Shown here: piece after piece, positions 1 to 27,714 of the stretch | Layout of the letters: every line of letters begins with the position of its first letter | Position numbering within the stretch: the first letter of the stretch is position 1 | IMG/VR virus record: IMGVR_UViG_2778261035_000014 | Length of the DNA stretch: 27,714 nt | Source: a virus | Lineage: Duplodnaviria > Heunggongvirae > Uroviricota > Caudoviricetes | Strand: one strand, 5' to 3' | The notes under the pieces: model-generated | The model's input: only the letters and a program-made list of their open reading frames with translations | What the model was told of the DNA's origin: nothing | Databases searched by the model: none | Position numbers and translations under genes: made by a program

Positions 1-552
1 TTACGTGGGTAGGATCAGAACTCCATCCAGTCGTTTGGGGTTGCTAATGACGTCCTGCATCCGCTTAATCTGGTCGGGCGTAGACATATAATCCCACAGG
101 GTGAGCAGAACCTTTTTTGCGGCTACACTATTTCCCTGATCTGATACTAATGCCATATAGCCCCATAAACTATCCCTCAGCCAGACAGCATCATAGTGGG
201 TTTCTGCCGCTGTTTTGTCATCTTCGAAAGTAGAAGCAAGAATAAATGTTCCCCAGGGTTTCTCCGTCAACGTTAACTTTCGTGTGTTTTCTGTTAATGT
301 TAACAACCCTTGAATTTCGTCTTTGGTATAGTGGCTCTTTATTTCATTTTTTAATTTGGCTGAGTGAATCAGAAGACGATAATTAGGGTACTTATCTGGA
401 TTTAACGATAAATAACTTTTATCTGTTGCTGCCCCCGTGGAATTAAGAATGTTAAATACAGATTCACTCGTCACTTCTGCCCCTGTCGCCTGGCATGTGC
501 CGCACGAAAATATACCAGCGAGCAGAAGAGTTAATGCAGATTTCCCTTTCAT
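1..552 (-). CDS. Exported protein of unknown function, probably chromosomal flank
   Basis: Complete ORF with a stop at the window edge. The ORF-track start (594) is GTG; the ATG at 552 (alternative 564) gives a canonical signal peptide MKGKSALTLLLAGIFSCGTCQATGA. Moderate GC. Lies outside the first att repeat. Confidence 0.55.
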   Translation of the reverse strand: MKGKSALTLLLAGIFSCGTCQATGAEVTSESVFNILNSTGAATDKSYLSLNPDKYPNYRLLIHSAKLKNEIKSHYTKDEIQGLLTLTENTRKLTLTEKPWGTFILASTFEDDKTAAETHYDAVWLRDSLWGYMALVSDQGNSVAAKKVLLTLWDYMSTPDQIKRMQDVISNPKRLDGVLILPT

Positions 553-785
553 AAAATAATCCATCAATCGTTTGTTAAAAGCGTAGATAACCACTTATTC
601 AACAACTTGAAAATAAGGTATTTTACCTGGGTTGTTACAAAAGGATTGCATTGCGTAAACGCTTTTTATTTACAAAAAAATGGGGAAGTGTTACAGCGAT
701 TGCGAAAAGCCTGAAGCGGTTGAATTAAGATAATATAGAAAATCAGATACAGCAAAAATGGCAGATTGATCAGGTGAAGATAAAT

Positions 786-832
786 TGGAGCGGGCGAAGG
801 GAATCGAAAAGGCTTGCTCTAAGCACCGGAAA
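786..832. repeat. Left att junction: 22-bp core tggagcgggcgaagggaatcga (786-807) plus 16-bp motif ctctaagcaccggaaa (817-832)
   Basis: The core is identical to 14043-14064 and the 16-mer to 13978-13993. The core's reverse complement TCGATTCCCTTCGCCCGCTCCA has a T-loop, acceptor 3' strand and CCA, matching my recollection of tRNA-Gly (glyU-type). The adjacent sequence does not fold into a full tRNA. Confidence 0.6.
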
Positions 833-900
833 AGATAAACCAAACAGACGTTTACGTAAATCCACGGTAACTAGTAGCGGTAGCTTACTAGGTTAAGACC

Positions 901-2115
901 ATGACGATCAAGGGCAAAGGAACAAATTATCTTTACGTAAACAGTGACGGGATTTATATCATCCAGCTTCATATTCCCGTTTACATGCGCCACCTCTGGA
1001 ACGGTCGCAAGATGCTTAAAAAATCAACAGGCACTCGCGATCTTGTGTTGGCTCGTAGGTTTCGTGATCAGTACCTGATGGAGTTCAGAAGGCTACAGGC
1101 GCAATTCAACCCAAATGCTTATCTCCTCAAGATTCAGTCAGCCATTACCGATCTACGTTTCGTTGGTGCTGCATCTACTAATCTCGTTCCAGATTTTCAG
1201 ACAGCCACCAAAGGGAAACCTTCAACGCCAAAGTTAAAAGACCTTTGCGACGAATACATGAAGGTGTATTCAGACAGGCGGAGCTACTCCACTTTGCAAA
1301 AGTCTGCCCGTGCTGTCGAGGCGTTTACGAAATCCATAAAAAGACCAGCGATTACAATTGGCAGTATTGGTCGCCGTATGGTGACGGAGTTCCTGGAGGC
1401 TAACCAAGGCAAGTTTTCACCTCAAACGTTGCAGAACTGGCTAACCTCTTTGGGGAGTCTGTACGAATTCGCCAAACGTCGATATGACGCAATCCCGGAC
1501 AGTAACCCGTTTCACGGTCACAACCTCGAAGCACGGCGCACCATTGAAAGTTATCAACCGTTTGAAGCCAATCAACTGGATACCCTTATCAGAGAAGCGG
1601 ATGACGTTCTACGCGATGTCATATTAATTGGGCTGTATTCAGGAATGCGACTTGATGAGATCGCCAGCATTAAACGGGATGAGATTGTAATGTTGGAGGG
1701 TGTCAGATGTTTCTTTGTCAGCAAGTCCAAGACTGTAGCCGGGGTGCGGTATGTTCCGATCCACTCGCTACTGATGGGGATTGTTGATAAGCATCTGACA
1801 CAGAACAGTGGTGAATATCTTCTGGCACAGTCTAATAACATCATTCGGAAGGATGGCAAGCGAGGTCCGTGGTACAGCCAAAAGTTCACCCGGCTGCGTG
1901 ATAGCGTTTTGCCAACAGCTACAGATCGGCAGTGCTTCCACTCTTTGAGAGGGATGTTCATCACCTGCCTGGACCGGGCAGGAGTTCCCGAACAACGGAT
2001 CGGAGCCATTACGGGGCACACAGAGCAGAAAGCGAAAACTGAAGCATTCAGAACCTACAGCAAAGGCGCGGGGATGAAGGAACTATCAGAGTATGTGGAG
2101 TTGGTGAATTACTGA
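901..2115 (+). CDS. int: Tyrosine-type site-specific integrase (phage integrase family)
   Basis: 404 aa. C-terminal catalytic motifs are visible: SGMRLDE (Arg), HSLRGMF (His-x-x-Arg), GHTEQ...RTYS (His/Tyr). Its C-terminal half is about 70% identical to the 14141-15361 product. Confidence 0.9.
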   Translation: MTIKGKGTNYLYVNSDGIYIIQLHIPVYMRHLWNGRKMLKKSTGTRDLVLARRFRDQYLMEFRRLQAQFNPNAYLLKIQSAITDLRFVGAASTNLVPDFQTATKGKPSTPKLKDLCDEYMKVYSDRRSYSTLQKSARAVEAFTKSIKRPAITIGSIGRRMVTEFLEANQGKFSPQTLQNWLTSLGSLYEFAKRRYDAIPDSNPFHGHNLEARRTIESYQPFEANQLDTLIREADDVLRDVILIGLYSGMRLDEIASIKRDEIVMLEGVRCFFVSKSKTVAGVRYVPIHSLLMGIVDKHLTQNSGEYLLAQSNNIIRKDGKRGPWYSQKFTRLRDSVLPTATDRQCFHSLRGMFITCLDRAGVPEQRIGAITGHTEQKAKTEAFRTYSKGAGMKELSEYVELVNY

Positions 2116-2136
2116 AAAATAGGGGGCGAGCCCCCT
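2115..2136 (-). terminator. Intrinsic terminator hairpin between convergent genes
   Basis: Stem aggggg/ccccct (2121-2126 / 2131-2136) with loop cgag; on the minus strand it is followed by a T-run, 7 nt downstream of the 2143 stop. Confidence 0.4.
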
Positions 2137-2142
2137 AAAGTG

Positions 2143-2421
2143 TTATTTAGGCCATTGTTCTTTAATAAAATTAGCAACCTCTGCCGACAAGTTGAACCAA
2201 CTTGCAACATTGTTGCTTGCATCAACAACGATTAATTTATCGTCTGCATCCATAGATTTTCGCACAATTTCCGCAGCTTGCGAGGCGGTATAAGTTGAGT
2301 TCACATACCAGTTCGATTCTGTGACTTTTGCCCAAGCTCCTAATGATTGGATGGCTTTATGTACTGCCGGGTAGTCTTTGGTCTTGATCAGGTCGTAAGT
2401 TACAAAGAGGTTATTTGCCAT
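2143..2421 (-). CDS. Hypothetical protein (92 aa)
   Basis: ORF with ATG at 2421 (MANNLFVTYDLIK...) preceded by a GGAG Shine-Dalgarno; the longer ORF-track start is GTG. No family recognised. Confidence 0.55.
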   Translation of the reverse strand: MANNLFVTYDLIKTKDYPAVHKAIQSLGAWAKVTESNWYVNSTYTASQAAEIVRKSMDADDKLIVVDASNNVASWFNLSAEVANFIKEQWPK

Positions 2422-2610
2422 TTCGCTTCTCCATGAACGCCATAACACCGAATTTTTAACTACGTTAGCGTTATAGCGACTTCTAGCGACTTCCGTAAAC
2501 GGTCAGTTATCAAACAATTGACACTGGTCATAAAACCAGTAAAAACTTTTTTCCGAGCTTGCTAACTTTGCCGCTTCGCTTCTATCATAACCACTACATA
2601 TTGTGTTTAT

Positions 2611-2619
2611 TGATATAAT
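2611..2619 (+). promoter_or_regulatory. Extended -10 promoter element TGATATAAT
   Basis: Exact TGnTATAAT match about 45 nt upstream of the 2664 ATG; no good -35 needed. Confidence 0.35.
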
Positions 2620-2663
2620 AAATACAATATATCCAAACATCCATCCCGTGAATAGGTGTTGAA

Positions 2664-2912
2664 ATGGCGAACAATGATAAGCAATCCTCGAAAGATGTAG
2701 CACATCTGGCAGCAGAGACTCTAAACAACCCAAACGCCTCTGCGATTCAGAAAAGTTTAGCGGGTTCGGTGCTATCACAAGCAGGAACAAAAAATCAGAC
2801 TGGCGCAAACATGGAAGCCAAAGCATCCGCAGCATTGAAAAACCCACGCTCAAGCGAGGTTACTAAAACCTTAGCTGGTTCGGTTGTTTCCCAATCGAAT
2901 AAAAAGCGCTAA
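2664..2912 (+). CDS. Small hydrophilic protein with an internal repeat (stand-alone moron-like gene)
   Basis: 82 aa with AGGTG Shine-Dalgarno. Internal repeat (Q/T)K(S/T)LAGSV(L/V)SQ occurs twice. Has its own promoter and terminator. Confidence 0.55.
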   Translation: MANNDKQSSKDVAHLAAETLNNPNASAIQKSLAGSVLSQAGTKNQTGANMEAKASAALKNPRSSEVTKTLAGSVVSQSNKKR

Positions 2913-2946
2913 AAAAAAGCCGGGATTAACCCGGCTCTCATGTTTT
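2911..2946. terminator. Bidirectional intrinsic terminator
   Basis: A8 tract, then stem gccggg/cccggc (2919-2924 / 2930-2935) with loop attaa, then tgtttt. It reads as hairpin plus T-tract on both strands, between convergent stops at 2912 and 2938. Confidence 0.6.
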
Positions 2947-3150
2947 CAGCTTTCGTTGTCGCTGTTCGCTCAAGTAGTACCTGATAGCGCTGTCGAATCC
3001 ATGCGTATGGATGCGGTCAAGAAGGCTGGAACGACTACACTCAAGCCTGCGTGCTAACGCTGACATGTTGATGATCGCATCATCGCCTTTACCGTCCAGA
3101 ATCCACTGCATCAGCGGCATGTTGCCAGTACCGATCAAAGCTAATTTCAT
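2938..3150 (-). CDS. Small helix-turn-helix DNA-binding protein (70 aa)
   Basis: ATG at 3150 with a perfect AAGGAG Shine-Dalgarno 6 nt upstream. HTH-like segment MSALARRLECSRSSLLDRI. C-terminus AIRYYLSEQ resembles the 17329-17544 product (AVQYYVSKQ), and both sit just downstream of the capsid gene. Confidence 0.6.
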   Translation of the reverse strand: MKLALIGTGNMPLMQWILDGKGDDAIINMSALARRLECSRSSLLDRIHTHGFDSAIRYYLSEQRQRKLKT

Positions 3151-3263
3151 ATATATCTCCTTTCCTTTGCCTCCAGCACCGAAGGTGTCTCGCAATAGCG
3201 AGAGTGCTTCGCACCGTTAGCCTCGCCAGCAGCGGGGGCAATGCGCCCCCAAAATCCGCTGTC

Positions 3264-4280
3264 TTACGCCGCGTCATCCATCGTAATTTTCAAAACGAAG
3301 TCCGGACGCATTGGGATCTGAATTTGTGATAGCTCGCTGACCACCTCATAATTCATGAACTTATCACGCAGAACGTAATGGTAAGACGGATAAACCGGAC
3401 CATTAGCAACTTCTGCGTGGCGTGAGGCTGGCGTGCAGTAGGTCATATAAGGTGAAAGGTCGCCTTCAACAACATTGGAGAACGTCGCCAGCATGTAGCC
3501 TTCACCATCTGCAATGCCATATAGCGGATCGTCAACCTGCACCACTGTTACACGCCCGATGTTATATCGATCATATGCACCCAAAGTGTCAGGGAAAATG
3601 ATGTCACGGGACGTAGCACCAAACAGAGCCGCCTGATATGCGGTTGGGTTGCCTTGAATGGCGGTGAAAAGACTCGGACTCGCCAGCAGATAAACCTGCT
3701 TGATGCTGGAAGACCAGCCACCCAGATTTTTCTTCAGCAGCGTGACAGCGTTCTGCATCTCAGTAATGACGTTGGCACTGATGCCAGTTTTCACCACAGC
3801 AGACGGCTGGTTAATACCCCAGAAGGTTTGCCAGTTCAGATCAGGACCTTCACGTAGGTGTGTCGCCTCTACAGTATTGTGAAGCAGGCTCTGCGCCATG
3901 GCATATTCAACATCACGGCGGGTTTGCAGGTAGTGCTTCAGGGTATGATTAGCAACTACATCTTCAGCGGTCATCTGGCGATTTGTTCCCGGCTGACGTT
4001 TCCCCTGCCAATCCTGGCTGGTGATGGTTGAGCTGTAGACATGCAGTGGAGCCTGAACGGTCACGTTAGCCGCTTTAGGGAAGTTTAGACCCGACATTTC
4101 AGAACCATAACGGGCAACTGATTTAGTCACTTCACGCTGCACATCTTCAAGTGTGTCGAGTGCGATGATTTGCGTATCACTTGGACGGCTGGTAAAGATC
4201 CCCAGGCTGGACAGAAGGAACCCCTCGCCGCTTGGCTTCACGAATTGACCAGAAAGATTAGTAAAATCACTTAATTTCAT
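3264..4280 (-). CDS. Major capsid protein, lambda gpE-like (Phage_cap_E-type)
   Basis: 338 aa against about 341 for lambda E. By eye it shares block patterns with my recollection of gpE, such as a C-terminal RPDFVLKIT motif. Paralogous to 17665-18693 (DWQGKRQPG vs DVQGKRKPG). AAGGAG Shine-Dalgarno. Follows a ~115-aa gene, as in lambda D-E. Confidence 0.7.
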   Translation of the reverse strand: MKLSDFTNLSGQFVKPSGEGFLLSSLGIFTSRPSDTQIIALDTLEDVQREVTKSVARYGSEMSGLNFPKAANVTVQAPLHVYSSTITSQDWQGKRQPGTNRQMTAEDVVANHTLKHYLQTRRDVEYAMAQSLLHNTVEATHLREGPDLNWQTFWGINQPSAVVKTGISANVITEMQNAVTLLKKNLGGWSSSIKQVYLLASPSLFTAIQGNPTAYQAALFGATSRDIIFPDTLGAYDRYNIGRVTVVQVDDPLYGIADGEGYMLATFSNVVEGDLSPYMTYCTPASRHAEVANGPVYPSYHYVLRDKFMNYEVVSELSQIQIPMRPDFVLKITMDDAA

Positions 4281-4298
4281 ATTGTTATCTCTCCTTGA

Positions 4299-4643
4299 TT
4301 AGATTGCGGTGTTTGCGTCAGCAATACGGTTGCCTTGCTTAACAAGGGCAGCGTAAGCAGCATCTTTTGCAGCAGCCGCTACAACCAGACCTGATGGATT
4401 GAACACGCATTGGGTATCACTGATAACAAGGCTACGGGCATCACCAGCGACTTGATTTTGCAGAGCTACAGCACAGTTATCAGCATCTGCTGCAACGTAT
4501 GCCGCGCCAGTGGTCGGGTTAATCACATCACCACAAGTCACATCAGCAGCCAGATCAAGGATCACGGTGCGCTTATGAAAGATCGGTGAATCGGTATAAA
4601 CCAATACATCCTGTGGGGTTTTGCTTTCGTATTCGAATGCCAT
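4299..4643 (-). CDS. Putative head decoration protein (gpD-like by size and synteny)
   Basis: 114 aa from the ATG at 4643, which has a GGAGA Shine-Dalgarno (ORF-track start is 4658). Directly upstream of the capsid gene with an 18-nt gap. Paralog at 18712-19083. Product is assigned from size and position, not from clear sequence identity. Confidence 0.45.
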   Translation of the reverse strand: MAFEYESKTPQDVLVYTDSPIFHKRTVILDLAADVTCGDVINPTTGAAYVAADADNCAVALQNQVAGDARSLVISDTQCVFNPSGLVVAAAAKDAAYAALVKQGNRIADANTAI

Positions 4644-4694
4644 ATTTTGTATCTCCATACAGTTTTTATAATCCGGCGAATATGCCGGGTTGAG

Positions 4695-4722
4695 TTGAAA
4701 AAATACCGTCCATCGGACGGCA
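4695..4722 (-). terminator. Intrinsic terminator or attenuator upstream of the capsid operon
   Basis: Stem ccgtcc/ggacgg (4706-4711 / 4715-4720), followed on the minus strand by TATTTTTT. A second hairpin ccggc/gccgg at 4673-4688 lies between it and the start codon. Confidence 0.4.
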
Positions 4723-4996
4723 TTCTTCTATTCGTGTTCCAACAGAAAAAGACCAAGGCGAGAATATCCCGCCCGGTGTAGGTCAGTAGTTTTCTGATGG
4801 AGAGATTTGGAAAGCATGAGTGTGTTCACGCTTCAGGAATAAGGAGGCGGCAACGCTCCAAAGAATGGGTAAGGAGACCCAAAAACGTTGCCACCTGATG
4901 CCGTTAGTGTCCGGCTGACAGCCTTCCGAGGATGAAAGGGCTTTGGCAAATCTCCGATCCAAGGTCGGAGAAAATTCTTCTACACCCGTTTACGGG

Positions 4997-5016
4997 TTAG
5001 CAACATATGTTGCTAA
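4997..5016. promoter_or_regulatory. Perfect 20-bp palindrome ttagcaacatatgttgctaa (candidate operator)
   Basis: Exact dyad symmetry, preceded by hairpin cccgtttacggg (4985-4996). Sits in the 650-nt ORF-free gap between the tape-measure-like gene and the capsid genes. Confidence 0.4.
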
Positions 5017-5313
5017 TCGCTCTACGATACTTTTCTAATACAGCCAGCGGCAATGGCCTAACCTTCCCGTGAGAGAGTGCGGATTATTGGCTGTATGAGA
5101 AAAGGCCCGCACGGTGTTCACACAGGCACTTTAAGTAAGGAGAAGGAATGACAACGGCTGTTGTACGCACATACAATTTAAATCATCACCCTATGCAATT
5201 ATTTTAACACGAATGATTATCATTTGCAACAACAAAAACAATAACATGGCGAATTTAACGGCCCTCTCTCGTGTGGGCCAATTTACTACGTCATTTTTGA
5301 CGGAACGATGATT

Positions 5314-7482
5314 TTAGTCCGCAATCCCAAGGATGAGGTTATTCTGCGCCTGGTTGTTTTCCCTTATCTTGGTATCAATCAGACCGTTAATCGCACCATC
5401 ATTAACATTCACCTCAAGAGGCGCAAACTTGATCTCAGCTTCGCCAGTGACCGCAACAGGAATCGGCTGTCGTTGAACTATGCTATCAATTGTCGGAACC
5501 GTGAACGTTGGTTGCTGGGGTGTCAGATAGTTCAGGCCAGGAACATTCAACGCTAGTGCTGGATCGTTATACGCCATGCCTGAGCCGATATTGCTCGGAG
5601 CGGAACTATCCAGCCACGGGTAAATCTGCTTAAGCGTCTGACCGATGCTACGTGGATCAAAGCCGGTCTTTTCCTTAATCCAATCGGCAGCACCATTTGA
5701 GGAGTCATCTACCACGCTCGTATAAACCGCATCCGGCAATGTTGCGCCTTTCTTGAGTTCTTCACCGACTCGACCAGCGAAGGAAAGAATGTTGGTGGTT
5801 AGCTCACCAAGAGCAACGCCGAGGGCATCGGAAATTGGGATCAGTCCAGTCATATTCTGACGTAGAGTGTCAGTATTGGCAGCGTACTGCCCCAGGCCTT
5901 CAACAAACGAGGCTGAGAAGTGATCCGCAAGACTTGTTTGTACTCGGTTGTACTCAGCACCCAAAGCTGCCAGCTTATCAAGGTTGGCCTGCTGTGCATC
6001 AGATAGGGTCCATCCTTCAGAAGCGAGTTGATGCATACGGGCAATAACTTCATCACCTTCCCCACTGATACCCGCCATCAAGACCGATCCGTCATTGATC
6101 GCTTCCAAAAAATGACGCATGGAATTCTCTGTCCAGCCGAATTGTTTACCCAACTGCCGCACATAGGTAACGAAGGTCCCCATGTCCAATTTCTGAAGCT
6201 CGCCAATCACTTTTTGTGCTGTTCGCTGGTTGGTTTTGCTAAGAACTGCATTCACCAGATCGGCAAGTTCACCACCTCCGCTGAATGTTGTTACCCCTTG
6301 CTTGTTAGTTTTAAAGGAACCGGTATTCAGTAGCTCACCTGCTTTCTCGAAGTAATCCTTATTCATGGACGCATACTTATCTACGGTCAGGTCGTACCCT
6401 GTACGCTTCTGTACAACGTCATGGATAGCATTAAATTCAAGCTGGCTAATATCATACTGCCTTAATTGCTGCGCCTCTCTGGAGCGTTCAAGACTCCCCT
6501 GGAGGGTCTGACCAACACGAGCAACTCCCATTGAACCAATCAGGGATCCCCCTGCAATTACACCAGTGGCAGCGAGGCCACCATAACCACGTTCGCTACG
6601 TTCACGTCTCAAACGTTGAGCATTAACGCGCCCTGCTCGCTCTACTTTAGCCCGATCCTTAACCATCTGGCGGTTAATACGTGCCTGCCGCCTGGTTTCC
6701 AGAGTCGCTTTAGCAAGTTCATGGCGCATTTCTGCGATGGTATAACGCTGCTCGGAGTATCCCTTGGTAGCCTCTTTGATTGCCTGCACCGCTTTCATTT
6801 TGTCAGCCAGGCTGGCACCTTCGATATGGCTGATCGTTAAACTGGCGCGGCGTAGGGTGTCGTATGCAGTGCTCTGGCGCTTGAGGCTGGCTTCTTTCTC
6901 ACGCTGGCGCTTCTCTTCCAGGGCCATCGCCTTTTTGGTGGCTGCGATGTCAGCAGCAACAGCGCCGTGACCACGGTTCATTGCGTCAGTCTGACGGGAA
7001 ACAAGACCAGGATCGTAATGTTGACCGCCCATGTTAGGGTTGTAGGTCATCGCTCGTGATCTGGCTGCGGCCTGCACTTTTGCGGATATATTGGCTAAAC
7101 GGGCGTTTTGTCTCCGGATCTGTTCACTATCTGCCAATTGTTGAGCCTGCCCTCTGGCGTTAAGAGCCTGCATTTTCCGGGCGTGAGCCTCTTCCTGTTT
7201 TGCGATCTTTGCCTGGGCTTGGGCCTGGCGTTGTTGCTCTAGCGAAAGCTTTTGAGCCATTTTGAGGCGCTGTGTTTGAGCGCGGGCTGCTTCAAGGGCT
7301 GCTTTACCCTCACTCTGGGCGGTTCGCTTCTGAGCTTGCTCCAGCGCTTTAGCAGGTTTGGTAGTTAATTGCTGAAGTGACAGAATTTTCTTCTTCGCTG
7401 CTTCGTAACTAGAGCGGGAAATTTCCCAGCTTACGATATTGACGGTGCTCGTCACTATCTTGTTGGTTGTTCCACTACTCAT
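5314..7482 (-). CDS. Long coiled-coil protein with a glycine-rich hydrophobic segment (tape-measure-like, function unresolved)
   Basis: About 722 aa from the ATG at 7482 (MSSGTTNK...), which overlaps the upstream stop in ATGAGTAG. N-terminus is Ala/Gln/Lys/Arg-rich and helical. Central segment GYGGLAATGVIAGGSLIGSMGVARVG. Analogous to 15469-17310. Confidence 0.6.
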   Translation of the reverse strand: MSSGTTNKIVTSTVNIVSWEISRSSYEAAKKKILSLQQLTTKPAKALEQAQKRTAQSEGKAALEAARAQTQRLKMAQKLSLEQQRQAQAQAKIAKQEEAHARKMQALNARGQAQQLADSEQIRRQNARLANISAKVQAAARSRAMTYNPNMGGQHYDPGLVSRQTDAMNRGHGAVAADIAATKKAMALEEKRQREKEASLKRQSTAYDTLRRASLTISHIEGASLADKMKAVQAIKEATKGYSEQRYTIAEMRHELAKATLETRRQARINRQMVKDRAKVERAGRVNAQRLRRERSERGYGGLAATGVIAGGSLIGSMGVARVGQTLQGSLERSREAQQLRQYDISQLEFNAIHDVVQKRTGYDLTVDKYASMNKDYFEKAGELLNTGSFKTNKQGVTTFSGGGELADLVNAVLSKTNQRTAQKVIGELQKLDMGTFVTYVRQLGKQFGWTENSMRHFLEAINDGSVLMAGISGEGDEVIARMHQLASEGWTLSDAQQANLDKLAALGAEYNRVQTSLADHFSASFVEGLGQYAANTDTLRQNMTGLIPISDALGVALGELTTNILSFAGRVGEELKKGATLPDAVYTSVVDDSSNGAADWIKEKTGFDPRSIGQTLKQIYPWLDSSAPSNIGSGMAYNDPALALNVPGLNYLTPQQPTFTVPTIDSIVQRQPIPVAVTGEAEIKFAPLEVNVNDGAINGLIDTKIRENNQAQNNLILGIAD

Positions 7483-7858
7483 TGCCCCCCCCCTGCTGCT
7501 TGATGATATTGCCGTAACGATCAGGATCAGATTTTGCGAGTGCAGCAGCCGCTGCTTTAGCTTTCGCCAGCATTTCAGGATCGATATGGTCAGCGGTATG
7601 TGAGACAACCGGACGGCTATCAGCACCCAACGATTTTTTAATCCGTTGTTCAGCACCAAAGGTGTCTCGCATTGGTGAGAGGGCTTCGCCCTTTTTACCC
7701 GTGGGTGTGTCAGCCGGGGCTGATTTGAGCAACTCCGGATGTTGATCCAGAAAGTTATCGGTGACGCTCTTCAGATTGTCCCGCGCTTTTTGAAGTTCGT
7801 ATTCCTCCGGTGTCATGCCATGCATGGCGGCGAAAATCCGGTCTTTTATTGTGGTCAT
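7475..7858 (-). CDS. Hypothetical protein (127 aa)
   Basis: ORF with a GGAGA Shine-Dalgarno, translationally coupled to the downstream long gene. Contains the MRDTFGAE segment whose DNA (7655-7695) is about 85% identical to 3175-3217. Confidence 0.45.
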   Translation of the reverse strand: MTTIKDRIFAAMHGMTPEEYELQKARDNLKSVTDNFLDQHPELLKSAPADTPTGKKGEALSPMRDTFGAEQRIKKSLGADSRPVVSHTADHIDPEMLAKAKAAAAALAKSDPDRYGNIIKQQGGGNE

Positions 7859-8029
7859 TTTTATAGTATCTCCAGAGAAGGATGCTCCCGCCGATCAGGA
7901 CGTGACGAAGCGCCACCCAGCCCCAAGGCAGGAAAAAGATGTAATCAAGGTTCATTGGCCCCCGATGTGGGGTTGGGTCAGTGCATCGCAAGGCGATTAA
8001 CAGCAATTGCTGTTAACCCTTTCAGGGTG

Positions 8030-8608
8030 TTAGTAGTGCAGGCGTGGTGAACGTCGCTGCGGGTTCTTCTGTTTTCTGGCGACTGTTTCACGATAGGCCA
8101 CAAACAACGGATCAGTATGATCCGGCATTCGAGATGCCATTTCTTTTTCAGTGATTCCTTCACGCTTAAGCAGCGTCACCACGGTGAATAGAGGCAGTTG
8201 AAGGTCAGCACAGATTTTTGCCAGCATTGCGCCGGATTCGTAGTACATTCGGGCCATTCGCTTAGTGGCATACTGACTGGTATTGCTTATCTTACGACAG
8301 CGAGGATTCCACGAGTTATCGTAAAGGCCTTTTACCAGGTCATACGGCAAGCGTAGGAGCAGCGCCGTTTTGCCTGGGGTGTAACCATGCACGAGCATTT
8401 TTTTAGCAGTCTCGATCAGCGAAGAATCACGAGAGCGGGATTTGTAAAAACGTGACAAATCGGGGGTTTCAGCACCGGAGGTGTTTACCTCTGGTAAACT
8501 GCTTCGCACCGTAAGGGATTCAGCCGTCAGGCCGTTGGCTGTCTGGCTGATGCCAGTTACTTTCTCACACAATATTCCTCCAGTATCAAAAAGGGATCTC
8601 AGGATCAT
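8030..8608 (-). CDS. Hypothetical HTH-containing protein (possible regulator or small-terminase-like); start uncertain
   Basis: ORF of up to 199 aa whose 5' end overlaps the rep-like gene. HTH-like segment GAMLAKICADLQLPLFTVVTLLKREGI. No family recognised with confidence. Confidence 0.35.
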   Translation of the reverse strand: MILRSLFDTGGILCEKVTGISQTANGLTAESLTVRSSLPEVNTSGAETPDLSRFYKSRSRDSSLIETAKKMLVHGYTPGKTALLLRLPYDLVKGLYDNSWNPRCRKISNTSQYATKRMARMYYESGAMLAKICADLQLPLFTVVTLLKREGITEKEMASRMPDHTDPLFVAYRETVARKQKNPQRRSPRLHY

Positions 8609-9389
8609 CTTCATCGTAGTGATATACATCCGGCCCGTTAACTTGTTGCTTTACTGGCGCTGGTTCTGTTGCGGGTATATCGTCAGGCCGCATCTGTTCT
8701 CCTGGCTCACCCATATTGGTTTTGCCTTTCAGTTTCCATACAAGTTTGATCTCATCCTGCCAGGTTGTAGCACCATGGGATTGCGCCCAGCGTCGCGCCT
8801 CTGGAACCAAATCCCCACGAGAGGTAAACGAGTTGGCGAGCCATGGTATCCCGACAACATTTTCCCCAGCTGACTCACTCAGTGATGGATCATCACTATT
8901 GGATAAATCAACATCGACAGGAATATCCACAGCAGGTACGCCGTCTGGTTTTCCAGTAACAGGCGCGGCAGATGCCACCACGAAAGATTCCACAACAGGT
9001 TTTTGCTCATTCTTACCGCTCTCCTCGGTTTCCACTTTTCTATTACTCGCCTGCGCGGAATTATGATCGTCAAGAAAAACCATCAGCGATGGATCGAGTT
9101 CGACCGGAGAAATTTTGTGTGTACTCCCCTTCACTTCCTCAAAAGTGATCATTCCAGCTTCACGAAGCTTGTTCCTGAAATTGCGAACGGCTTCGGGCTT
9201 GCAGCCGCAACGTTTACCAATCGTGCCAACAGATTCGTAATAAGTTCTGCCTGTTTTGTCATAGCTGTAAACCAGAGATAACAAAATTTTCATGTTGCCA
9301 TTAATGGTCAGGCCGTTGTACTCGGTAAGGTCGAGAACGCTGTATTCAAGTTTTACAAAATCCTTACTGTCCCGGTTCTGTTTGCTCAT
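8586..9389 (-). CDS. Replication-initiator-like protein with N-terminal winged-helix DNA-binding domain
   Basis: 267 aa with a GGAGA Shine-Dalgarno. N-terminal segment KILLSLVYSYDKTGRTYYESVGTIGKRCGCKPEAVRNFRNKLREAGMIT is typical of phage or plasmid replication initiators. Acidic Pro-rich C-terminus. Positional analogue of 21938-22603. Confidence 0.55.
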   Translation of the reverse strand: MSKQNRDSKDFVKLEYSVLDLTEYNGLTINGNMKILLSLVYSYDKTGRTYYESVGTIGKRCGCKPEAVRNFRNKLREAGMITFEEVKGSTHKISPVELDPSLMVFLDDHNSAQASNRKVETEESGKNEQKPVVESFVVASAAPVTGKPDGVPAVDIPVDVDLSNSDDPSLSESAGENVVGIPWLANSFTSRGDLVPEARRWAQSHGATTWQDEIKLVWKLKGKTNMGEPGEQMRPDDIPATEPAPVKQQVNGPDVYHYDEDDPEIPF

Positions 9390-9567
9390 TCTGTTCTCCG
9401 TAAAGTGTCGCCTTGCTGGCTAATGCTGGTTTGATGTCTGGTGTGTTGTCGAAAATGTTCGCGGCAGTCTCCAAGATTTCATTACAGAGCCGTGCCAGGG
9501 GCTTGTCCTGCCTTTTGGCCTCAGCCAGTAGAGCCTGATAAACGTGCTGTTGAAATTTGATGTTCAT
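9364..9567 (-). CDS. Ribbon-helix-helix (CopG/Arc-like) DNA-binding protein
   Basis: 67 aa. MNIKFQQHVYQALLAEAKRQDKPLARLCNEILE is clearly homologous to the element-2 small ORF MNINFDSATYNALLNRAKAEGKSIPKLVNELLI. Overlaps the rep-like gene start. Confidence 0.55.
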   Translation of the reverse strand: MNIKFQQHVYQALLAEAKRQDKPLARLCNEILETAANIFDNTPDIKPALASKATLYGEQNEQTEPGQ

Positions 9568-9655
9568 TCAAGTTGTCCTCCTCGTTCTAGGTACAAAAGA
9601 CCTCCCGCCAGTGGTCGCCCAGAAGGCGAACCGGCTCAGGTTTTGTTCAGTGTTG

Positions 9656-10102
9656 TTAGGCTGCGGTTGCTGTCGGGAATTCGCCAGCCAGTGGATAACC
9701 GTAGGCTTCAAGTTCTTCTGCACCGCTGACAGCCACAAGCAGCATAATGATCTGCTCATGAGTCAGAGAAAGACCTAGCTTATCCAGATAAAGCTGTCGA
9801 TGGCCTTCCAGGATTGGACGAAGTATATCGGTCAACTCCATTCCAGCAGCGCGTTGATTACTCAGCGGCTTAAGGATGGTTTTAAACGCTCGCGCCTGCT
9901 TCGCCTTTTTGCGCTCCTGCTTCAGAATATGCAGGCAGACGGCAATCTGAGGAAGTCGGGCATGTACAGCGTCTGCCCCGCCGTTTCTACTAATGAAGGC
10001 CCACAAGGCTGATTTGGTGTATTTGCCGTTCAGGATGAGATCAGCGATCTGCTCGCCTGTCATAGTGGTCAGGTCGAGACGTTGGGATTTTGGTTTATTC
10101 AT
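9656..10102 (-). CDS. Hypothetical protein (148 aa), first gene of the leftward operon
   Basis: ORF with a GGAGA Shine-Dalgarno; no family recognised. Confidence 0.5.
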   Translation of the reverse strand: MNKPKSQRLDLTTMTGEQIADLILNGKYTKSALWAFISRNGGADAVHARLPQIAVCLHILKQERKKAKQARAFKTILKPLSNQRAAGMELTDILRPILEGHRQLYLDKLGLSLTHEQIIMLLVAVSGAEELEAYGYPLAGEFPTATAA

Positions 10103-10850
10103 TGGGTTCTCCGTTCTGTTAAAAGAATTATTCGCGGAGGTTCTATTTGTAACCCATTTTGTATTGCCGTGAGGTTGACAAGGAATGTCGTGATGACGGC
10201 AGAATTATTCGAGGATTCATAGGTAAATCATTACCCTACTAGAATCTATTGTATCAGATTTGTCTGTAAATAGCAATCATTATCATGTAGGATTTTATAA
10301 TGCATAATAATCACCATAACACTACAAGTTTACAAAATCTTTGTCAATAGTGCCAAGCCGTTCTATAACGCGTTCTGCGGGTACTTGTCACCATAGGAGT
10401 ACATACGTATCACCACCACCGTTTAAACGCCATAGAGAGGCTTTAAGGAGGTCTGTTAGTTAACCCGCGCCGCCCCGGAGTGAACCGGACAGATGCAAAG
10501 CAGTCCTCTACGCCGTGCTCCGCTCCACATATGGCGAACAAGTTCGCAGCTTCCACACAGAGTAAGAGCGTAGCTCTATGGCGTAGCCTGCCGGGTTACC
10601 CGAGTCACAGAGCGGAGCGATGTGTTAACGAGGGTTAGAAGGTCACGAGATGGCGTGGCTGTTTCACGTCAGCGAAGGTGAGCTTCTTACCACAAACATA
10701 TCTGAAGTGGCTGACCAGCCATTGCAGAGCGGAGCGATGCAGAAGCATCACTATTAAAACTAACAGAATGACCAACCGTCATTCCGTGCTCTCGACCTGG
10801 AGGTACTTTTCTTATCAGTTCTTTTATGGGGATTGTTATTTATTATTATT

Positions 10851-10932
10851 GTGCTCGAAAATCGACTACCCCCTACTCGAAAATCGTGCAGGTAGGTGCT
10901 CGAAAATCGAGGGGGTGGGTACACGAAAATCA
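10851..10932. repeat. Iteron-like array: four ~23-bp direct repeats with core CTCGAAAATCG
   Basis: gtgctcgaaaatcg (10851), tactcgaaaatcg (10875), gtgctcgaaaatcg (10896), acacgaaaatca (10921). Spacing is 22-24 bp, about two helical turns. The spacers ctaccccct and agggggtgg are complementary. Confidence 0.55.
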
Positions 10933-12213
10933 TGCAGGTATCACCGGGTGAGAATTTTCCAAGTCATCCACGCGACCAACGCACCGATGAAAACTTCCGG
11001 TTTGATATGTCCGCGTCATGCTTCAATGGCACAATCAACGGCAACACCTGAGGCGGTCCAAACACCTGATCCGCTCCGAGAATTGATCATCTCCCTCCCC
11101 TGCTTTCATCTGAAAGTACCGACCATTCTCCGCGCTGGCTGAAGATTGGCAACCCTATACTGATTTTCTGTCAAAATTTGGTGGATGATCTTTACCATTG
11201 GCTATCTTGTAAACAAAATAGATTAAATGCACCTCAAATAGCCCATAATCCGTAGTTAATCATGCTAAAGTGGTCACTATGCGTACAAATCAGAAGTCTG
11301 AACCTATGGGCGTTATGGTGTGATGTACATAACGAAGCCTTGCCAGCACTGGAAGCGTGAAATTTGGTGGCTGGTATCTGGATCAAGCAACACTCAATTT
11401 CTGAACCTTCGCTTCAAAAAAATAATAAAACAACACACAAAACCAAAACAGATGCCCTCTGGTGGCTGCTGTATCGCGCTGTGGGATGCTGTGGATTATC
11501 GGTATGTCAGTTCACGTTTGTGTAGAGATAACGCCGCTACGGGTTTCTGGTTGAGCGTAGGAGGGATTGGTGGGTTGGCTGTTTACATTGTTGTGGGAAA
11601 TGGTACGAAACAGTGGCGGCCTGGCTCGGTGAATATCACCAGGTGATGGCAGACCTTCAGCCCGTTGTGGTAACGTCGCCGTAGTAGCCCTATGTCTGCT
11701 GCGAATAGAAAAATGTGCTTTTATGGCATTTGATGCACTGTAAACTTCAAAGGCCTGAAACCTGAAATTGTGTGGTGACCAGCCAAACTCATCCAAAATC
11801 CTTGAACAAGAGAACTCACCTCAAATCCTCCTGAATGCTTTCCTTCTGTTGGTGAAATCGCTGTTGTGTACCACGCTTCGCATCAACGCTCCGAAAAGCA
11901 ATACCTGACTATTCCAGTCAAGTACATGTAAGATACAATATGTTAAATGGCTGTACAATTAGTGAACACAGGCACTTCAAAACATCAAGTTATCTCCCTT
12001 GCCTCAGCCCAAAGCAGCATTGTGTAACTGCACTGCTTGTTGCAGTGAGGCGTGTCGCTGAAGGCATCACGTAGCGATATTTGGCGAAGAAAAGCGCTTT
12101 TCACCGAGGGCCTGGGCTGACGGTCTAGCAGATCACCAACAGAGCTGGGGATATTTTCAACAGGAGAATGTAAACTTGGAAGATAAAGAGCCGGGACACT
12201 TACGGGGCAGGTT

Positions 12214-12429
12214 GTGGAAATGAAGAAAATTTTACTATTTGTTGTGGTACTGCTGCCGCTGGCGGCTCATGCAGGAAAAATCACCATAAGCAACCCCGAC
12301 GAACAAGAATTACAGGGCGGGAAAAGGCTTTGCACTTACGAAAACAGCATTTATCTGTTTACGCTGGTGACTCGCTCGCAATCCTGCCCTTTCTCAAAAA
12401 CGTTCGATACAAATGATAATGAAAAGTGA
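12214..12429 (+). CDS. Small secreted protein with two conserved Cys (paralog of 25846-26061)
   Basis: About 70 aa with signal peptide MKKILLFVVVLLPLAAHA. Conserved blocks GKITISNPDEQ, LCTYENS.YLFT, CPFSKTFDT are shared with the element-2 paralog. Confidence 0.6.
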   Translation: MEMKKILLFVVVLLPLAAHAGKITISNPDEQELQGGKRLCTYENSIYLFTLVTRSQSCPFSKTFDTNDNEK

Positions 12430-12442
12430 AACGGAATGTCTG

Positions 12443-12931
12443 CTAATGGGGTGCTTTGCCGATCATCTCCTTAAGATCTTTGAAGCGTTCTTTGATTATT
12501 CTTCCATTCTCGGCTAAACGATTCGCTTCAAACGCAGTGAATTGAGCAATATTTTCTATTTCTTCGCGGCTGATGCTCATAAAATTCTCATCAAGCTTAG
12601 AGAGCATATTTGTGACACCTTGTCTACTTTGTGTAAAGAAACCAAGGTTATCTCTGACACCCTTAAGAAGTTCTTTCTTACCATAAGGGTTCATATTTGT
12701 ACTCGTTTCTATAGACTTGATAAGCTCTTCCGTGTCACTACATATTCCACGGTAAACCAGTTCGACCTCACGAAGCTCTTTCACTGTATCAATTTTCATT
12801 TTCCTTAATGAATCATGCTCAGCATTTTTTCTTGATCGATAGGTGTTATACAGAGCAGTTATACTGACAACAAGTGCAATGAAAGAGAATAGAGCGCTAA
12901 AAAAAGGCAGCAATTCTTTTGACATTTTCAC
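12443..12931 (-). CDS. Membrane-anchored coiled-coil protein (cargo, unknown function)
   Basis: 162 aa with a GGAG Shine-Dalgarno. N-terminal TM helix LLPFFSALFSFIALVVSITALY, then a charged helical domain. Low GC. Confidence 0.6.
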   Translation of the reverse strand: MKMSKELLPFFSALFSFIALVVSITALYNTYRSRKNAEHDSLRKMKIDTVKELREVELVYRGICSDTEELIKSIETSTNMNPYGKKELLKGVRDNLGFFTQSRQGVTNMLSKLDENFMSISREEIENIAQFTAFEANRLAENGRIIKERFKDLKEMIGKAPH

Positions 12932-12953
12932 TCCAAATTTATTAGTCTAGAAG

Positions 12954-13652
12954 TTAACTTCTAAATTTTTGAAAACAACGTCGATCAATCTCTTGTGCCA
13001 ATCTAGTCCGCATCTCTCCATAGCTTAATCTTTCCATATCTGAGGCTATTTTCCAACCACAACCTTTGAAATTACATTTAATAATAGGAAATGGGACATA
13101 GTTATAGAGATCAACGCTGGAGTGTTGGCTAAGAAGGCCTCCACATTTAGGGCATCTCATGTGAAGATTTATTAAAGAGTACCCACTATCACCTAATGCT
13201 TTAGTCCATTCCCAAGAAACTATCATTTCATAAATATTATCCGAAGTATAATGCAAAAAACTGCCCTCTTGTCCTGTAGCTTTCGCTGCAATACGACGGC
13301 GCATTACAAATCCAACAGTAGGTAAAATTGCCAATAATAAAATCGATAAAATGAGGAGCATCCATAAGGGCATTGTGACTGGGAAGGTAAGGATGTCCAT
13401 TAACCAATGGAAGAACTGCTTAATGTAATTCCATAGCCACACAACGACGGCGATCCCACTTCCTCCAGTGACAAGTGCAACGATAACGCCCGATATGCTG
13501 TCTTTGCTAAGGTCTTTCAACCATGCCATAGAAATTCTTCTTATTAAGCTATTCTTTATGCTCAATTTTACAGCGAACCAGATTTTAGGCAATAGGAGCC
13601 ATAAAGCGCCGTGATGGGTACATCCATCGATCAGCGCCTTCAGGCGTGTCAT
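12954..13652 (-). CDS. Membrane protein with C-terminal 4-Cys zinc ribbon (cargo, unknown function)
   Basis: Up to 232 aa; the start may instead be the internal ATG at 13529. Two or three hydrophobic helices, then CPKC-(x25)-CNFKGC. Sits 22 nt upstream of the 162-aa gene, so probably an operon. Confidence 0.55.
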   Translation of the reverse strand: MTRLKALIDGCTHHGALWLLLPKIWFAVKLSIKNSLIRRISMAWLKDLSKDSISGVIVALVTGGSGIAVVVWLWNYIKQFFHWLMDILTFPVTMPLWMLLILSILLLAILPTVGFVMRRRIAAKATGQEGSFLHYTSDNIYEMIVSWEWTKALGDSGYSLINLHMRCPKCGGLLSQHSSVDLYNYVPFPIIKCNFKGCGWKIASDMERLSYGEMRTRLAQEIDRRCFQKFRS

Positions 13653-13977
13653 CAGATTTTCAGCGGTAACGATCAGTGAGTCAGGTGTGCATTTTCGTAT
13701 ACACGAAACGGGGTAGAGCCTGCCGCTTTCCCGGACAGGTTAGTAATCCCATCATATCGCCTGTTTATCCCGCGCTAAGGTCGTCGTAAGCGCCGCTGTT
13801 TCAGGAATGGTTTATAGCCATAGTGAAAGGCTTTGTTTTCTTGTTGGACTATCGCGGTAAGACACTGGAACGACCGCCAGCGTTTTGATAAGCTTCCTGA
13901 TCACTACTCACCAAATCGCGGTAGTTACCAAGGTAGAACGTCGAGAGGGTTCTCAACAGCGCTTACAGAGCGCCTCC

Positions 13978-14064
13978 CTCTAAGCACCGGAAACATAAAG
14001 ATTTTTTAGCTGATTTTAAGCGTAAAAAATCGCTGGAGCGGGCGAAGGGAATCGAGGAAACCCA
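13978..14064. repeat. Inter-element att junction: 16-bp motif (13978-13993) and 22-bp core (14043-14064)
   Basis: Same two motifs as at 786-832 but in the opposite order and with 49 nt between them. Confidence 0.6.
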
Positions 14065-14140
14065 TAATAACCTGCTGTAAAATAAAGATTTTGTGATCAA
14101 TCATAGGTAACTGATTACGTGATAATAGAGGATCATTATC

Positions 14141-15361
14141 GTGTCGATCAAGAGCCAAGCATACTTATTTAAAAGAAAAGATGGGATCTGGATGTTTCAG
14201 ATTTTTGTTCCTAAATACTTACGTCATCTTTACCCTTATAAGTTGTGGAGAAAAAGCACATCTACACGAGATCTGAATGAGGCGAGAAGATTCAGAAACC
14301 ATCTATTATTAGAATGGGAGGAACTAAAGCGAAAACATAATCCTGATAACCCCGAAAGGAGGTTACAAAAAGCTATTGAATCCTTACATTCAGAGGCAAG
14401 GGCCAATAAAAACACGCAAAGAGCCGTAAAACGCGGTTATGCACCGCCTTCCCTGTGCCTAATACGTGACGAATACGCCGAATGCTACAGAGAGCGTCGT
14501 TCATACTCAACACTACAGAAATCAGCAAGGGCCGTTGAGCTATTTTTACAAAGCATTCAGAAAGATGATATTCATATTGAGAAAATAGGCAGACGGCTTG
14601 TAACAGTATTCTTAGATGACCAGAAGCAACGAGGAGCAGCCGATCAATCTCGTCAAAACTGGCTTACATGCTTAGGATCGCTCTATGAATTTGCTAAACG
14701 CCGTTATGACGGAATACCAGACAATAACCCTTTTCACGGTCATAACCTCGAAGCACGTCGCACAATCGAGAGTTATCAACCGTTTACACCTGAACAAATG
14801 CAAAAGCTACTTGATGCAGCGGAGCCGGAGATCAGAAATATTATTTTAATGGGCTTGTTTTCAGGATGCAGATTAGACGAACTGGCAAGCCTGAAAAAGT
14901 CAGAGGTTGTAACTGTGGAAGGAATACGCTGTTTTTATATCAGCAAGAGTAAGACTAAAGCAGGGATCAGACACGTTCCGATACATTCGAGACTATCGAT
15001 TATTGTCGATGAATATTTAAATCATAATTATGGTGAATATTTGTTCCCTCACTCGAACAAAGTAAAAAGAATCGACGGCAAGAAAGGCCCGTTCTATTCT
15101 CAAGCATTCTCACGTTTACGTCGTAACGTCTTGCCAATCGCTACAGATAGACAATGCTTTCACAGCTTGCGCGGGATGTTTATCACTTGTCTTGATCGTG
15201 CCGGAGTGCCTGAACAGCGGATCGGAGCCATTACCGGACATACAGAGCAGAGAGCTAAAACAGAAGCCTTTCGCACCTACTCACAAGGGGCAAGCATTCC
15301 AGAATTAGCTGAATATGTAGAATTAGTAAAATATGAATTAAATATTGATTTTAAGGCGTAA
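14141..15361 (+). CDS. int: Tyrosine-type site-specific integrase (second, diverged copy)
   Basis: 406 aa with a GTG start and AGAGGA Shine-Dalgarno. Same catalytic motifs (SGCRLDE, HSLRGMF, GHTEQ...RTYS). N-terminus differs from integrase 1. Confidence 0.9.
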   Translation: MSIKSQAYLFKRKDGIWMFQIFVPKYLRHLYPYKLWRKSTSTRDLNEARRFRNHLLLEWEELKRKHNPDNPERRLQKAIESLHSEARANKNTQRAVKRGYAPPSLCLIRDEYAECYRERRSYSTLQKSARAVELFLQSIQKDDIHIEKIGRRLVTVFLDDQKQRGAADQSRQNWLTCLGSLYEFAKRRYDGIPDNNPFHGHNLEARRTIESYQPFTPEQMQKLLDAAEPEIRNIILMGLFSGCRLDELASLKKSEVVTVEGIRCFYISKSKTKAGIRHVPIHSRLSIIVDEYLNHNYGEYLFPHSNKVKRIDGKKGPFYSQAFSRLRRNVLPIATDRQCFHSLRGMFITCLDRAGVPEQRIGAITGHTEQRAKTEAFRTYSQGASIPELAEYVELVKYELNIDFKA

Positions 15362-15468
15362 AACAACGCCATAAACGTAATAAAAAGGCTTCCTTGTAAT
15401 GGGAGCCTCTTATATGCTTAATTCCTTACAAGAGTGTTTTAGATTGTGATTAAACATTCTCTTTATCA

Positions 15469-17310
15469 TTAACTTGGTGCTTGCCCAGACAGAGCCGCCA
15501 ACGTGAAACTACGTTCAAAATCTTGTTGGATACTTCCCACTTTGTAATCGAGGTATGATCCAAGCTGACTACCATCAGGGGCGATATTCACATCCACCTT
15601 GCTTTCCGGCACGTTTACGACGATGTTCGGTGCATACGTCATAGATGGGGTAGTGTTCAGATCACGGCTAACGTTCTGTTTCAGGGATTGCACGTTATCA
15701 GATGGGCTTGCATAGTTCTGAATTGCAGTTCCGCCAGTCGTTGGCTTGTCTTCCGTGCCAGGAATAGGATCTAAGCCTAAAGCACTACGACCCCAATCAA
15801 CCATACCACCTACAAACGAGTCCTTATAATACATACCGGACGAATCAAGGTTTTCATGCTTGTTCTCTGGGTTGATATTTTGGTATGCAGCAGTAAGCCA
15901 CGATACAGCACCAGCAAAGGCGCTCATCATTTCAGCCGTTGAGCTTCCAAGTTCTTTAAACAGAGGATTCAAATCTTTCAACATTTGCGCCCACTCTTCA
16001 CCAGCTTGAGCATCGAACTCTTCACCAAATCCAGTCATGATAGCTTTCTTACTACCTTCCCATGCCATATTCATATTTGCCTGTACCGCTTGCAGACGTT
16101 CGGCAGCGTCCAGATCCGCTTGTGTATAGGTGGCATTGGCCTTTTGCATCTTAACGATGGTCTTGTTTAGCTCTTCACCATTACGACTAAAGGCACCACG
16201 GAAATATTGCAAATCATTGCCCAGGTCTTCAAGGATGTGCCCGATTTCTTGATCTGATAATCCACGGCGTTCACCTTCTTTCACTACAGCGCCCAGGAAA
16301 CCTAAAGGATCAGTCTGGAAACCTTTAACCTGTTCAGGTGACCAGCCATATTTATTAAGGATGTTATCGACGGCACCATTACCGCCAGCCCAGCGACCTT
16401 TCTTAGCGTCCCATTTGGTATTCCCTACGGATTCACCTAAACGTTCCTGAACGTCTTTAAGGTTGTCTTGACGTTGGTCTACGGAACTATCAACACCGTG
16501 TTCTAAGCCGTACTGGTTGAGAGCTAACAGGGCGTTAGTGTTTACGTTGACAGCCTTTGCCTTGCGGTTAGTGTCTGTGATCTTGCTTGCCTGATCGGTT
16601 ACGGTATTGAATATCGCAGCACCGCCGAAAGTAGCAGCAGTGAGAGCGGCACCGCCTACCATTGCACCGACACCAGCGCCCATATGACCACCTTTAAGCT
16701 GTTTAGCCATATGTGGGTATTTACCGCCATCAGCCGCCACCTGGCGAGCTTTTACAGCAGCCGCACGGCGTTCTAACGTGATACGATCACGGATCAGGTG
16801 ATTCATCTTAGCCTGACTTATAGCGCCTTTCTCATACGCTGCCGTTTGTGCTTTGATGTATTGCAATGTTTTGTAGTACTGGGCGCTGTTCATACCGTCG
16901 CCCATACGCCCTTTTTTGATGCCTTCAAGCTGGCGGAAAGCTTGCTGGCGTTTAATCTCTGCCTTCTCTGCTATTGTCGCTTTAGCGCGGATCTGTTTAT
17001 CGGCAGCTATAGCGGCTTTAGCCTTCGCTTTAGCTTCTGCCTTTGCCACCTTATCAGCGTTCTTCTTGTCTGTTTGAGCTTGCTTGTCTGACGCTTTAAC
17101 ATCAGCTTTAGCCTGTGCAGCTTTACGAGCCTTTACCAGATCATGAGCATCGTCTATAGCTTTTTTAGCCTTCTTCCCTTTCAATGTTGGATTGGTCAGG
17201 TTTTCCATTTCTTTTTGAAATTTCTTCCCTGCATCGCGTGCTTTCTGCAATGATGCAAAATCAACTTTAAATACAACCTTGTTTGTTAAGGTTGAGATGT
17301 TTAAATCCAT
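15469..17310 (-). CDS. Long coiled-coil protein with glycine-rich hydrophobic segment (tape-measure-like, function unresolved)
   Basis: 613 aa with an AAGGA Shine-Dalgarno. TolA-like KAKAEAKAKAKAAIAADKQIRAK helix, then GGHMGAGVGAMVGGAALTAATFGGAAIF. Lies downstream of the capsid and HTH genes, unlike element 1. Confidence 0.6.
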   Translation of the reverse strand: MDLNISTLTNKVVFKVDFASLQKARDAGKKFQKEMENLTNPTLKGKKAKKAIDDAHDLVKARKAAQAKADVKASDKQAQTDKKNADKVAKAEAKAKAKAAIAADKQIRAKATIAEKAEIKRQQAFRQLEGIKKGRMGDGMNSAQYYKTLQYIKAQTAAYEKGAISQAKMNHLIRDRITLERRAAAVKARQVAADGGKYPHMAKQLKGGHMGAGVGAMVGGAALTAATFGGAAIFNTVTDQASKITDTNRKAKAVNVNTNALLALNQYGLEHGVDSSVDQRQDNLKDVQERLGESVGNTKWDAKKGRWAGGNGAVDNILNKYGWSPEQVKGFQTDPLGFLGAVVKEGERRGLSDQEIGHILEDLGNDLQYFRGAFSRNGEELNKTIVKMQKANATYTQADLDAAERLQAVQANMNMAWEGSKKAIMTGFGEEFDAQAGEEWAQMLKDLNPLFKELGSSTAEMMSAFAGAVSWLTAAYQNINPENKHENLDSSGMYYKDSFVGGMVDWGRSALGLDPIPGTEDKPTTGGTAIQNYASPSDNVQSLKQNVSRDLNTTPSMTYAPNIVVNVPESKVDVNIAPDGSQLGSYLDYKVGSIQQDFERSFTLAALSGQAPS

Positions 17311-17328
17311 AATATTTTCCTTTACCTT

Positions 17329-17544
17329 TTATTTATTCTGTTTTGATACGTAATATTGCACTGCTTCCATAGCGGAACAGCCTGTAGCAAAAATTCTTTG
17401 ACGTACAGCGGTATTAGAGATCCCTAAAAACTTACATACTTGTGAGATATTTAGAATATCTTCCGGTAAGGTGGAAACAGCTTTCAGGATTTCAACGGGA
17501 TTGTTATTTTGTGTGTTCATGGTTTTCTCACTTTTATTCGACAT
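17329..17544 (-). CDS. Small helix-turn-helix DNA-binding protein
   Basis: 63-71 aa. HTH-like ILNISQVCKFLGISNTAVRQRI. C-terminus homologous to the 2938-3150 product. Confidence 0.55.
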   Translation of the reverse strand: MSNKSEKTMNTQNNNPVEILKAVSTLPEDILNISQVCKFLGISNTAVRQRIFATGCSAMEAVQYYVSKQNK

Positions 17545-17664
17545 TAGAAAACAAAAAGGGCAAAGAGATCCGTTACTGTATTTGCTTTACAGGTTAGTTA
17601 ATCCCTTTTGCCCTTATTGCCTGTTTTATTTCCAGTCGCACAGGAAACGACTATTAACGCTTTA

Positions 17665-18693
17665 TTACGCTACTGTGATCTGTACAGTGAAGCCTACGCC
17701 GTGGTTTACAACCATCTGGCTATTCTCGGTAACTACGTTTACAGCGTCGTTACGTGCTGGGCTAAATGCATAGCTGTAATATTCAGCCGATCCAGAGTTC
17801 AGAAGGTCGAACGTTGAAGAAGGAGCGCCGAAAATGTTCTGATAGACGTTAGAGCCTTTAGCGAACTTCGGAACAGCCACCGCATCAGAAGTCATATGAG
17901 CCAGCAGCAGCGGATCGGTAACTTTGATCAGATCAATGTTAGTGCCTGGAATAGTGAAGGTAGTCACACCTGGCAGCAGGGAGCGCACACTATAAACGAT
18001 GTTTGCGTCATCGGTAGGGCTTGCATACTGGAACGCGTTAACCATGCCAGCACTGTAACGGATAGCGTTAAATGCAGCAGGTTTACAGAATACAACGATA
18101 CGCTCTACAGCAGCCGCCTGGCTTTGTGCTTTAGTAATAACGTCTGTATGCATCTGATCGAATTGCTGGAACACCATAGAAGGCGTGGTGCTTGATGCGT
18201 CGATGGTTGCAGTCAGCGGAACAGCACTAAACAGATCGCCCCACTGAATCAGCACATCGTCAGTTTTAGGGGTGTAGGTGCGACCACTAAACAGGGAAGC
18301 AGCCAGTACGCTTTCTTTAGTACGCTGGAAAGCAATGTGGTGCTTAGCAACATATTCCGCGTAGATATCTGTCAGAGTCTCTTCAACGGTAGCGCCTGGT
18401 TTACGTTTGCCTTGAACGTCTTGCGGCTTAATCATATCTTCACGCAGGAAGTAGGGGATCTCTACTAAAAATTCTTTACCCTGTTCACGTTTAGTCACGT
18501 TATGTTCAGAAGAGAAACGAGAGGTTTCTTTGTTGAACAGAGATTCGTTAGTTTCCACCAGTTGGCTAACAGCCACTTTATGAGAACTCACACCTACCGG
18601 ATCAGTGAAGTCCAGAGTAGTTAACAGGAAGTTGCGAGAGTCGTGCAGACTAAACAGCGGAGCCAGATCGACGGATTCATTACCAATAATCAT
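17665..18693 (-). CDS. Major capsid protein, lambda gpE-like (second copy)
   Basis: 342 aa with an AAGGA Shine-Dalgarno. Paralogous to the 3264-4280 product and preceded by the small partner gene. Confidence 0.7.
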   Translation of the reverse strand: MIIGNESVDLAPLFSLHDSRNFLLTTLDFTDPVGVSSHKVAVSQLVETNESLFNKETSRFSSEHNVTKREQGKEFLVEIPYFLREDMIKPQDVQGKRKPGATVEETLTDIYAEYVAKHHIAFQRTKESVLAASLFSGRTYTPKTDDVLIQWGDLFSAVPLTATIDASSTTPSMVFQQFDQMHTDVITKAQSQAAAVERIVVFCKPAAFNAIRYSAGMVNAFQYASPTDDANIVYSVRSLLPGVTTFTIPGTNIDLIKVTDPLLLAHMTSDAVAVPKFAKGSNVYQNIFGAPSSTFDLLNSGSAEYYSYAFSPARNDAVNVVTENSQMVVNHGVGFTVQITVA

Positions 18694-18711
18694 TATGTTT
18701 ATTCCTTTATA

Positions 18712-19083
18712 TTAAGATGTGAATACAGTGTTAAAACCAGCCATCTGGAAGCCTTTAGCAGCCAGAGCAGCAATAGCGGCTTCTTTAATAGCGCCTTCAA
18801 CATTCAGAGCATCAGACTTGATGCAAACCAGTCCGGCATTGCTACGCAGCACGTTAACGGTTTTAGCGTCGCCAGCGGATACCGCATCAGACACAACCAC
18901 AAGAACATCGCCGCCGCTTACATATTCAGCGCCGTTACTGGTAATCAGATCGCCGCATTCCACATCAACCGCCAGATCAACGGTAAAAGATTGCACACAA
19001 CCGAACTCATCAGTTGCATAGCTCACGATATCGGTAAATGATTTGCGAACTGGAAACAGATCGCTCATATTAATAATAGCCAT
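18712..19083 (-). CDS. Putative head decoration protein (gpD-like by size and synteny)
   Basis: 123 aa, 18 nt upstream of the capsid gene. Positional and size analogue of 4299-4643. Confidence 0.45.
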   Translation of the reverse strand: MAIINMSDLFPVRKSFTDIVSYATDEFGCVQSFTVDLAVDVECGDLITSNGAEYVSGGDVLVVVSDAVSAGDAKTVNVLRSNAGLVCIKSDALNVEGAIKEAAIAALAAKGFQMAGFNTVFTS

Positions 19084-19085
19084 AA

Positions 19086-19301
19086 TTAATAGTTTCCTTT
19101 TTTGGATTGTTTGATTTGTTCTGCTTTTGCTTTAATCAGATCCTGCATAGTAGGCTTCTGTTCATCAGCAGACTTAAAAAGCTTATCACAATGTTTTTTC
19201 AATTCTGTTGGAGTGATCCCCAACATATAAGCCGTAGCATTGAATGTTTCATCAGTGATAATCAATTCTTCGTTACCATTCTTTAGAATGAGATTTTGCA
19301 T
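19086..19301 (-). CDS. Hypothetical small protein (71 aa) leading the capsid operon
   Basis: ORF ending 2 nt before the decoration-like gene. Lys/Glu-rich. No counterpart in element 1. Confidence 0.45.
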   Translation of the reverse strand: MQNLILKNGNEELIITDETFNATAYMLGITPTELKKHCDKLFKSADEQKPTMQDLIKAKAEQIKQSKKGNY

Positions 19302-19330
19302 TGTTGCTTTACCTTTTCTAACATTCTTGT

Positions 19331-19361
19331 TTAGTGCTGATAAAATAAAACCGGAAGGGGA
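19331..19361 (-). terminator. Intrinsic terminator upstream of the capsid operon
   Basis: 7-bp stem ccggaag/cttccgg (19341-19347 / 19355-19361), followed on the minus strand by TTTTATTTTA. Confidence 0.55.
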
Positions 19362-20175
19362 AAACTTCCGGCTTTATGAATACAACATTTTGAAGGATGC
19401 GATAGAAGTGTTACTAAATCGTAGTTATATGCACTTAAAGAGGATAGGACATATAAGAATAAGATTGCTTATTGTTATATACCCTTGAGGGGTGAATAAC
19501 AGGCTTACAGGGAGTAGGCGCTTAGGAGGTCGCCCCCTTTGGAGAGGAATCTATAAACCTGTTATTCGTGCGATGGCTAATCGCTGTCGTCACAATGTGG
19601 ATGCATCGATCAGACGTTCAGGAATCACCTATTAACTTTCAAACCTTTTTGGATTCTCGTTTTAATAGGAGTGGTGCCGAGATGATTTCGGGGATCATCC
19701 ACGCTTTCGCGTTCTAAGATTGGCACCTTAATAAACACCAACAAACAAAAAACGTATTCAGCTTTAGGCTTAGTAGAATTGCTGTTAAGAAACAGATATA
19801 CACCGTTATTTGTTTATACGGGGTTTATAGACACTGTAAACAGTGTTTTTAGAAAGTGTTTCATGCTTCACAGTTGGTTAAAAAGATGAGGGGCCAAGTC
19901 CATAGCCCCTGCATTCTTAAGACACAATTTTGATAAAGCAATAAGGAAAATAAAATGAAACTATTAACGAGGGAAACAATTTCTAAAAATCACTGTAAAG
20001 GGAAAGCGAGGTAGGTTAGATAGGGCGCGACCCCTTGAGGTCTACCCCGCTTTCGTGTAGGATTAAAATCTGGAGAAGGATTAACGCCAGCTAACACCTG
20101 TTTTAGATTATTTCCTCTACATTTCTTATTATATAACATTTCTGTTATAAAGTCAATAGTTAAATCAAAGTTTTT

Positions 20176-20388
20176 TCAATTCTTTTCGGTTGTTAACTGC
20201 CACTCACCAAATACGCAATTACCATCTAAAACAATTGTTTGTTCGTTACCGTTATCATCGGTTACGTGCATAAGGCGGGTGTAAGTGTCGAGTAAGCCAG
20301 TATACACTTTACCTACTGTGAAACATTGGCACGCTTTACCTTCTTCTGTAAGTGCCAGTAAACGGGCACGTTTGGTTTTTACTGTCAT
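20176..20388 (-). CDS. Hypothetical small protein (70 aa)
   Basis: ORF overlapping the upstream gene by 4 nt in a tightly packed operon. Confidence 0.5.
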   Translation of the reverse strand: MTVKTKRARLLALTEEGKACQCFTVGKVYTGLLDTYTRLMHVTDDNGNEQTIVLDGNCVFGEWQLTTEKN

Positions 20389-20693
20389 TGGTTAACCTTA
20401 TCGATTAGTTCTGCTATGAGTGGTTGCAAATCTGCTACCGCTTCTTGCATGATTTCTGTGGTGTCGTTGATGACGATGATCAGATTAGAAAGGTCGTCGG
20501 CTTCAATCATTGCACCTTCTGATTGATCACAAGCTTCAATAAGCAATTGCAGTGCTTCCCGCGTCGATTCCAGATTAATAACCGCCTGTGTAATGGTTAG
20601 CTCGCTTGGAAAGGTCAGAGCCGCGTTCACTGCTTTCTGTAAATCAATAACCAGATCCATCATTTGAATAGTTACGGTGTGAACTTCGCTCAT
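20385..20693 (-). CDS. Small highly acidic protein (102 aa)
   Basis: About 18 Asp/Glu against 3 Lys/Arg. Start overlaps the upstream stop. Confidence 0.5.
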   Translation of the reverse strand: MSEVHTVTIQMMDLVIDLQKAVNAALTFPSELTITQAVINLESTREALQLLIEACDQSEGAMIEADDLSNLIIVINDTTEIMQEAVADLQPLIAELIDKVNQ

Positions 20694-20914
20694 TATGCCA
20701 CTTCCTCTAATTGTTCTAATTGTTGTTGTGCTTCACGTGCTTTCTTCATAGCAATAGTGAGCGGGATTTTATAAGTTGCAATGTTGTCTATAATATCATC
20801 GAGTAAACCGAGATCGTTTTCTTCCTGTGCACATTCAATCAGGCTTATGAAACATTCAGAAAGAAGCTTAAGATCATGAAAAGTGGTTGTCTCTAAAATT
20901 GCTTTGTTAATCAT
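20693..20914 (-). CDS. Small acidic protein (73 aa)
   Basis: ORF in the same operon with an acidic composition. Confidence 0.5.
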   Translation of the reverse strand: MINKAILETTTFHDLKLLSECFISLIECAQEENDLGLLDDIIDNIATYKIPLTIAMKKAREAQQQLEQLEEVA

Positions 20915-20955
20915 TTTATTTTCCTTTTGTTAAGGGTTATATTCAGCAAACGCTG

Positions 20956-21336
20956 TTAATCGTCGATTTTTATTGCACTGAGCAGAAGTAATTCTGTCTC
21001 TGTCACACCTGCATATTTCAGACTGTTAAGAGCCATGTAGCCACGAAAATGATTCATATCCTGGAAGCCTAAACACTGCCATCTTTTAAGAAGACTACTA
21101 TCAATGATTGTTGTTTTACGTGGGCGCGGATTGAAGTAAACACCATCCATACTTTGAATGATTGATAATTCTTCGTCTGTCAATTCTGGGCTTGGTTCTT
21201 CAAGTATAAAGATCAATTCCTCGCCTGGTTGTGCATCATGCTCATAATTATATTTGCGAGGATTGTTTAACGCATACTGATCACATGCTTCGCCAATAGT
21301 TGTTATTACGTTTTTCTTGCCTTTTTTCTTGCTCAT
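20956..21336 (-). CDS. Hypothetical protein (126 aa)
   Basis: ORF with a Lys-rich N-terminus MSKKKGKK. Confidence 0.5.
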   Translation of the reverse strand: MSKKKGKKNVITTIGEACDQYALNNPRKYNYEHDAQPGEELIFILEEPSPELTDEELSIIQSMDGVYFNPRPRKTTIIDSSLLKRWQCLGFQDMNHFRGYMALNSLKYAGVTETELLLLSAIKIDD

Positions 21337-21464
21337 TGCTTCCCCTTCGTTTTGTTTTTCTTGTTGCAGTGTTAAAAAAGGAAGCGATCATAAATACTAA
21401 GAAAAATATTAAGCTTTCCATTGTTTCACCCTTCAAGATGTTTGATAGTTGTTTGTTGTTTGTT

Positions 21465-21683
21465 TTAAGCTACAGAGTCGATTCTGAATGCTTTCATATG
21501 AGTTTTTGTATACTGCAATAATCCTTGTTTACTTAGGTTATCGAGAAGAGCATATAAAAATTGCTCACCTACCACACCGGAAAACTCAGAATCAAACAGA
21601 ATCATTCCCGTTCTTTCCCGTAAATATTGCAGAAAGATTTCTTGTGAAAATTCGCCATCGAATATGATCACAGTGTCATCCAC
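21465..21683 (-). CDS. Hypothetical small protein (72 aa)
   Basis: ORF overlapping the upstream gene by 16 nt. Confidence 0.45.
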   Translation of the reverse strand: MDDTVIIFDGEFSQEIFLQYLRERTGMILFDSEFSGVVGEQFLYALLDNLSKQGLLQYTKTHMKAFRIDSVA

Positions 21684-21925
21684 AATTCAAACGGGTTTAC
21701 CTCGAGCAAACGGAACGTCTGACTATTCACAGCTTCATACTGAATTACCCCAAAATGGCTTAGGTGATTTAGCCAATGCTGTGTGTGTTCTTTACTGTGC
21801 GGTAACTCCTGAAAGCTGATAATCGCGGGTAGCTCATAATTGCTATCAGCGATCTGTTTTGCCAGTGTGTAGCCGCTTTCTGTAATTTCGAATGTTCGTT
21901 TGTTTAATGTCAGGTTGTATTTCAT
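21668..21925 (-). CDS. Hypothetical small protein (85 aa)
   Basis: ORF immediately downstream of the rep-like gene. Confidence 0.45.
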   Translation of the reverse strand: MKYNLTLNKRTFEITESGYTLAKQIADSNYELPAIISFQELPHSKEHTQHWLNHLSHFGVIQYEAVNSQTFRLLEVNPFELWMTL

Positions 21926-21937
21926 TTTTTATTCTCC

Positions 21938-22603
21938 TTAAAATGGTATTGAGTCATAGATTTCACTTTCTTTTCTCAGGGCTATCATCAGTGCATTAAA
22001 AGCATCATCTTCAAGAATTATCCTCTTCGAGGTCAGTGCACGTTTTATAAAATTTTCTGTTTCTTCTTGCATAGGCTTTTGGCTGTCTATGGAAATAAGC
22101 CATGTAAAAAGATCAGATTGTTCCGTGATTTCTGCCTGTGTTTCCTGCTCAATAGAGTGTGTCGCTTCTAACGGTTCCTGTGTTTCAGGTGCAGGCTGTT
22201 CTACGTTTACAGAGGTTTTTACGTCTTCCGGTGGTGTGATGTGTGCATCTGTAAATGGTAATGCTTTATAGAGTGATGTTTGCCCGTCCCGTGCCTCTAC
22301 AGAAAGAACACCCATATCAATAAACATATTTATAATATTACGCACCTGACGATCACTAACCATTCCAATATTAGCTAATGTTTTTTGATTGGCGTAACAT
22401 TCTTGCCCTTGTTCATTGAACCCAGCTACGTAACTGTAGATTTCAACGGCTGGAAGTGTCGCGGTGTATTCCTTACCTGACGGTGAGAACCACTTTTTAA
22501 ACATCTTCAGCCATTGTTCAACTACTACATATGTTTGTTTACTATCTTTCTTATTGAGGCATTGCGCTTTTGCTTCGGCAATTGTTTTGGTGTTTTGGTT
22601 CAT
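21938..22603 (-). CDS. Replication-initiator-like or winged-helix DNA-binding protein
   Basis: 221 aa. Segment ECYANQKTLANIGMVSDRQVRNIINMFIDMGVLSV. Acidic C-terminal half. AAGGAGG Shine-Dalgarno lies inside the upstream ribbon-helix-helix ORF. Confidence 0.5.
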   Translation of the reverse strand: MNQNTKTIAEAKAQCLNKKDSKQTYVVVEQWLKMFKKWFSPSGKEYTATLPAVEIYSYVAGFNEQGQECYANQKTLANIGMVSDRQVRNIINMFIDMGVLSVEARDGQTSLYKALPFTDAHITPPEDVKTSVNVEQPAPETQEPLEATHSIEQETQAEITEQSDLFTWLISIDSQKPMQEETENFIKRALTSKRIILEDDAFNALMIALRKESEIYDSIPF

Positions 22604-22727
22604 TTAGTTCCTCCTTTGTAAGGACTGTAATTAGTAATTCATTAACAAGTTTTGGAATTGATTTCCCTTCTGCCTTTGCACGATTTAACAACGCGTTATA
22701 AGTTGCAGAATCAAAATTAATATTCAT
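22551..22727 (-). CDS. Ribbon-helix-helix DNA-binding protein (58 aa, absent from the ORF track)
   Basis: Hand-translated: MNINFDSATYNALLNRAKAEGKSIPKLVNELLITVLTKEELNEPKHQNNCRSKSAMPQ. GGAGAA Shine-Dalgarno. Homologous to the 9364-9567 product. Overlaps the rep-like start in another frame. Confidence 0.5.
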   Translation of the reverse strand: MNINFDSATYNALLNRAKAEGKSIPKLVNELLITVLTKEELNEPKHQNNCRSKSAMPQ

Positions 22728-22750
22728 TTGGTTTTCTCCTTCTCCTGTTA

Positions 22751-22933
22751 TTATTCTTTCTCTGCTTCTGCCTTACGCAGTTCATCAATAATTTTTAGTG
22801 CATCGTCAAAGCATTTTTCACGCTCTGGATAACCACAGCGCCGCGCTGTGTTCCTGTTCATCCTTACTTGATGTCGTGTTAGCTCACCTTTTTTAAATGC
22901 CTCTACGACGTGTTCCGGTGTATACCATTTCAT
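22751..22933 (-). CDS. Small basic protein (60 aa), first gene of the leftward operon
   Basis: ATG at 22933 with AAGGAG Shine-Dalgarno 7 nt upstream (MKWYTPEHVVEAFKK...). Confidence 0.5.
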   Translation of the reverse strand: MKWYTPEHVVEAFKKGELTRHQVRMNRNTARRCGYPEREKCFDDALKIIDELRKAEAEKE

Positions 22934-23917
22934 AAAAAACTCCTTATTTAGATAAAAGAAAAACACACCTTGCAGCCTGACGGCTCAAAGTGCAGTGTTC
23001 TGTGATTTGATTATTTAGATGGAGAGAGATGTTTCTCCCCTCCCTACTTACAATACTACATAACGGCGGCTTTGTCAACCCTCTTTTATAAAAAATTTGA
23101 TCATTTTCAATTTCTTATAATTTTTCTTAGCTTTTTGTGCTGCCTACTCTGGTACAATTCTTCCCTGTTGCCTAAAACGCTCTCAATCGCACTCTGACGG
23201 GGTTTTGATAAAAACAATACATTCCCTTATGTAGAGGTTGTTTATCTCGTCAGAGGCTTATTTAAGGGGCTTATTTTTGATTTATCAGATGATGGAAAGA
23301 TGGTGGATAGATAAATTCTGATTTCAGACATCTTATAAAATACCTGCAAAGTTCTCAGAAGCTCTGTAACGAGCTAATCTATTACCGCTAAGGTGTTTCC
23401 CTTACATTACCCTGTTTAGCTCGCCTACGGCTTGATTTAAGCGGTAGAATCTTATTTAACCTTCAACTACAAAAACCATTCTTTCTTTTTTGTTGTTGGT
23501 TGTTTTGTCATGTTATGCGTTAGCATCCCCAAAGGGTAACGCGACACTAACAACCATTCGCTTACGCTCAGGTTATTGCACAAGTAAATTTCAATCGTTA
23601 GATGGTAGTTAGTTAATTATCGTTCTGCGCACAGCGCAAGACTATTAGCCATACGCAAGCCGTAGGCTATTTGCACATAGTAGATTACATATTCGTTGTG
23701 AGCGGAAAGCGAACATAGATCAGCTAACTACTAACAAAAAACAAAAAACAAAAACTATCTGTTATGACAAGCATCAGTCTAACTTGTGCAAGGTTCTGGC
23801 GAATGCCAATAGATTAAGGGATAGTCGAAGACTCCCTAACGGGTATCCCTATAATTATTCTTTAAAAGATAAAAGAATTTATAAAAGATAGTTTAATTGT
23901 AGTTTAATTATAGTATT

Positions 23918-23969
23918 GTAGGAACTCATTTCCTGGGTAGGTAGGAACTCATTTCCTGGGTAGGTAGGG
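23918..23969. repeat. Tandem direct repeat, 2.3 copies of 23-bp unit gtaggaactcatttcctgggtag
   Basis: Exact copies at 23918-23940 and 23941-23963, then a partial copy; preceded by duplicated agtttaatt. Confidence 0.7.
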
Positions 23970-25092
23970 AAACCGCACTATACACTGGTAAGTGTCTTGC
24001 ACAGAAAAAGGTATCAAAAATGTCTAAAGCCCCTTTAGATAAAAATGATACCTTTATACATGCGCTAATAGCGCGCATAACAATAACCTACTAACAACTA
24101 ACTAACTAAAAAGTAAGAAGATGTTGTTATGATTAGTGTATCGCTCAACGCTCACATCTATCTCTGATCTATAAATTGGTAACTGTCTAACAACAACAAA
24201 CAACTATTACATGCAAAACAGCCTTACGGCTGCATAGAGATGATTGGCTAACCTTCGGTTGCTACGCATAGCCATATCTATGAGAAGATAAAAGAGATTT
24301 AAAGGTTAGTTTGTTGTTGATCTAACCAACATTCGCTATACGCTCATACAATCTACATTACACATTAACTATCAAACTACAATCTAACGATATATAGAAT
24401 CTATATCCACTCATTATCATTCGTGCAATGATCACATTGATAGTTCGCTATACGCTCACCTCAATTATGTGCAATGGCTTTTCAGGCAACGCGTTAGCGT
24501 ATTCTTGCGAATGCCTGATCTCCAAAGCCGGAATTAAACAGCAAGAATATCTCGTGTAAATCGTAGAATATTCATAGTTTATTCCGTGTAATTCCATACT
24601 AAAAAATGCAATGAAAAGTAGCTTCAAAGTGCAATTCTTACTTTCTTCACTTTTACATTATCATCAGCAAAGCCTTATGTAATGCGGCATATAGCGTATC
24701 ACTGCAAAATTGTTGCTCAATAAATGTTCTACCATTTGTTGAACGAATGTTCACTCGTGCACATCTCAAAGAGAATAATCATTTGTCATACAATTCCATA
24801 ATAAGAATTATTATCACTTATAATGCAATACAACCCAGATTCGATACACTTTAGCAAAGTGTATTCTGTAACTTACTGATCTTTATATACTCAGGCATAT
24901 ATAGACCATTTATCGCTATTTATTGGCTATTTTTCATCTGCCGAAAATAAATTTCTTGACAAGACAAATCATTTGTGAACAACTTGCATAAAATAAATTT
25001 ACTTATAAATCAACAAGATATTTCATATTTGTGCCTGCATCAGATCGGGAGGCTTGATCTTTGTGTTCAACGATGGTGACGGACGCACCTAA

Positions 25093-25172
25093 ATTAAATC
25101 GGTTTTAATCGCCTTTAATACCTTTTAATCAGTCTTAATCACCTTTTAATAGCCCTTTAATCACTTTTGATC
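25093..25172. repeat. About eight phased ~10-bp repeats with core TTTAATC
   Basis: ggttttaatc / gcctttaata / ccttttaatc / agtcttaatc / accttttaat / agccctttaatc / acttttgatc. About 10-bp periodicity, ending 100 nt upstream of the recombinase start. Confidence 0.6.
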
Positions 25173-25273
25173 ATTTAGTGCTCTCAACCATAAAACGTAT
25201 CGTGCAACATATTGAAAATGATCGTTTTATGATCAAAACTACTTTCATTGAAACGAATAAGGAGAGTATAAAG

Positions 25274-25852
25274 ATGAAAGGTATTAGCCAAGCCCTCAAG
25301 AATGTAGACGAGGTAAAAACAGTAGCAGCAGAGCTACAGCGCAATAGTAAAACCAACCTGTTTTATTGCTTATGGGTGTTTATGTATGAAAGCGGGTTGC
25401 GTGTCTCTGACGTACTCAAGCTAAAATATCAGGATGTTGAGGGGCAATCTCATTTGAAGATAAAGCAGGAGAAAACCGGAAACGTAGTAAGGCCAAAAGT
25501 TACCCCCGCCATGTTGTCAGTGGTGGCACAACGCAAGGCAGAGCAAACGAAGATGCCTGTAGCTACAGATTTTATTTTCAGTGCTGGCACATTACGCAGT
25601 AAAGGCGAAGCCGTAACCCGTAACACGGTATTCACTGAATTTGGGAAAATGGGACGTAGAGCCGGATTCTCTAATGTGGGATGCCATACGCCACGTAAAA
25701 GTCGGGGCCGTGTGATGTTTGATGCAGGGGTAGCTATAGAGACAATAGCCCATTTCCTGGGACAGACAGATCCGCGCTCTACTATGTATTACATCGGGTA
25801 TGGTCAGGATGTGCAGGACGATTTAGCAGAGGAGTTTTCTTTAGAATGGTGA
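25274..25852 (+). CDS. Small tyrosine recombinase, FimB/FimE-like (catalytic domain only, 192 aa)
   Basis: AAGGAG Shine-Dalgarno 9 nt upstream. Motifs ESGLRVSDV (Arg), HTPRKSRG (His-x-x-Arg), and C-terminal LGQTDPRSTMYY (Tyr). Size and motif spacing resemble my recollection of FimB. Stop overlaps the next start in ATGGTGA. Confidence 0.65.
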   Translation: MKGISQALKNVDEVKTVAAELQRNSKTNLFYCLWVFMYESGLRVSDVLKLKYQDVEGQSHLKIKQEKTGNVVRPKVTPAMLSVVAQRKAEQTKMPVATDFIFSAGTLRSKGEAVTRNTVFTEFGKMGRRAGFSNVGCHTPRKSRGRVMFDAGVAIETIAHFLGQTDPRSTMYYIGYGQDVQDDLAEEFSLEW

Positions 25853-26061
25853 TCCAAATTAAAAGCTTATTTGTGCTGACGTTGGCGCTATTGCCTGTCC
25901 TATCGAATGCCGGACAGATAACAATGGTCAACCCACAGGAAGAACAGACGGAGAATGGAAAAACGCTGTGCACGTATCAGAACAGCAATTATCTGTTCAC
26001 TTACGTAACTAAGGGGAAATGCCCTTATACAAAAACATTTGACACTTCCGCCAAAGAATAA
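25846..26061 (+). CDS. Small secreted protein with two conserved Cys (paralog of 12214-12429)
   Basis: 71 aa with signal peptide MVIQIKSLFVLTLALLPVLSNA. Conserved blocks GQITMVNPQEE, LCTYQNSNYLFT, CPYTKTFDT. Confidence 0.6.
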   Translation: MVIQIKSLFVLTLALLPVLSNAGQITMVNPQEEQTENGKTLCTYQNSNYLFTYVTKGKCPYTKTFDTSAKE

Positions 26062-26066
26062 CGATT

Positions 26067-26486
26067 TTAACGGGATTTTGGATAAATGCTGTTTCTGCAA
26101 TTAATGCAATACCAACTCGCGGAGTATTGACCAACGGCACGCGAAAAAACCATGTGTGTTTGCACCTTATCAACTTCAAAGCATTTGGGACAGTAGGCTG
26201 TTTCATCGCCTTCTTTCCAGTAAAGTCCATCTTTGAAAGTGAAGGTGTGCTTATCCTTTAGCTGATCTTCAAGCTGCTTATTTTTCTGTTCAGCCTCAAA
26301 AAGAAGTGCTTGGGTTGTGATTACTTCCATCTTCACACTTGCAAGTTCGCTCATGAGGTTAGCAAGCTCAAGTTTAAGCGTTGCTTTATCAAGTTCGCCG
26401 CCATCATCAGCGAGCTTCTTTGCAATACCTACAGCTTTGTCAATGATACCTACAGCCGCCGCTGTACTTGCCAACACTCCAGACAT
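26067..26486 (-). CDS. Coiled-coil protein with C-terminal zinc ribbon (cargo, unknown function)
   Basis: 139 aa. Central heptad-like region, then CPKC-(x24)-CINC. Last gene of the leftward three-gene operon. Confidence 0.55.
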   Translation of the reverse strand: MSGVLASTAAAVGIIDKAVGIAKKLADDGGELDKATLKLELANLMSELASVKMEVITTQALLFEAEQKNKQLEDQLKDKHTFTFKDGLYWKEGDETAYCPKCFEVDKVQTHMVFSRAVGQYSASWYCINCRNSIYPKSR

Positions 26487-26508
26487 ATTGCCCCTAATTT
26501 TAACAAGT

Positions 26509-27144
26509 TCACTTTATAAAAGCTAAAGCCCTAAGAACGGTTTTTAACCGCGTTACCTGCTCAGGCTTTTCAAGTTCATCCAAATTAACATTAATTTTAT
26601 CTAAACAGATGGCTATACGTGACATAACCTCGCCATGAATCTGCTTCAAACCTTCGCCATATTGAGTGGCAATATGGTAAGTCTGTTCTAAATTAAAACG
26701 ATGGATATCTTTCTGCGTTTCATGAAATATGGTTTGAAGTTTAGCTAAGTCCTCTAAAACCTGATTATTCATTCTGAAAGTATCAACCAGACTCCTTGCT
26801 GAGCCATAACAAATAACAATTGCCTTCATTGTCTCTTCATTAACAGAAGTTAATGCGAAAGAGTTGCTTTCATAGAATGAGAAATAATTTTGAGTCAACG
26901 GAAAGATGCTTTCAAAAGGTTTACCACCTTCATAATTTTCAAGAGAATCGTAAATTCTGGCTTTATAAAGTTCCAGAAGCGTTTCGACTTCTGCTTTTAT
27001 TCCAATCAAGACACTCTTTTGCTTATCCTTTGCTTCATTAAATGAAGCTCTGTCTTGCCTACGTCCATCGATCAGAGTACCCCACAGGGTGAACAATCCC
27101 CCTATCAAGGCACCAACTAAACCAGAAATCAGTTCACTTCCCAT
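26509..27144 (-). CDS. Membrane-anchored protein (cargo, unknown function)
   Basis: About 211 aa from the ATG at 27144 (ORF-track start is TTG at 27159). N-terminal TM helix ELISGLVGALIGGLFTLWGTLI. Begins 16 nt after the upstream stop. Confidence 0.55.
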   Translation of the reverse strand: MGSELISGLVGALIGGLFTLWGTLIDGRRQDRASFNEAKDKQKSVLIGIKAEVETLLELYKARIYDSLENYEGGKPFESIFPLTQNYFSFYESNSFALTSVNEETMKAIVICYGSARSLVDTFRMNNQVLEDLAKLQTIFHETQKDIHRFNLEQTYHIATQYGEGLKQIHGEVMSRIAICLDKINVNLDELEKPEQVTRLKTVLRALAFIK

Positions 27145-27159
27145 GTTGCCCCCTAACAA

Positions 27160-27714
27160 TCATTTTTGACAGCAATGATCCCATTGCTCAGTAGTCCTTG
27201 CAACTCGATCACTGATTGCAAAGTTATTCAGCAACGAATCATAAGCGTACACTTTGCTTTTATCATCTGCTGTCATCAACTTACCATCAGGTTTCAACTT
27301 TGGCGAAAGCAAGTATGTACCGTTTAAACGGTTAGCTTTGAAGCTATCAACATGCAACGTTACTTCAGCACTTCCCAGCACACGTAAAGAACCTATTCTG
27401 CCATTCTTTATTGTTGCTATCGAATACTGACATAGATAAGTTTTCACAATTGAAGCTGCGTTTTTTTCGGCAATCTTCGCTGATGGAGAATCCAAAGAGG
27501 ATTTGGGGATTGAACTATGAAGAGAAGATGACGGATAAGAGTAATGTTGATAAGTAGAAGATGAGCGCGAACTACCTCCACATGTTTTCCATGCCGCAAT
27601 ACACGAATTACCACACGGTATACCTTTCTTGCAATTCTTCGCGTATGCAGAGAACGACAACCCAGCTAATAGAAATATACCAATGGTTATCCTAACCAGC
27701 GAAGACCAACCCAT
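27160..27714 (-). CDS. Secreted Cys-rich and Ser-rich protein (cargo, unknown function)
   Basis: 184 aa with the ATG exactly at the window edge. Signal peptide with AYA cleavage site, then CKKGIPCGNSCIAAWKTCGG, a Ser-rich linker, and a C-terminal domain. Confidence 0.5.
   Translation of the reverse strand: MGWSSLVRITIGIFLLAGLSFSAYAKNCKKGIPCGNSCIAAWKTCGGSSRSSSTYQHYSYPSSSLHSSIPKSSLDSPSAKIAEKNAASIVKTYLCQYSIATIKNGRIGSLRVLGSAEVTLHVDSFKANRLNGTYLLSPKLKPDGKLMTADDKSKVYAYDSLLNNFAISDRVARTTEQWDHCCQK

Follow-up and report, generated by a model that had tools for sequence, protein, structure and literature searches.

One question raised by the DNA analysed here (27,714 nucleotides in all, hereafter the window) is what a 2.2-kb tract without an evident gene contributes to the element in which it lies. 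The open reading frame list holds no frame of 60 aa or more within 22967-25170, the flanking frames ending at 22966 and starting at 25171 and 25178, and the GC content is 0.316-0.382 over 23001-25000 compared with about 0.44-0.52 in most of the window, so that the gene-free and AT-rich character described in an earlier sequence-only reading is borne out. The tract is bounded by a leftward operon (encoding a 60-aa protein, an RHH protein, a lambda-O-like Rep and capsid genes) and by the gene of a small tyrosine recombinase. It belongs to an integrative island of about 13.6 kb that adjoins a tRNA-Gly, the genes on its two sides including an integrase, a capsid E-like protein and the O-like Rep as well as this tRNA-Gly. 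We consider it likely, from the sequence comparisons that follow, that the region acts in cis both as replication origin and in transcriptional control for this phage-satellite-like Escherichia island, whose satellite status we infer solely from its gene content.

The island is uncharacterised, and the kind of element it exemplifies is already known. About one in seven complete E. coli genomes (742 of 5426) contains a relative, O26 and other pathogenic lineages among them, which makes this a common element; strain CE0026a and an O26:H11 strain are examples of carriers, and 891 of the 892 places where the family was matched are chromosomal. Relatives always have an unannotated gap of 1.4-2.8 kb at the position of the region, which has itself never been annotated; the family is annotated throughout as hypothetical, and we found no publication that describes it. 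The family appears to be confined to Escherichia: species-representative genomes yielded just four loci, all in fact of Escherichia type, and the power of covariation analysis is therefore limited to E. coli diversity. A BLAST search of plasmids with the region returned two E. coli records only, one of which is really a chromosome. A tRNA/tmRNA scan found nothing, and neither did PADLOC when applied to the island's cargo genes. A common layout is seen in 31 loci, consisting of Block A, a variable left arm, AT-rich short repeats, dyad-symmetric iterons of 22-24 bp, a right arm and Block B, with both blocks conserved. In the comparison with related elements that the sequence-only reading had proposed, Blocks A and B are conserved in all family members, and the motif which that reading emphasised is not found family-wide.

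The most informative part of this layout is its centre. The 23-bp tandem repeat already noted in the sequence is confirmed by TRF at 23918-23968, as 2.2 copies of GTAGGAACTCATTTCCTGGGTAG with a 100% match and a score of 102, each copy containing the dyad GGAA-CTCAT-TTCC. Directly to its left, an AT-rich region (23849-23917) contains 2.5 copies of the 11-nt repeat ATAGTTTAATT at 23888-23914 (TRF); islands of the beta lineage have three copies of a 13-mer, TTAATTATAGTAT, in the same place, and the AT-rich repeats lie directly left of the iterons in every locus compared. With few exceptions, the 20 loci compared have arrays with a 22-24 bp period, preceded by AT-rich short-period repeats. Both the tandem repeats and the adjacent AT-rich DNA expected of an iteron-type origin are present here, and a cognate initiator is indicated in silico by the pairing of Rep N-terminal type with iteron type, which holds for every one of the 28 loci that could be typed. 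Across the 31 loci the iterons fall into five types (T1-T5), each of them dyad-symmetric, and these correspond to five types of Rep N-terminal domain. Wherever the Rep is of type N1, N2, N3 or N5, the cognate iteron is present, is the most abundant and lies nearest the AT-rich region (26 of 26 loci), and a Rep of type N4 goes with T4 iterons. In several loci, between two and four different arrays stand in tandem. The pairing holds in the alpha and beta lineages, whatever the Rep C-terminal type, and among beta islands that are 93-98% identical, homology is lost only at the Rep N-domain and the iterons. We conclude from this matching and from the localised loss of homology that the repeat at 23918-23968, of type T1, is the iteron array of the origin. 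The Rep N1 domain presumably binds the GGAACTCATTTCC repeats, which would form the origin core, and the AT-rich region is the presumed DNA unwinding element. The earlier suggestion of an origin is in this way supported.

The initiator itself is encoded on the minus strand at 21938-22603, as a 221-aa lambda-O/DnaD-like protein with an HTH. It matches Pfam HTH_36 weakly (E = 1e-4) and the O-like and DnaD-like replication-initiation families of PHROG, and no RepA_N domain was detected by Pfam. Alignment shows a modular arrangement of N- and C-terminal domains, the N-terminal one being of specificity type N1. Family Reps are 186-244 aa long with an SSB-tail-like motif at the end, which in the window reads ...IYDSIPF. 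We suggest that the winged-HTH N-terminal domain binds the dyad-symmetric iterons, probably as dimers, as the co-variation of the two would predict, and that bound Rep may then open the adjoining AT-rich repeats. The C-terminal part, with its ...DIPF-type end (as in ...YEDFDIPF) that we take to resemble an SSB tail, would recruit host replisome proteins.

Some observations count against the origin reading. The window has 2.2 iteron copies where relatives have 3-6, and the origin core accounts for about 120 nt, compared with about 1.1 kb for the arms and Block B. A search for known regulator sites, a check suggested by the sequence-only reading, came back empty, in that neither the DnaA box TTATNCACA (at most one mismatch) nor the IHF consensus WATCAANNNNTTR is conserved around the origins of the 10 loci compared. 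Plasmid iteron origins, as opposed to those of lambda type, typically have both DnaA boxes and an IHF site beside the repeats.

The left end of the region supplies the control element, and with it the support for a regulatory hub. Block A (22934-23313, no strand assigned), delimited by BLAST of 19 loci against the window and by alignment, contains the repeated units TAAAACGC and GTTTAGCTCGCC...GGCTTATTTAAG in addition to a promoter and leader. The promoter, on the minus strand at 23050-23078, is of sigma-70 type (TTGACA, a 17-nt spacer and TATTGT), matches the consensus at 10 of 12 positions in a promoter scan and has A/T-rich sequence upstream; its -35 element (TGTCAA on the plus strand) is invariant in 20 loci. 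The leader that follows (22952-23045, minus strand) has one hairpin at its 5' end (23040-23021) and, beyond a conserved A/U-rich linker, another of 12 bp (22993-22965) succeeded by UGUUUUUCUUUUAU. The minus strand of 22934-23045 folds with -31.4 kcal/mol (z = -3.05), and both hairpins are kept in an RNAalifold analysis of 10 distinct leaders, in which the loops vary and the stem is kept. Two pairs of the terminator stem, 62-95 and 66-91, are G.U or U.G and are valid on the minus strand only. By its layout, a hairpin and U-run between promoter and first gene, the 3' hairpin is predicted to be an intrinsic terminator or attenuator, or else the 3' end of an sRNA of about 90 nt. We suggest that the promoter, a strong one by its sequence, fires leftward into this leader, which would end in the terminator at 22993-22952, and a leader ending in this way would gate the whole operon, from the 60-aa protein and RHH through Rep to the capsid genes, by terminator read-through. 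The location of origin, promoter and leader terminator provides a direct experimental handle on the island.

The first gene behind the leader (22751-22933, minus strand) encodes the 60-aa protein and bears a CDS annotation in all of the related loci; its codon-position bias is significant (p = 0.007), and its 44 homologue clusters are all from Escherichia. AlphaFold predicts a three-helix bundle with confidence (pLDDT 84.6). Foldseek gave no informative fold match (best E = 1.9), and the possibility that this protein binds the motif is neither supported nor opposed by that search.

On either side of the origin core lie the arms. The left arm, here of alpha-lineage type (23314-23848, no strand assigned), is a mosaic of short hairpin modules and motifs, including a GCGC-ACA-GCGC hairpin at 23627-23637 and a T/G-rich run at 23483-23505. 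In alignments, hairpin modules have been gained and lost between the repeated units; the hairpins fold with z = -2.5 to -2.9 and show compensatory variants (GCGTTA/TAACGC versus GTGCTA/TAGCAC). Because modules are gained and lost between close relatives, much of the arm sequence may be dispensable, and because the arms of the beta lineage have the same identity as neighbouring genes and are no better conserved, selection on the arms is not proven.

The right arm is interrupted by a 579-nt lineage-specific insert (23975-24553, no strand assigned), shared only with L019-type loci and found in 76 of 5426 genomes at 78 places, all chromosomal. An interpretation as a mobile MITE was rejected, since no more than two of the 76 carriers have the insert at a second place, and it is confined to chromosomes. 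It contains three motif copies (24140-24154, 24332-24346 and 24444-24458), a CAACAA run (24189-24203) and small hairpins. A repeat search identified several of its segments as inverted copies of left-arm segments, and the two share 23 8-mers in inverted and 16 in direct orientation, compared with 8.3 in shuffled sequence.

The motif emphasised in the sequence-only reading is accordingly concentrated in this insert: three of its copies lie inside a segment carried by those 76 genomes only, and it is mostly a lineage-specific feature. That reading had listed four copies, of which only two (24332-24346 and 24444-24458) fit the stated pattern, TTCGCTWTACGCTCA, exactly. The copy claimed near 23563 is a 14-nt variant one base short, TTCGCTTACGCTCA (23557-23570), and that near 24137 is aTCGCTcaACGCTCA (24140-24154), which differs from TTCGCTWTACGCTCA at three positions. 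A fifth, inverted copy with one mismatch, TGAGCGGAAAGCGAA, was missed; it lies in the left arm at 23699-23713, and its core occurs once in all 20 loci searched. Three matches to TTCGCTWTACGCTCA with at most two mismatches are found where 0.05 are expected, a number reached in none of 100 shuffles. The recurrence of the motif is thus real and non-random, even though only two copies fit the pattern. The CAACAA and TTGTTG runs are present (24189-24203, 23483-23505 and 24310-24318). The reported ggttag/ctaacc stem exists (24304-24309 paired with 24322-24327) but is at chance level, with -3.4 kcal/mol, z = -0.97 and equal or better folding in 35 of 200 shuffles.

A much stronger structure had escaped that reading. 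The palindrome at 24007-24055 (no strand assigned) has 23-nt arms between an A-run and a T-run and a DNA fold of -11.2 kcal/mol (z = -6.69) that none of 200 shuffles equalled; it is possibly a bidirectional terminator that insulates the origin, or an origin-associated dyad.

A second motif, YGTGYAAW, has a consistent polarity. Seven of its 12 matches in the window fall inside the 2.2 kb, which make up 8% of the window. A motif search places it on the minus strand in the left arm (23575-23582 and 23670-23677) and on the plus strand on the right at 24422, 24468, 24553 and 24585 (span 24422-24592), with a variant, TATGTAAT, at about 24675. Over 20 loci it points outward from the origin at 72 of 75 sites with distinct contexts (53 right of the origin on the plus strand, 19 left on the minus strand, three right on the minus strand and none left on the plus strand). 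We rejected Tus/Ter, DnaA-box and IHF readings of this motif, since its core fits neither GTTGTAAC nor TTATNCACA, which we take to be consensus sequences, and a search for consensus boxes found none; a sigma-70 reading was rejected too, the scan having found no promoter at the sites and the spacing to a candidate -35 not being conserved.

Block B (24554-24770, no strand assigned) was recognised by BLAST and by alignment of 20 loci as conserved in all family members. It combines YGTGYAAW repeats with four AAAGTR half-sites, two direct and two inverted, and we interpret it as putative protein-binding DNA. A structured RNA was considered for Block B and rejected, as neither strand gave a consensus fold (-3.8 and -7.2 kcal/mol for 230 alignment columns).

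How might arms and block contribute to an origin? YGTGYAAW, the CGCTCA core, CTAAC and the CA-rich runs all read outward from the origin on both sides, and the outward strands would be those of lagging-strand templates and of outward transcripts. We suggest that Block B may be a conserved protein-binding element and that the arm motifs most likely provide sites at which a conserved factor of the island, the host or a helper binds or primes. More speculatively, the mirror-image arms could form an undescribed origin accessory system that, by its strand-specific motifs and small hairpins, recruits priming or primosome proteins or a helper-phage factor in concert with an SSB-tail-mimicking Rep, the island being licensed for replication and expression by phage infection alone, through read-through of the leader terminator; we put this forward tentatively, as an idea with the balance of probability against it. 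The SSB-tail-like end of Rep and the outward motif arrays provide testable leads on how a minimal initiator recruits the replisome of its host.

Alternatively, the arms could encode one or more structured non-coding RNAs, made outward from the origin or by read-through from Block A, a proposal that we regard as doubtful. We are just as hesitant about its extension, in which such RNAs would control replication or immunity like the P4 CI RNA or ColE1 RNAI/RNAII, through pairing of the TTCGCT..CGCTCA motif with its inverted copy. The four direct copies and one inverted copy could form two 6-bp helices, strand-polar motifs occur on both sides of the origin, and many of the short hairpins have stable loops, some with compensatory changes between relatives (z = -2.5 to -2.9). 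The leader is moreover built like an sRNA, with hairpin, A/U linker and terminator, and no divergent protein repressor gene stands beside the operon. Against this, the direct motif copies are missing from most family members, even close relatives differ by duplications and deletions of hairpin modules, and the promoter scan found no promoter-like site inside the arms. Rfam 15 gave no match at the gathering threshold over the whole window, and at E up to 10 in 22600-25400 only chance matches of eukaryotic snoRNA type (E of at least 1.8); sliding-window folding z-scores are mostly -2 to +1, modest outside a few hairpins. The earlier suggestion of an array of small RNAs gains no support from Rfam or from Block B, in which a consensus structure is lacking; the single RNA element that is well supported is the minus-strand leader with its terminator, about 90 nt.

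A different explanation takes Block B and the polar YGTGYAAW arrays as a pac- or cos-type packaging signal for the terminase of a helper phage. This would account for the constancy of Block B and the motif across exchanges of the replication module, both being kept in all 31 loci whatever the Rep/iteron or recombinase type, and the island has capsid-related genes but no terminase. Its capsid protein, at 25% identity, makes rV5-like myoviruses a lead in the search for a helper. Short repeats are arranged around a central point in P1 pac and in SPP1 pacL/pacR, layouts that the repeats on both sides of the centre here resemble. However, the mirror centre is the origin, not a distinct cleavage site, and no helper is known. 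In BLAST against 50,697 phage genomes the region had no match and Block B, searched at E up to 10, had chance matches only (E of at least 3), although short repeat signals would escape BLAST. The IMG/VR matches, which from their isolate-genome-style identifiers and much longer contigs appear to be isolate-genome prophage calls, are uninformative on packaged ends. On balance we find a packaging signal unlikely.

The right end of the region calls for separate consideration, as it appears to belong to the recombinase. The segment at 24771-25273 (plus strand) is specific to the tyrosine-recombinase variant of the island and is carried by 49 genomes only; other family members have a serine recombinase with different upstream repeats. 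The scan found promoter-like sites at 24750-24811 and a terminator-like hairpin at 25042-25060. An array of TTTAATC at 25103-25173, phased at 10-11 bp (TRF periods 10 and 21), is a further feature that had gone unremarked. The gene itself (25274-25852, plus strand) encodes 192 aa with the catalytic domain only (Pfam Phage_integrase, 8e-16); Xer and FimB/FimE-type invertase models match it weakly over the full length, far below cut-off. The segment is the presumed promoter and recombination or accessory site of the enzyme, and these last 500 nt or so would probably provide its promoter and a site for resolving replicated multimers.

That the entire region might be the substrate of this recombinase, as an invertible switch or multimer-resolution site with inverted repeats as crossovers, is a proposal that we judge quite improbable. 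A small tyrosine or serine recombinase, when present, is always at the right end, the phased array lies immediately upstream of its gene, the tyrosine enzyme has the weak invertase matches just mentioned, and a perfect 13-nt inverted repeat, GATCATTTTCAAT, is found at 23099-23111 and 25211-25223. The left copy of this repeat, however, is conserved in members without a tyrosine recombinase, and in several members no recombinase gene stands here at all. A tyrosine and a serine enzyme could not use the same sites, and yet islands with either kind have the arms and Block B in common. Among the 18 full-length matches listed, at 98-99.8% identity, each aligns co-linearly, in one piece and one orientation, and thus no inverted form is seen among them. 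That the region encodes several unannotated small proteins, or the array of small peptides once suggested, is scarcely credible: many 30-59 aa frames exist on both strands, including a hydrophobic 41-aa frame at 23072-23197, and PGAP calls a 58-aa frame inside an arm in one genome, but Block A, Block B and the beta left arm lack three-base periodicity (p = 0.25-0.99; positive controls, capsid gene p = 8e-31 and the 60-aa gene p = 0.007), no frame is kept open with good identity across lineages, and a 70-aa frame found in Block B of beta islands is shortened to 13 aa in the window.

Returning to the reading as a replication origin and control region, we can place it among known systems. Iteron plasmids such as pSC101, P1, F and R6K share the 22-24 bp tandem repeats (about two helical turns), the adjacent AT-rich 11-13-mer repeats and a cis-encoded initiator, whereas here conserved DnaA boxes and IHF consensus are lacking, Rep is not of the Rep_3/RepA family, and the element is an integrated one, on a chromosome at 891 of 892 places. 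The lambda ori/O system resembles the island in its initiator, the Rep matching O-like and DnaD-like PHROG families, and in having dyad-symmetric iterons beside an AT-rich region without DnaA boxes. In lambdoid phages the N-terminal domain of the initiator carries the specificity and differs between relatives, as it does in the island family. In contrast to lambda, whose ori lies within the O gene, the origin here is noncoding and about 1.3 kb from the rep start codon, the island has no P-like helicase loader gene, and its Rep is a protein of 186-244 aa with an SSB-tail-like end.

Among satellites, the SaPI/PICI origins consist of iterons around an AT-rich region, with Rep-origin specificity, and lie directly downstream of a primase-helicase rep gene. 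The island resembles them in its satellite-like character, in its iterons and AT-rich region and in the match between Rep and origin, and differs in that its Rep has no helicase or primase domain, its ori is upstream of the operon in a 2.2-kb noncoding tract, and no AlpA- or Stl-type regulator was found among its genes. Satellite phage P4 has a transcription-termination immunity that acts through a leader with the CI RNA. Here too, a constitutive-looking promoter is followed by a terminator-bearing leader upstream of the replication operon, with no protein repressor gene nearby. The two sequences are not similar, and neither RNA processing nor pairing of the seqA/B/C type is in evidence here, so the likeness goes no further than this arrangement.

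The Vibrio PLE satellites, with their noncoding origin region, offer the closest precedent. To our knowledge, no PLE counterpart has been described for Block B or for the polar YGTGYAAW arrays. In the modular RepA/ori replicon of Vibrio cholerae PLEs, the origin is situated within an extensive noncoding stretch, and the iterons and the RepA N-terminal domain co-vary as an exchangeable module (PMC8263062; citing Barth et al., 2020). The Escherichia island is likewise of phage-satellite type with its origin in a large noncoding region, has semi-palindromic iterons that co-variation predicts to be bound by the initiator N-terminal domain, and swaps N-domain and iterons as a pair between similar islands with a common C-terminal part. 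It differs in its host, in the absence of DNA similarity, in having five specificity types and, in several loci, two to four different iteron arrays in tandem, and in using another initiator family (weak HTH_36, O-like PHROGs). In other words, the island works like the PLE replicon but, with no RepA_N, is no member of that group. The repeated exchange of N-domain and iterons parallels a pattern that in PLEs is linked to escape from an origin-targeting phage nuclease, and in E. coli it may be the sign of a comparable arms race.

Between 22967 and 25170 the ORF listing of the window contains no reading frame of at least 60 aa, and GC content is 0.32-0.38, versus 0.44-0.52 across most of the window; both agree with the AT-rich stretch, lacking ORFs of this length, that the sequence-only reading proposed. 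Another interval without an ORF of at least 60 aa, about 875 nt long (19302-20175; GC content 0.34-0.39), separates the head genes from the small genes upstream. A search of 5426 complete E. coli genomes placed relatives of the noncoding region in 742 of them, and nearly all listed matches are unannotated, apart from an IS transposase or a hypothetical protein now and then. The comparison set for the window comprised 19 further loci, drawn from E. coli genomes and species representatives, and 11 loci from IMG/VR. Conservation among these related elements holds for two blocks, Block A (22934-23313) and Block B (24554-24770), which are common to all compared loci, and not for the 776-1589 nt between them, which are variable.

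The core of the region appears to be an iteron-type, λ O-like origin with an associated promoter and leader, so that the earlier suggestion of an origin and regulatory hub was essentially right for this part. The product of the neighboring Rep gene (21938-22603, minus strand), an initiator of 221 aa, contains an HTH and matches λ O/DnaD-like PHROG families. In nearly all of 20 loci, AT-rich short-period repeats are followed directly by 22-24 bp tandem repeats. Five repeat types can be told apart, and the core of each shows dyad symmetry: T1 (GGAACTCATTTCC), T2 (AACAGAATTCTGTT), T3 (TAGCTCACAGTGACCTA), T4 (TATCAGACTTGATA) and T5 (TGTAAC-N5-CGTTAC). Rep is itself modular: five N-terminal types, unrelated to one another, combine freely with two C-terminal types, and in every case the iteron type tracks that of the N-terminus. 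All 26 loci with N-terminal types N1, N2, N3 or N5 contain the cognate array, which is also the most abundant one there and the one nearest the AT-rich region. The pairing is found in the alpha as well as the beta sequence lineage of the island. Within beta, islands share 93-98% identity and lose homology only in the Rep N-domain and the iterons, a pattern that reads as the signature of an initiator and origin swapped as a functional pair. Given this pairing and joint exchange, the 23-bp tandem repeat noted in the sequence-only reading, which is perfect and present in 2.2 copies (23918-23968), would be the iteron array for the window's N1-type Rep, with 23849-23917 as the probable unwinding element. 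No conserved DnaA box or IHF consensus was found near the origin, which fits a λ-type rather than a plasmid-type origin.

In some members (L004 3690-4100; L018; L025), two to four distinct iteron arrays lie in tandem, for example T3, T1, T2, T3, T5, and the cognate type is the one nearest the AT-rich region. Such composite origins might answer several Rep types, or may be relics of past swaps. Every Rep variant, in the window and in related loci L002-L032, ends in ...IYDS(I/L)PF or ...YEDFDIPF. In E. coli, SSB ends in the tail DFDDDIPF, a peptide through which PriA, DnaG, the chi subunit and others are recruited; the Rep end closely resembles it and may be an SSB-tail mimic that recruits the host replisome.

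At the left end, a promoter is predicted on the minus strand at 23078-23050 (TTGACA-17-TATTGT), and its -35 element is invariant. The predicted transcript begins with a 5' hairpin and a conserved A/U-rich linker, followed by a 12-bp hairpin and UGUUUUUCUUUUAU just upstream of the ribosome-binding site of a 60-aa gene; the leader fold has z = -3.05. Among ten distinct leaders, compensatory changes preserve the 5' hairpin, and the second stem is kept with a variable loop; this stem includes two G.U pairs, possible on the minus strand only. These features argue for an intrinsic terminator preceding a long leftward operon, and we infer either regulated read-through or production of an RNA of about 90 nt. 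The proposed array of small peptides found no support, as small-protein coding is ruled out by the lack of any coding signal or conserved ORF. RNA-family searches ruled out a known RNA family, and similarity searches of the region and Block B against phages revealed no recognizable cos or pac site.

Outside the core, the four-copy motif of the sequence-only reading held in part: TTCGCTWTACGCTCA occurs exactly at 24332 and 24444, and an inverted copy with one mismatch lies at 23699-23713 (three matches observed, 0.05 expected), while two of the listed copies, at 23557-23570 and 24140, are looser variants. The ggttag/ctaacc stem folds no better than chance (z = -0.97). Absent from that reading were a palindrome with 23-nt arms at 24007-24055 (z = -6.7) and a phased TTTAATC array at 25103-25173.

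The left arm (23314-23848) is a mosaic of short hairpin modules that are duplicated or deleted among close relatives via recombination between repeated units; some hairpins show compensatory differences between relatives, with modest folding z-scores. Between alpha and beta it retains only short islands in common, GCGCACAGCGCAA and TTCGNTGTGAGCGG, and the TGAGCG core of the latter occurs once in each of 20 loci searched. In the right arm, a 579-nt insert (23975-24553) holding three of the motif copies is found in only 76 genomes, and several parts of it repeat left-arm segments in inverted orientation, with a modest mirror signal. With two exceptions at most, the 76 genomes each have it in just one place, which rules out a mobile repeat. 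Block B, the best-conserved element of the right arm, has three YGTGYAAW-type repeats and four AAAGTR half-sites at roughly helical spacing; we looked there for a consensus RNA structure, a coding signal and similarity to phages and found none, and we read it as predicted protein-binding DNA. The 8-mer YGTGYAAW is strictly polar: counted in distinct sequence contexts, it has 53 plus-strand sites right of the origin and 19 minus-strand sites left of it, with only three exceptions; 7 of its 12 matches in the window fall within the noncoding region (8% of the window). Strands that read outward are the lagging-strand templates for forks departing from the origin and, equally, the sense strands if transcription runs outward.

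To the right, a 192-aa tyrosine recombinase (25274-25852) comprises the catalytic domain only. The segment 24771-25273, found only in 49 genomes with this recombinase, probably holds its promoter and site. Other members have a small serine recombinase at the same position (L002 4237-4788; L004 4686-5225) with different upstream repeats, or have no recombinase, with unrelated hypothetical genes there in some; the exchange is an analogous replacement of recombinase families. Between Block B and the recombinase gene, a perfect 9-bp dyad, ATACACTTT-AGC-AAAGTGTAT (24843-24863), looks operator-like. A perfect 13-nt inverted repeat, GATCATTTTCAAT / ATTGAAAATGATC (23099-23111 and 25211-25223), encloses almost the entire noncoding region, and its left copy persists even where the tyrosine recombinase is missing. 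Among 18 near-identical genomes, the region was never seen inverted.

E. coli chromosomes match the window at up to 99.8% identity, and in CE0026a the noncoding region lies within an island of about 13.6 kb with tRNA-Gly at one border and a tyrosine integrase (window 14141-15361) at the other. The genes between 22933 and 15469 all read leftward: the 60-aa protein, a 58-aa RHH-like ORF, the initiator, small proteins without an assigned role, a 123-aa protein, a capsid-E-like protein and a 613-aa protein matching a family labelled tape measure. The capsid-E-like protein (17665-18693, minus strand) matches, over its full length but at only about 25% identity, the major head proteins of rV5-like/phapecoctavirus myoviruses from E. 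coli, Klebsiella and Pseudomonas. The island accordingly resembles a phage satellite, and the capsid likeness is a lead toward its helper phage. Homologues of the 60-aa protein form only 44 clusters, all from Escherichia; its predicted three-helix bundle gave no informative match in a structure search, which speaks neither for nor against it as the binder of the conserved motifs. Another integrase gene (901-2115, 404 aa) and an ORF of 781 aa (5314-7659) are found in window 1-14000, upstream of the island's own integrase. The CE0026a flank instead has ETT2 type III secretion pseudogenes and a glycoside hydrolase gene, which suggests that the window contains two tandem islands. In several genomes ISApl1, IS3 or IS481 interrupts or replaces the Rep gene or the region (L015 1022-1996; L018 997-2159; H2, H41), and some island copies are therefore decaying. 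Two contigs labelled as Bacillota MAGs (L007, L008) carry this Escherichia-type island at 73-77% protein identity, probably a binning or contamination artefact.

The host island is thus common in Escherichia and hitherto uncharacterized; a literature search found no publication describing it. Anything new in the region could lie in the polar motif arrays, Block B and the hairpin-rich arms. For the origin, the closest working analogue is found in the PLE satellites of Vibrio cholerae, where experiments place the origin within a large stretch of noncoding DNA and the iterons vary together with the RepA N-domain (PMC8263062). The Escherichia island shares both features, an origin in a large noncoding region and iterons that co-vary with the initiator N-domain, here as judged from sequence.

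Follow-up and report, generated by a model that had tools for sequence, protein, structure and literature searches.

A catalytic-domain-only tyrosine recombinase with a GATC-motif leader in the small-recombinase slot of an Escherichia coli satellite-like island

Introduction

Lone recombinases of plasmids and phage-plasmids act at a site beside their own gene, and both serine and tyrosine recombinases are classical plasmid resolution enzymes. Dam-linked regulation has been described for the P1 cre promoters. To our knowledge, a core-binding domain is present in every tyrosine resolution enzyme characterised so far (Cre, XerC/D/S/H, ResD, TnpI), and the characterised catalytic-only enzymes that we know of (FimB/FimE and relatives) are invertases.

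A gene of this catalytic-only kind, here called rec192, lies in a 27,714-nucleotide stretch of DNA (the window; IMG/VR record IMGVR_UViG_2778261035_000014), which represents E. coli chromosome with two tandem integrated islands. A sequence-only reading had described a FimB-like small recombinase preceded by phased repeats and had suggested an invertible, phase-variable control element for the cargo or the island. Overall, this flip-switch interpretation is partly supported by the analysis presented here: the gene and its surroundings are as described, whereas a switch was not encountered in any assembly. As a tentative alternative we consider a recombinase acting in its own leader on replicated copies of the island.

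Results

The rec192 gene and its product

An open reading frame of 224 aa (25178–25852, + strand) encloses rec192. RefSeq sets the start at ATG 25274, giving a protein of 192 aa (WP_000676395.1), and an AAGGAG ribosome-binding site is found at 25259, nine bases 5' of this ATG. The Pfam model Phage_integrase (PF00589) matches residues 44–206 of the 224-aa frame, i.e. nearly the whole 192-aa protein, with an E value of 1.2e-15 (58.2 bits; gathering score 27.1). According to this match and the AF2 model (pLDDT 93), only about 30 residues lie N-terminal to the catalytic domain, so that the catalytic-domain-only tyrosine recombinase of 192 aa assumed earlier is confirmed. The top PDB fold matches returned by Foldseek are the catalytic domains of XerA (E 7.7e-9; TM 0.74), lambda Int and XerH. 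The best PHROG is phrog_216 (1.2e-27), which carries the generic label 'integrase'.

The catalytic tyrosine is present on alignment (Y173), together with R43, K67, H138 and R141; these residues as well as D46, K142 and T170 are invariant in a 25-sequence family alignment. At the fifth catalytic position, rec192 has Q165 where the LGH motif has its histidine; a few relatives also have Gln, and most have His. By fold, profile and catalytic residues rec192 is a member of the tyrosine recombinase superfamily, and sequence and model describe it as an intact, apparently active mini tyrosine recombinase. In NCBIfam it scored above the cut-off of no named family. The Xer models (XerC/XerD/XerA) gave 33–43 bits at cut-offs of 220–335, and the integron integrase models gave 33.6 bits (TIGR02249; cut-off 265) and 15.7 bits (NF011946; cut-off 435). 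PADLOC, run on rec192, sp71 and the cargo proteins, returned only one weak AbiEi match. WP_000676395 was mentioned in no paper found by literature search, and nothing specific was found in the literature on satellites and small recombinases.

The stop codon of rec192 (TGA 25850–25852) overlaps the start codon of the downstream gene sp71 (ATG 25846; ATGgTGA), as had been noticed before. The N-terminus of sp71 reads, by eye, as a signal peptide, and the protein matches phrog_4641 (function unknown) at 9.6e-8. An sp71 ORF lies 3' of the recombinase gene in nearly all enterobacterial homologue loci; the pairing extends from E. coli as far as Pectobacterium, whose recombinase is 34% identical.

Relatives of rec192

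An exhaustive HMMER search with rec192 yielded 832 cluster representatives at E<=1e-3, mostly of 180–195 aa. Islands of this family in Salmonella, Klebsiella, Buttiauxella, Kluyvera and Enterobacter encode homologues of 88–90% identity, and homologues of 34–51% identity are encoded in Winslowiella, Kosakonia and Pectobacterium; the search for related loci was seeded with an alignment of 6 sequences. Relatives of 26–34% identity are present in 126 phage records, 91 of which are Streptococcus prophages. In prophage IPP51, the one record inspected, the relative is found in the middle of the genome, with the late activator gene on one side and the terminase genes on the other. Plasmid records with relatives number 488, chiefly from Enterococcus, Bacillus and Clostridium, and include plasmids of 8–16 kb. 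Two small non-mobilizable plasmids, of 8.2 kb and 9.6 kb, were inspected; their listings covered 6/9 and 11/13 annotated genes, respectively, and contained no recombinase gene besides the relative. No functional characterisation of the Gram-positive recombinases of about 180 aa was found in the literature searched. Judged by sequence, rec192 is of a known enzyme kind and belongs to a large uncharacterised clade of recombinases of about 185 aa, whose members occur on Gram-positive plasmids, in Streptococcus prophages and in enterobacterial satellite-like islands.

The island and its recombinase slot

The second of the two islands, element 2, extends from about position 14000 to the end of the window and in strain CE0026a reaches tRNA-Gly beside actS. 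It encodes an integrase (14141–15361), a 613-aa protein matching 'tape measure' PHROGs, a capsid-E-like protein and an O/DnaD-like initiator (21938–22603). This gene set, as read from the sequence, is that of a satellite-like island. The leftward replication operon, for which the promoter scan gave TTGACA 23078 / TATTGT 23050, ends at 22933 and is followed by a 2.3-kb ORF-free stretch and then by rec192, which confirms the position of the gene between an AT-rich ORF-free region and the cargo. Element 1 was searched by tblastn and contains no small recombinase, in agreement with the earlier statement that it has no such gene. The features around rec192 are compiled in Table 1.

Table 1. Coordinates of rec192, sp71 and the sequence features upstream of them (window numbering).
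Feature	Position	Strand	Source
Inverted P2 copy, GATCATTTTCAA (12 nt exact, 18 nt at 89%)	23099..23110	-	
Left boundary of recombinase/cargo module, GTTGAACGA (junction 24744/24745)	24738..24746	+	sister-island similarity ends here
Conserved palindrome GATACACTTTAGCAAAGTGTATT inside recombinase module	24843..24865	+	cross-locus comparison
Conserved AAAATAAATTTCTTGACA, -35-like hexamer with A/T-rich DNA upstream (function inferred)	24945..24961	+	window, L004, L005, L015-L019
Terminator-like hairpin AGATCGGGAGGCTTGATCT and T-rich tail, directly 5' of array	25042..25060	+	terminator/promoter scan
Array of eight phased TTAAT-type units, mean period 10.3 bp, ending in conserved TTTTGATCA	25094..25173	+	TRF, shuffles, alignment
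P1, TTTTGATCA, first leader GATC motif, containing -35-like TTGATC	25165..25173	+	all nine close loci, six genera
P2, TTGAAAATGATC, second leader GATC motif	25212..25223	+	kept in all close loci
P3, TATGATCAAAAC, third GATC motif, TGATCA palindromic core	25228..25239	+	upstream comparison, close loci
Palindrome TTTCATTGAAA, then AAGGAG RBS	25243..25264	+	close-locus comparison
rec192, 192-aa tyrosine recombinase, catalytic domain only	25274..25852	+	Pfam PF00589, phrog_216, AF2 model
sp71, 71-aa ORF, signal-peptide-like N-terminus	25846..26061	+	ORF list; phrog_4641

Similarity between the window and the sister islands with a serine-type recombinase stops exactly at the module boundary, within TTTGTTGAAC/GA, and 241 genomes share only 24587–24744 with the window. 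The boundary motif opens the module also in Salmonella, Klebsiella, Buttiauxella and strain A35 (locus L027). Three recombinases were found to occupy this slot, namely a serine recombinase of 183 aa in 294 E. coli genomes, rec192 in 36–37 genomes and, in strain A35, a tyrosine recombinase of 186 aa that is 24% identical to rec192. Thus, the variable cargo region starts, at one and the same junction, with any of three non-homologous small recombinases. On the right side, all variants converge again at AACCATAAAGCCCC, about 440 bp before tRNA-Gly.

The core end block is present in 709 genomes, and 294 + 37 have a slot recombinase. In about half of the sister islands, none of the recombinase types looked for was present, and the slot is empty of a recombinase in the sampled loci L003, L033, L035 and L036. 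Hence, the function is recurrent but dispensable. Cargo lacking the rec192 module was encountered only as IS-truncated remnants or with another recombinase.

Conserved motifs in the leader

The 260 nt upstream of the closely related recombinases were compared. The motifs P1–P3 are kept across six genera, but the array is not. Judging from this pattern, the GATC/TGATCA cluster formed by P1–P3 is a candidate functional site, in which a crossover core (inverted binding elements around a 6–8 bp spacer) was not definable. TTGATC within P1 is termed -35-like by its sequence; the consensus promoter scan did not call it. The leader (25160–25262; 103 nt) is found by blastn in exactly one copy per genome in 37 genomes. 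Of the palindrome preceding the ribosome-binding site, the TTTC-N3-GAAA arms are retained with a variable centre in all close loci, and the ATACAC/GTGTAT arms of the palindrome further upstream are kept in the Klebsiella and Salmonella loci. The family with 34% identical recombinases (L011/L022) shows an analogous TTTTTGATCAAGAATTGATCAC before the RBS and, further 5', GATTAAAC units (two to three, with a 10-bp phase). A GATC cluster (five GATC in 130 bp) likewise precedes the unrelated recombinase gene of strain A35.

The phased repeat array

About eight repeats with a 10-bp phase had been reported just upstream of the gene, and eight units were indeed identified. Exact TTAAT starts at 25105, 25115, 25125, 25135, 25146 and 25157, flanked by the variants TAAAT at 25095 and TTGAT at 25167, resulting in spacings of 10, 10, 10, 10, 11, 11 and 10 bp. 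None of 2000 local dinucleotide shuffles had more than 5 exact TTAAT within 80 nt, against six observed, and TRF detected the array with a period of 21 (score 84). Across the window the heptamer TTTAATC is not enriched (9 observed, 6.65 expected); what stands out is the phased clustering at this site. The P1 motif recurs in the units in degenerate form, the closest unit being TTTTAATCA at 25124 with one base different.

E. coli loci (window, L009) have the array, and Klebsiella (L005) has a degenerate version in which the phase is still kept. The array is absent 5' of the 88–90% identical recombinases of Salmonella, Buttiauxella, Kluyvera and Enterobacter, in which unrelated GC-rich sequence takes its position. 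Consequently it is no required part of the system and, with the GATC motifs kept everywhere, it represents a lineage-specific elaboration. Its helical period, its position abutting the -35-like TTGATC and the conservation of phase rather than sequence fit an intrinsically bent or multi-site upstream element.

The ORF-free region

Positions 22967–25273 were confirmed to be free of ORFs. Neither a credible Rfam match (gathering and E<=5; window and ORF-free region) nor a tRNA was obtained. Part or all of the stretch is present, unannotated, in 742/5426 complete E. coli genomes. It contains origin-like DNA, in which an AT-rich stretch is combined with 11-bp repeats and with perfect tandem repeats of 23 bp at 23850–23968, next to the O/DnaD-like initiator gene; the repeat part 23903–23974 is conserved even in the distant L003. 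The region is a mosaic: the blocks 22945–23974 and 24586–24744 are common to the family, 23975–24585 is restricted to a subgroup, and close relatives differ by modules of 120–600 bp that start after CCGCACTATAC. Further constituents are five copies of TTCGCTnnACGCTCA, repeated ATTGCAC motifs and many short hairpins.

Two haplotype groups (5 vs 5 sequences) differ in one of the hairpins (23514–23541) by three compensatory base-pair changes, and on the + strand G-U pairs are retained in a long closing stem (U/G-rich : A/C-rich). Fold z-scores in the region are -3.2 for the + strand and -1.9 for the - strand. These are hints, from two or three independent lineages only, of a structured + strand RNA or of single-strand DNA hairpins. 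The corresponding position in the L022-type islands is taken by another, GC-rich cluster, made up of five hairpins (z -6.2) and without an Rfam match; one of these hairpins is degraded in L011.

Orientation of the DNA around rec192

A search for inverted repeats revealed the pair TTGAAAATGATC/GATCATTTTCAA, which spans 2.09 kb of the ORF-free region. The left copy is situated 21 bp 5' of the -35 hexamer of the replication-operon promoter, which points leftward. Both copies also occur in Klebsiella L005 and E. coli L024. However, the serine-type islands L007 and L008 have the left copy without the right one, and L009, L015, L017 and L018 have the right copy without the left one, among them L009 with a recombinase 100% identical to rec192. 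The two inverted copies thus belong to different modules: repeats flanking a segment, as had been looked for, do exist, but they do not travel together. An analogous inverted pair (23 nt, 78%) flanks 820 bp beside the 34%-identical recombinase in the Pectobacterium-type loci (L011–L014 and L022). Within 24587–26100, no conserved inverted pair is common to E. coli, Klebsiella and Kluyvera.

An inverted orientation was seen in 0/36 complete E. coli genomes (across 24587–26066), in 0/5 L022-type loci and in 0/6 metagenome contigs. The metagenome scan (7 contigs, all collinear) used a pattern that is the reverse complement of the normal junction and is itself no inversion test; the pattern for an inverted junction including the outside flank is AAAAAATTTGATCATTTTCAATATGTTGCACGATAC. 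Viral contigs searched for the normal junction gave 0 matches. When the window was compared by blastn with 20 related loci, every aligned piece was on the plus strand and only modular indels were seen, and the serine-type module is collinear in 294/294 genomes. As all assemblies examined, those of other genera included, show one orientation, frequent inversion of a nearby segment is unlikely and the proposed phase-variable switch is not borne out at this level; rare switching may occur.

Discussion

Proposed role of rec192

We propose, with a probability of roughly 35%, that rec192 serves as an accessory recombinase whose site lies in the leader of its own gene and which resolves replicated copies of the island, as on plasmids. 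It would fill the small-recombinase slot of E. coli/enterobacterial satellite-like islands after the origin-like region and would act on a single site, the P1–P3 cluster (25165–25239). Use of this site would monomerise or otherwise process replicated or excised island copies. The single leader site, the origin-like neighbour, the replacement by a serine recombinase of resolvase size and the plasmid relatives suggest multimer resolution of the plasmid type. The GATC cluster in the leader suggests coupling to replication via Dam/SeqA; expression or site use could be linked in this way to Dam methylation. The array may be an E. coli/Klebsiella-specific element, intrinsically bent or a platform for binding at several sites, that modulates the promoter or the site's architecture rather than forming the arms of an invertible switch.

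Gene integrity, the slot, the conservation pattern and the lack of inversions in assemblies are the established parts of this proposal, from which we infer the identity of the site, the resolution reaction, the coupling to Dam and the role of the array. The lack of a core-binding domain, the fact that about half of the islands have none of the recombinase types looked for, and the tight link to a presumably secreted protein of 71 aa speak against resolution.

Alternative explanations

If rec192 were instead a DNA invertase using 23099–23110 and 25212–25223, the flipped segment would include the array as well as the origin-like repeats and the candidate rec promoter, and rec-sp71 and/or the replication operon would be switched in this way. 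The architecture in common with FimB/FimE, the presence of the inverted pair with its right copy between candidate promoter and gene, the retention of this pair in Klebsiella L005 although most of the DNA between differs, and the analogous pair in the Pectobacterium-type loci argue for it. We nevertheless regard it as unlikely, given the uniform orientation reported above, the left copy alone in serine-type islands and the missing left copy beside an identical recombinase in L009. Moreover, the shared stretch comprises 12–18 nt of an otherwise unique 103-nt leader, and by our own estimate a 12-nt inverted match is expected about 0.3–1 times by chance in 3.2 kb of AT-rich DNA. A further reading, in which rec192 and the conserved hairpin-rich ORF-free segment form one functional unit, is very improbable. 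The unit would then be either a large invertible, origin-containing non-coding piece that toggles island replication or cargo expression, or a structured RNA or DNA that the domain-poor recombinase requires to choose its site; inverted motifs with GATC border the segment in two island lineages that are unrelated to each other. Action in trans on another replicon (a helper phage) or on a distant chromosomal switch would suit an accessory gene located among cargo, and in Clostridium difficile the switches on which the recombinase RecV acts are distant from the gene that encodes it (PMC2784873). The RecV paper (PMC2784873) contains no size or domain data linking it to the rec192 clade, a second leader copy is absent in 37/37 genomes at blastn sensitivity and no candidate target was found; we consider such action most improbable.

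The array could also be an iteron array for protein binding, i.e. a ParR/omega-type centromere or an operator for a small ribbon-helix-helix or nucleoid protein, that controls the rec-sp71 promoter and is unrelated to recombination. Eight direct units at a period of 10–11 bp directly 5' of a promoter-like region would suit such a function, as would the conservation of phase but not sequence in Klebsiella, and a 58-aa ORF (22551–22727) appears ribbon-helix-helix-like by eye. However, this ORF has no Pfam match and is absent from L009 and L005, both of which retain the array, partition genes are absent, and four genera do without the array. Pfam searches of the small ORFs of the leftward operon, as possible array-binding regulators, gave no matches, and we rate the idea as quite unlikely. 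It is decidedly doubtful, too, that rec192 captures or exchanges cargo, mobilising the cargo module at the GTTGAAC junction in the manner of an integron integrase or of the integrase of a nested mini-element. The variable region does start exactly at the recombinase module, cargo differs with each recombinase type, and GTTGAACGA opens the module in five genera and in the unrelated type of strain A35. Yet the motif is not repeated at the right boundary, where the variants rejoin at AACCATAAAGCCCC, the integron-integrase model scored far under its cut-off and no empty/occupied-site pair was found for the rec-sp71 unit alone. Because both flanks are conserved, ordinary homologous recombination can account for the cargo swaps.

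Should resolution at the leader site be the function of rec192, the island family, present in about 1 in 7 E. coli genomes, would have a plasmid-like maintenance step, and a very large uncharacterised clade of mini tyrosine recombinases would receive its first function. A switch, if real, would be a new kind of phase variation on the control region of a mobile element. Either outcome corrects the shortcut by which a small tyrosine recombinase is equated with a FimB-like promoter switch.

Comparison with known systems

FimB and FimE resemble rec192 in size (about 200 aa), in consisting of the catalytic domain only, in the R-K-H-R...Y layout and in the position of the gene, which adjoins non-coding DNA with a short inverted motif. 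The identity to K-12 FimB and FimE is 23% and 27%, respectively, and the models NF007370/NF007371 gave 29.2 and 30.6 bits at cut-offs of 221–222, which is below the Xer models. In contrast to FimB/FimE, rec192 has Gln in place of the LGH histidine, and its locus shows neither 9-bp repeats around a promoter segment of about 300 bp nor orientation polymorphism in assemblies. The designation FimB-like hence holds for size and architecture, but not for the sequence family.

The small serine recombinases of the sister islands (resolvase/invertase type) share slot, orientation and junction with rec192 and have a GATC-containing GATCAATAATCAC before the start codon; their fold and chemistry are unrelated to those of rec192, and they score below every NCBIfam cut-off. 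The 'site-specific recombinase/integrase' proteins of about 180 aa of Streptococcus prophages (LambdaSa2/IPP type) and of Enterococcus/Bacillus/Clostridium plasmids are of the same clade and length as rec192 (26–32% identity) and share phrog_216 with it. They differ from rec192 in their hosts and in having no sp71 partner. In the IPP51 record the relative sits among replication and packaging genes.

Resolution modules such as XerS/difSL, XerH/difH, Cre/loxP and TnpI/IRS of Tn4430 differ from rec192 in having an N-terminal core-binding domain and a defined core site, the latter not having been found at rec192. They resemble it in that a lone tyrosine recombinase is encoded, in the case of rec192 with conserved non-coding motifs directly 5' of the gene. 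Both reside on mobile elements that replicate, as the rec192 island presumably does; the rec192 leader is single copy per genome, and the best structural matches of rec192 are Xer proteins.

The ORF-free region and its repeats

The non-coding DNA that precedes the small-recombinase slot is a conserved, ORF-free region of 1.3–2.2 kb. Of 5426 complete E. coli genomes, 742 carry it, none with an annotation. The region is mosaic, and close relatives exchange modules of 120–600 bp, often 3′ of the motif CCGCACTATAC. Features of this region and of the related island loci (L numbers) are collected in the table.

Non-coding features and slot occupants of the window and related island loci
Feature	Location	Remarks
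Conserved ORF-free region	window 22967–24744; also L002, L003, L007, L008, L023–L026, L033–L038	
Candidate structured element	window 23470–23770	fold z-score −3.2
Origin-like architecture	window 23850–23968	AT-rich stretch, 11-bp repeat and 23-bp repeat
183-aa serine recombinase	L007 8277–8828; L002 7615–8166; L008 7737–8288	exactly the slot of the 192-aa tyrosine recombinase
GC-rich cluster of five stem-loops	L022 7395–7615; also L011, about 5400–5620	MFE −107 kcal/mol, z −6.2
Right-boundary non-coding block	L001 18880–19320	about 440 bp before tRNA-Gly, past the window end

The most over-represented word set of the region is a motif of about 15 bp, TTCGCTnnACGCTCA, present in five copies (window 23556, 23698, 24139, 24330 and 24442, the second inverted), and relatives carry repeated (T)ATTGCAC motifs spaced by about 17 bp. 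Both sets may be protein-binding sites. In the origin-like stretch the 11-bp repeat ATAGTTTAATT is present in 2.5 copies and the 23-bp repeat GTAGGAACTCATTTCCTGGGTAG in 2.2 perfect copies. In L003, which is divergent elsewhere, the 23-bp repeats are 92% conserved and one extra copy is present.

Candidate structured elements

Within the candidate structured element of the window, the hairpin at 23514–23541 differs between haplotype groups at three base pairs, each changed in a compensatory manner, and a long closing stem (about 23491–23509 paired with 23733–23752) keeps its G-U pairs on the + strand. In the Pectobacterium-type locus L022, the GC-rich cluster is found some 400 nt 5′ of the distant small recombinase, and the 820-bp segment that contains it has inverted double-GATC motifs at its two ends. 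No Rfam family was matched by the element of the window or by the stem-loop cluster of L022 and L011.

Occupants of the slot and neighbours of the recombinases

The serine recombinase that occupies the slot in sister islands was found in 294 E. coli genomes, O104:H4 among them, always in the same orientation; its score falls under all NCBIfam cut-offs. The ORF-free region of the Klebsiella homologue, L005, contains a Dam-family methyltransferase gene (6495–7184), which deserves mention because GATC clusters precede the recombinases.

A 45%-identical recombinase is encoded on a metagenomic contig (L010, 1713–2576) that is phage-like, with small ORFs of T4 type. Ahead of it lies an ORF of 81 aa that has a lipoprotein-like signal peptide, as read by eye, and a short motif, KTLxCT..SNY, resembling the 71-aa signal-peptide-like ORF that overlaps the recombinase stop in the window (weak similarity, E 0.04).

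Island boundaries and island type

On its right side, the variable cargo is bounded by a non-coding block that begins at AACCATAAAGCCCCGTTGG and is conserved in all island variants; this block presumably contains attR arm sites, and possibly more. On the left, three draft-genome contigs from Salmonella and Enterobacter (L004, 1–30; L016, 1–125; L019, 1) end 550–850 bp upstream of the recombinase, immediately left of the GTTGAAC junction that opens the recombinase/cargo module (window 24744|24745). The probable cause is that a genome has several related islands and their conserved core is collapsed; orientation heterogeneity is a less likely one.

The island (window 14141–19083) encodes an integrase and a capsid-E-like protein, together with a 613-aa protein that hits ‘tape measure’ PHROGs (6e-67) and a 123-aa neighbour. 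A literature search found no paper on its satellite family, and the island looks like a member of a family apart from the known P4, PICI, cfPICI and PLE types.

Follow-up and report, generated by a model that had tools for sequence, protein, structure and literature searches.

Small exported phage proteins are a classic, sparsely sampled means of controlling entry into infected or lysogenised cells. Small exported proteins that virulent phages make ahead of the late genes are documented to act in superinfection exclusion (T4 Sp and Imm), in receptor masking (T5 Llp) or in lysis-inhibition signalling (T4 RI), and the early ones are classically exclusion factors, as in the case of T4 Sp and Imm and of T5 Llp. 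Spackle (Sp) of T4 is a superinfection-exclusion protein of the periplasm, with the gp5 tail lysozyme as the enzyme it inhibits, while T5 Llp, Cor of phi80 and N15, and Ltp of Streptococcus TP-J34 are small exported phage or prophage proteins that block receptors or tape-measure-mediated DNA entry.

We analyzed a window of 27 714 nt (the whole stretch of DNA under study), which carries two related small genes for predicted exported proteins. The best functional analogy is T4 Spackle, a small protein of a virulent myovirus that is made before the late stage and exported via a cleavable signal peptide. However, Spackle is helical whereas the small protein is predicted to be all-beta; the two have no sequence or fold relationship, and no Spackle chain was among the matches listed in the PDB sequence or fold searches. 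Llp, Cor and Ltp are lipoproteins with the lipobox Cys at +1, whereas the small protein has A-x-A followed by Gly and its first Cys about 20 residues in; the L-x-x-C lipobox of lipoprotein exclusion factors is absent from the cleavage regions of both copies (LSNA↓GQ and AAHA↓GK, arrow at the predicted cut). Like the defence cargo hot spots of P4-like elements and PICIs, the small gene is found next to changing cargo, at the variable end, near att, of an island with an integrase, but unlike that cargo it is conserved within its lineage and common to the presumed helper phage group. The phrog_4641 proteins of Stephanstirmvirinae phages, such as gp142 of phAPEC8, are true homologues; they are 34–49% identical to the window copies and agree with them in length, in the signal peptide and the two Cys and in the acidic tail. 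Their genes belong to the replication cluster of virulent 150-kb phages, whereas the window copies are found at the accessory end of islands, where the small gene usually stands behind a small tyrosine recombinase.

Two tandem islands with one small gene each

The window matches the E. coli chromosome between ygeQ and tRNA-Gly/actS/xdhA, as found for example in strain RM10740. A 22-nt copy of the tRNA-Gly 3' end (TGGAGCGGGCGAAGGGAATCGA) is present at 786–807 and again at 14034–14055, and the tRNA-Gly gene itself lies just past the window end. From these att repeats we infer two tandem islands with the integrase first in each: element 1 extends from about 808 to 14055 and element 2 from 14056 to beyond the window end. 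The islands are integrated, 13–14 kb long, encode Rep-initiator-like proteins and integrases, and contain iterons. Their morphogenesis genes are those for major capsid protein (MCP), decoration protein and tape measure only; annotation, Pfam and PHROG searches found no terminase, portal or tail-tube gene in either island. The islands therefore have the genes by which phage satellites are recognized, namely an integrase, att repeats, a replication initiator and few morphogenesis genes shared with a helper. An Rfam search of the window and of two ORF-poor stretches of about 2 kb gave no match. The att sites and the small genes are located as follows:

786–807, plus strand: attL of element 1, 22-nt copy of the tRNA-Gly 3' end
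14034–14055, plus strand: att repeat at the junction of elements 1 and 2, identical 22 nt
12220–12429, plus strand: gene for the small, predicted secreted protein, element 1 copy (copy 1); 69-aa precursor, WP_000722188
12220–12273, plus strand: predicted signal peptide of copy 1; 18 aa, ending in AAHA↓GK
25846–26061, plus strand: gene for the small, predicted secreted protein, element 2 copy (copy 2); 71-aa precursor, WP_069914052, annotated as hypothetical protein
25846–25911, plus strand: predicted signal peptide of copy 2; 22 aa, ending in LSNA↓GQ, with low pLDDT and no secondary structure in the AlphaFold2 (AF2) model
25912–26058, plus strand: predicted mature domain of copy 2; 49 aa with Cys42 and Cys59, five predicted beta strands

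The product of the ORF at 25846–26061 is MVIQIKSLFVLTLALLPVLSNAGQITMVNPQEEQTENGKTLCTYQNSNYLFTYVTKGKCPYTKTFDTSAKE, and that of the ORF at 12220–12429 is MKKILLFVVVLLPLAAHAGKITISNPDEQELQGGKRLCTYENSIYLFTLVTRSQSCPFSKTFDTNDNEK. A sequence-only reading of the window had placed copy 1 at 12214–12429; the ORF holds, but its start is likely the ATG at 12220 (MKKILL..., as in RefSeq) and not the GTG at 12214. This GTG lies two codons upstream of the ATG. The similarity that had been noticed between the two products is significant on formal alignment, with 29 of 53 identities (55%) and 79% positives between the mature parts (BLASTP, E 3e-21), and the blocks G(K/Q)IT..NP.E, LCTY(E/Q)NS.YLFT and CP(F/Y)(S/T)KTFDT do occur in both. 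At the DNA level just 44 nt align and the flanks are unrelated, so the two copies are conserved as proteins. Judged by their sequences, the description as a conserved small two-Cys protein with an export signal, present in both elements and adjoining the cargo, is borne out.

Family, predicted export and predicted fold of the small protein

A homology search, which the sequence-only reading had named as a check, revealed hundreds of relatives in Enterobacteriaceae. Within 5.8 billion proteins we found 403 homologous clusters at 90% identity (E ≤ 0.01), and a profile search of 1.84 billion representatives returned 78 families at 50% identity. The matches that carry an organism name come from Escherichia, Klebsiella, Citrobacter, Enterobacter, Raoultella and Buttiauxella and are all ‘hypothetical’; the source names of the homologues read ‘hypothetical protein’ or ‘Secreted protein’ only. 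The profile of phrog_4641, a family of unknown function, matches both copies (hmmscan E 1e-8 and 1e-7) over profile positions 1–67 and 11–68 of 68, and in the alignments both share the traits of the phrog_4641/phAPEC8 gp142 family: leader, two Cys, (G)xIT N-terminus and CPYxKTF motif. For either small protein there was no Pfam family and no NCBIfam family (the sole NCBIfam match, PorU at E 0.058, is meaningless), no PADLOC model matched either gene copy, and the family profile gave only noise against PDB sequences. Three long repeat proteins in the profile matches (P0153, P0189 and P0196) were dismissed after inspection as compositional or repeat matches. The annotation of the KP2025 copy as ‘gram-negative pili assembly chaperone’ was rejected as unsupported, the window copies being without any Pfam chaperone domain.

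The leaders of both copies have a basic and hydrophobic N-terminus ending in A-x-A (AHA↓GK and SNA↓GQ). Comparing 48 distinct homologues, we observed a hydrophobic core in 47, Ala at −1 in 46 and Ala or Ser at −3 in 45, with Gly at +1. The mature chain is about 50 aa long and contains exactly two Cys in 45 of the 48, and across these homologues the C-terminal tail of the mature part is acidic and its net charge has a median of −4. No lipobox Cys follows the cleavage site; in the two window copies the first Cys is at mature position 20–21. These are the features of a Sec-type signal peptide and a soluble protein, from which we infer a periplasmic location, and a disulfide between the two conserved cysteines is most likely.

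The mature part shows pairwise dN/dS values of 0.07–0.20 at dS from 0.4 to saturation, while the leader is freer to change and has a higher dN/dS. By this comparison both ORFs are genuine genes under strong purifying selection. One could object that they are chance open frames of meaningless similarity, given their shortness (about 70 codons) and the missing Pfam or NCBIfam family name; the conservation data refute this and leave it a practically negligible probability, for a chance frame would fit neither the E value of 3e-21 between the copies, nor hundreds of homologues in which the Cys and the traits of the signal peptide are kept, nor a dN/dS of about 0.1 at saturated dS, nor a confident predicted fold.

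That fold comes from structure prediction, the other check that had been proposed, and is a confident five-strand small beta-barrel (AF2). Two runs with each window copy as target once gave the same all-beta domain with pLDDT 90–96: the model of copy 2 (m30eb02fe66a8) has a pLDDT of about 90 across the mature part, and the model of copy 1 (meb54a0af03ef) has 93–96 with the same five-strand topology. Fold searches with the predicted barrel found no significant match to any solved fold, including OB-fold toxin B subunits and other named small beta-barrels. The family is uncharacterized and matches no known fold, although small exported proteins of this accessory type are well known from phages and satellites.

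Neighbouring genes and relationship to Stephanstirmvirinae phages

In the window the small genes are flanked by two cargo operons and, in element 2, by a recombinase gene:

12443–13652, minus strand: convergent cargo of element 1; ORFs 12443–12931 and 12954–13652
26067–27714, minus strand: convergent cargo of element 2; ORFs 26067–26486, 26509–27159 and 27160–27714 and beyond
25274–25852, plus strand: small tyrosine recombinase; 192 aa, in an operon with copy 2

The cargo of element 1, with membrane segments and a zinc-ribbon-like C-terminus, is unrelated to that of element 2, for which no Pfam, NCBIfam or PADLOC family but only phrogs of unknown function were found. PADLOC on the neighbours of the small genes gave one marginal AbiEi match only (E 0.009). 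Both small genes were correctly seen to be convergent with the cargo, the stop-to-stop distance being 13 nt in element 1 (12429 versus 12443) and 5 nt in element 2 (26061 versus 26067). This tight convergence in both copies could suggest that the small protein is the partner of the adjacent operon (immunity protein, sensor or antitoxin), the more so as several cargo proteins are membrane proteins or bear a signal peptide and as one further locus (L019) again pairs the small gene with a homologue of cargo2a. To evaluate the neighbourhood we compared 23 chromosomal copies, namely the two of the window, one of five near-identical Klebsiella places (exact look-up) and 20 from species genomes. The synteny does not support a partnership and largely refutes it: the window cargoes are mutually unrelated, the immediate downstream convergent genes are variable and fall into many unrelated clusters among the 23 loci, seven loci have an extra co-oriented ORF of doubtful translation in that position, and the copies in virulent phages lack such neighbours. 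The idea of a cargo partner, put forward in the sequence-only reading, is in our view extremely improbable.

The recombinase at 25274–25852 overlaps the start of copy 2 with its stop by 7 nt (ATGGTGA). It matches Pfam Phage_integrase (E 1e-15) and phrog_216, has Xer- and invertase-like NCBIfam matches below the cut-off, and its closest solved structure is 4a8e, a XerC-like protein. A tyrosine recombinase of about 190 aa lies directly upstream on the same strand in 12 of the 23 chromosomal copies, and the pair is kept although the recombinases diverge to 26–30% identity. These pairs, with overlapping or near-abutting stops and starts, and the weak matches to tyrosine-type DNA invertases of the FimB/FimE class might indicate that the small gene is tied to the recombinase, as output of a phase-variable switch or as part of a maintenance module. 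However, truncated recombinase remnants lie upstream of the small gene in L022 and L025, and in the window no remnant precedes copy 1, where 570 bp of unrelated DNA are found instead relative to L018. As the small gene is intact and under purifying selection in L022, L025 and element 1, it can do without the recombinase. Nor does a recombinase adjoin the gene in the phages. An invertible promoter was rejected as well, since a repeat search around the recombinase gave no convincing inverted repeats flanking a promoter region. Taken together, we regard a functional coupling to the recombinase as very unlikely.

The proposal that the small gene belongs to the backbone was right in part. It is not cargo but backbone of one lineage, in which the recombinase precedes it in the 12 loci and the downstream genes vary; it does not form part of the core of the element family at large. 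Among 5426 complete E. coli genomes, 393 contain MCP2-type islands, while small-gene DNA is detectable in 76 (copy-1 type) and 103 (copy-2 query). In the islands at srsR and tRNA-Thr, which carry integrase, baseplate protein, tape measure, MCP and decoration genes, neither HMM nor tblastn searches found the small gene. Because related islands with tape measure and capsid lack it, the small gene is dispensable for the element life cycle.

Comparing the window proteins with phage DNA, we found homologues of the small protein in 140–150 kb Klebsiella and Citrobacter phages (tblastn, E 1e-9 to 1e-4). With a Klebsiella phage copy as query, 147 phage records match, almost all of them Stephanstirmvirinae of about 150 kb, such as phAPEC8, ESCO5, phi92-like Justusliebigvirus and Klebsiella FKP3. 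Its place there (it is gp142 in phAPEC8) is fixed, within the replication (early/middle) gene cluster and between the gene for an RdgC-like recombination exonuclease and those for exonuclease and DNA polymerase, and a metagenomic relative has the same position in contigs of about 150 kb. That this gene is shared with Stephanstirmvirinae had been missed by the sequence-only reading. Further genes of the islands with relatives in these phages or in other phage families are:

3264–4280, minus strand: MCP of element 1, gpE-like; weak Pfam Phage_cap_E, HDPD; phrog_29; decoration-like gene at 4299–4658
5314–7482, minus strand: tape-measure-like protein of element 1; phrog_5255 and phrog_36805 tape measure, E 3e-10
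15469–17310, minus strand: tape-measure-like protein of element 2, 613 aa; C-terminal 380 aa homologous to the Stephanstirmvirinae tape measure
17665–18693, minus strand: MCP of element 2, lambda gpE-like; decoration-like gene at 18712–19083
20176–20388, minus strand: 70-aa ORF, homologue of phAPEC8 gp032; tblastn 42% identity, E 5e-13; phrog_27862

The element 2 tape measure has 31% identity over these 380 aa (tblastn, E 1e-45; phrog_16051, E 6e-67) and matches 134 phage records, all Stephanstirmvirinae. The host-genus counts of the phage records coincide for small gene and tape measure, with 107 from Escherichia in both. Both MCPs have Stephanstirmvirinae among their nearest relatives: that of element 1 matches phAPEC8 gp114 (tblastn), and the closest phage relatives of the element 2 MCP are Stephanstirmvirinae and Pseudomonas myovirus MCPs, at 25% identity over the full length; the decoration-then-MCP order of element 2 is found in phage FKP3 as well. 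As MCP, tape measure, the gp032-like ORF and the small gene are common to both, the simplest reading of the sequences is that the islands are satellites of Stephanstirmvirinae-type phages. In the literature we found nothing on the accessions of the small proteins, on Stephanstirmvirinae satellites or on exclusion in Phapecoctavirus, and no description of virulent-phage satellites that encode their own capsid and tape measure.

Possible function of the small protein

Roles in exclusion, immunity or receptor masking, as suggested from the sequence, are plausible. Our tentative preference, held well short of confidence, is that the small protein may act as a periplasmic superinfection-exclusion or entry-blocking factor. 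The precursor would be exported by the Sec pathway and cut by signal peptidase I after A-x-A, and its mature part of about 50 aa would fold in the periplasm into the five-strand beta-barrel, most likely with one disulfide. The islands carrying it would be satellite-like elements of Stephanstirmvirinae with capsid and tape-measure genes of their own, and their small gene would correspond, as the copy that a satellite carries, to an early or middle gene of these virulent phages (phAPEC8 gp142). In the periplasm the protein would block the genome-entry step of incoming phages, with either the tail-tip/tape-measure apparatus crossing the periplasm or a conserved envelope component needed for genome entry as its target. 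It would thereby exclude superinfecting phages in the manner of T4 Spackle, T4 Imm and T5 Llp, though as a member of an unrelated family.

Exclusion is favoured by the position of the gene at the conversion end of the islands, where its direction of transcription is the reverse of that of the structural and replication genes and an accessory hot spot adjoins it, and by the fact that the islands also carry a tape measure, the tail part that traverses the periplasm. Genes for lysogenic conversion or exclusion typically sit at such spots, for example old/tin/fun of P2 and rex/sieB/bor of lambda. Several observations count against exclusion. The mature domain is 80–90% identical across genera, more than would be expected in an arms race with phage tail parts, which suggests a conserved target. 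By excluding its helper a satellite would hamper its own transfer, the region upstream of the small genes showed no convincing sigma-70 promoter (promoter and terminator scans gave no more than the shuffled expectation), and the gene is missing from the related islands; moreover, Pfam, NCBIfam, PADLOC, fold and PDB sequence searches revealed no homology or fold link to known exclusion proteins. A more specific version would make the protein a helper-derived periplasmic gatekeeper that blocks tails of the helper-type tape measure and tail tip but passes particles with the diverged tape measure of the satellite, so that the satellite would protect its host and favour its own spread. In this version the islands would be an undescribed family of satellites of virulent Stephanstirmvirinae (phi92/phAPEC8-like) that replace the capsid shell and tape measure of the helper with their own. 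Taken as a whole, we consider it distinctly improbable.

Two other roles in the periplasm have to be weighed against exclusion. The fixed position in nearly all Stephanstirmvirinae records would be expected of a function that is of use in every infection, and the protein might be a periplasmic factor of the lytic cycle acting on lysis timing (antiholin-like, compare T4 RI), restraining endolysin or spanin, or conditioning the envelope for the burst; the satellite would then keep its own copy since it silences the genes of its helper. A conserved target, for instance a holin domain or peptidoglycan, would agree with the strong purifying selection and the conservation between genera, and there are known cases of virulent-phage satellites that interfere with lysis, LidI of PLE being an example. 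However, in phAPEC8 gp142 lies away from both the endolysin (gp067) and the Rz-like spanin (gp121), in the islands the gene is transcribed separately from, and against, those that a helper would be expected to induce, and no similarity to RI or any lysis regulator emerged from Pfam and fold searches, so that we hold a lytic-cycle role to be rather unlikely. Alternatively, the protein could bring about a conversion that profits the host and has nothing to do with phage entry, its target being a conserved component of the host envelope. This could be a periplasmic protease or a porin, or else a peptidoglycan enzyme or the machinery for capsule or LPS export, and the gain would be stress or serum resistance or an altered surface. 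The high conservation of the mature domain across Escherichia, Klebsiella, Citrobacter and Enterobacter, the acidic tail with its net charge and the location at the accessory end of the island agree with this, but the presence in strictly virulent phages argues for a role in infection rather than a long-term host benefit, and fold searches revealed no similarity to Ivy, MliC/PliC or ecotin; we judge it improbable. An arbitrium-like peptide signal was rejected, the exported part being a folded conserved domain of 50 aa in a Gram-negative periplasm. The weight that remains beyond exclusion and these alternatives goes to something else.

If the protein does act in exclusion, island-carrying strains would resist Stephanstirmvirinae phages, and in its 50-aa domain one would have a new and compact means of inhibiting phage entry. 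Its relatives are spread widely across Enterobacteriaceae, Klebsiella and E. coli lineages among them, and also occur in a phage subfamily under therapy development (phAPEC8, phi92 and Klebsiella Justusliebigvirus relatives). The island context may outweigh the protein itself, as it possibly represents a new satellite family, of virulent phages of the kind used in therapy, with its own capsid and tape measure and with the small protein as a periplasmic factor common to satellite and phage. In IMG/VR there are three loci, each within a larger contig.

Two tandem islands at tRNA-Gly as possible satellites

At the tRNA-Gly site we found two tandem islands of 13-14 kb each, element 1 at window 808-14055 and element 2 at 14056-27714. 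Each begins with an integrase and also encodes an MCP together with decoration-like, tape-measure and Rep-initiator-like proteins; a terminase, a portal or a tail tube is encoded in neither of them. The MCP, the tape measure and a 70-aa ORF have homologues in the virulent Stephanstirmvirinae phages (phAPEC8/phi92), and the islands may represent a family of virulent-phage satellites that has not been described before. Among complete E. coli genomes, 393 of 5426 carry islands of the MCP2 type. The features referred to here and below are:

15469-17310, minus strand, tape-measure homologue of element 2
25274-25852, plus strand, 192-aa tyrosine recombinase
12443-13652, minus strand, cargo genes of element 1
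26067-27714, minus strand, cargo genes of element 2

Only residues 233-613 of the element 2 tape-measure homologue align to phage tape measures, and its N-terminal ~230 aa are Lys/Ala-rich and do not align with them. In two related islands (L045 and L046, at srsR and tRNA-Thr), an additional 'phage baseplate protein' gene adjoins the tape measure (L045 9112-9825, L046 9114-9827). Both lack the small secreted two-Cys protein gene, and one of them carries a serine recombinase where the tyrosine recombinase otherwise stands.

Recombinase and cargo genes beside the small secreted gene

In element 2 the small secreted gene is translationally coupled to the 192-aa tyrosine recombinase, which consists of the catalytic domain only and is of Xer- or FimB/E-like size. 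Dimer resolution, inversion and excision control are candidate roles for this enzyme; inverted repeats flanking it were looked for and none were found. The small gene itself occurs twice in a Cedecea colo locus (L020, 7001-7144 and 8988-9134), with 2 kb between the copies.

The cargo genes of element 1 are unrelated to those of element 2. The cargo products are small membrane, coiled-coil and zinc-ribbon proteins (e.g. with CPKC...C..C motifs), and one is Cys-rich with a signal peptide. PADLOC, Pfam and NCBIfam searches of the cargo genes in both elements gave no match. We regard these genes as candidates for uncharacterised defence or abortive-infection genes.

ORF-poor stretches and the left window edge

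From the replication genes to the small-gene region, each element contains a stretch of ~2 kb devoid of credible ORFs, at window 10172-12214 in element 1 and at about 22970-25170 in element 2; an Rfam search of these stretches returned no matches. The stretch in element 1 harbors several copies of the iteron-like repeat ctcgaaaatcg around 10855-10930 and the motif cagagcggagcgatg twice, at about 10609 and 10727. Within it, the non-coding sequence 11086-11648 shows 77.6% conservation with L018, a locus of Pseudenterobacter, and about 75% with L024, a further compared locus; it contains no convincing ORF and might act as an origin or packaging site or give rise to an RNA. In the ORF-poor stretch of element 2 we observed a perfect tandem duplication of the 23-nt unit GTAGGAACTCATTTCCTGGGTAG at 23918-23963 and a near-palindrome at 24007-24055.

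The left window edge (1-594, minus strand) is occupied by a truncated ygeQ, which in strain RM10740 is adjoined by an IS3-family element.

Follow-up and report, generated by a model that had tools for sequence, protein, structure and literature searches.

Defence hotspots of P2/P4 phages and satellites, reportedly described by Rousset et al. in 2022, provide the nearest precedent for the locus described here. Two membrane proteins are also relevant: SieB, the superinfection exclusion protein B of lambdoid phages (PF14163), and PDC-S67, a PADLOC phage-defence candidate for which, to our knowledge, no test of activity exists. A third comparator is RAZR/PD-T7-4, the anti-phage function of which has been shown experimentally (PMC13017515, PMC9519451). 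RAZR is an abortive-infection RNase that joins a zinc finger to a HEPN/DUF4145 domain and functions alone (PMC13017515).

The locus comprises three genes, termed sec184, TM211 and ZnR139, at the end of the window, the 27,714-nt stretch of viral DNA that was analysed. Like the P2/P4 hotspots, it occupies a set position in a phage-related integrative element, where conserved flanks enclose cargo that varies greatly, and some copies of the slot hold validated defence genes. Unlike those hotspots, the carrier is neither P2 nor P4 and lacks the P4 alpha, sid and psu genes, and the first gene of the slot is a conserved one for a secreted protein, with a promoter of its own. The favoured reading, to which we assign a probability of roughly 55%, is that the three genes are accessory cargo of a recombination hotspot in a capsid-encoding, satellite-like element of ~14 kb, forming separable cassettes served by one promoter and having candidate abortive-infection or exclusion roles.

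The carrier element and its variable cargo slot

Element 2, which holds the three genes at its tRNA-proximal end, is a ~14-kb integrative element located at the tRNA-Gly gene glyU of E. coli and bounded by a 22-nt att repeat (Table 1). The original prediction had recommended retrieval of flanking sequence to complete the att sites, and a third att copy was duly located in the tRNA, ~510 nt beyond the window end (positions 15126-15147 of L001, from strain SCU-102). In SCU-102, element 2 is present without element 1 and lies between a GH15 gene and glyU. Carrier genes encode a lambda-E-like capsid protein, a tape-measure-like protein, an O/DnaD-like initiator and an extra small tyrosine recombinase. 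The carrier is thus a capsid-encoding element similar to phage satellites, and it may represent an undescribed satellite type. A TniQ test returned 15-16 bits, below the gathering threshold of 27 for Pfam PF06527. The carrier is also present as tandem copies at glyU, and several tRNA sites are used in relatives.

The slot is flanked by the small tyrosine recombinase and sec71 on one side and by att/tRNA on the other. The recombinase, for which the RefSeq start is used (the longest ORF begins at 25178), is conserved next to the slot in relatives. An integron-like mechanism combining a small recombinase with a cassette array was considered and is unsupported, the cassettes being bordered by neither attC-like nor inverted repeats.

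Table 1. Positions of the main features within the window
Feature	Positions	Strand	Remarks
att core copy, left end of element 1	786..807	+	22-nt repeat
sec71 paralogue of element 1	12214..12429	+	48% identity; convergent with element-1 cargo
Element-1 cargo, equivalent slot	12443..13652	-	232-aa and 162-aa proteins
att core copy, junction of elements 1 and 2	14034..14055	+	22 nt, identical to tRNA-Gly 3' end
Small tyrosine recombinase (catalytic domain only)	25274..25852	+	Pfam Phage_integrase E 1e-15; phrog_216 E 6e-29
sec71 (71-aa secreted protein)	25846..26061	+	Conserved slot flank; phrog_4641 E 1e-7
ZnR139 (139-aa gene)	26067..26486	-	Last gene of the three
TM211 (211-aa gene)	26509..27144	-	ATG start with AGGGGG ribosome-binding site
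sec184 (184-aa gene)	27160..27714	-	First gene past the non-coding DNA on the att side

Between the conserved flanks, at least seven different cargoes were distinguished. RAZR/PD-T7-4 occupies the slot in 14 E. coli genomes (PADLOC E 6e-90), PDC-S67 together with ZnR does so in 8 genomes and one IMG/VR contig (PADLOC E 4e-27), and a SieB-family protein is found there in E. ludwigii and E. coli E203449. Further residents include DUF3761 or other secreted proteins and small gene pairs without known function. A variable cargo slot with the traits of a defence hotspot had been proposed from the window alone, with invariance of the cargo in related elements named as evidence to the contrary; the cargo does vary, and conserved flanks enclosing variants that include a validated anti-phage gene support the classification of the slot as a defence hotspot. 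The uncharacterised residents are well-founded candidates for immunity genes because the slot is an anti-phage hotspot. Since none of the products of sec184, TM211 and ZnR139 matches a known defence family, it is from location that we infer a candidate defence role for these three genes. Three of the other residents, the 165-aa protein, DUF3761 and YecR, are secreted proteins or lipoproteins and fit envelope morons as well as defence.

The cargo of element 1 occupies the equivalent slot and encodes a 232-aa protein with TM segments and a CxxC...CxxxxC motif and a 162-aa helical protein with an N-terminal TM segment. The cargo proteins of the two elements had been called unrelated, and no homology between them was detected; a relationship between TM211 and the 162-aa protein was specifically discarded on this ground. 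They had also been said to share a TM anchor, a coiled coil and a zinc ribbon. A TM segment (residues 5-25 of TM211) and an invariant CxxC...CxxC motif (ZnR139) were indeed recovered, but the coiled coil is weakly supported, the heptad test on ZnR139 giving p ~0.03 for residues 30-60 and no significance elsewhere. The likeness between the two cargoes (TM segment, helices and Cys4 ribbon) is one of generic features, with homology undetectable.

Organization and conservation of the three genes

All ORFs were found where the original prediction had placed them, as a trio on one strand converging on the gene for the secreted-protein paralogue, with 5 nt between the ZnR139 and sec71 stops. For TM211, the TTG at 27159 reported by the ORF tool is merely the first possible start, and the ATG is preferred. 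Gaps of 15 nt (sec184/TM211) and 22 nt (TM211/ZnR139), a ribosome-binding site before each gene and a coding strand free of terminator-like sites make co-transcription of the three genes plausible. The window ends exactly at the sec184 ATG, and the operon promoter had been expected to lie outside it. This placement is upheld by strain SCU-102 (L001), in which the DNA 5' of sec184 carries a ribosome-binding site and a conserved TGgTATCAT element; the promoter-like element upstream of sec184 is conserved across genera. The cargo would be a mosaic of separable cassettes transcribed from a single promoter.

Homologues of the three genes form 20, 116 and 65 clusters across Enterobacterales, the 116 being those of ZnR139. 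Purifying selection was evident for each, with dN/dS values of 0.15-0.19 for sec184 and 0.03-0.17 for the N-terminal part of ZnR139, and pN far below pS for TM211. The three genes are therefore more than chance ORFs and are conserved in Enterobacterales under purifying selection. The remote homology searches that had been advised for all three proteins matched no known defence or characterised family: scans against Pfam, PADLOC, NCBIfam and PHROGs gave matches solely to PHROGs of unknown function, and PDB sequence searches, whether run with family profiles or with the Cys motif, gave none. PF14163 (SieB) found no match at E<=1 in TM211, ZnR139, sec184 or the element-1 proteins, and GenBank phages gave no tblastn match to TM211 or ZnR139. 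Literature searches on the protein accessions, PDC-S67 and the satellite type returned nothing relevant.

Features of the encoded proteins

In the sec184 sequence, residues 1-25 form a hydrophobic segment that closes with AYA|K and is a predicted signal peptide; together with the seven Cys residues, this is in keeping with the earlier description of a secreted Cys-rich protein. In an alignment of 27 homologues the motif AKNCKKGIPCGNSCIAxxKTC is invariant. The protein also has a Ser-rich linker and a C-terminal domain rich in beta structure, the latter matching phrog_2578 and phrog_14768 at E 1e-15. The AF2 model has a pLDDT of 43. sec184 would be the leader gene of the slot; it is widely conserved, preceded by its own promoter-like element and probably exported to the periplasm, possibly with a role as an envelope or exclusion moron.

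TM211 has a single N-terminal Gly-rich hydrophobic segment (residues 5-25), marginal as a TM segment by hydropathy (KD 1.67), and its model consists of a TM helix and a four-helix bundle, which we infer to face the cytoplasm. Fold searches returned generic helical bundles alone and are uninformative on activity. The family comprises ~1,100 clusters and is without annotation in Pfam, PADLOC, PHROGs and NCBIfam. TM211 would be the exchangeable middle cassette of the cargo, its bundle bearing conserved polar residues, and might bring about abortive infection or superinfection exclusion as a single protein: the bundle would sense some sign of infection, and the Gly-rich TM helix would perturb the membrane. 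A positive plaque assay for TM211 would annotate the whole family. SieB is similarly small, membrane-anchored and encoded by mobile elements, and in E. ludwigii and E. coli E203449 it takes the middle position downstream of a sec184 homologue. PDC-S67 is also like TM211 in having ~200 aa, an N-terminal Gly-rich TM helix and a position directly upstream of a ZnR139 homologue, but the cytoplasmic domains of the two are unrelated. A profile HMM of 67 TM211-family proteins (A3) scored PDC-S67 at E 0.005; the PADLOC PDC-S67 model matched neither TM211 nor 66 family members, and the hhalign alignment between the TM211 family and PDC-S67 was restricted to 26 columns in the TM helix, so remote homology was rejected.

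In ZnR139, a near-invariant N-terminal part (residues 1-95), hydrophobic or amphipathic and helical, precedes the C-terminal zinc ribbon. Cys 99, 102, 127 and 130 are invariant in 52 homologues; ZnR139 thus has the two conserved CxxC knuckles of a Cys4 zinc ribbon, with putative metal binding. Mean pairwise identity is 0.74 over residues 1-98 versus 0.32 over the C-terminus, and the ribbon insert is hypervariable. The protein matches phrog_1244 (E 8e-7). It would be an autonomous small protein, the conserved helical N-terminus mediating oligomerisation or contact with a partner or membrane and the fast-changing insert recognising a variable target, probably from phage; it may also cooperate with TM211.

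Sister elements carry RAZR in the cargo slot, immediately before a ZnR139 copy of 97% identity; RAZR, too, has a Cys4 zinc ribbon. The window proteins differ from it in having no DUF4145/HEPN (R-x4-6-H) domain or RAZR similarity detectable with PADLOC or Pfam, and in carrying the ribbon on a separate 139-aa protein. An hhalign comparison of the ZnR139 family with RAZR gave a probability of 0.7%, and no homology was found between the ZnR ribbon and either the RAZR zinc finger or the ribbon of the element-1 232-aa protein. That ZnR is an obligate RAZR partner was also rejected: ~290 other E. coli matches (a spread sample) aligned over the DUF4145 gene alone, and at two inspected loci of this sample the DUF4145 gene was in a different glyU islet without a ZnR homologue.

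Separability of the genes and competing explanations

Examination of the neighbourhood of each gene, which had been suggested as a check, showed that each occurs without the other two, and all pairwise and single combinations were found elsewhere. sec184 is found alone or with the 165-aa secreted protein, DUF3761 or SieB. Members of the ZnR139 family follow RAZR, PDC-S67, a 177-aa protein or a 165-aa protein, or occur alone. TM211 relatives without ZnR were found in Cronobacter, Pantoea, Enterobacter, K. aerogenes, Budvicia, Photobacterium and others, and also on ~110-kb IncFIB plasmids; a genome-collection scan with a narrower TM211 alignment yielded 10 loci.

TM211 and ZnR139 might nevertheless constitute a two-gene module, a zinc-ribbon sensor or regulator with a membrane effector, to which sec184 would be an unrelated leader. 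Members of the two families stand side by side in three configurations whose relationships are non-congruent. In E. coli, TM precedes ZnR with a 22-nt gap. The Klebsiella pair keeps this order with a 35-nt gap, its proteins sharing 30% and 34% identity with those of the window. In Biostraticola, a ZnR of the Klebsiella type comes before a TM of the window type. Moreover, the closest ZnR relatives are directly downstream of another TM protein, PDC-S67. Adjacency was, however, observed in 3 of the ~17 lineages examined and could simply arise if both families inhabit one type of island. ZnR is absent from at least 13 loci of the TM211 family, remains strongly constrained by purifying selection where its neighbour is RAZR, a protein that functions alone, and stands by itself next to the recombinase and, as a distant copy, in a phage contig. 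A dedicated pair is considered rather unlikely.

The recurrence of ZnR139 beside RAZR, PDC-S67 and TM211, together with its rapidly varying ribbon insert, could reveal a shared recognition module. Extended further, ZnR139 would be a portable sensor or adaptor, its N-terminus plugging into unrelated effectors (the TM211 family, PDC-S67, RAZR and the Serratia 177-aa protein) and its insert setting phage specificity; TM211 and ZnR139 would then be the first example of a new kind of membrane abortive-infection system with two parts, and the TM211 family would be a defence family that is widespread but has escaped recognition. We regard this scheme as speculative and its correctness as doubtful.

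Also doubtful, and to a similar degree, is the proposal that the three genes are morons of the lysogenic-conversion type, acting on the envelope or periplasm or conferring another host benefit without phage defence. The predicted export of sec184, the secreted or lipoprotein residents of the slot and gtrA/gtrB-like genes nearby in one relative are consistent with such a role, as is the presence of the sec184 C-terminal domain in the moron region of a Klebsiella prophage. The slot also hosts RAZR, SieB and PDC-S67, however; the conserved domain of TM211 appears cytoplasmic, ZnR139 has no export signal, and its hypervariable insert resembles arms-race variation.

A single integrated defence system, with mutually dependent secreted part, membrane anchor and zinc-ribbon sensor, is very unlikely. 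Strand, tight spacing and the single upstream promoter would suit it, as would the complete trio in 15 E. coli genomes at 97.6-100% identity, the sec184-TM211 junction conserved in K. aerogenes and the adjacent locus tags of sec184 and TM211 homologues in C. koseri. In the loci examined, however, the trio was not seen outside these 15 near-identical copies, every partial combination exists, and the co-occurrence across diverged homologues that would mark a single co-inherited multigene system was not observed. The description of a three-gene operon system built by rearranging the parts of the element-1 cargo was not borne out either, the genes occurring apart in many lineages.

Least probable of all is a function of ZnR139, perhaps with its neighbours, in the life cycle of the element (as a recombinase directionality or regulatory factor, or in helper-phage interference), since Serratia chromosomes and K. 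oxytoca islands carry ZnR with neither a recombinase nor an element, and since ZnR is missing from the element copies UPEC132, E. cloacae type and element 1, although in several element variants it adjoins and is convergent with the small recombinase, the 3' end of which it overlaps in XYEH3934 and IMG/VR L055.

The cargo slot and its contents

Open reading frame analysis together with hydropathy and Cys scans confirmed the features on which the original prediction was built, namely the three minus-strand ORFs, the 5-nt convergence, a TM segment, paired Cys residues and a secreted Cys-rich protein. The ATG from which TM211 (the membrane-anchored protein) is counted is also the start in the RefSeq annotation of the identical SCU-102 locus. 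Gaps of 15 nt (sec184, the secreted protein, to TM211) and 22 nt (TM211 to ZnR139, the zinc-ribbon protein) separate the genes, and a G-rich ribosome-binding site lies ahead of every start codon. No terminator-like site was found on the cargo coding strand, and 5 nt separate the stop of ZnR139 from that of the convergent gene sec71.

Features of the window and their coordinates
Feature	Coordinates	Strand	Description
Element 1	786-14055		tandem at glyU, ~13-14 kb
Element 2	14034-27714		tandem at glyU, ~13-14 kb; runs ~530 nt past window end
TGGAGCGGGCGAAGGGAATCGA copies	786-807; 14034-14055		22-nt repeat
Element-1 cargo	12443-13652		232-aa protein, two or three TM segments and CPKC...CNFKGC motif; 162-aa protein, N-terminal TM helix
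AT-rich stretch	~22930-25270		~2.3 kb, GC 0.33-0.37
Tandem repeat	23918-23963		23-nt unit
Small tyrosine recombinase	25274-25852		Pfam Phage_integrase, E 1e-15
sec71	25846-26061	convergent with ZnR139	71 aa, secreted; follows the recombinase
ZnR139	26486-26067	-	139 aa
TM211	27144-26509	-	211 aa from ATG
sec184	27714-27160	-	184 aa
sec184 invariant motif	27577-27639		residues 26-46

Homologue clusters numbered 65 for sec184, 116 for ZnR139 and 20 for TM211, all from Enterobacterales and all annotated as hypothetical. Comparison of sec184 with orthologues in other genera gave dN/dS values of 0.15-0.19. Over codons 1-95 of ZnR139, dN/dS was 0.03-0.17, the value of 0.17 coming from the near-identical E. 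coli 08-00022 copy. TM211 showed a pN of 0.24-0.35 with pS saturated. Judged at the sequence level, all three are real genes.

The slot is bounded by the recombinase and sec71 on one side and by the tRNA on the other. When the stretch from recombinase to cargo was used to search 5,426 complete E. coli genomes, 54 matched. The 206-aa DUF4145 protein found in the slot matched PADLOC PD-T7-4 (E 6e-90), and the 200-aa TM protein matched the phage-defence candidate PDC-S67 (PADLOC, E 4e-27). PD-T7-4, now named RAZR, has been shown by experiment to be a single-protein abortive-infection RNase (PMC13017515; PMC9519451).

Cargo of the slot in E. coli and in sister elements
Cargo	Occurrence
sec184 - TM211 - ZnR139 (window type)	15 E. 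coli genomes
206-aa DUF4145 protein - ZnR139 (97% identical)	14 E. coli genomes
sec188 - 165-aa secreted protein - 200-aa TM protein - ZnR134	8 E. coli genomes
sec188 - 165-aa - ZnR143	5 E. coli genomes
pair of small unknown genes	UPEC132-type, 6 E. coli genomes
lone sec184 and other copies interrupted or truncated by insertion sequences	E. coli
sec189 - SieB family - x	sister element, E. ludwigii; E. coli E203449 at tRNA-Leu
sec186 - 165-aa - DUF3761	sister element, E. cloacae complex
sec184 - TM192, without ZnR	sister element, K. aerogenes
ZnR136 + YecR lipoprotein	sister element at tRNA-Thr

The original prediction of a defence hotspot, which depended on the cargo being variable among related elements, is thus upheld: cargo varies across the 54 E. 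coli genomes and the sister elements, and between the same flanks it includes RAZR, PDC-S67 and the SieB superinfection exclusion family. The slot is a true variable hotspot holding known defence genes, and constitutes a well-supported lead. Defence hotspots being known, the concept itself is no surprise, and the arrangement works like those of P2 and P4, but the carrier differs. The recombinase (~190 aa, catalytic domain only) is conserved next to the slot across nearly every element variant, and no repeats flanking the slot cassettes were found. By membership tests for RAZR, PDC-S67, SieB and TniQ, none of sec184, TM211 and ZnR139 belongs to these families.

The element-1 cargo proteins matched no Pfam, PADLOC or NCBIfam family and are further candidate hotspot residents. 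The element-2 cargo had been described as the same domain parts in another arrangement, unrelated in sequence to element 1. Profile comparisons find no homology between the two cargoes, in agreement with the second half of that description, and the likeness goes no further than generic features.

Properties and proposed roles of the three proteins

A single hydrophobic segment was detected in TM211 (residues 5-25). A profile run against 1.84 billion representative proteins retrieved 1,107 family members at E<=1e-3, with 588 reaching E<=1e-10; almost all measure 190-220 aa and match over their full length. No Pfam, PADLOC or PHROG family was found for any of 67 sampled members. The AF2 model (pLDDT 82.9, pTM 0.70) begins with a long helix at the N-terminus that includes the TM segment; a four-helix bundle comes next. 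Near-invariance of E52, Y60, N94, D121, N126, N127, Y162 and H170 in the 67 sequences suggests a specific binding or active site. In some members, the TM helix is preceded by a signal peptide and a periplasmic extension, which places the conserved bundle in the cytoplasm. TM211 is a candidate single-protein abortive-infection or exclusion factor, in which the bundle would act as sensor and the only plausible output is the Gly-rich TM helix.

Among the neighbours of distant TM211-family genes (loci L048 1635-2153, L052 5552-6316 and L006 6712-7446) are a 172-aa protein bearing the HEPN-like motif RNKFAHR and, directly downstream, Cys-rich zinc-ribbon-like proteins of ~250 aa. These neighbours hint at defence-island contexts.

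ZnR139 has Cys pairs at 99/102 and 127/130, and a heptad test (p ~0.03 at residues 30-60) lends weak support to the coiled coil that had been assigned to it. From E. coli to Pantoea and Serratia, residues 1-98 hardly vary (mean pairwise identity 0.74); beyond the first CxxC, pairwise identity averages 0.32 and the inter-knuckle length varies, with the four Cys, E104, H111 and W125 invariant. Relative to the E. coli A35 copy, an N-terminal dS of 0.43 versus a saturated C-terminal pS indicates module exchange rather than gradual drift. ZnR139 is probably an autonomous small protein with a fast-changing recognition ribbon, and may cooperate with TM211.

The N-terminal signal-like segment of sec184, a protein with seven Cys, ends AYA|K and is followed immediately by the invariant motif AKNCKKGIPCGNSCIAxxKTC. 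A broader four-Cys motif, AKNC(K/R)KG(I/Q)PCGNSCI..KTC, comes directly after the signal peptide in secreted mobile-element proteins with differing C-terminal domains. One of these is a secreted SH3_3 protein from Pseudoalteromonas phage C5a, which is P2-like (L023 2495-2920); the gene for this protein lies between replication/methylase genes and the portal gene. The motif had no sequence match in the PDB, sec184 matched no Pfam family, and its AF2 model was of low confidence (pLDDT 43). Sequence upstream of sec184 is kept across genera, including TGgTATCAT ~30 nt before the ATG, and on this ground sec184 is probably the promoter-bearing leader of the slot; its product would be a periplasmic leader protein.

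Judging from location and architecture, the three genes are most likely co-transcribed accessory cassettes in a satellite hotspot. Rival readings would make them envelope morons, the C-terminal domain of sec184 being found also in a moron region of a Klebsiella prophage, or factors of the element's life cycle.

Association and separability of the genes

In E. coli and Klebsiella, TM precedes ZnR, with a 35-nt gap in the latter, where the proteins are 30% and 34% identical to the window copies; the carrier there is of the same type but has the pair on the opposite side of its small recombinase. In Biostraticola, 198 nt separate a TM with 54% identity to the window type from an upstream ZnR that shares 65% identity with the Klebsiella type. 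The non-congruent relationships of the three arrangements argue for repeated association rather than simple co-descent. Such recurrent adjacency would suit a dedicated TM211-ZnR139 module, but both families inhabit islands of one kind and ZnR is missing from most TM211 loci, and we consider this reading unlikely.

Co-occurrence was assessed by tblastn and profile-HMM scans of every fetched locus. sec184 was seen alone, with the 165-aa protein, DUF3761 or SieB, or accompanied just by TM211. Relatives of TM211 that lack both ZnR and sec184 were present in Cronobacter, Pantoea, Enterobacter, Budvicia, Photobacterium, Chimaeribacter, an element in L035, a Thiotrichales genome and Burkholderiales MAGs, and, as a lone TM211 homologue (40% identity), on 34 plasmids. 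Among the plasmid records listed, these were non-mobilizable, of ~105-125 kb, and from Enterobacter, Citrobacter and Salmonella; the one inspected, E. hormaechei pEh22_1, is typed IncFIB. Size and IncFIB typing recall SSU5-like phage-plasmids. ZnR139 relatives accompany RAZR in E. coli and, within three distinct neighbourhoods, in K. oxytoca, and occur with PDC-S67, with a 177-aa unknown protein next to DarTG (Serratia), alone beside the recombinase and, in a phage contig, as a distant copy standing by itself. A single obligate three-gene system was not borne out, since each gene was found without the others and all trios observed were near-identical copies in E. coli.

Another ~290 E. coli genomes distantly match the DUF4145 (RAZR-like) gene, and in a spread sample of these matches alignment covered that gene only. 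In E. coli AR216.2b and DETEC-P829, it forms part of another small islet at glyU, where it adjoins or runs into the 3' end of a ~530-aa integrase gene, in agreement with the frequent overlap of PD-T7-4 with an integrase gene reported by Vassallo et al. No ZnR homologue was found in these two inspected loci, and RAZR acts alone (PMC13017515); ZnR was therefore rejected as an obligate RAZR partner.

The carrier elements

The window is E. coli chromosome. The repeat TGGAGCGGGCGAAGGGAATCGA matches the 3' end of tRNA-Gly (glyU) exactly, and a third copy lies in the tRNA itself, ~510 nt past the window end, as seen in the identical SCU-102 locus; two integrative elements thus lie in tandem within the window. 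All three genes belong to element 2, at its tRNA-proximal end, and SCU-102 carries this element without element 1. The integrases (404 aa, and 406 aa in element 2) are 60% identical to each other. Both elements encode a lambda-E-like major capsid protein preceded by a small gene of ~120 aa, a tape-measure-like protein (781/613 aa) and an O/DnaD-like initiator; no terminase or portal gene was noticed in them. In element 2, the 613-aa protein matches a tape-measure PHROG (E 6e-67) and the major-head protein is phrog_29, relatives of which match Pfam Phage_cap_E. Related elements occupy tRNA-Thr and tRNA-Leu sites. No account of this element type turned up in literature searches, and the tandem glyU elements may represent an undescribed satellite family.

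The AT-rich stretch upstream of the recombinase looks like an origin or regulatory region because it contains dense direct repeats and palindromes and no convincing ORF. In Klebsiella relatives (L040-L043), the positionally equivalent interval, between the small recombinase and replication/regulatory genes, holds a TM211-like/ZnR-like pair, and a second cargo slot may thus exist there. Just past the window end, ~80 nt inside att, a 22-nt segment is 82% complementary to the 5' part of tRNA-Gly (15025-15046 versus 15176-15197 of the SCU-102 locus, L001) and forms an inverted repeat with the tRNA gene.
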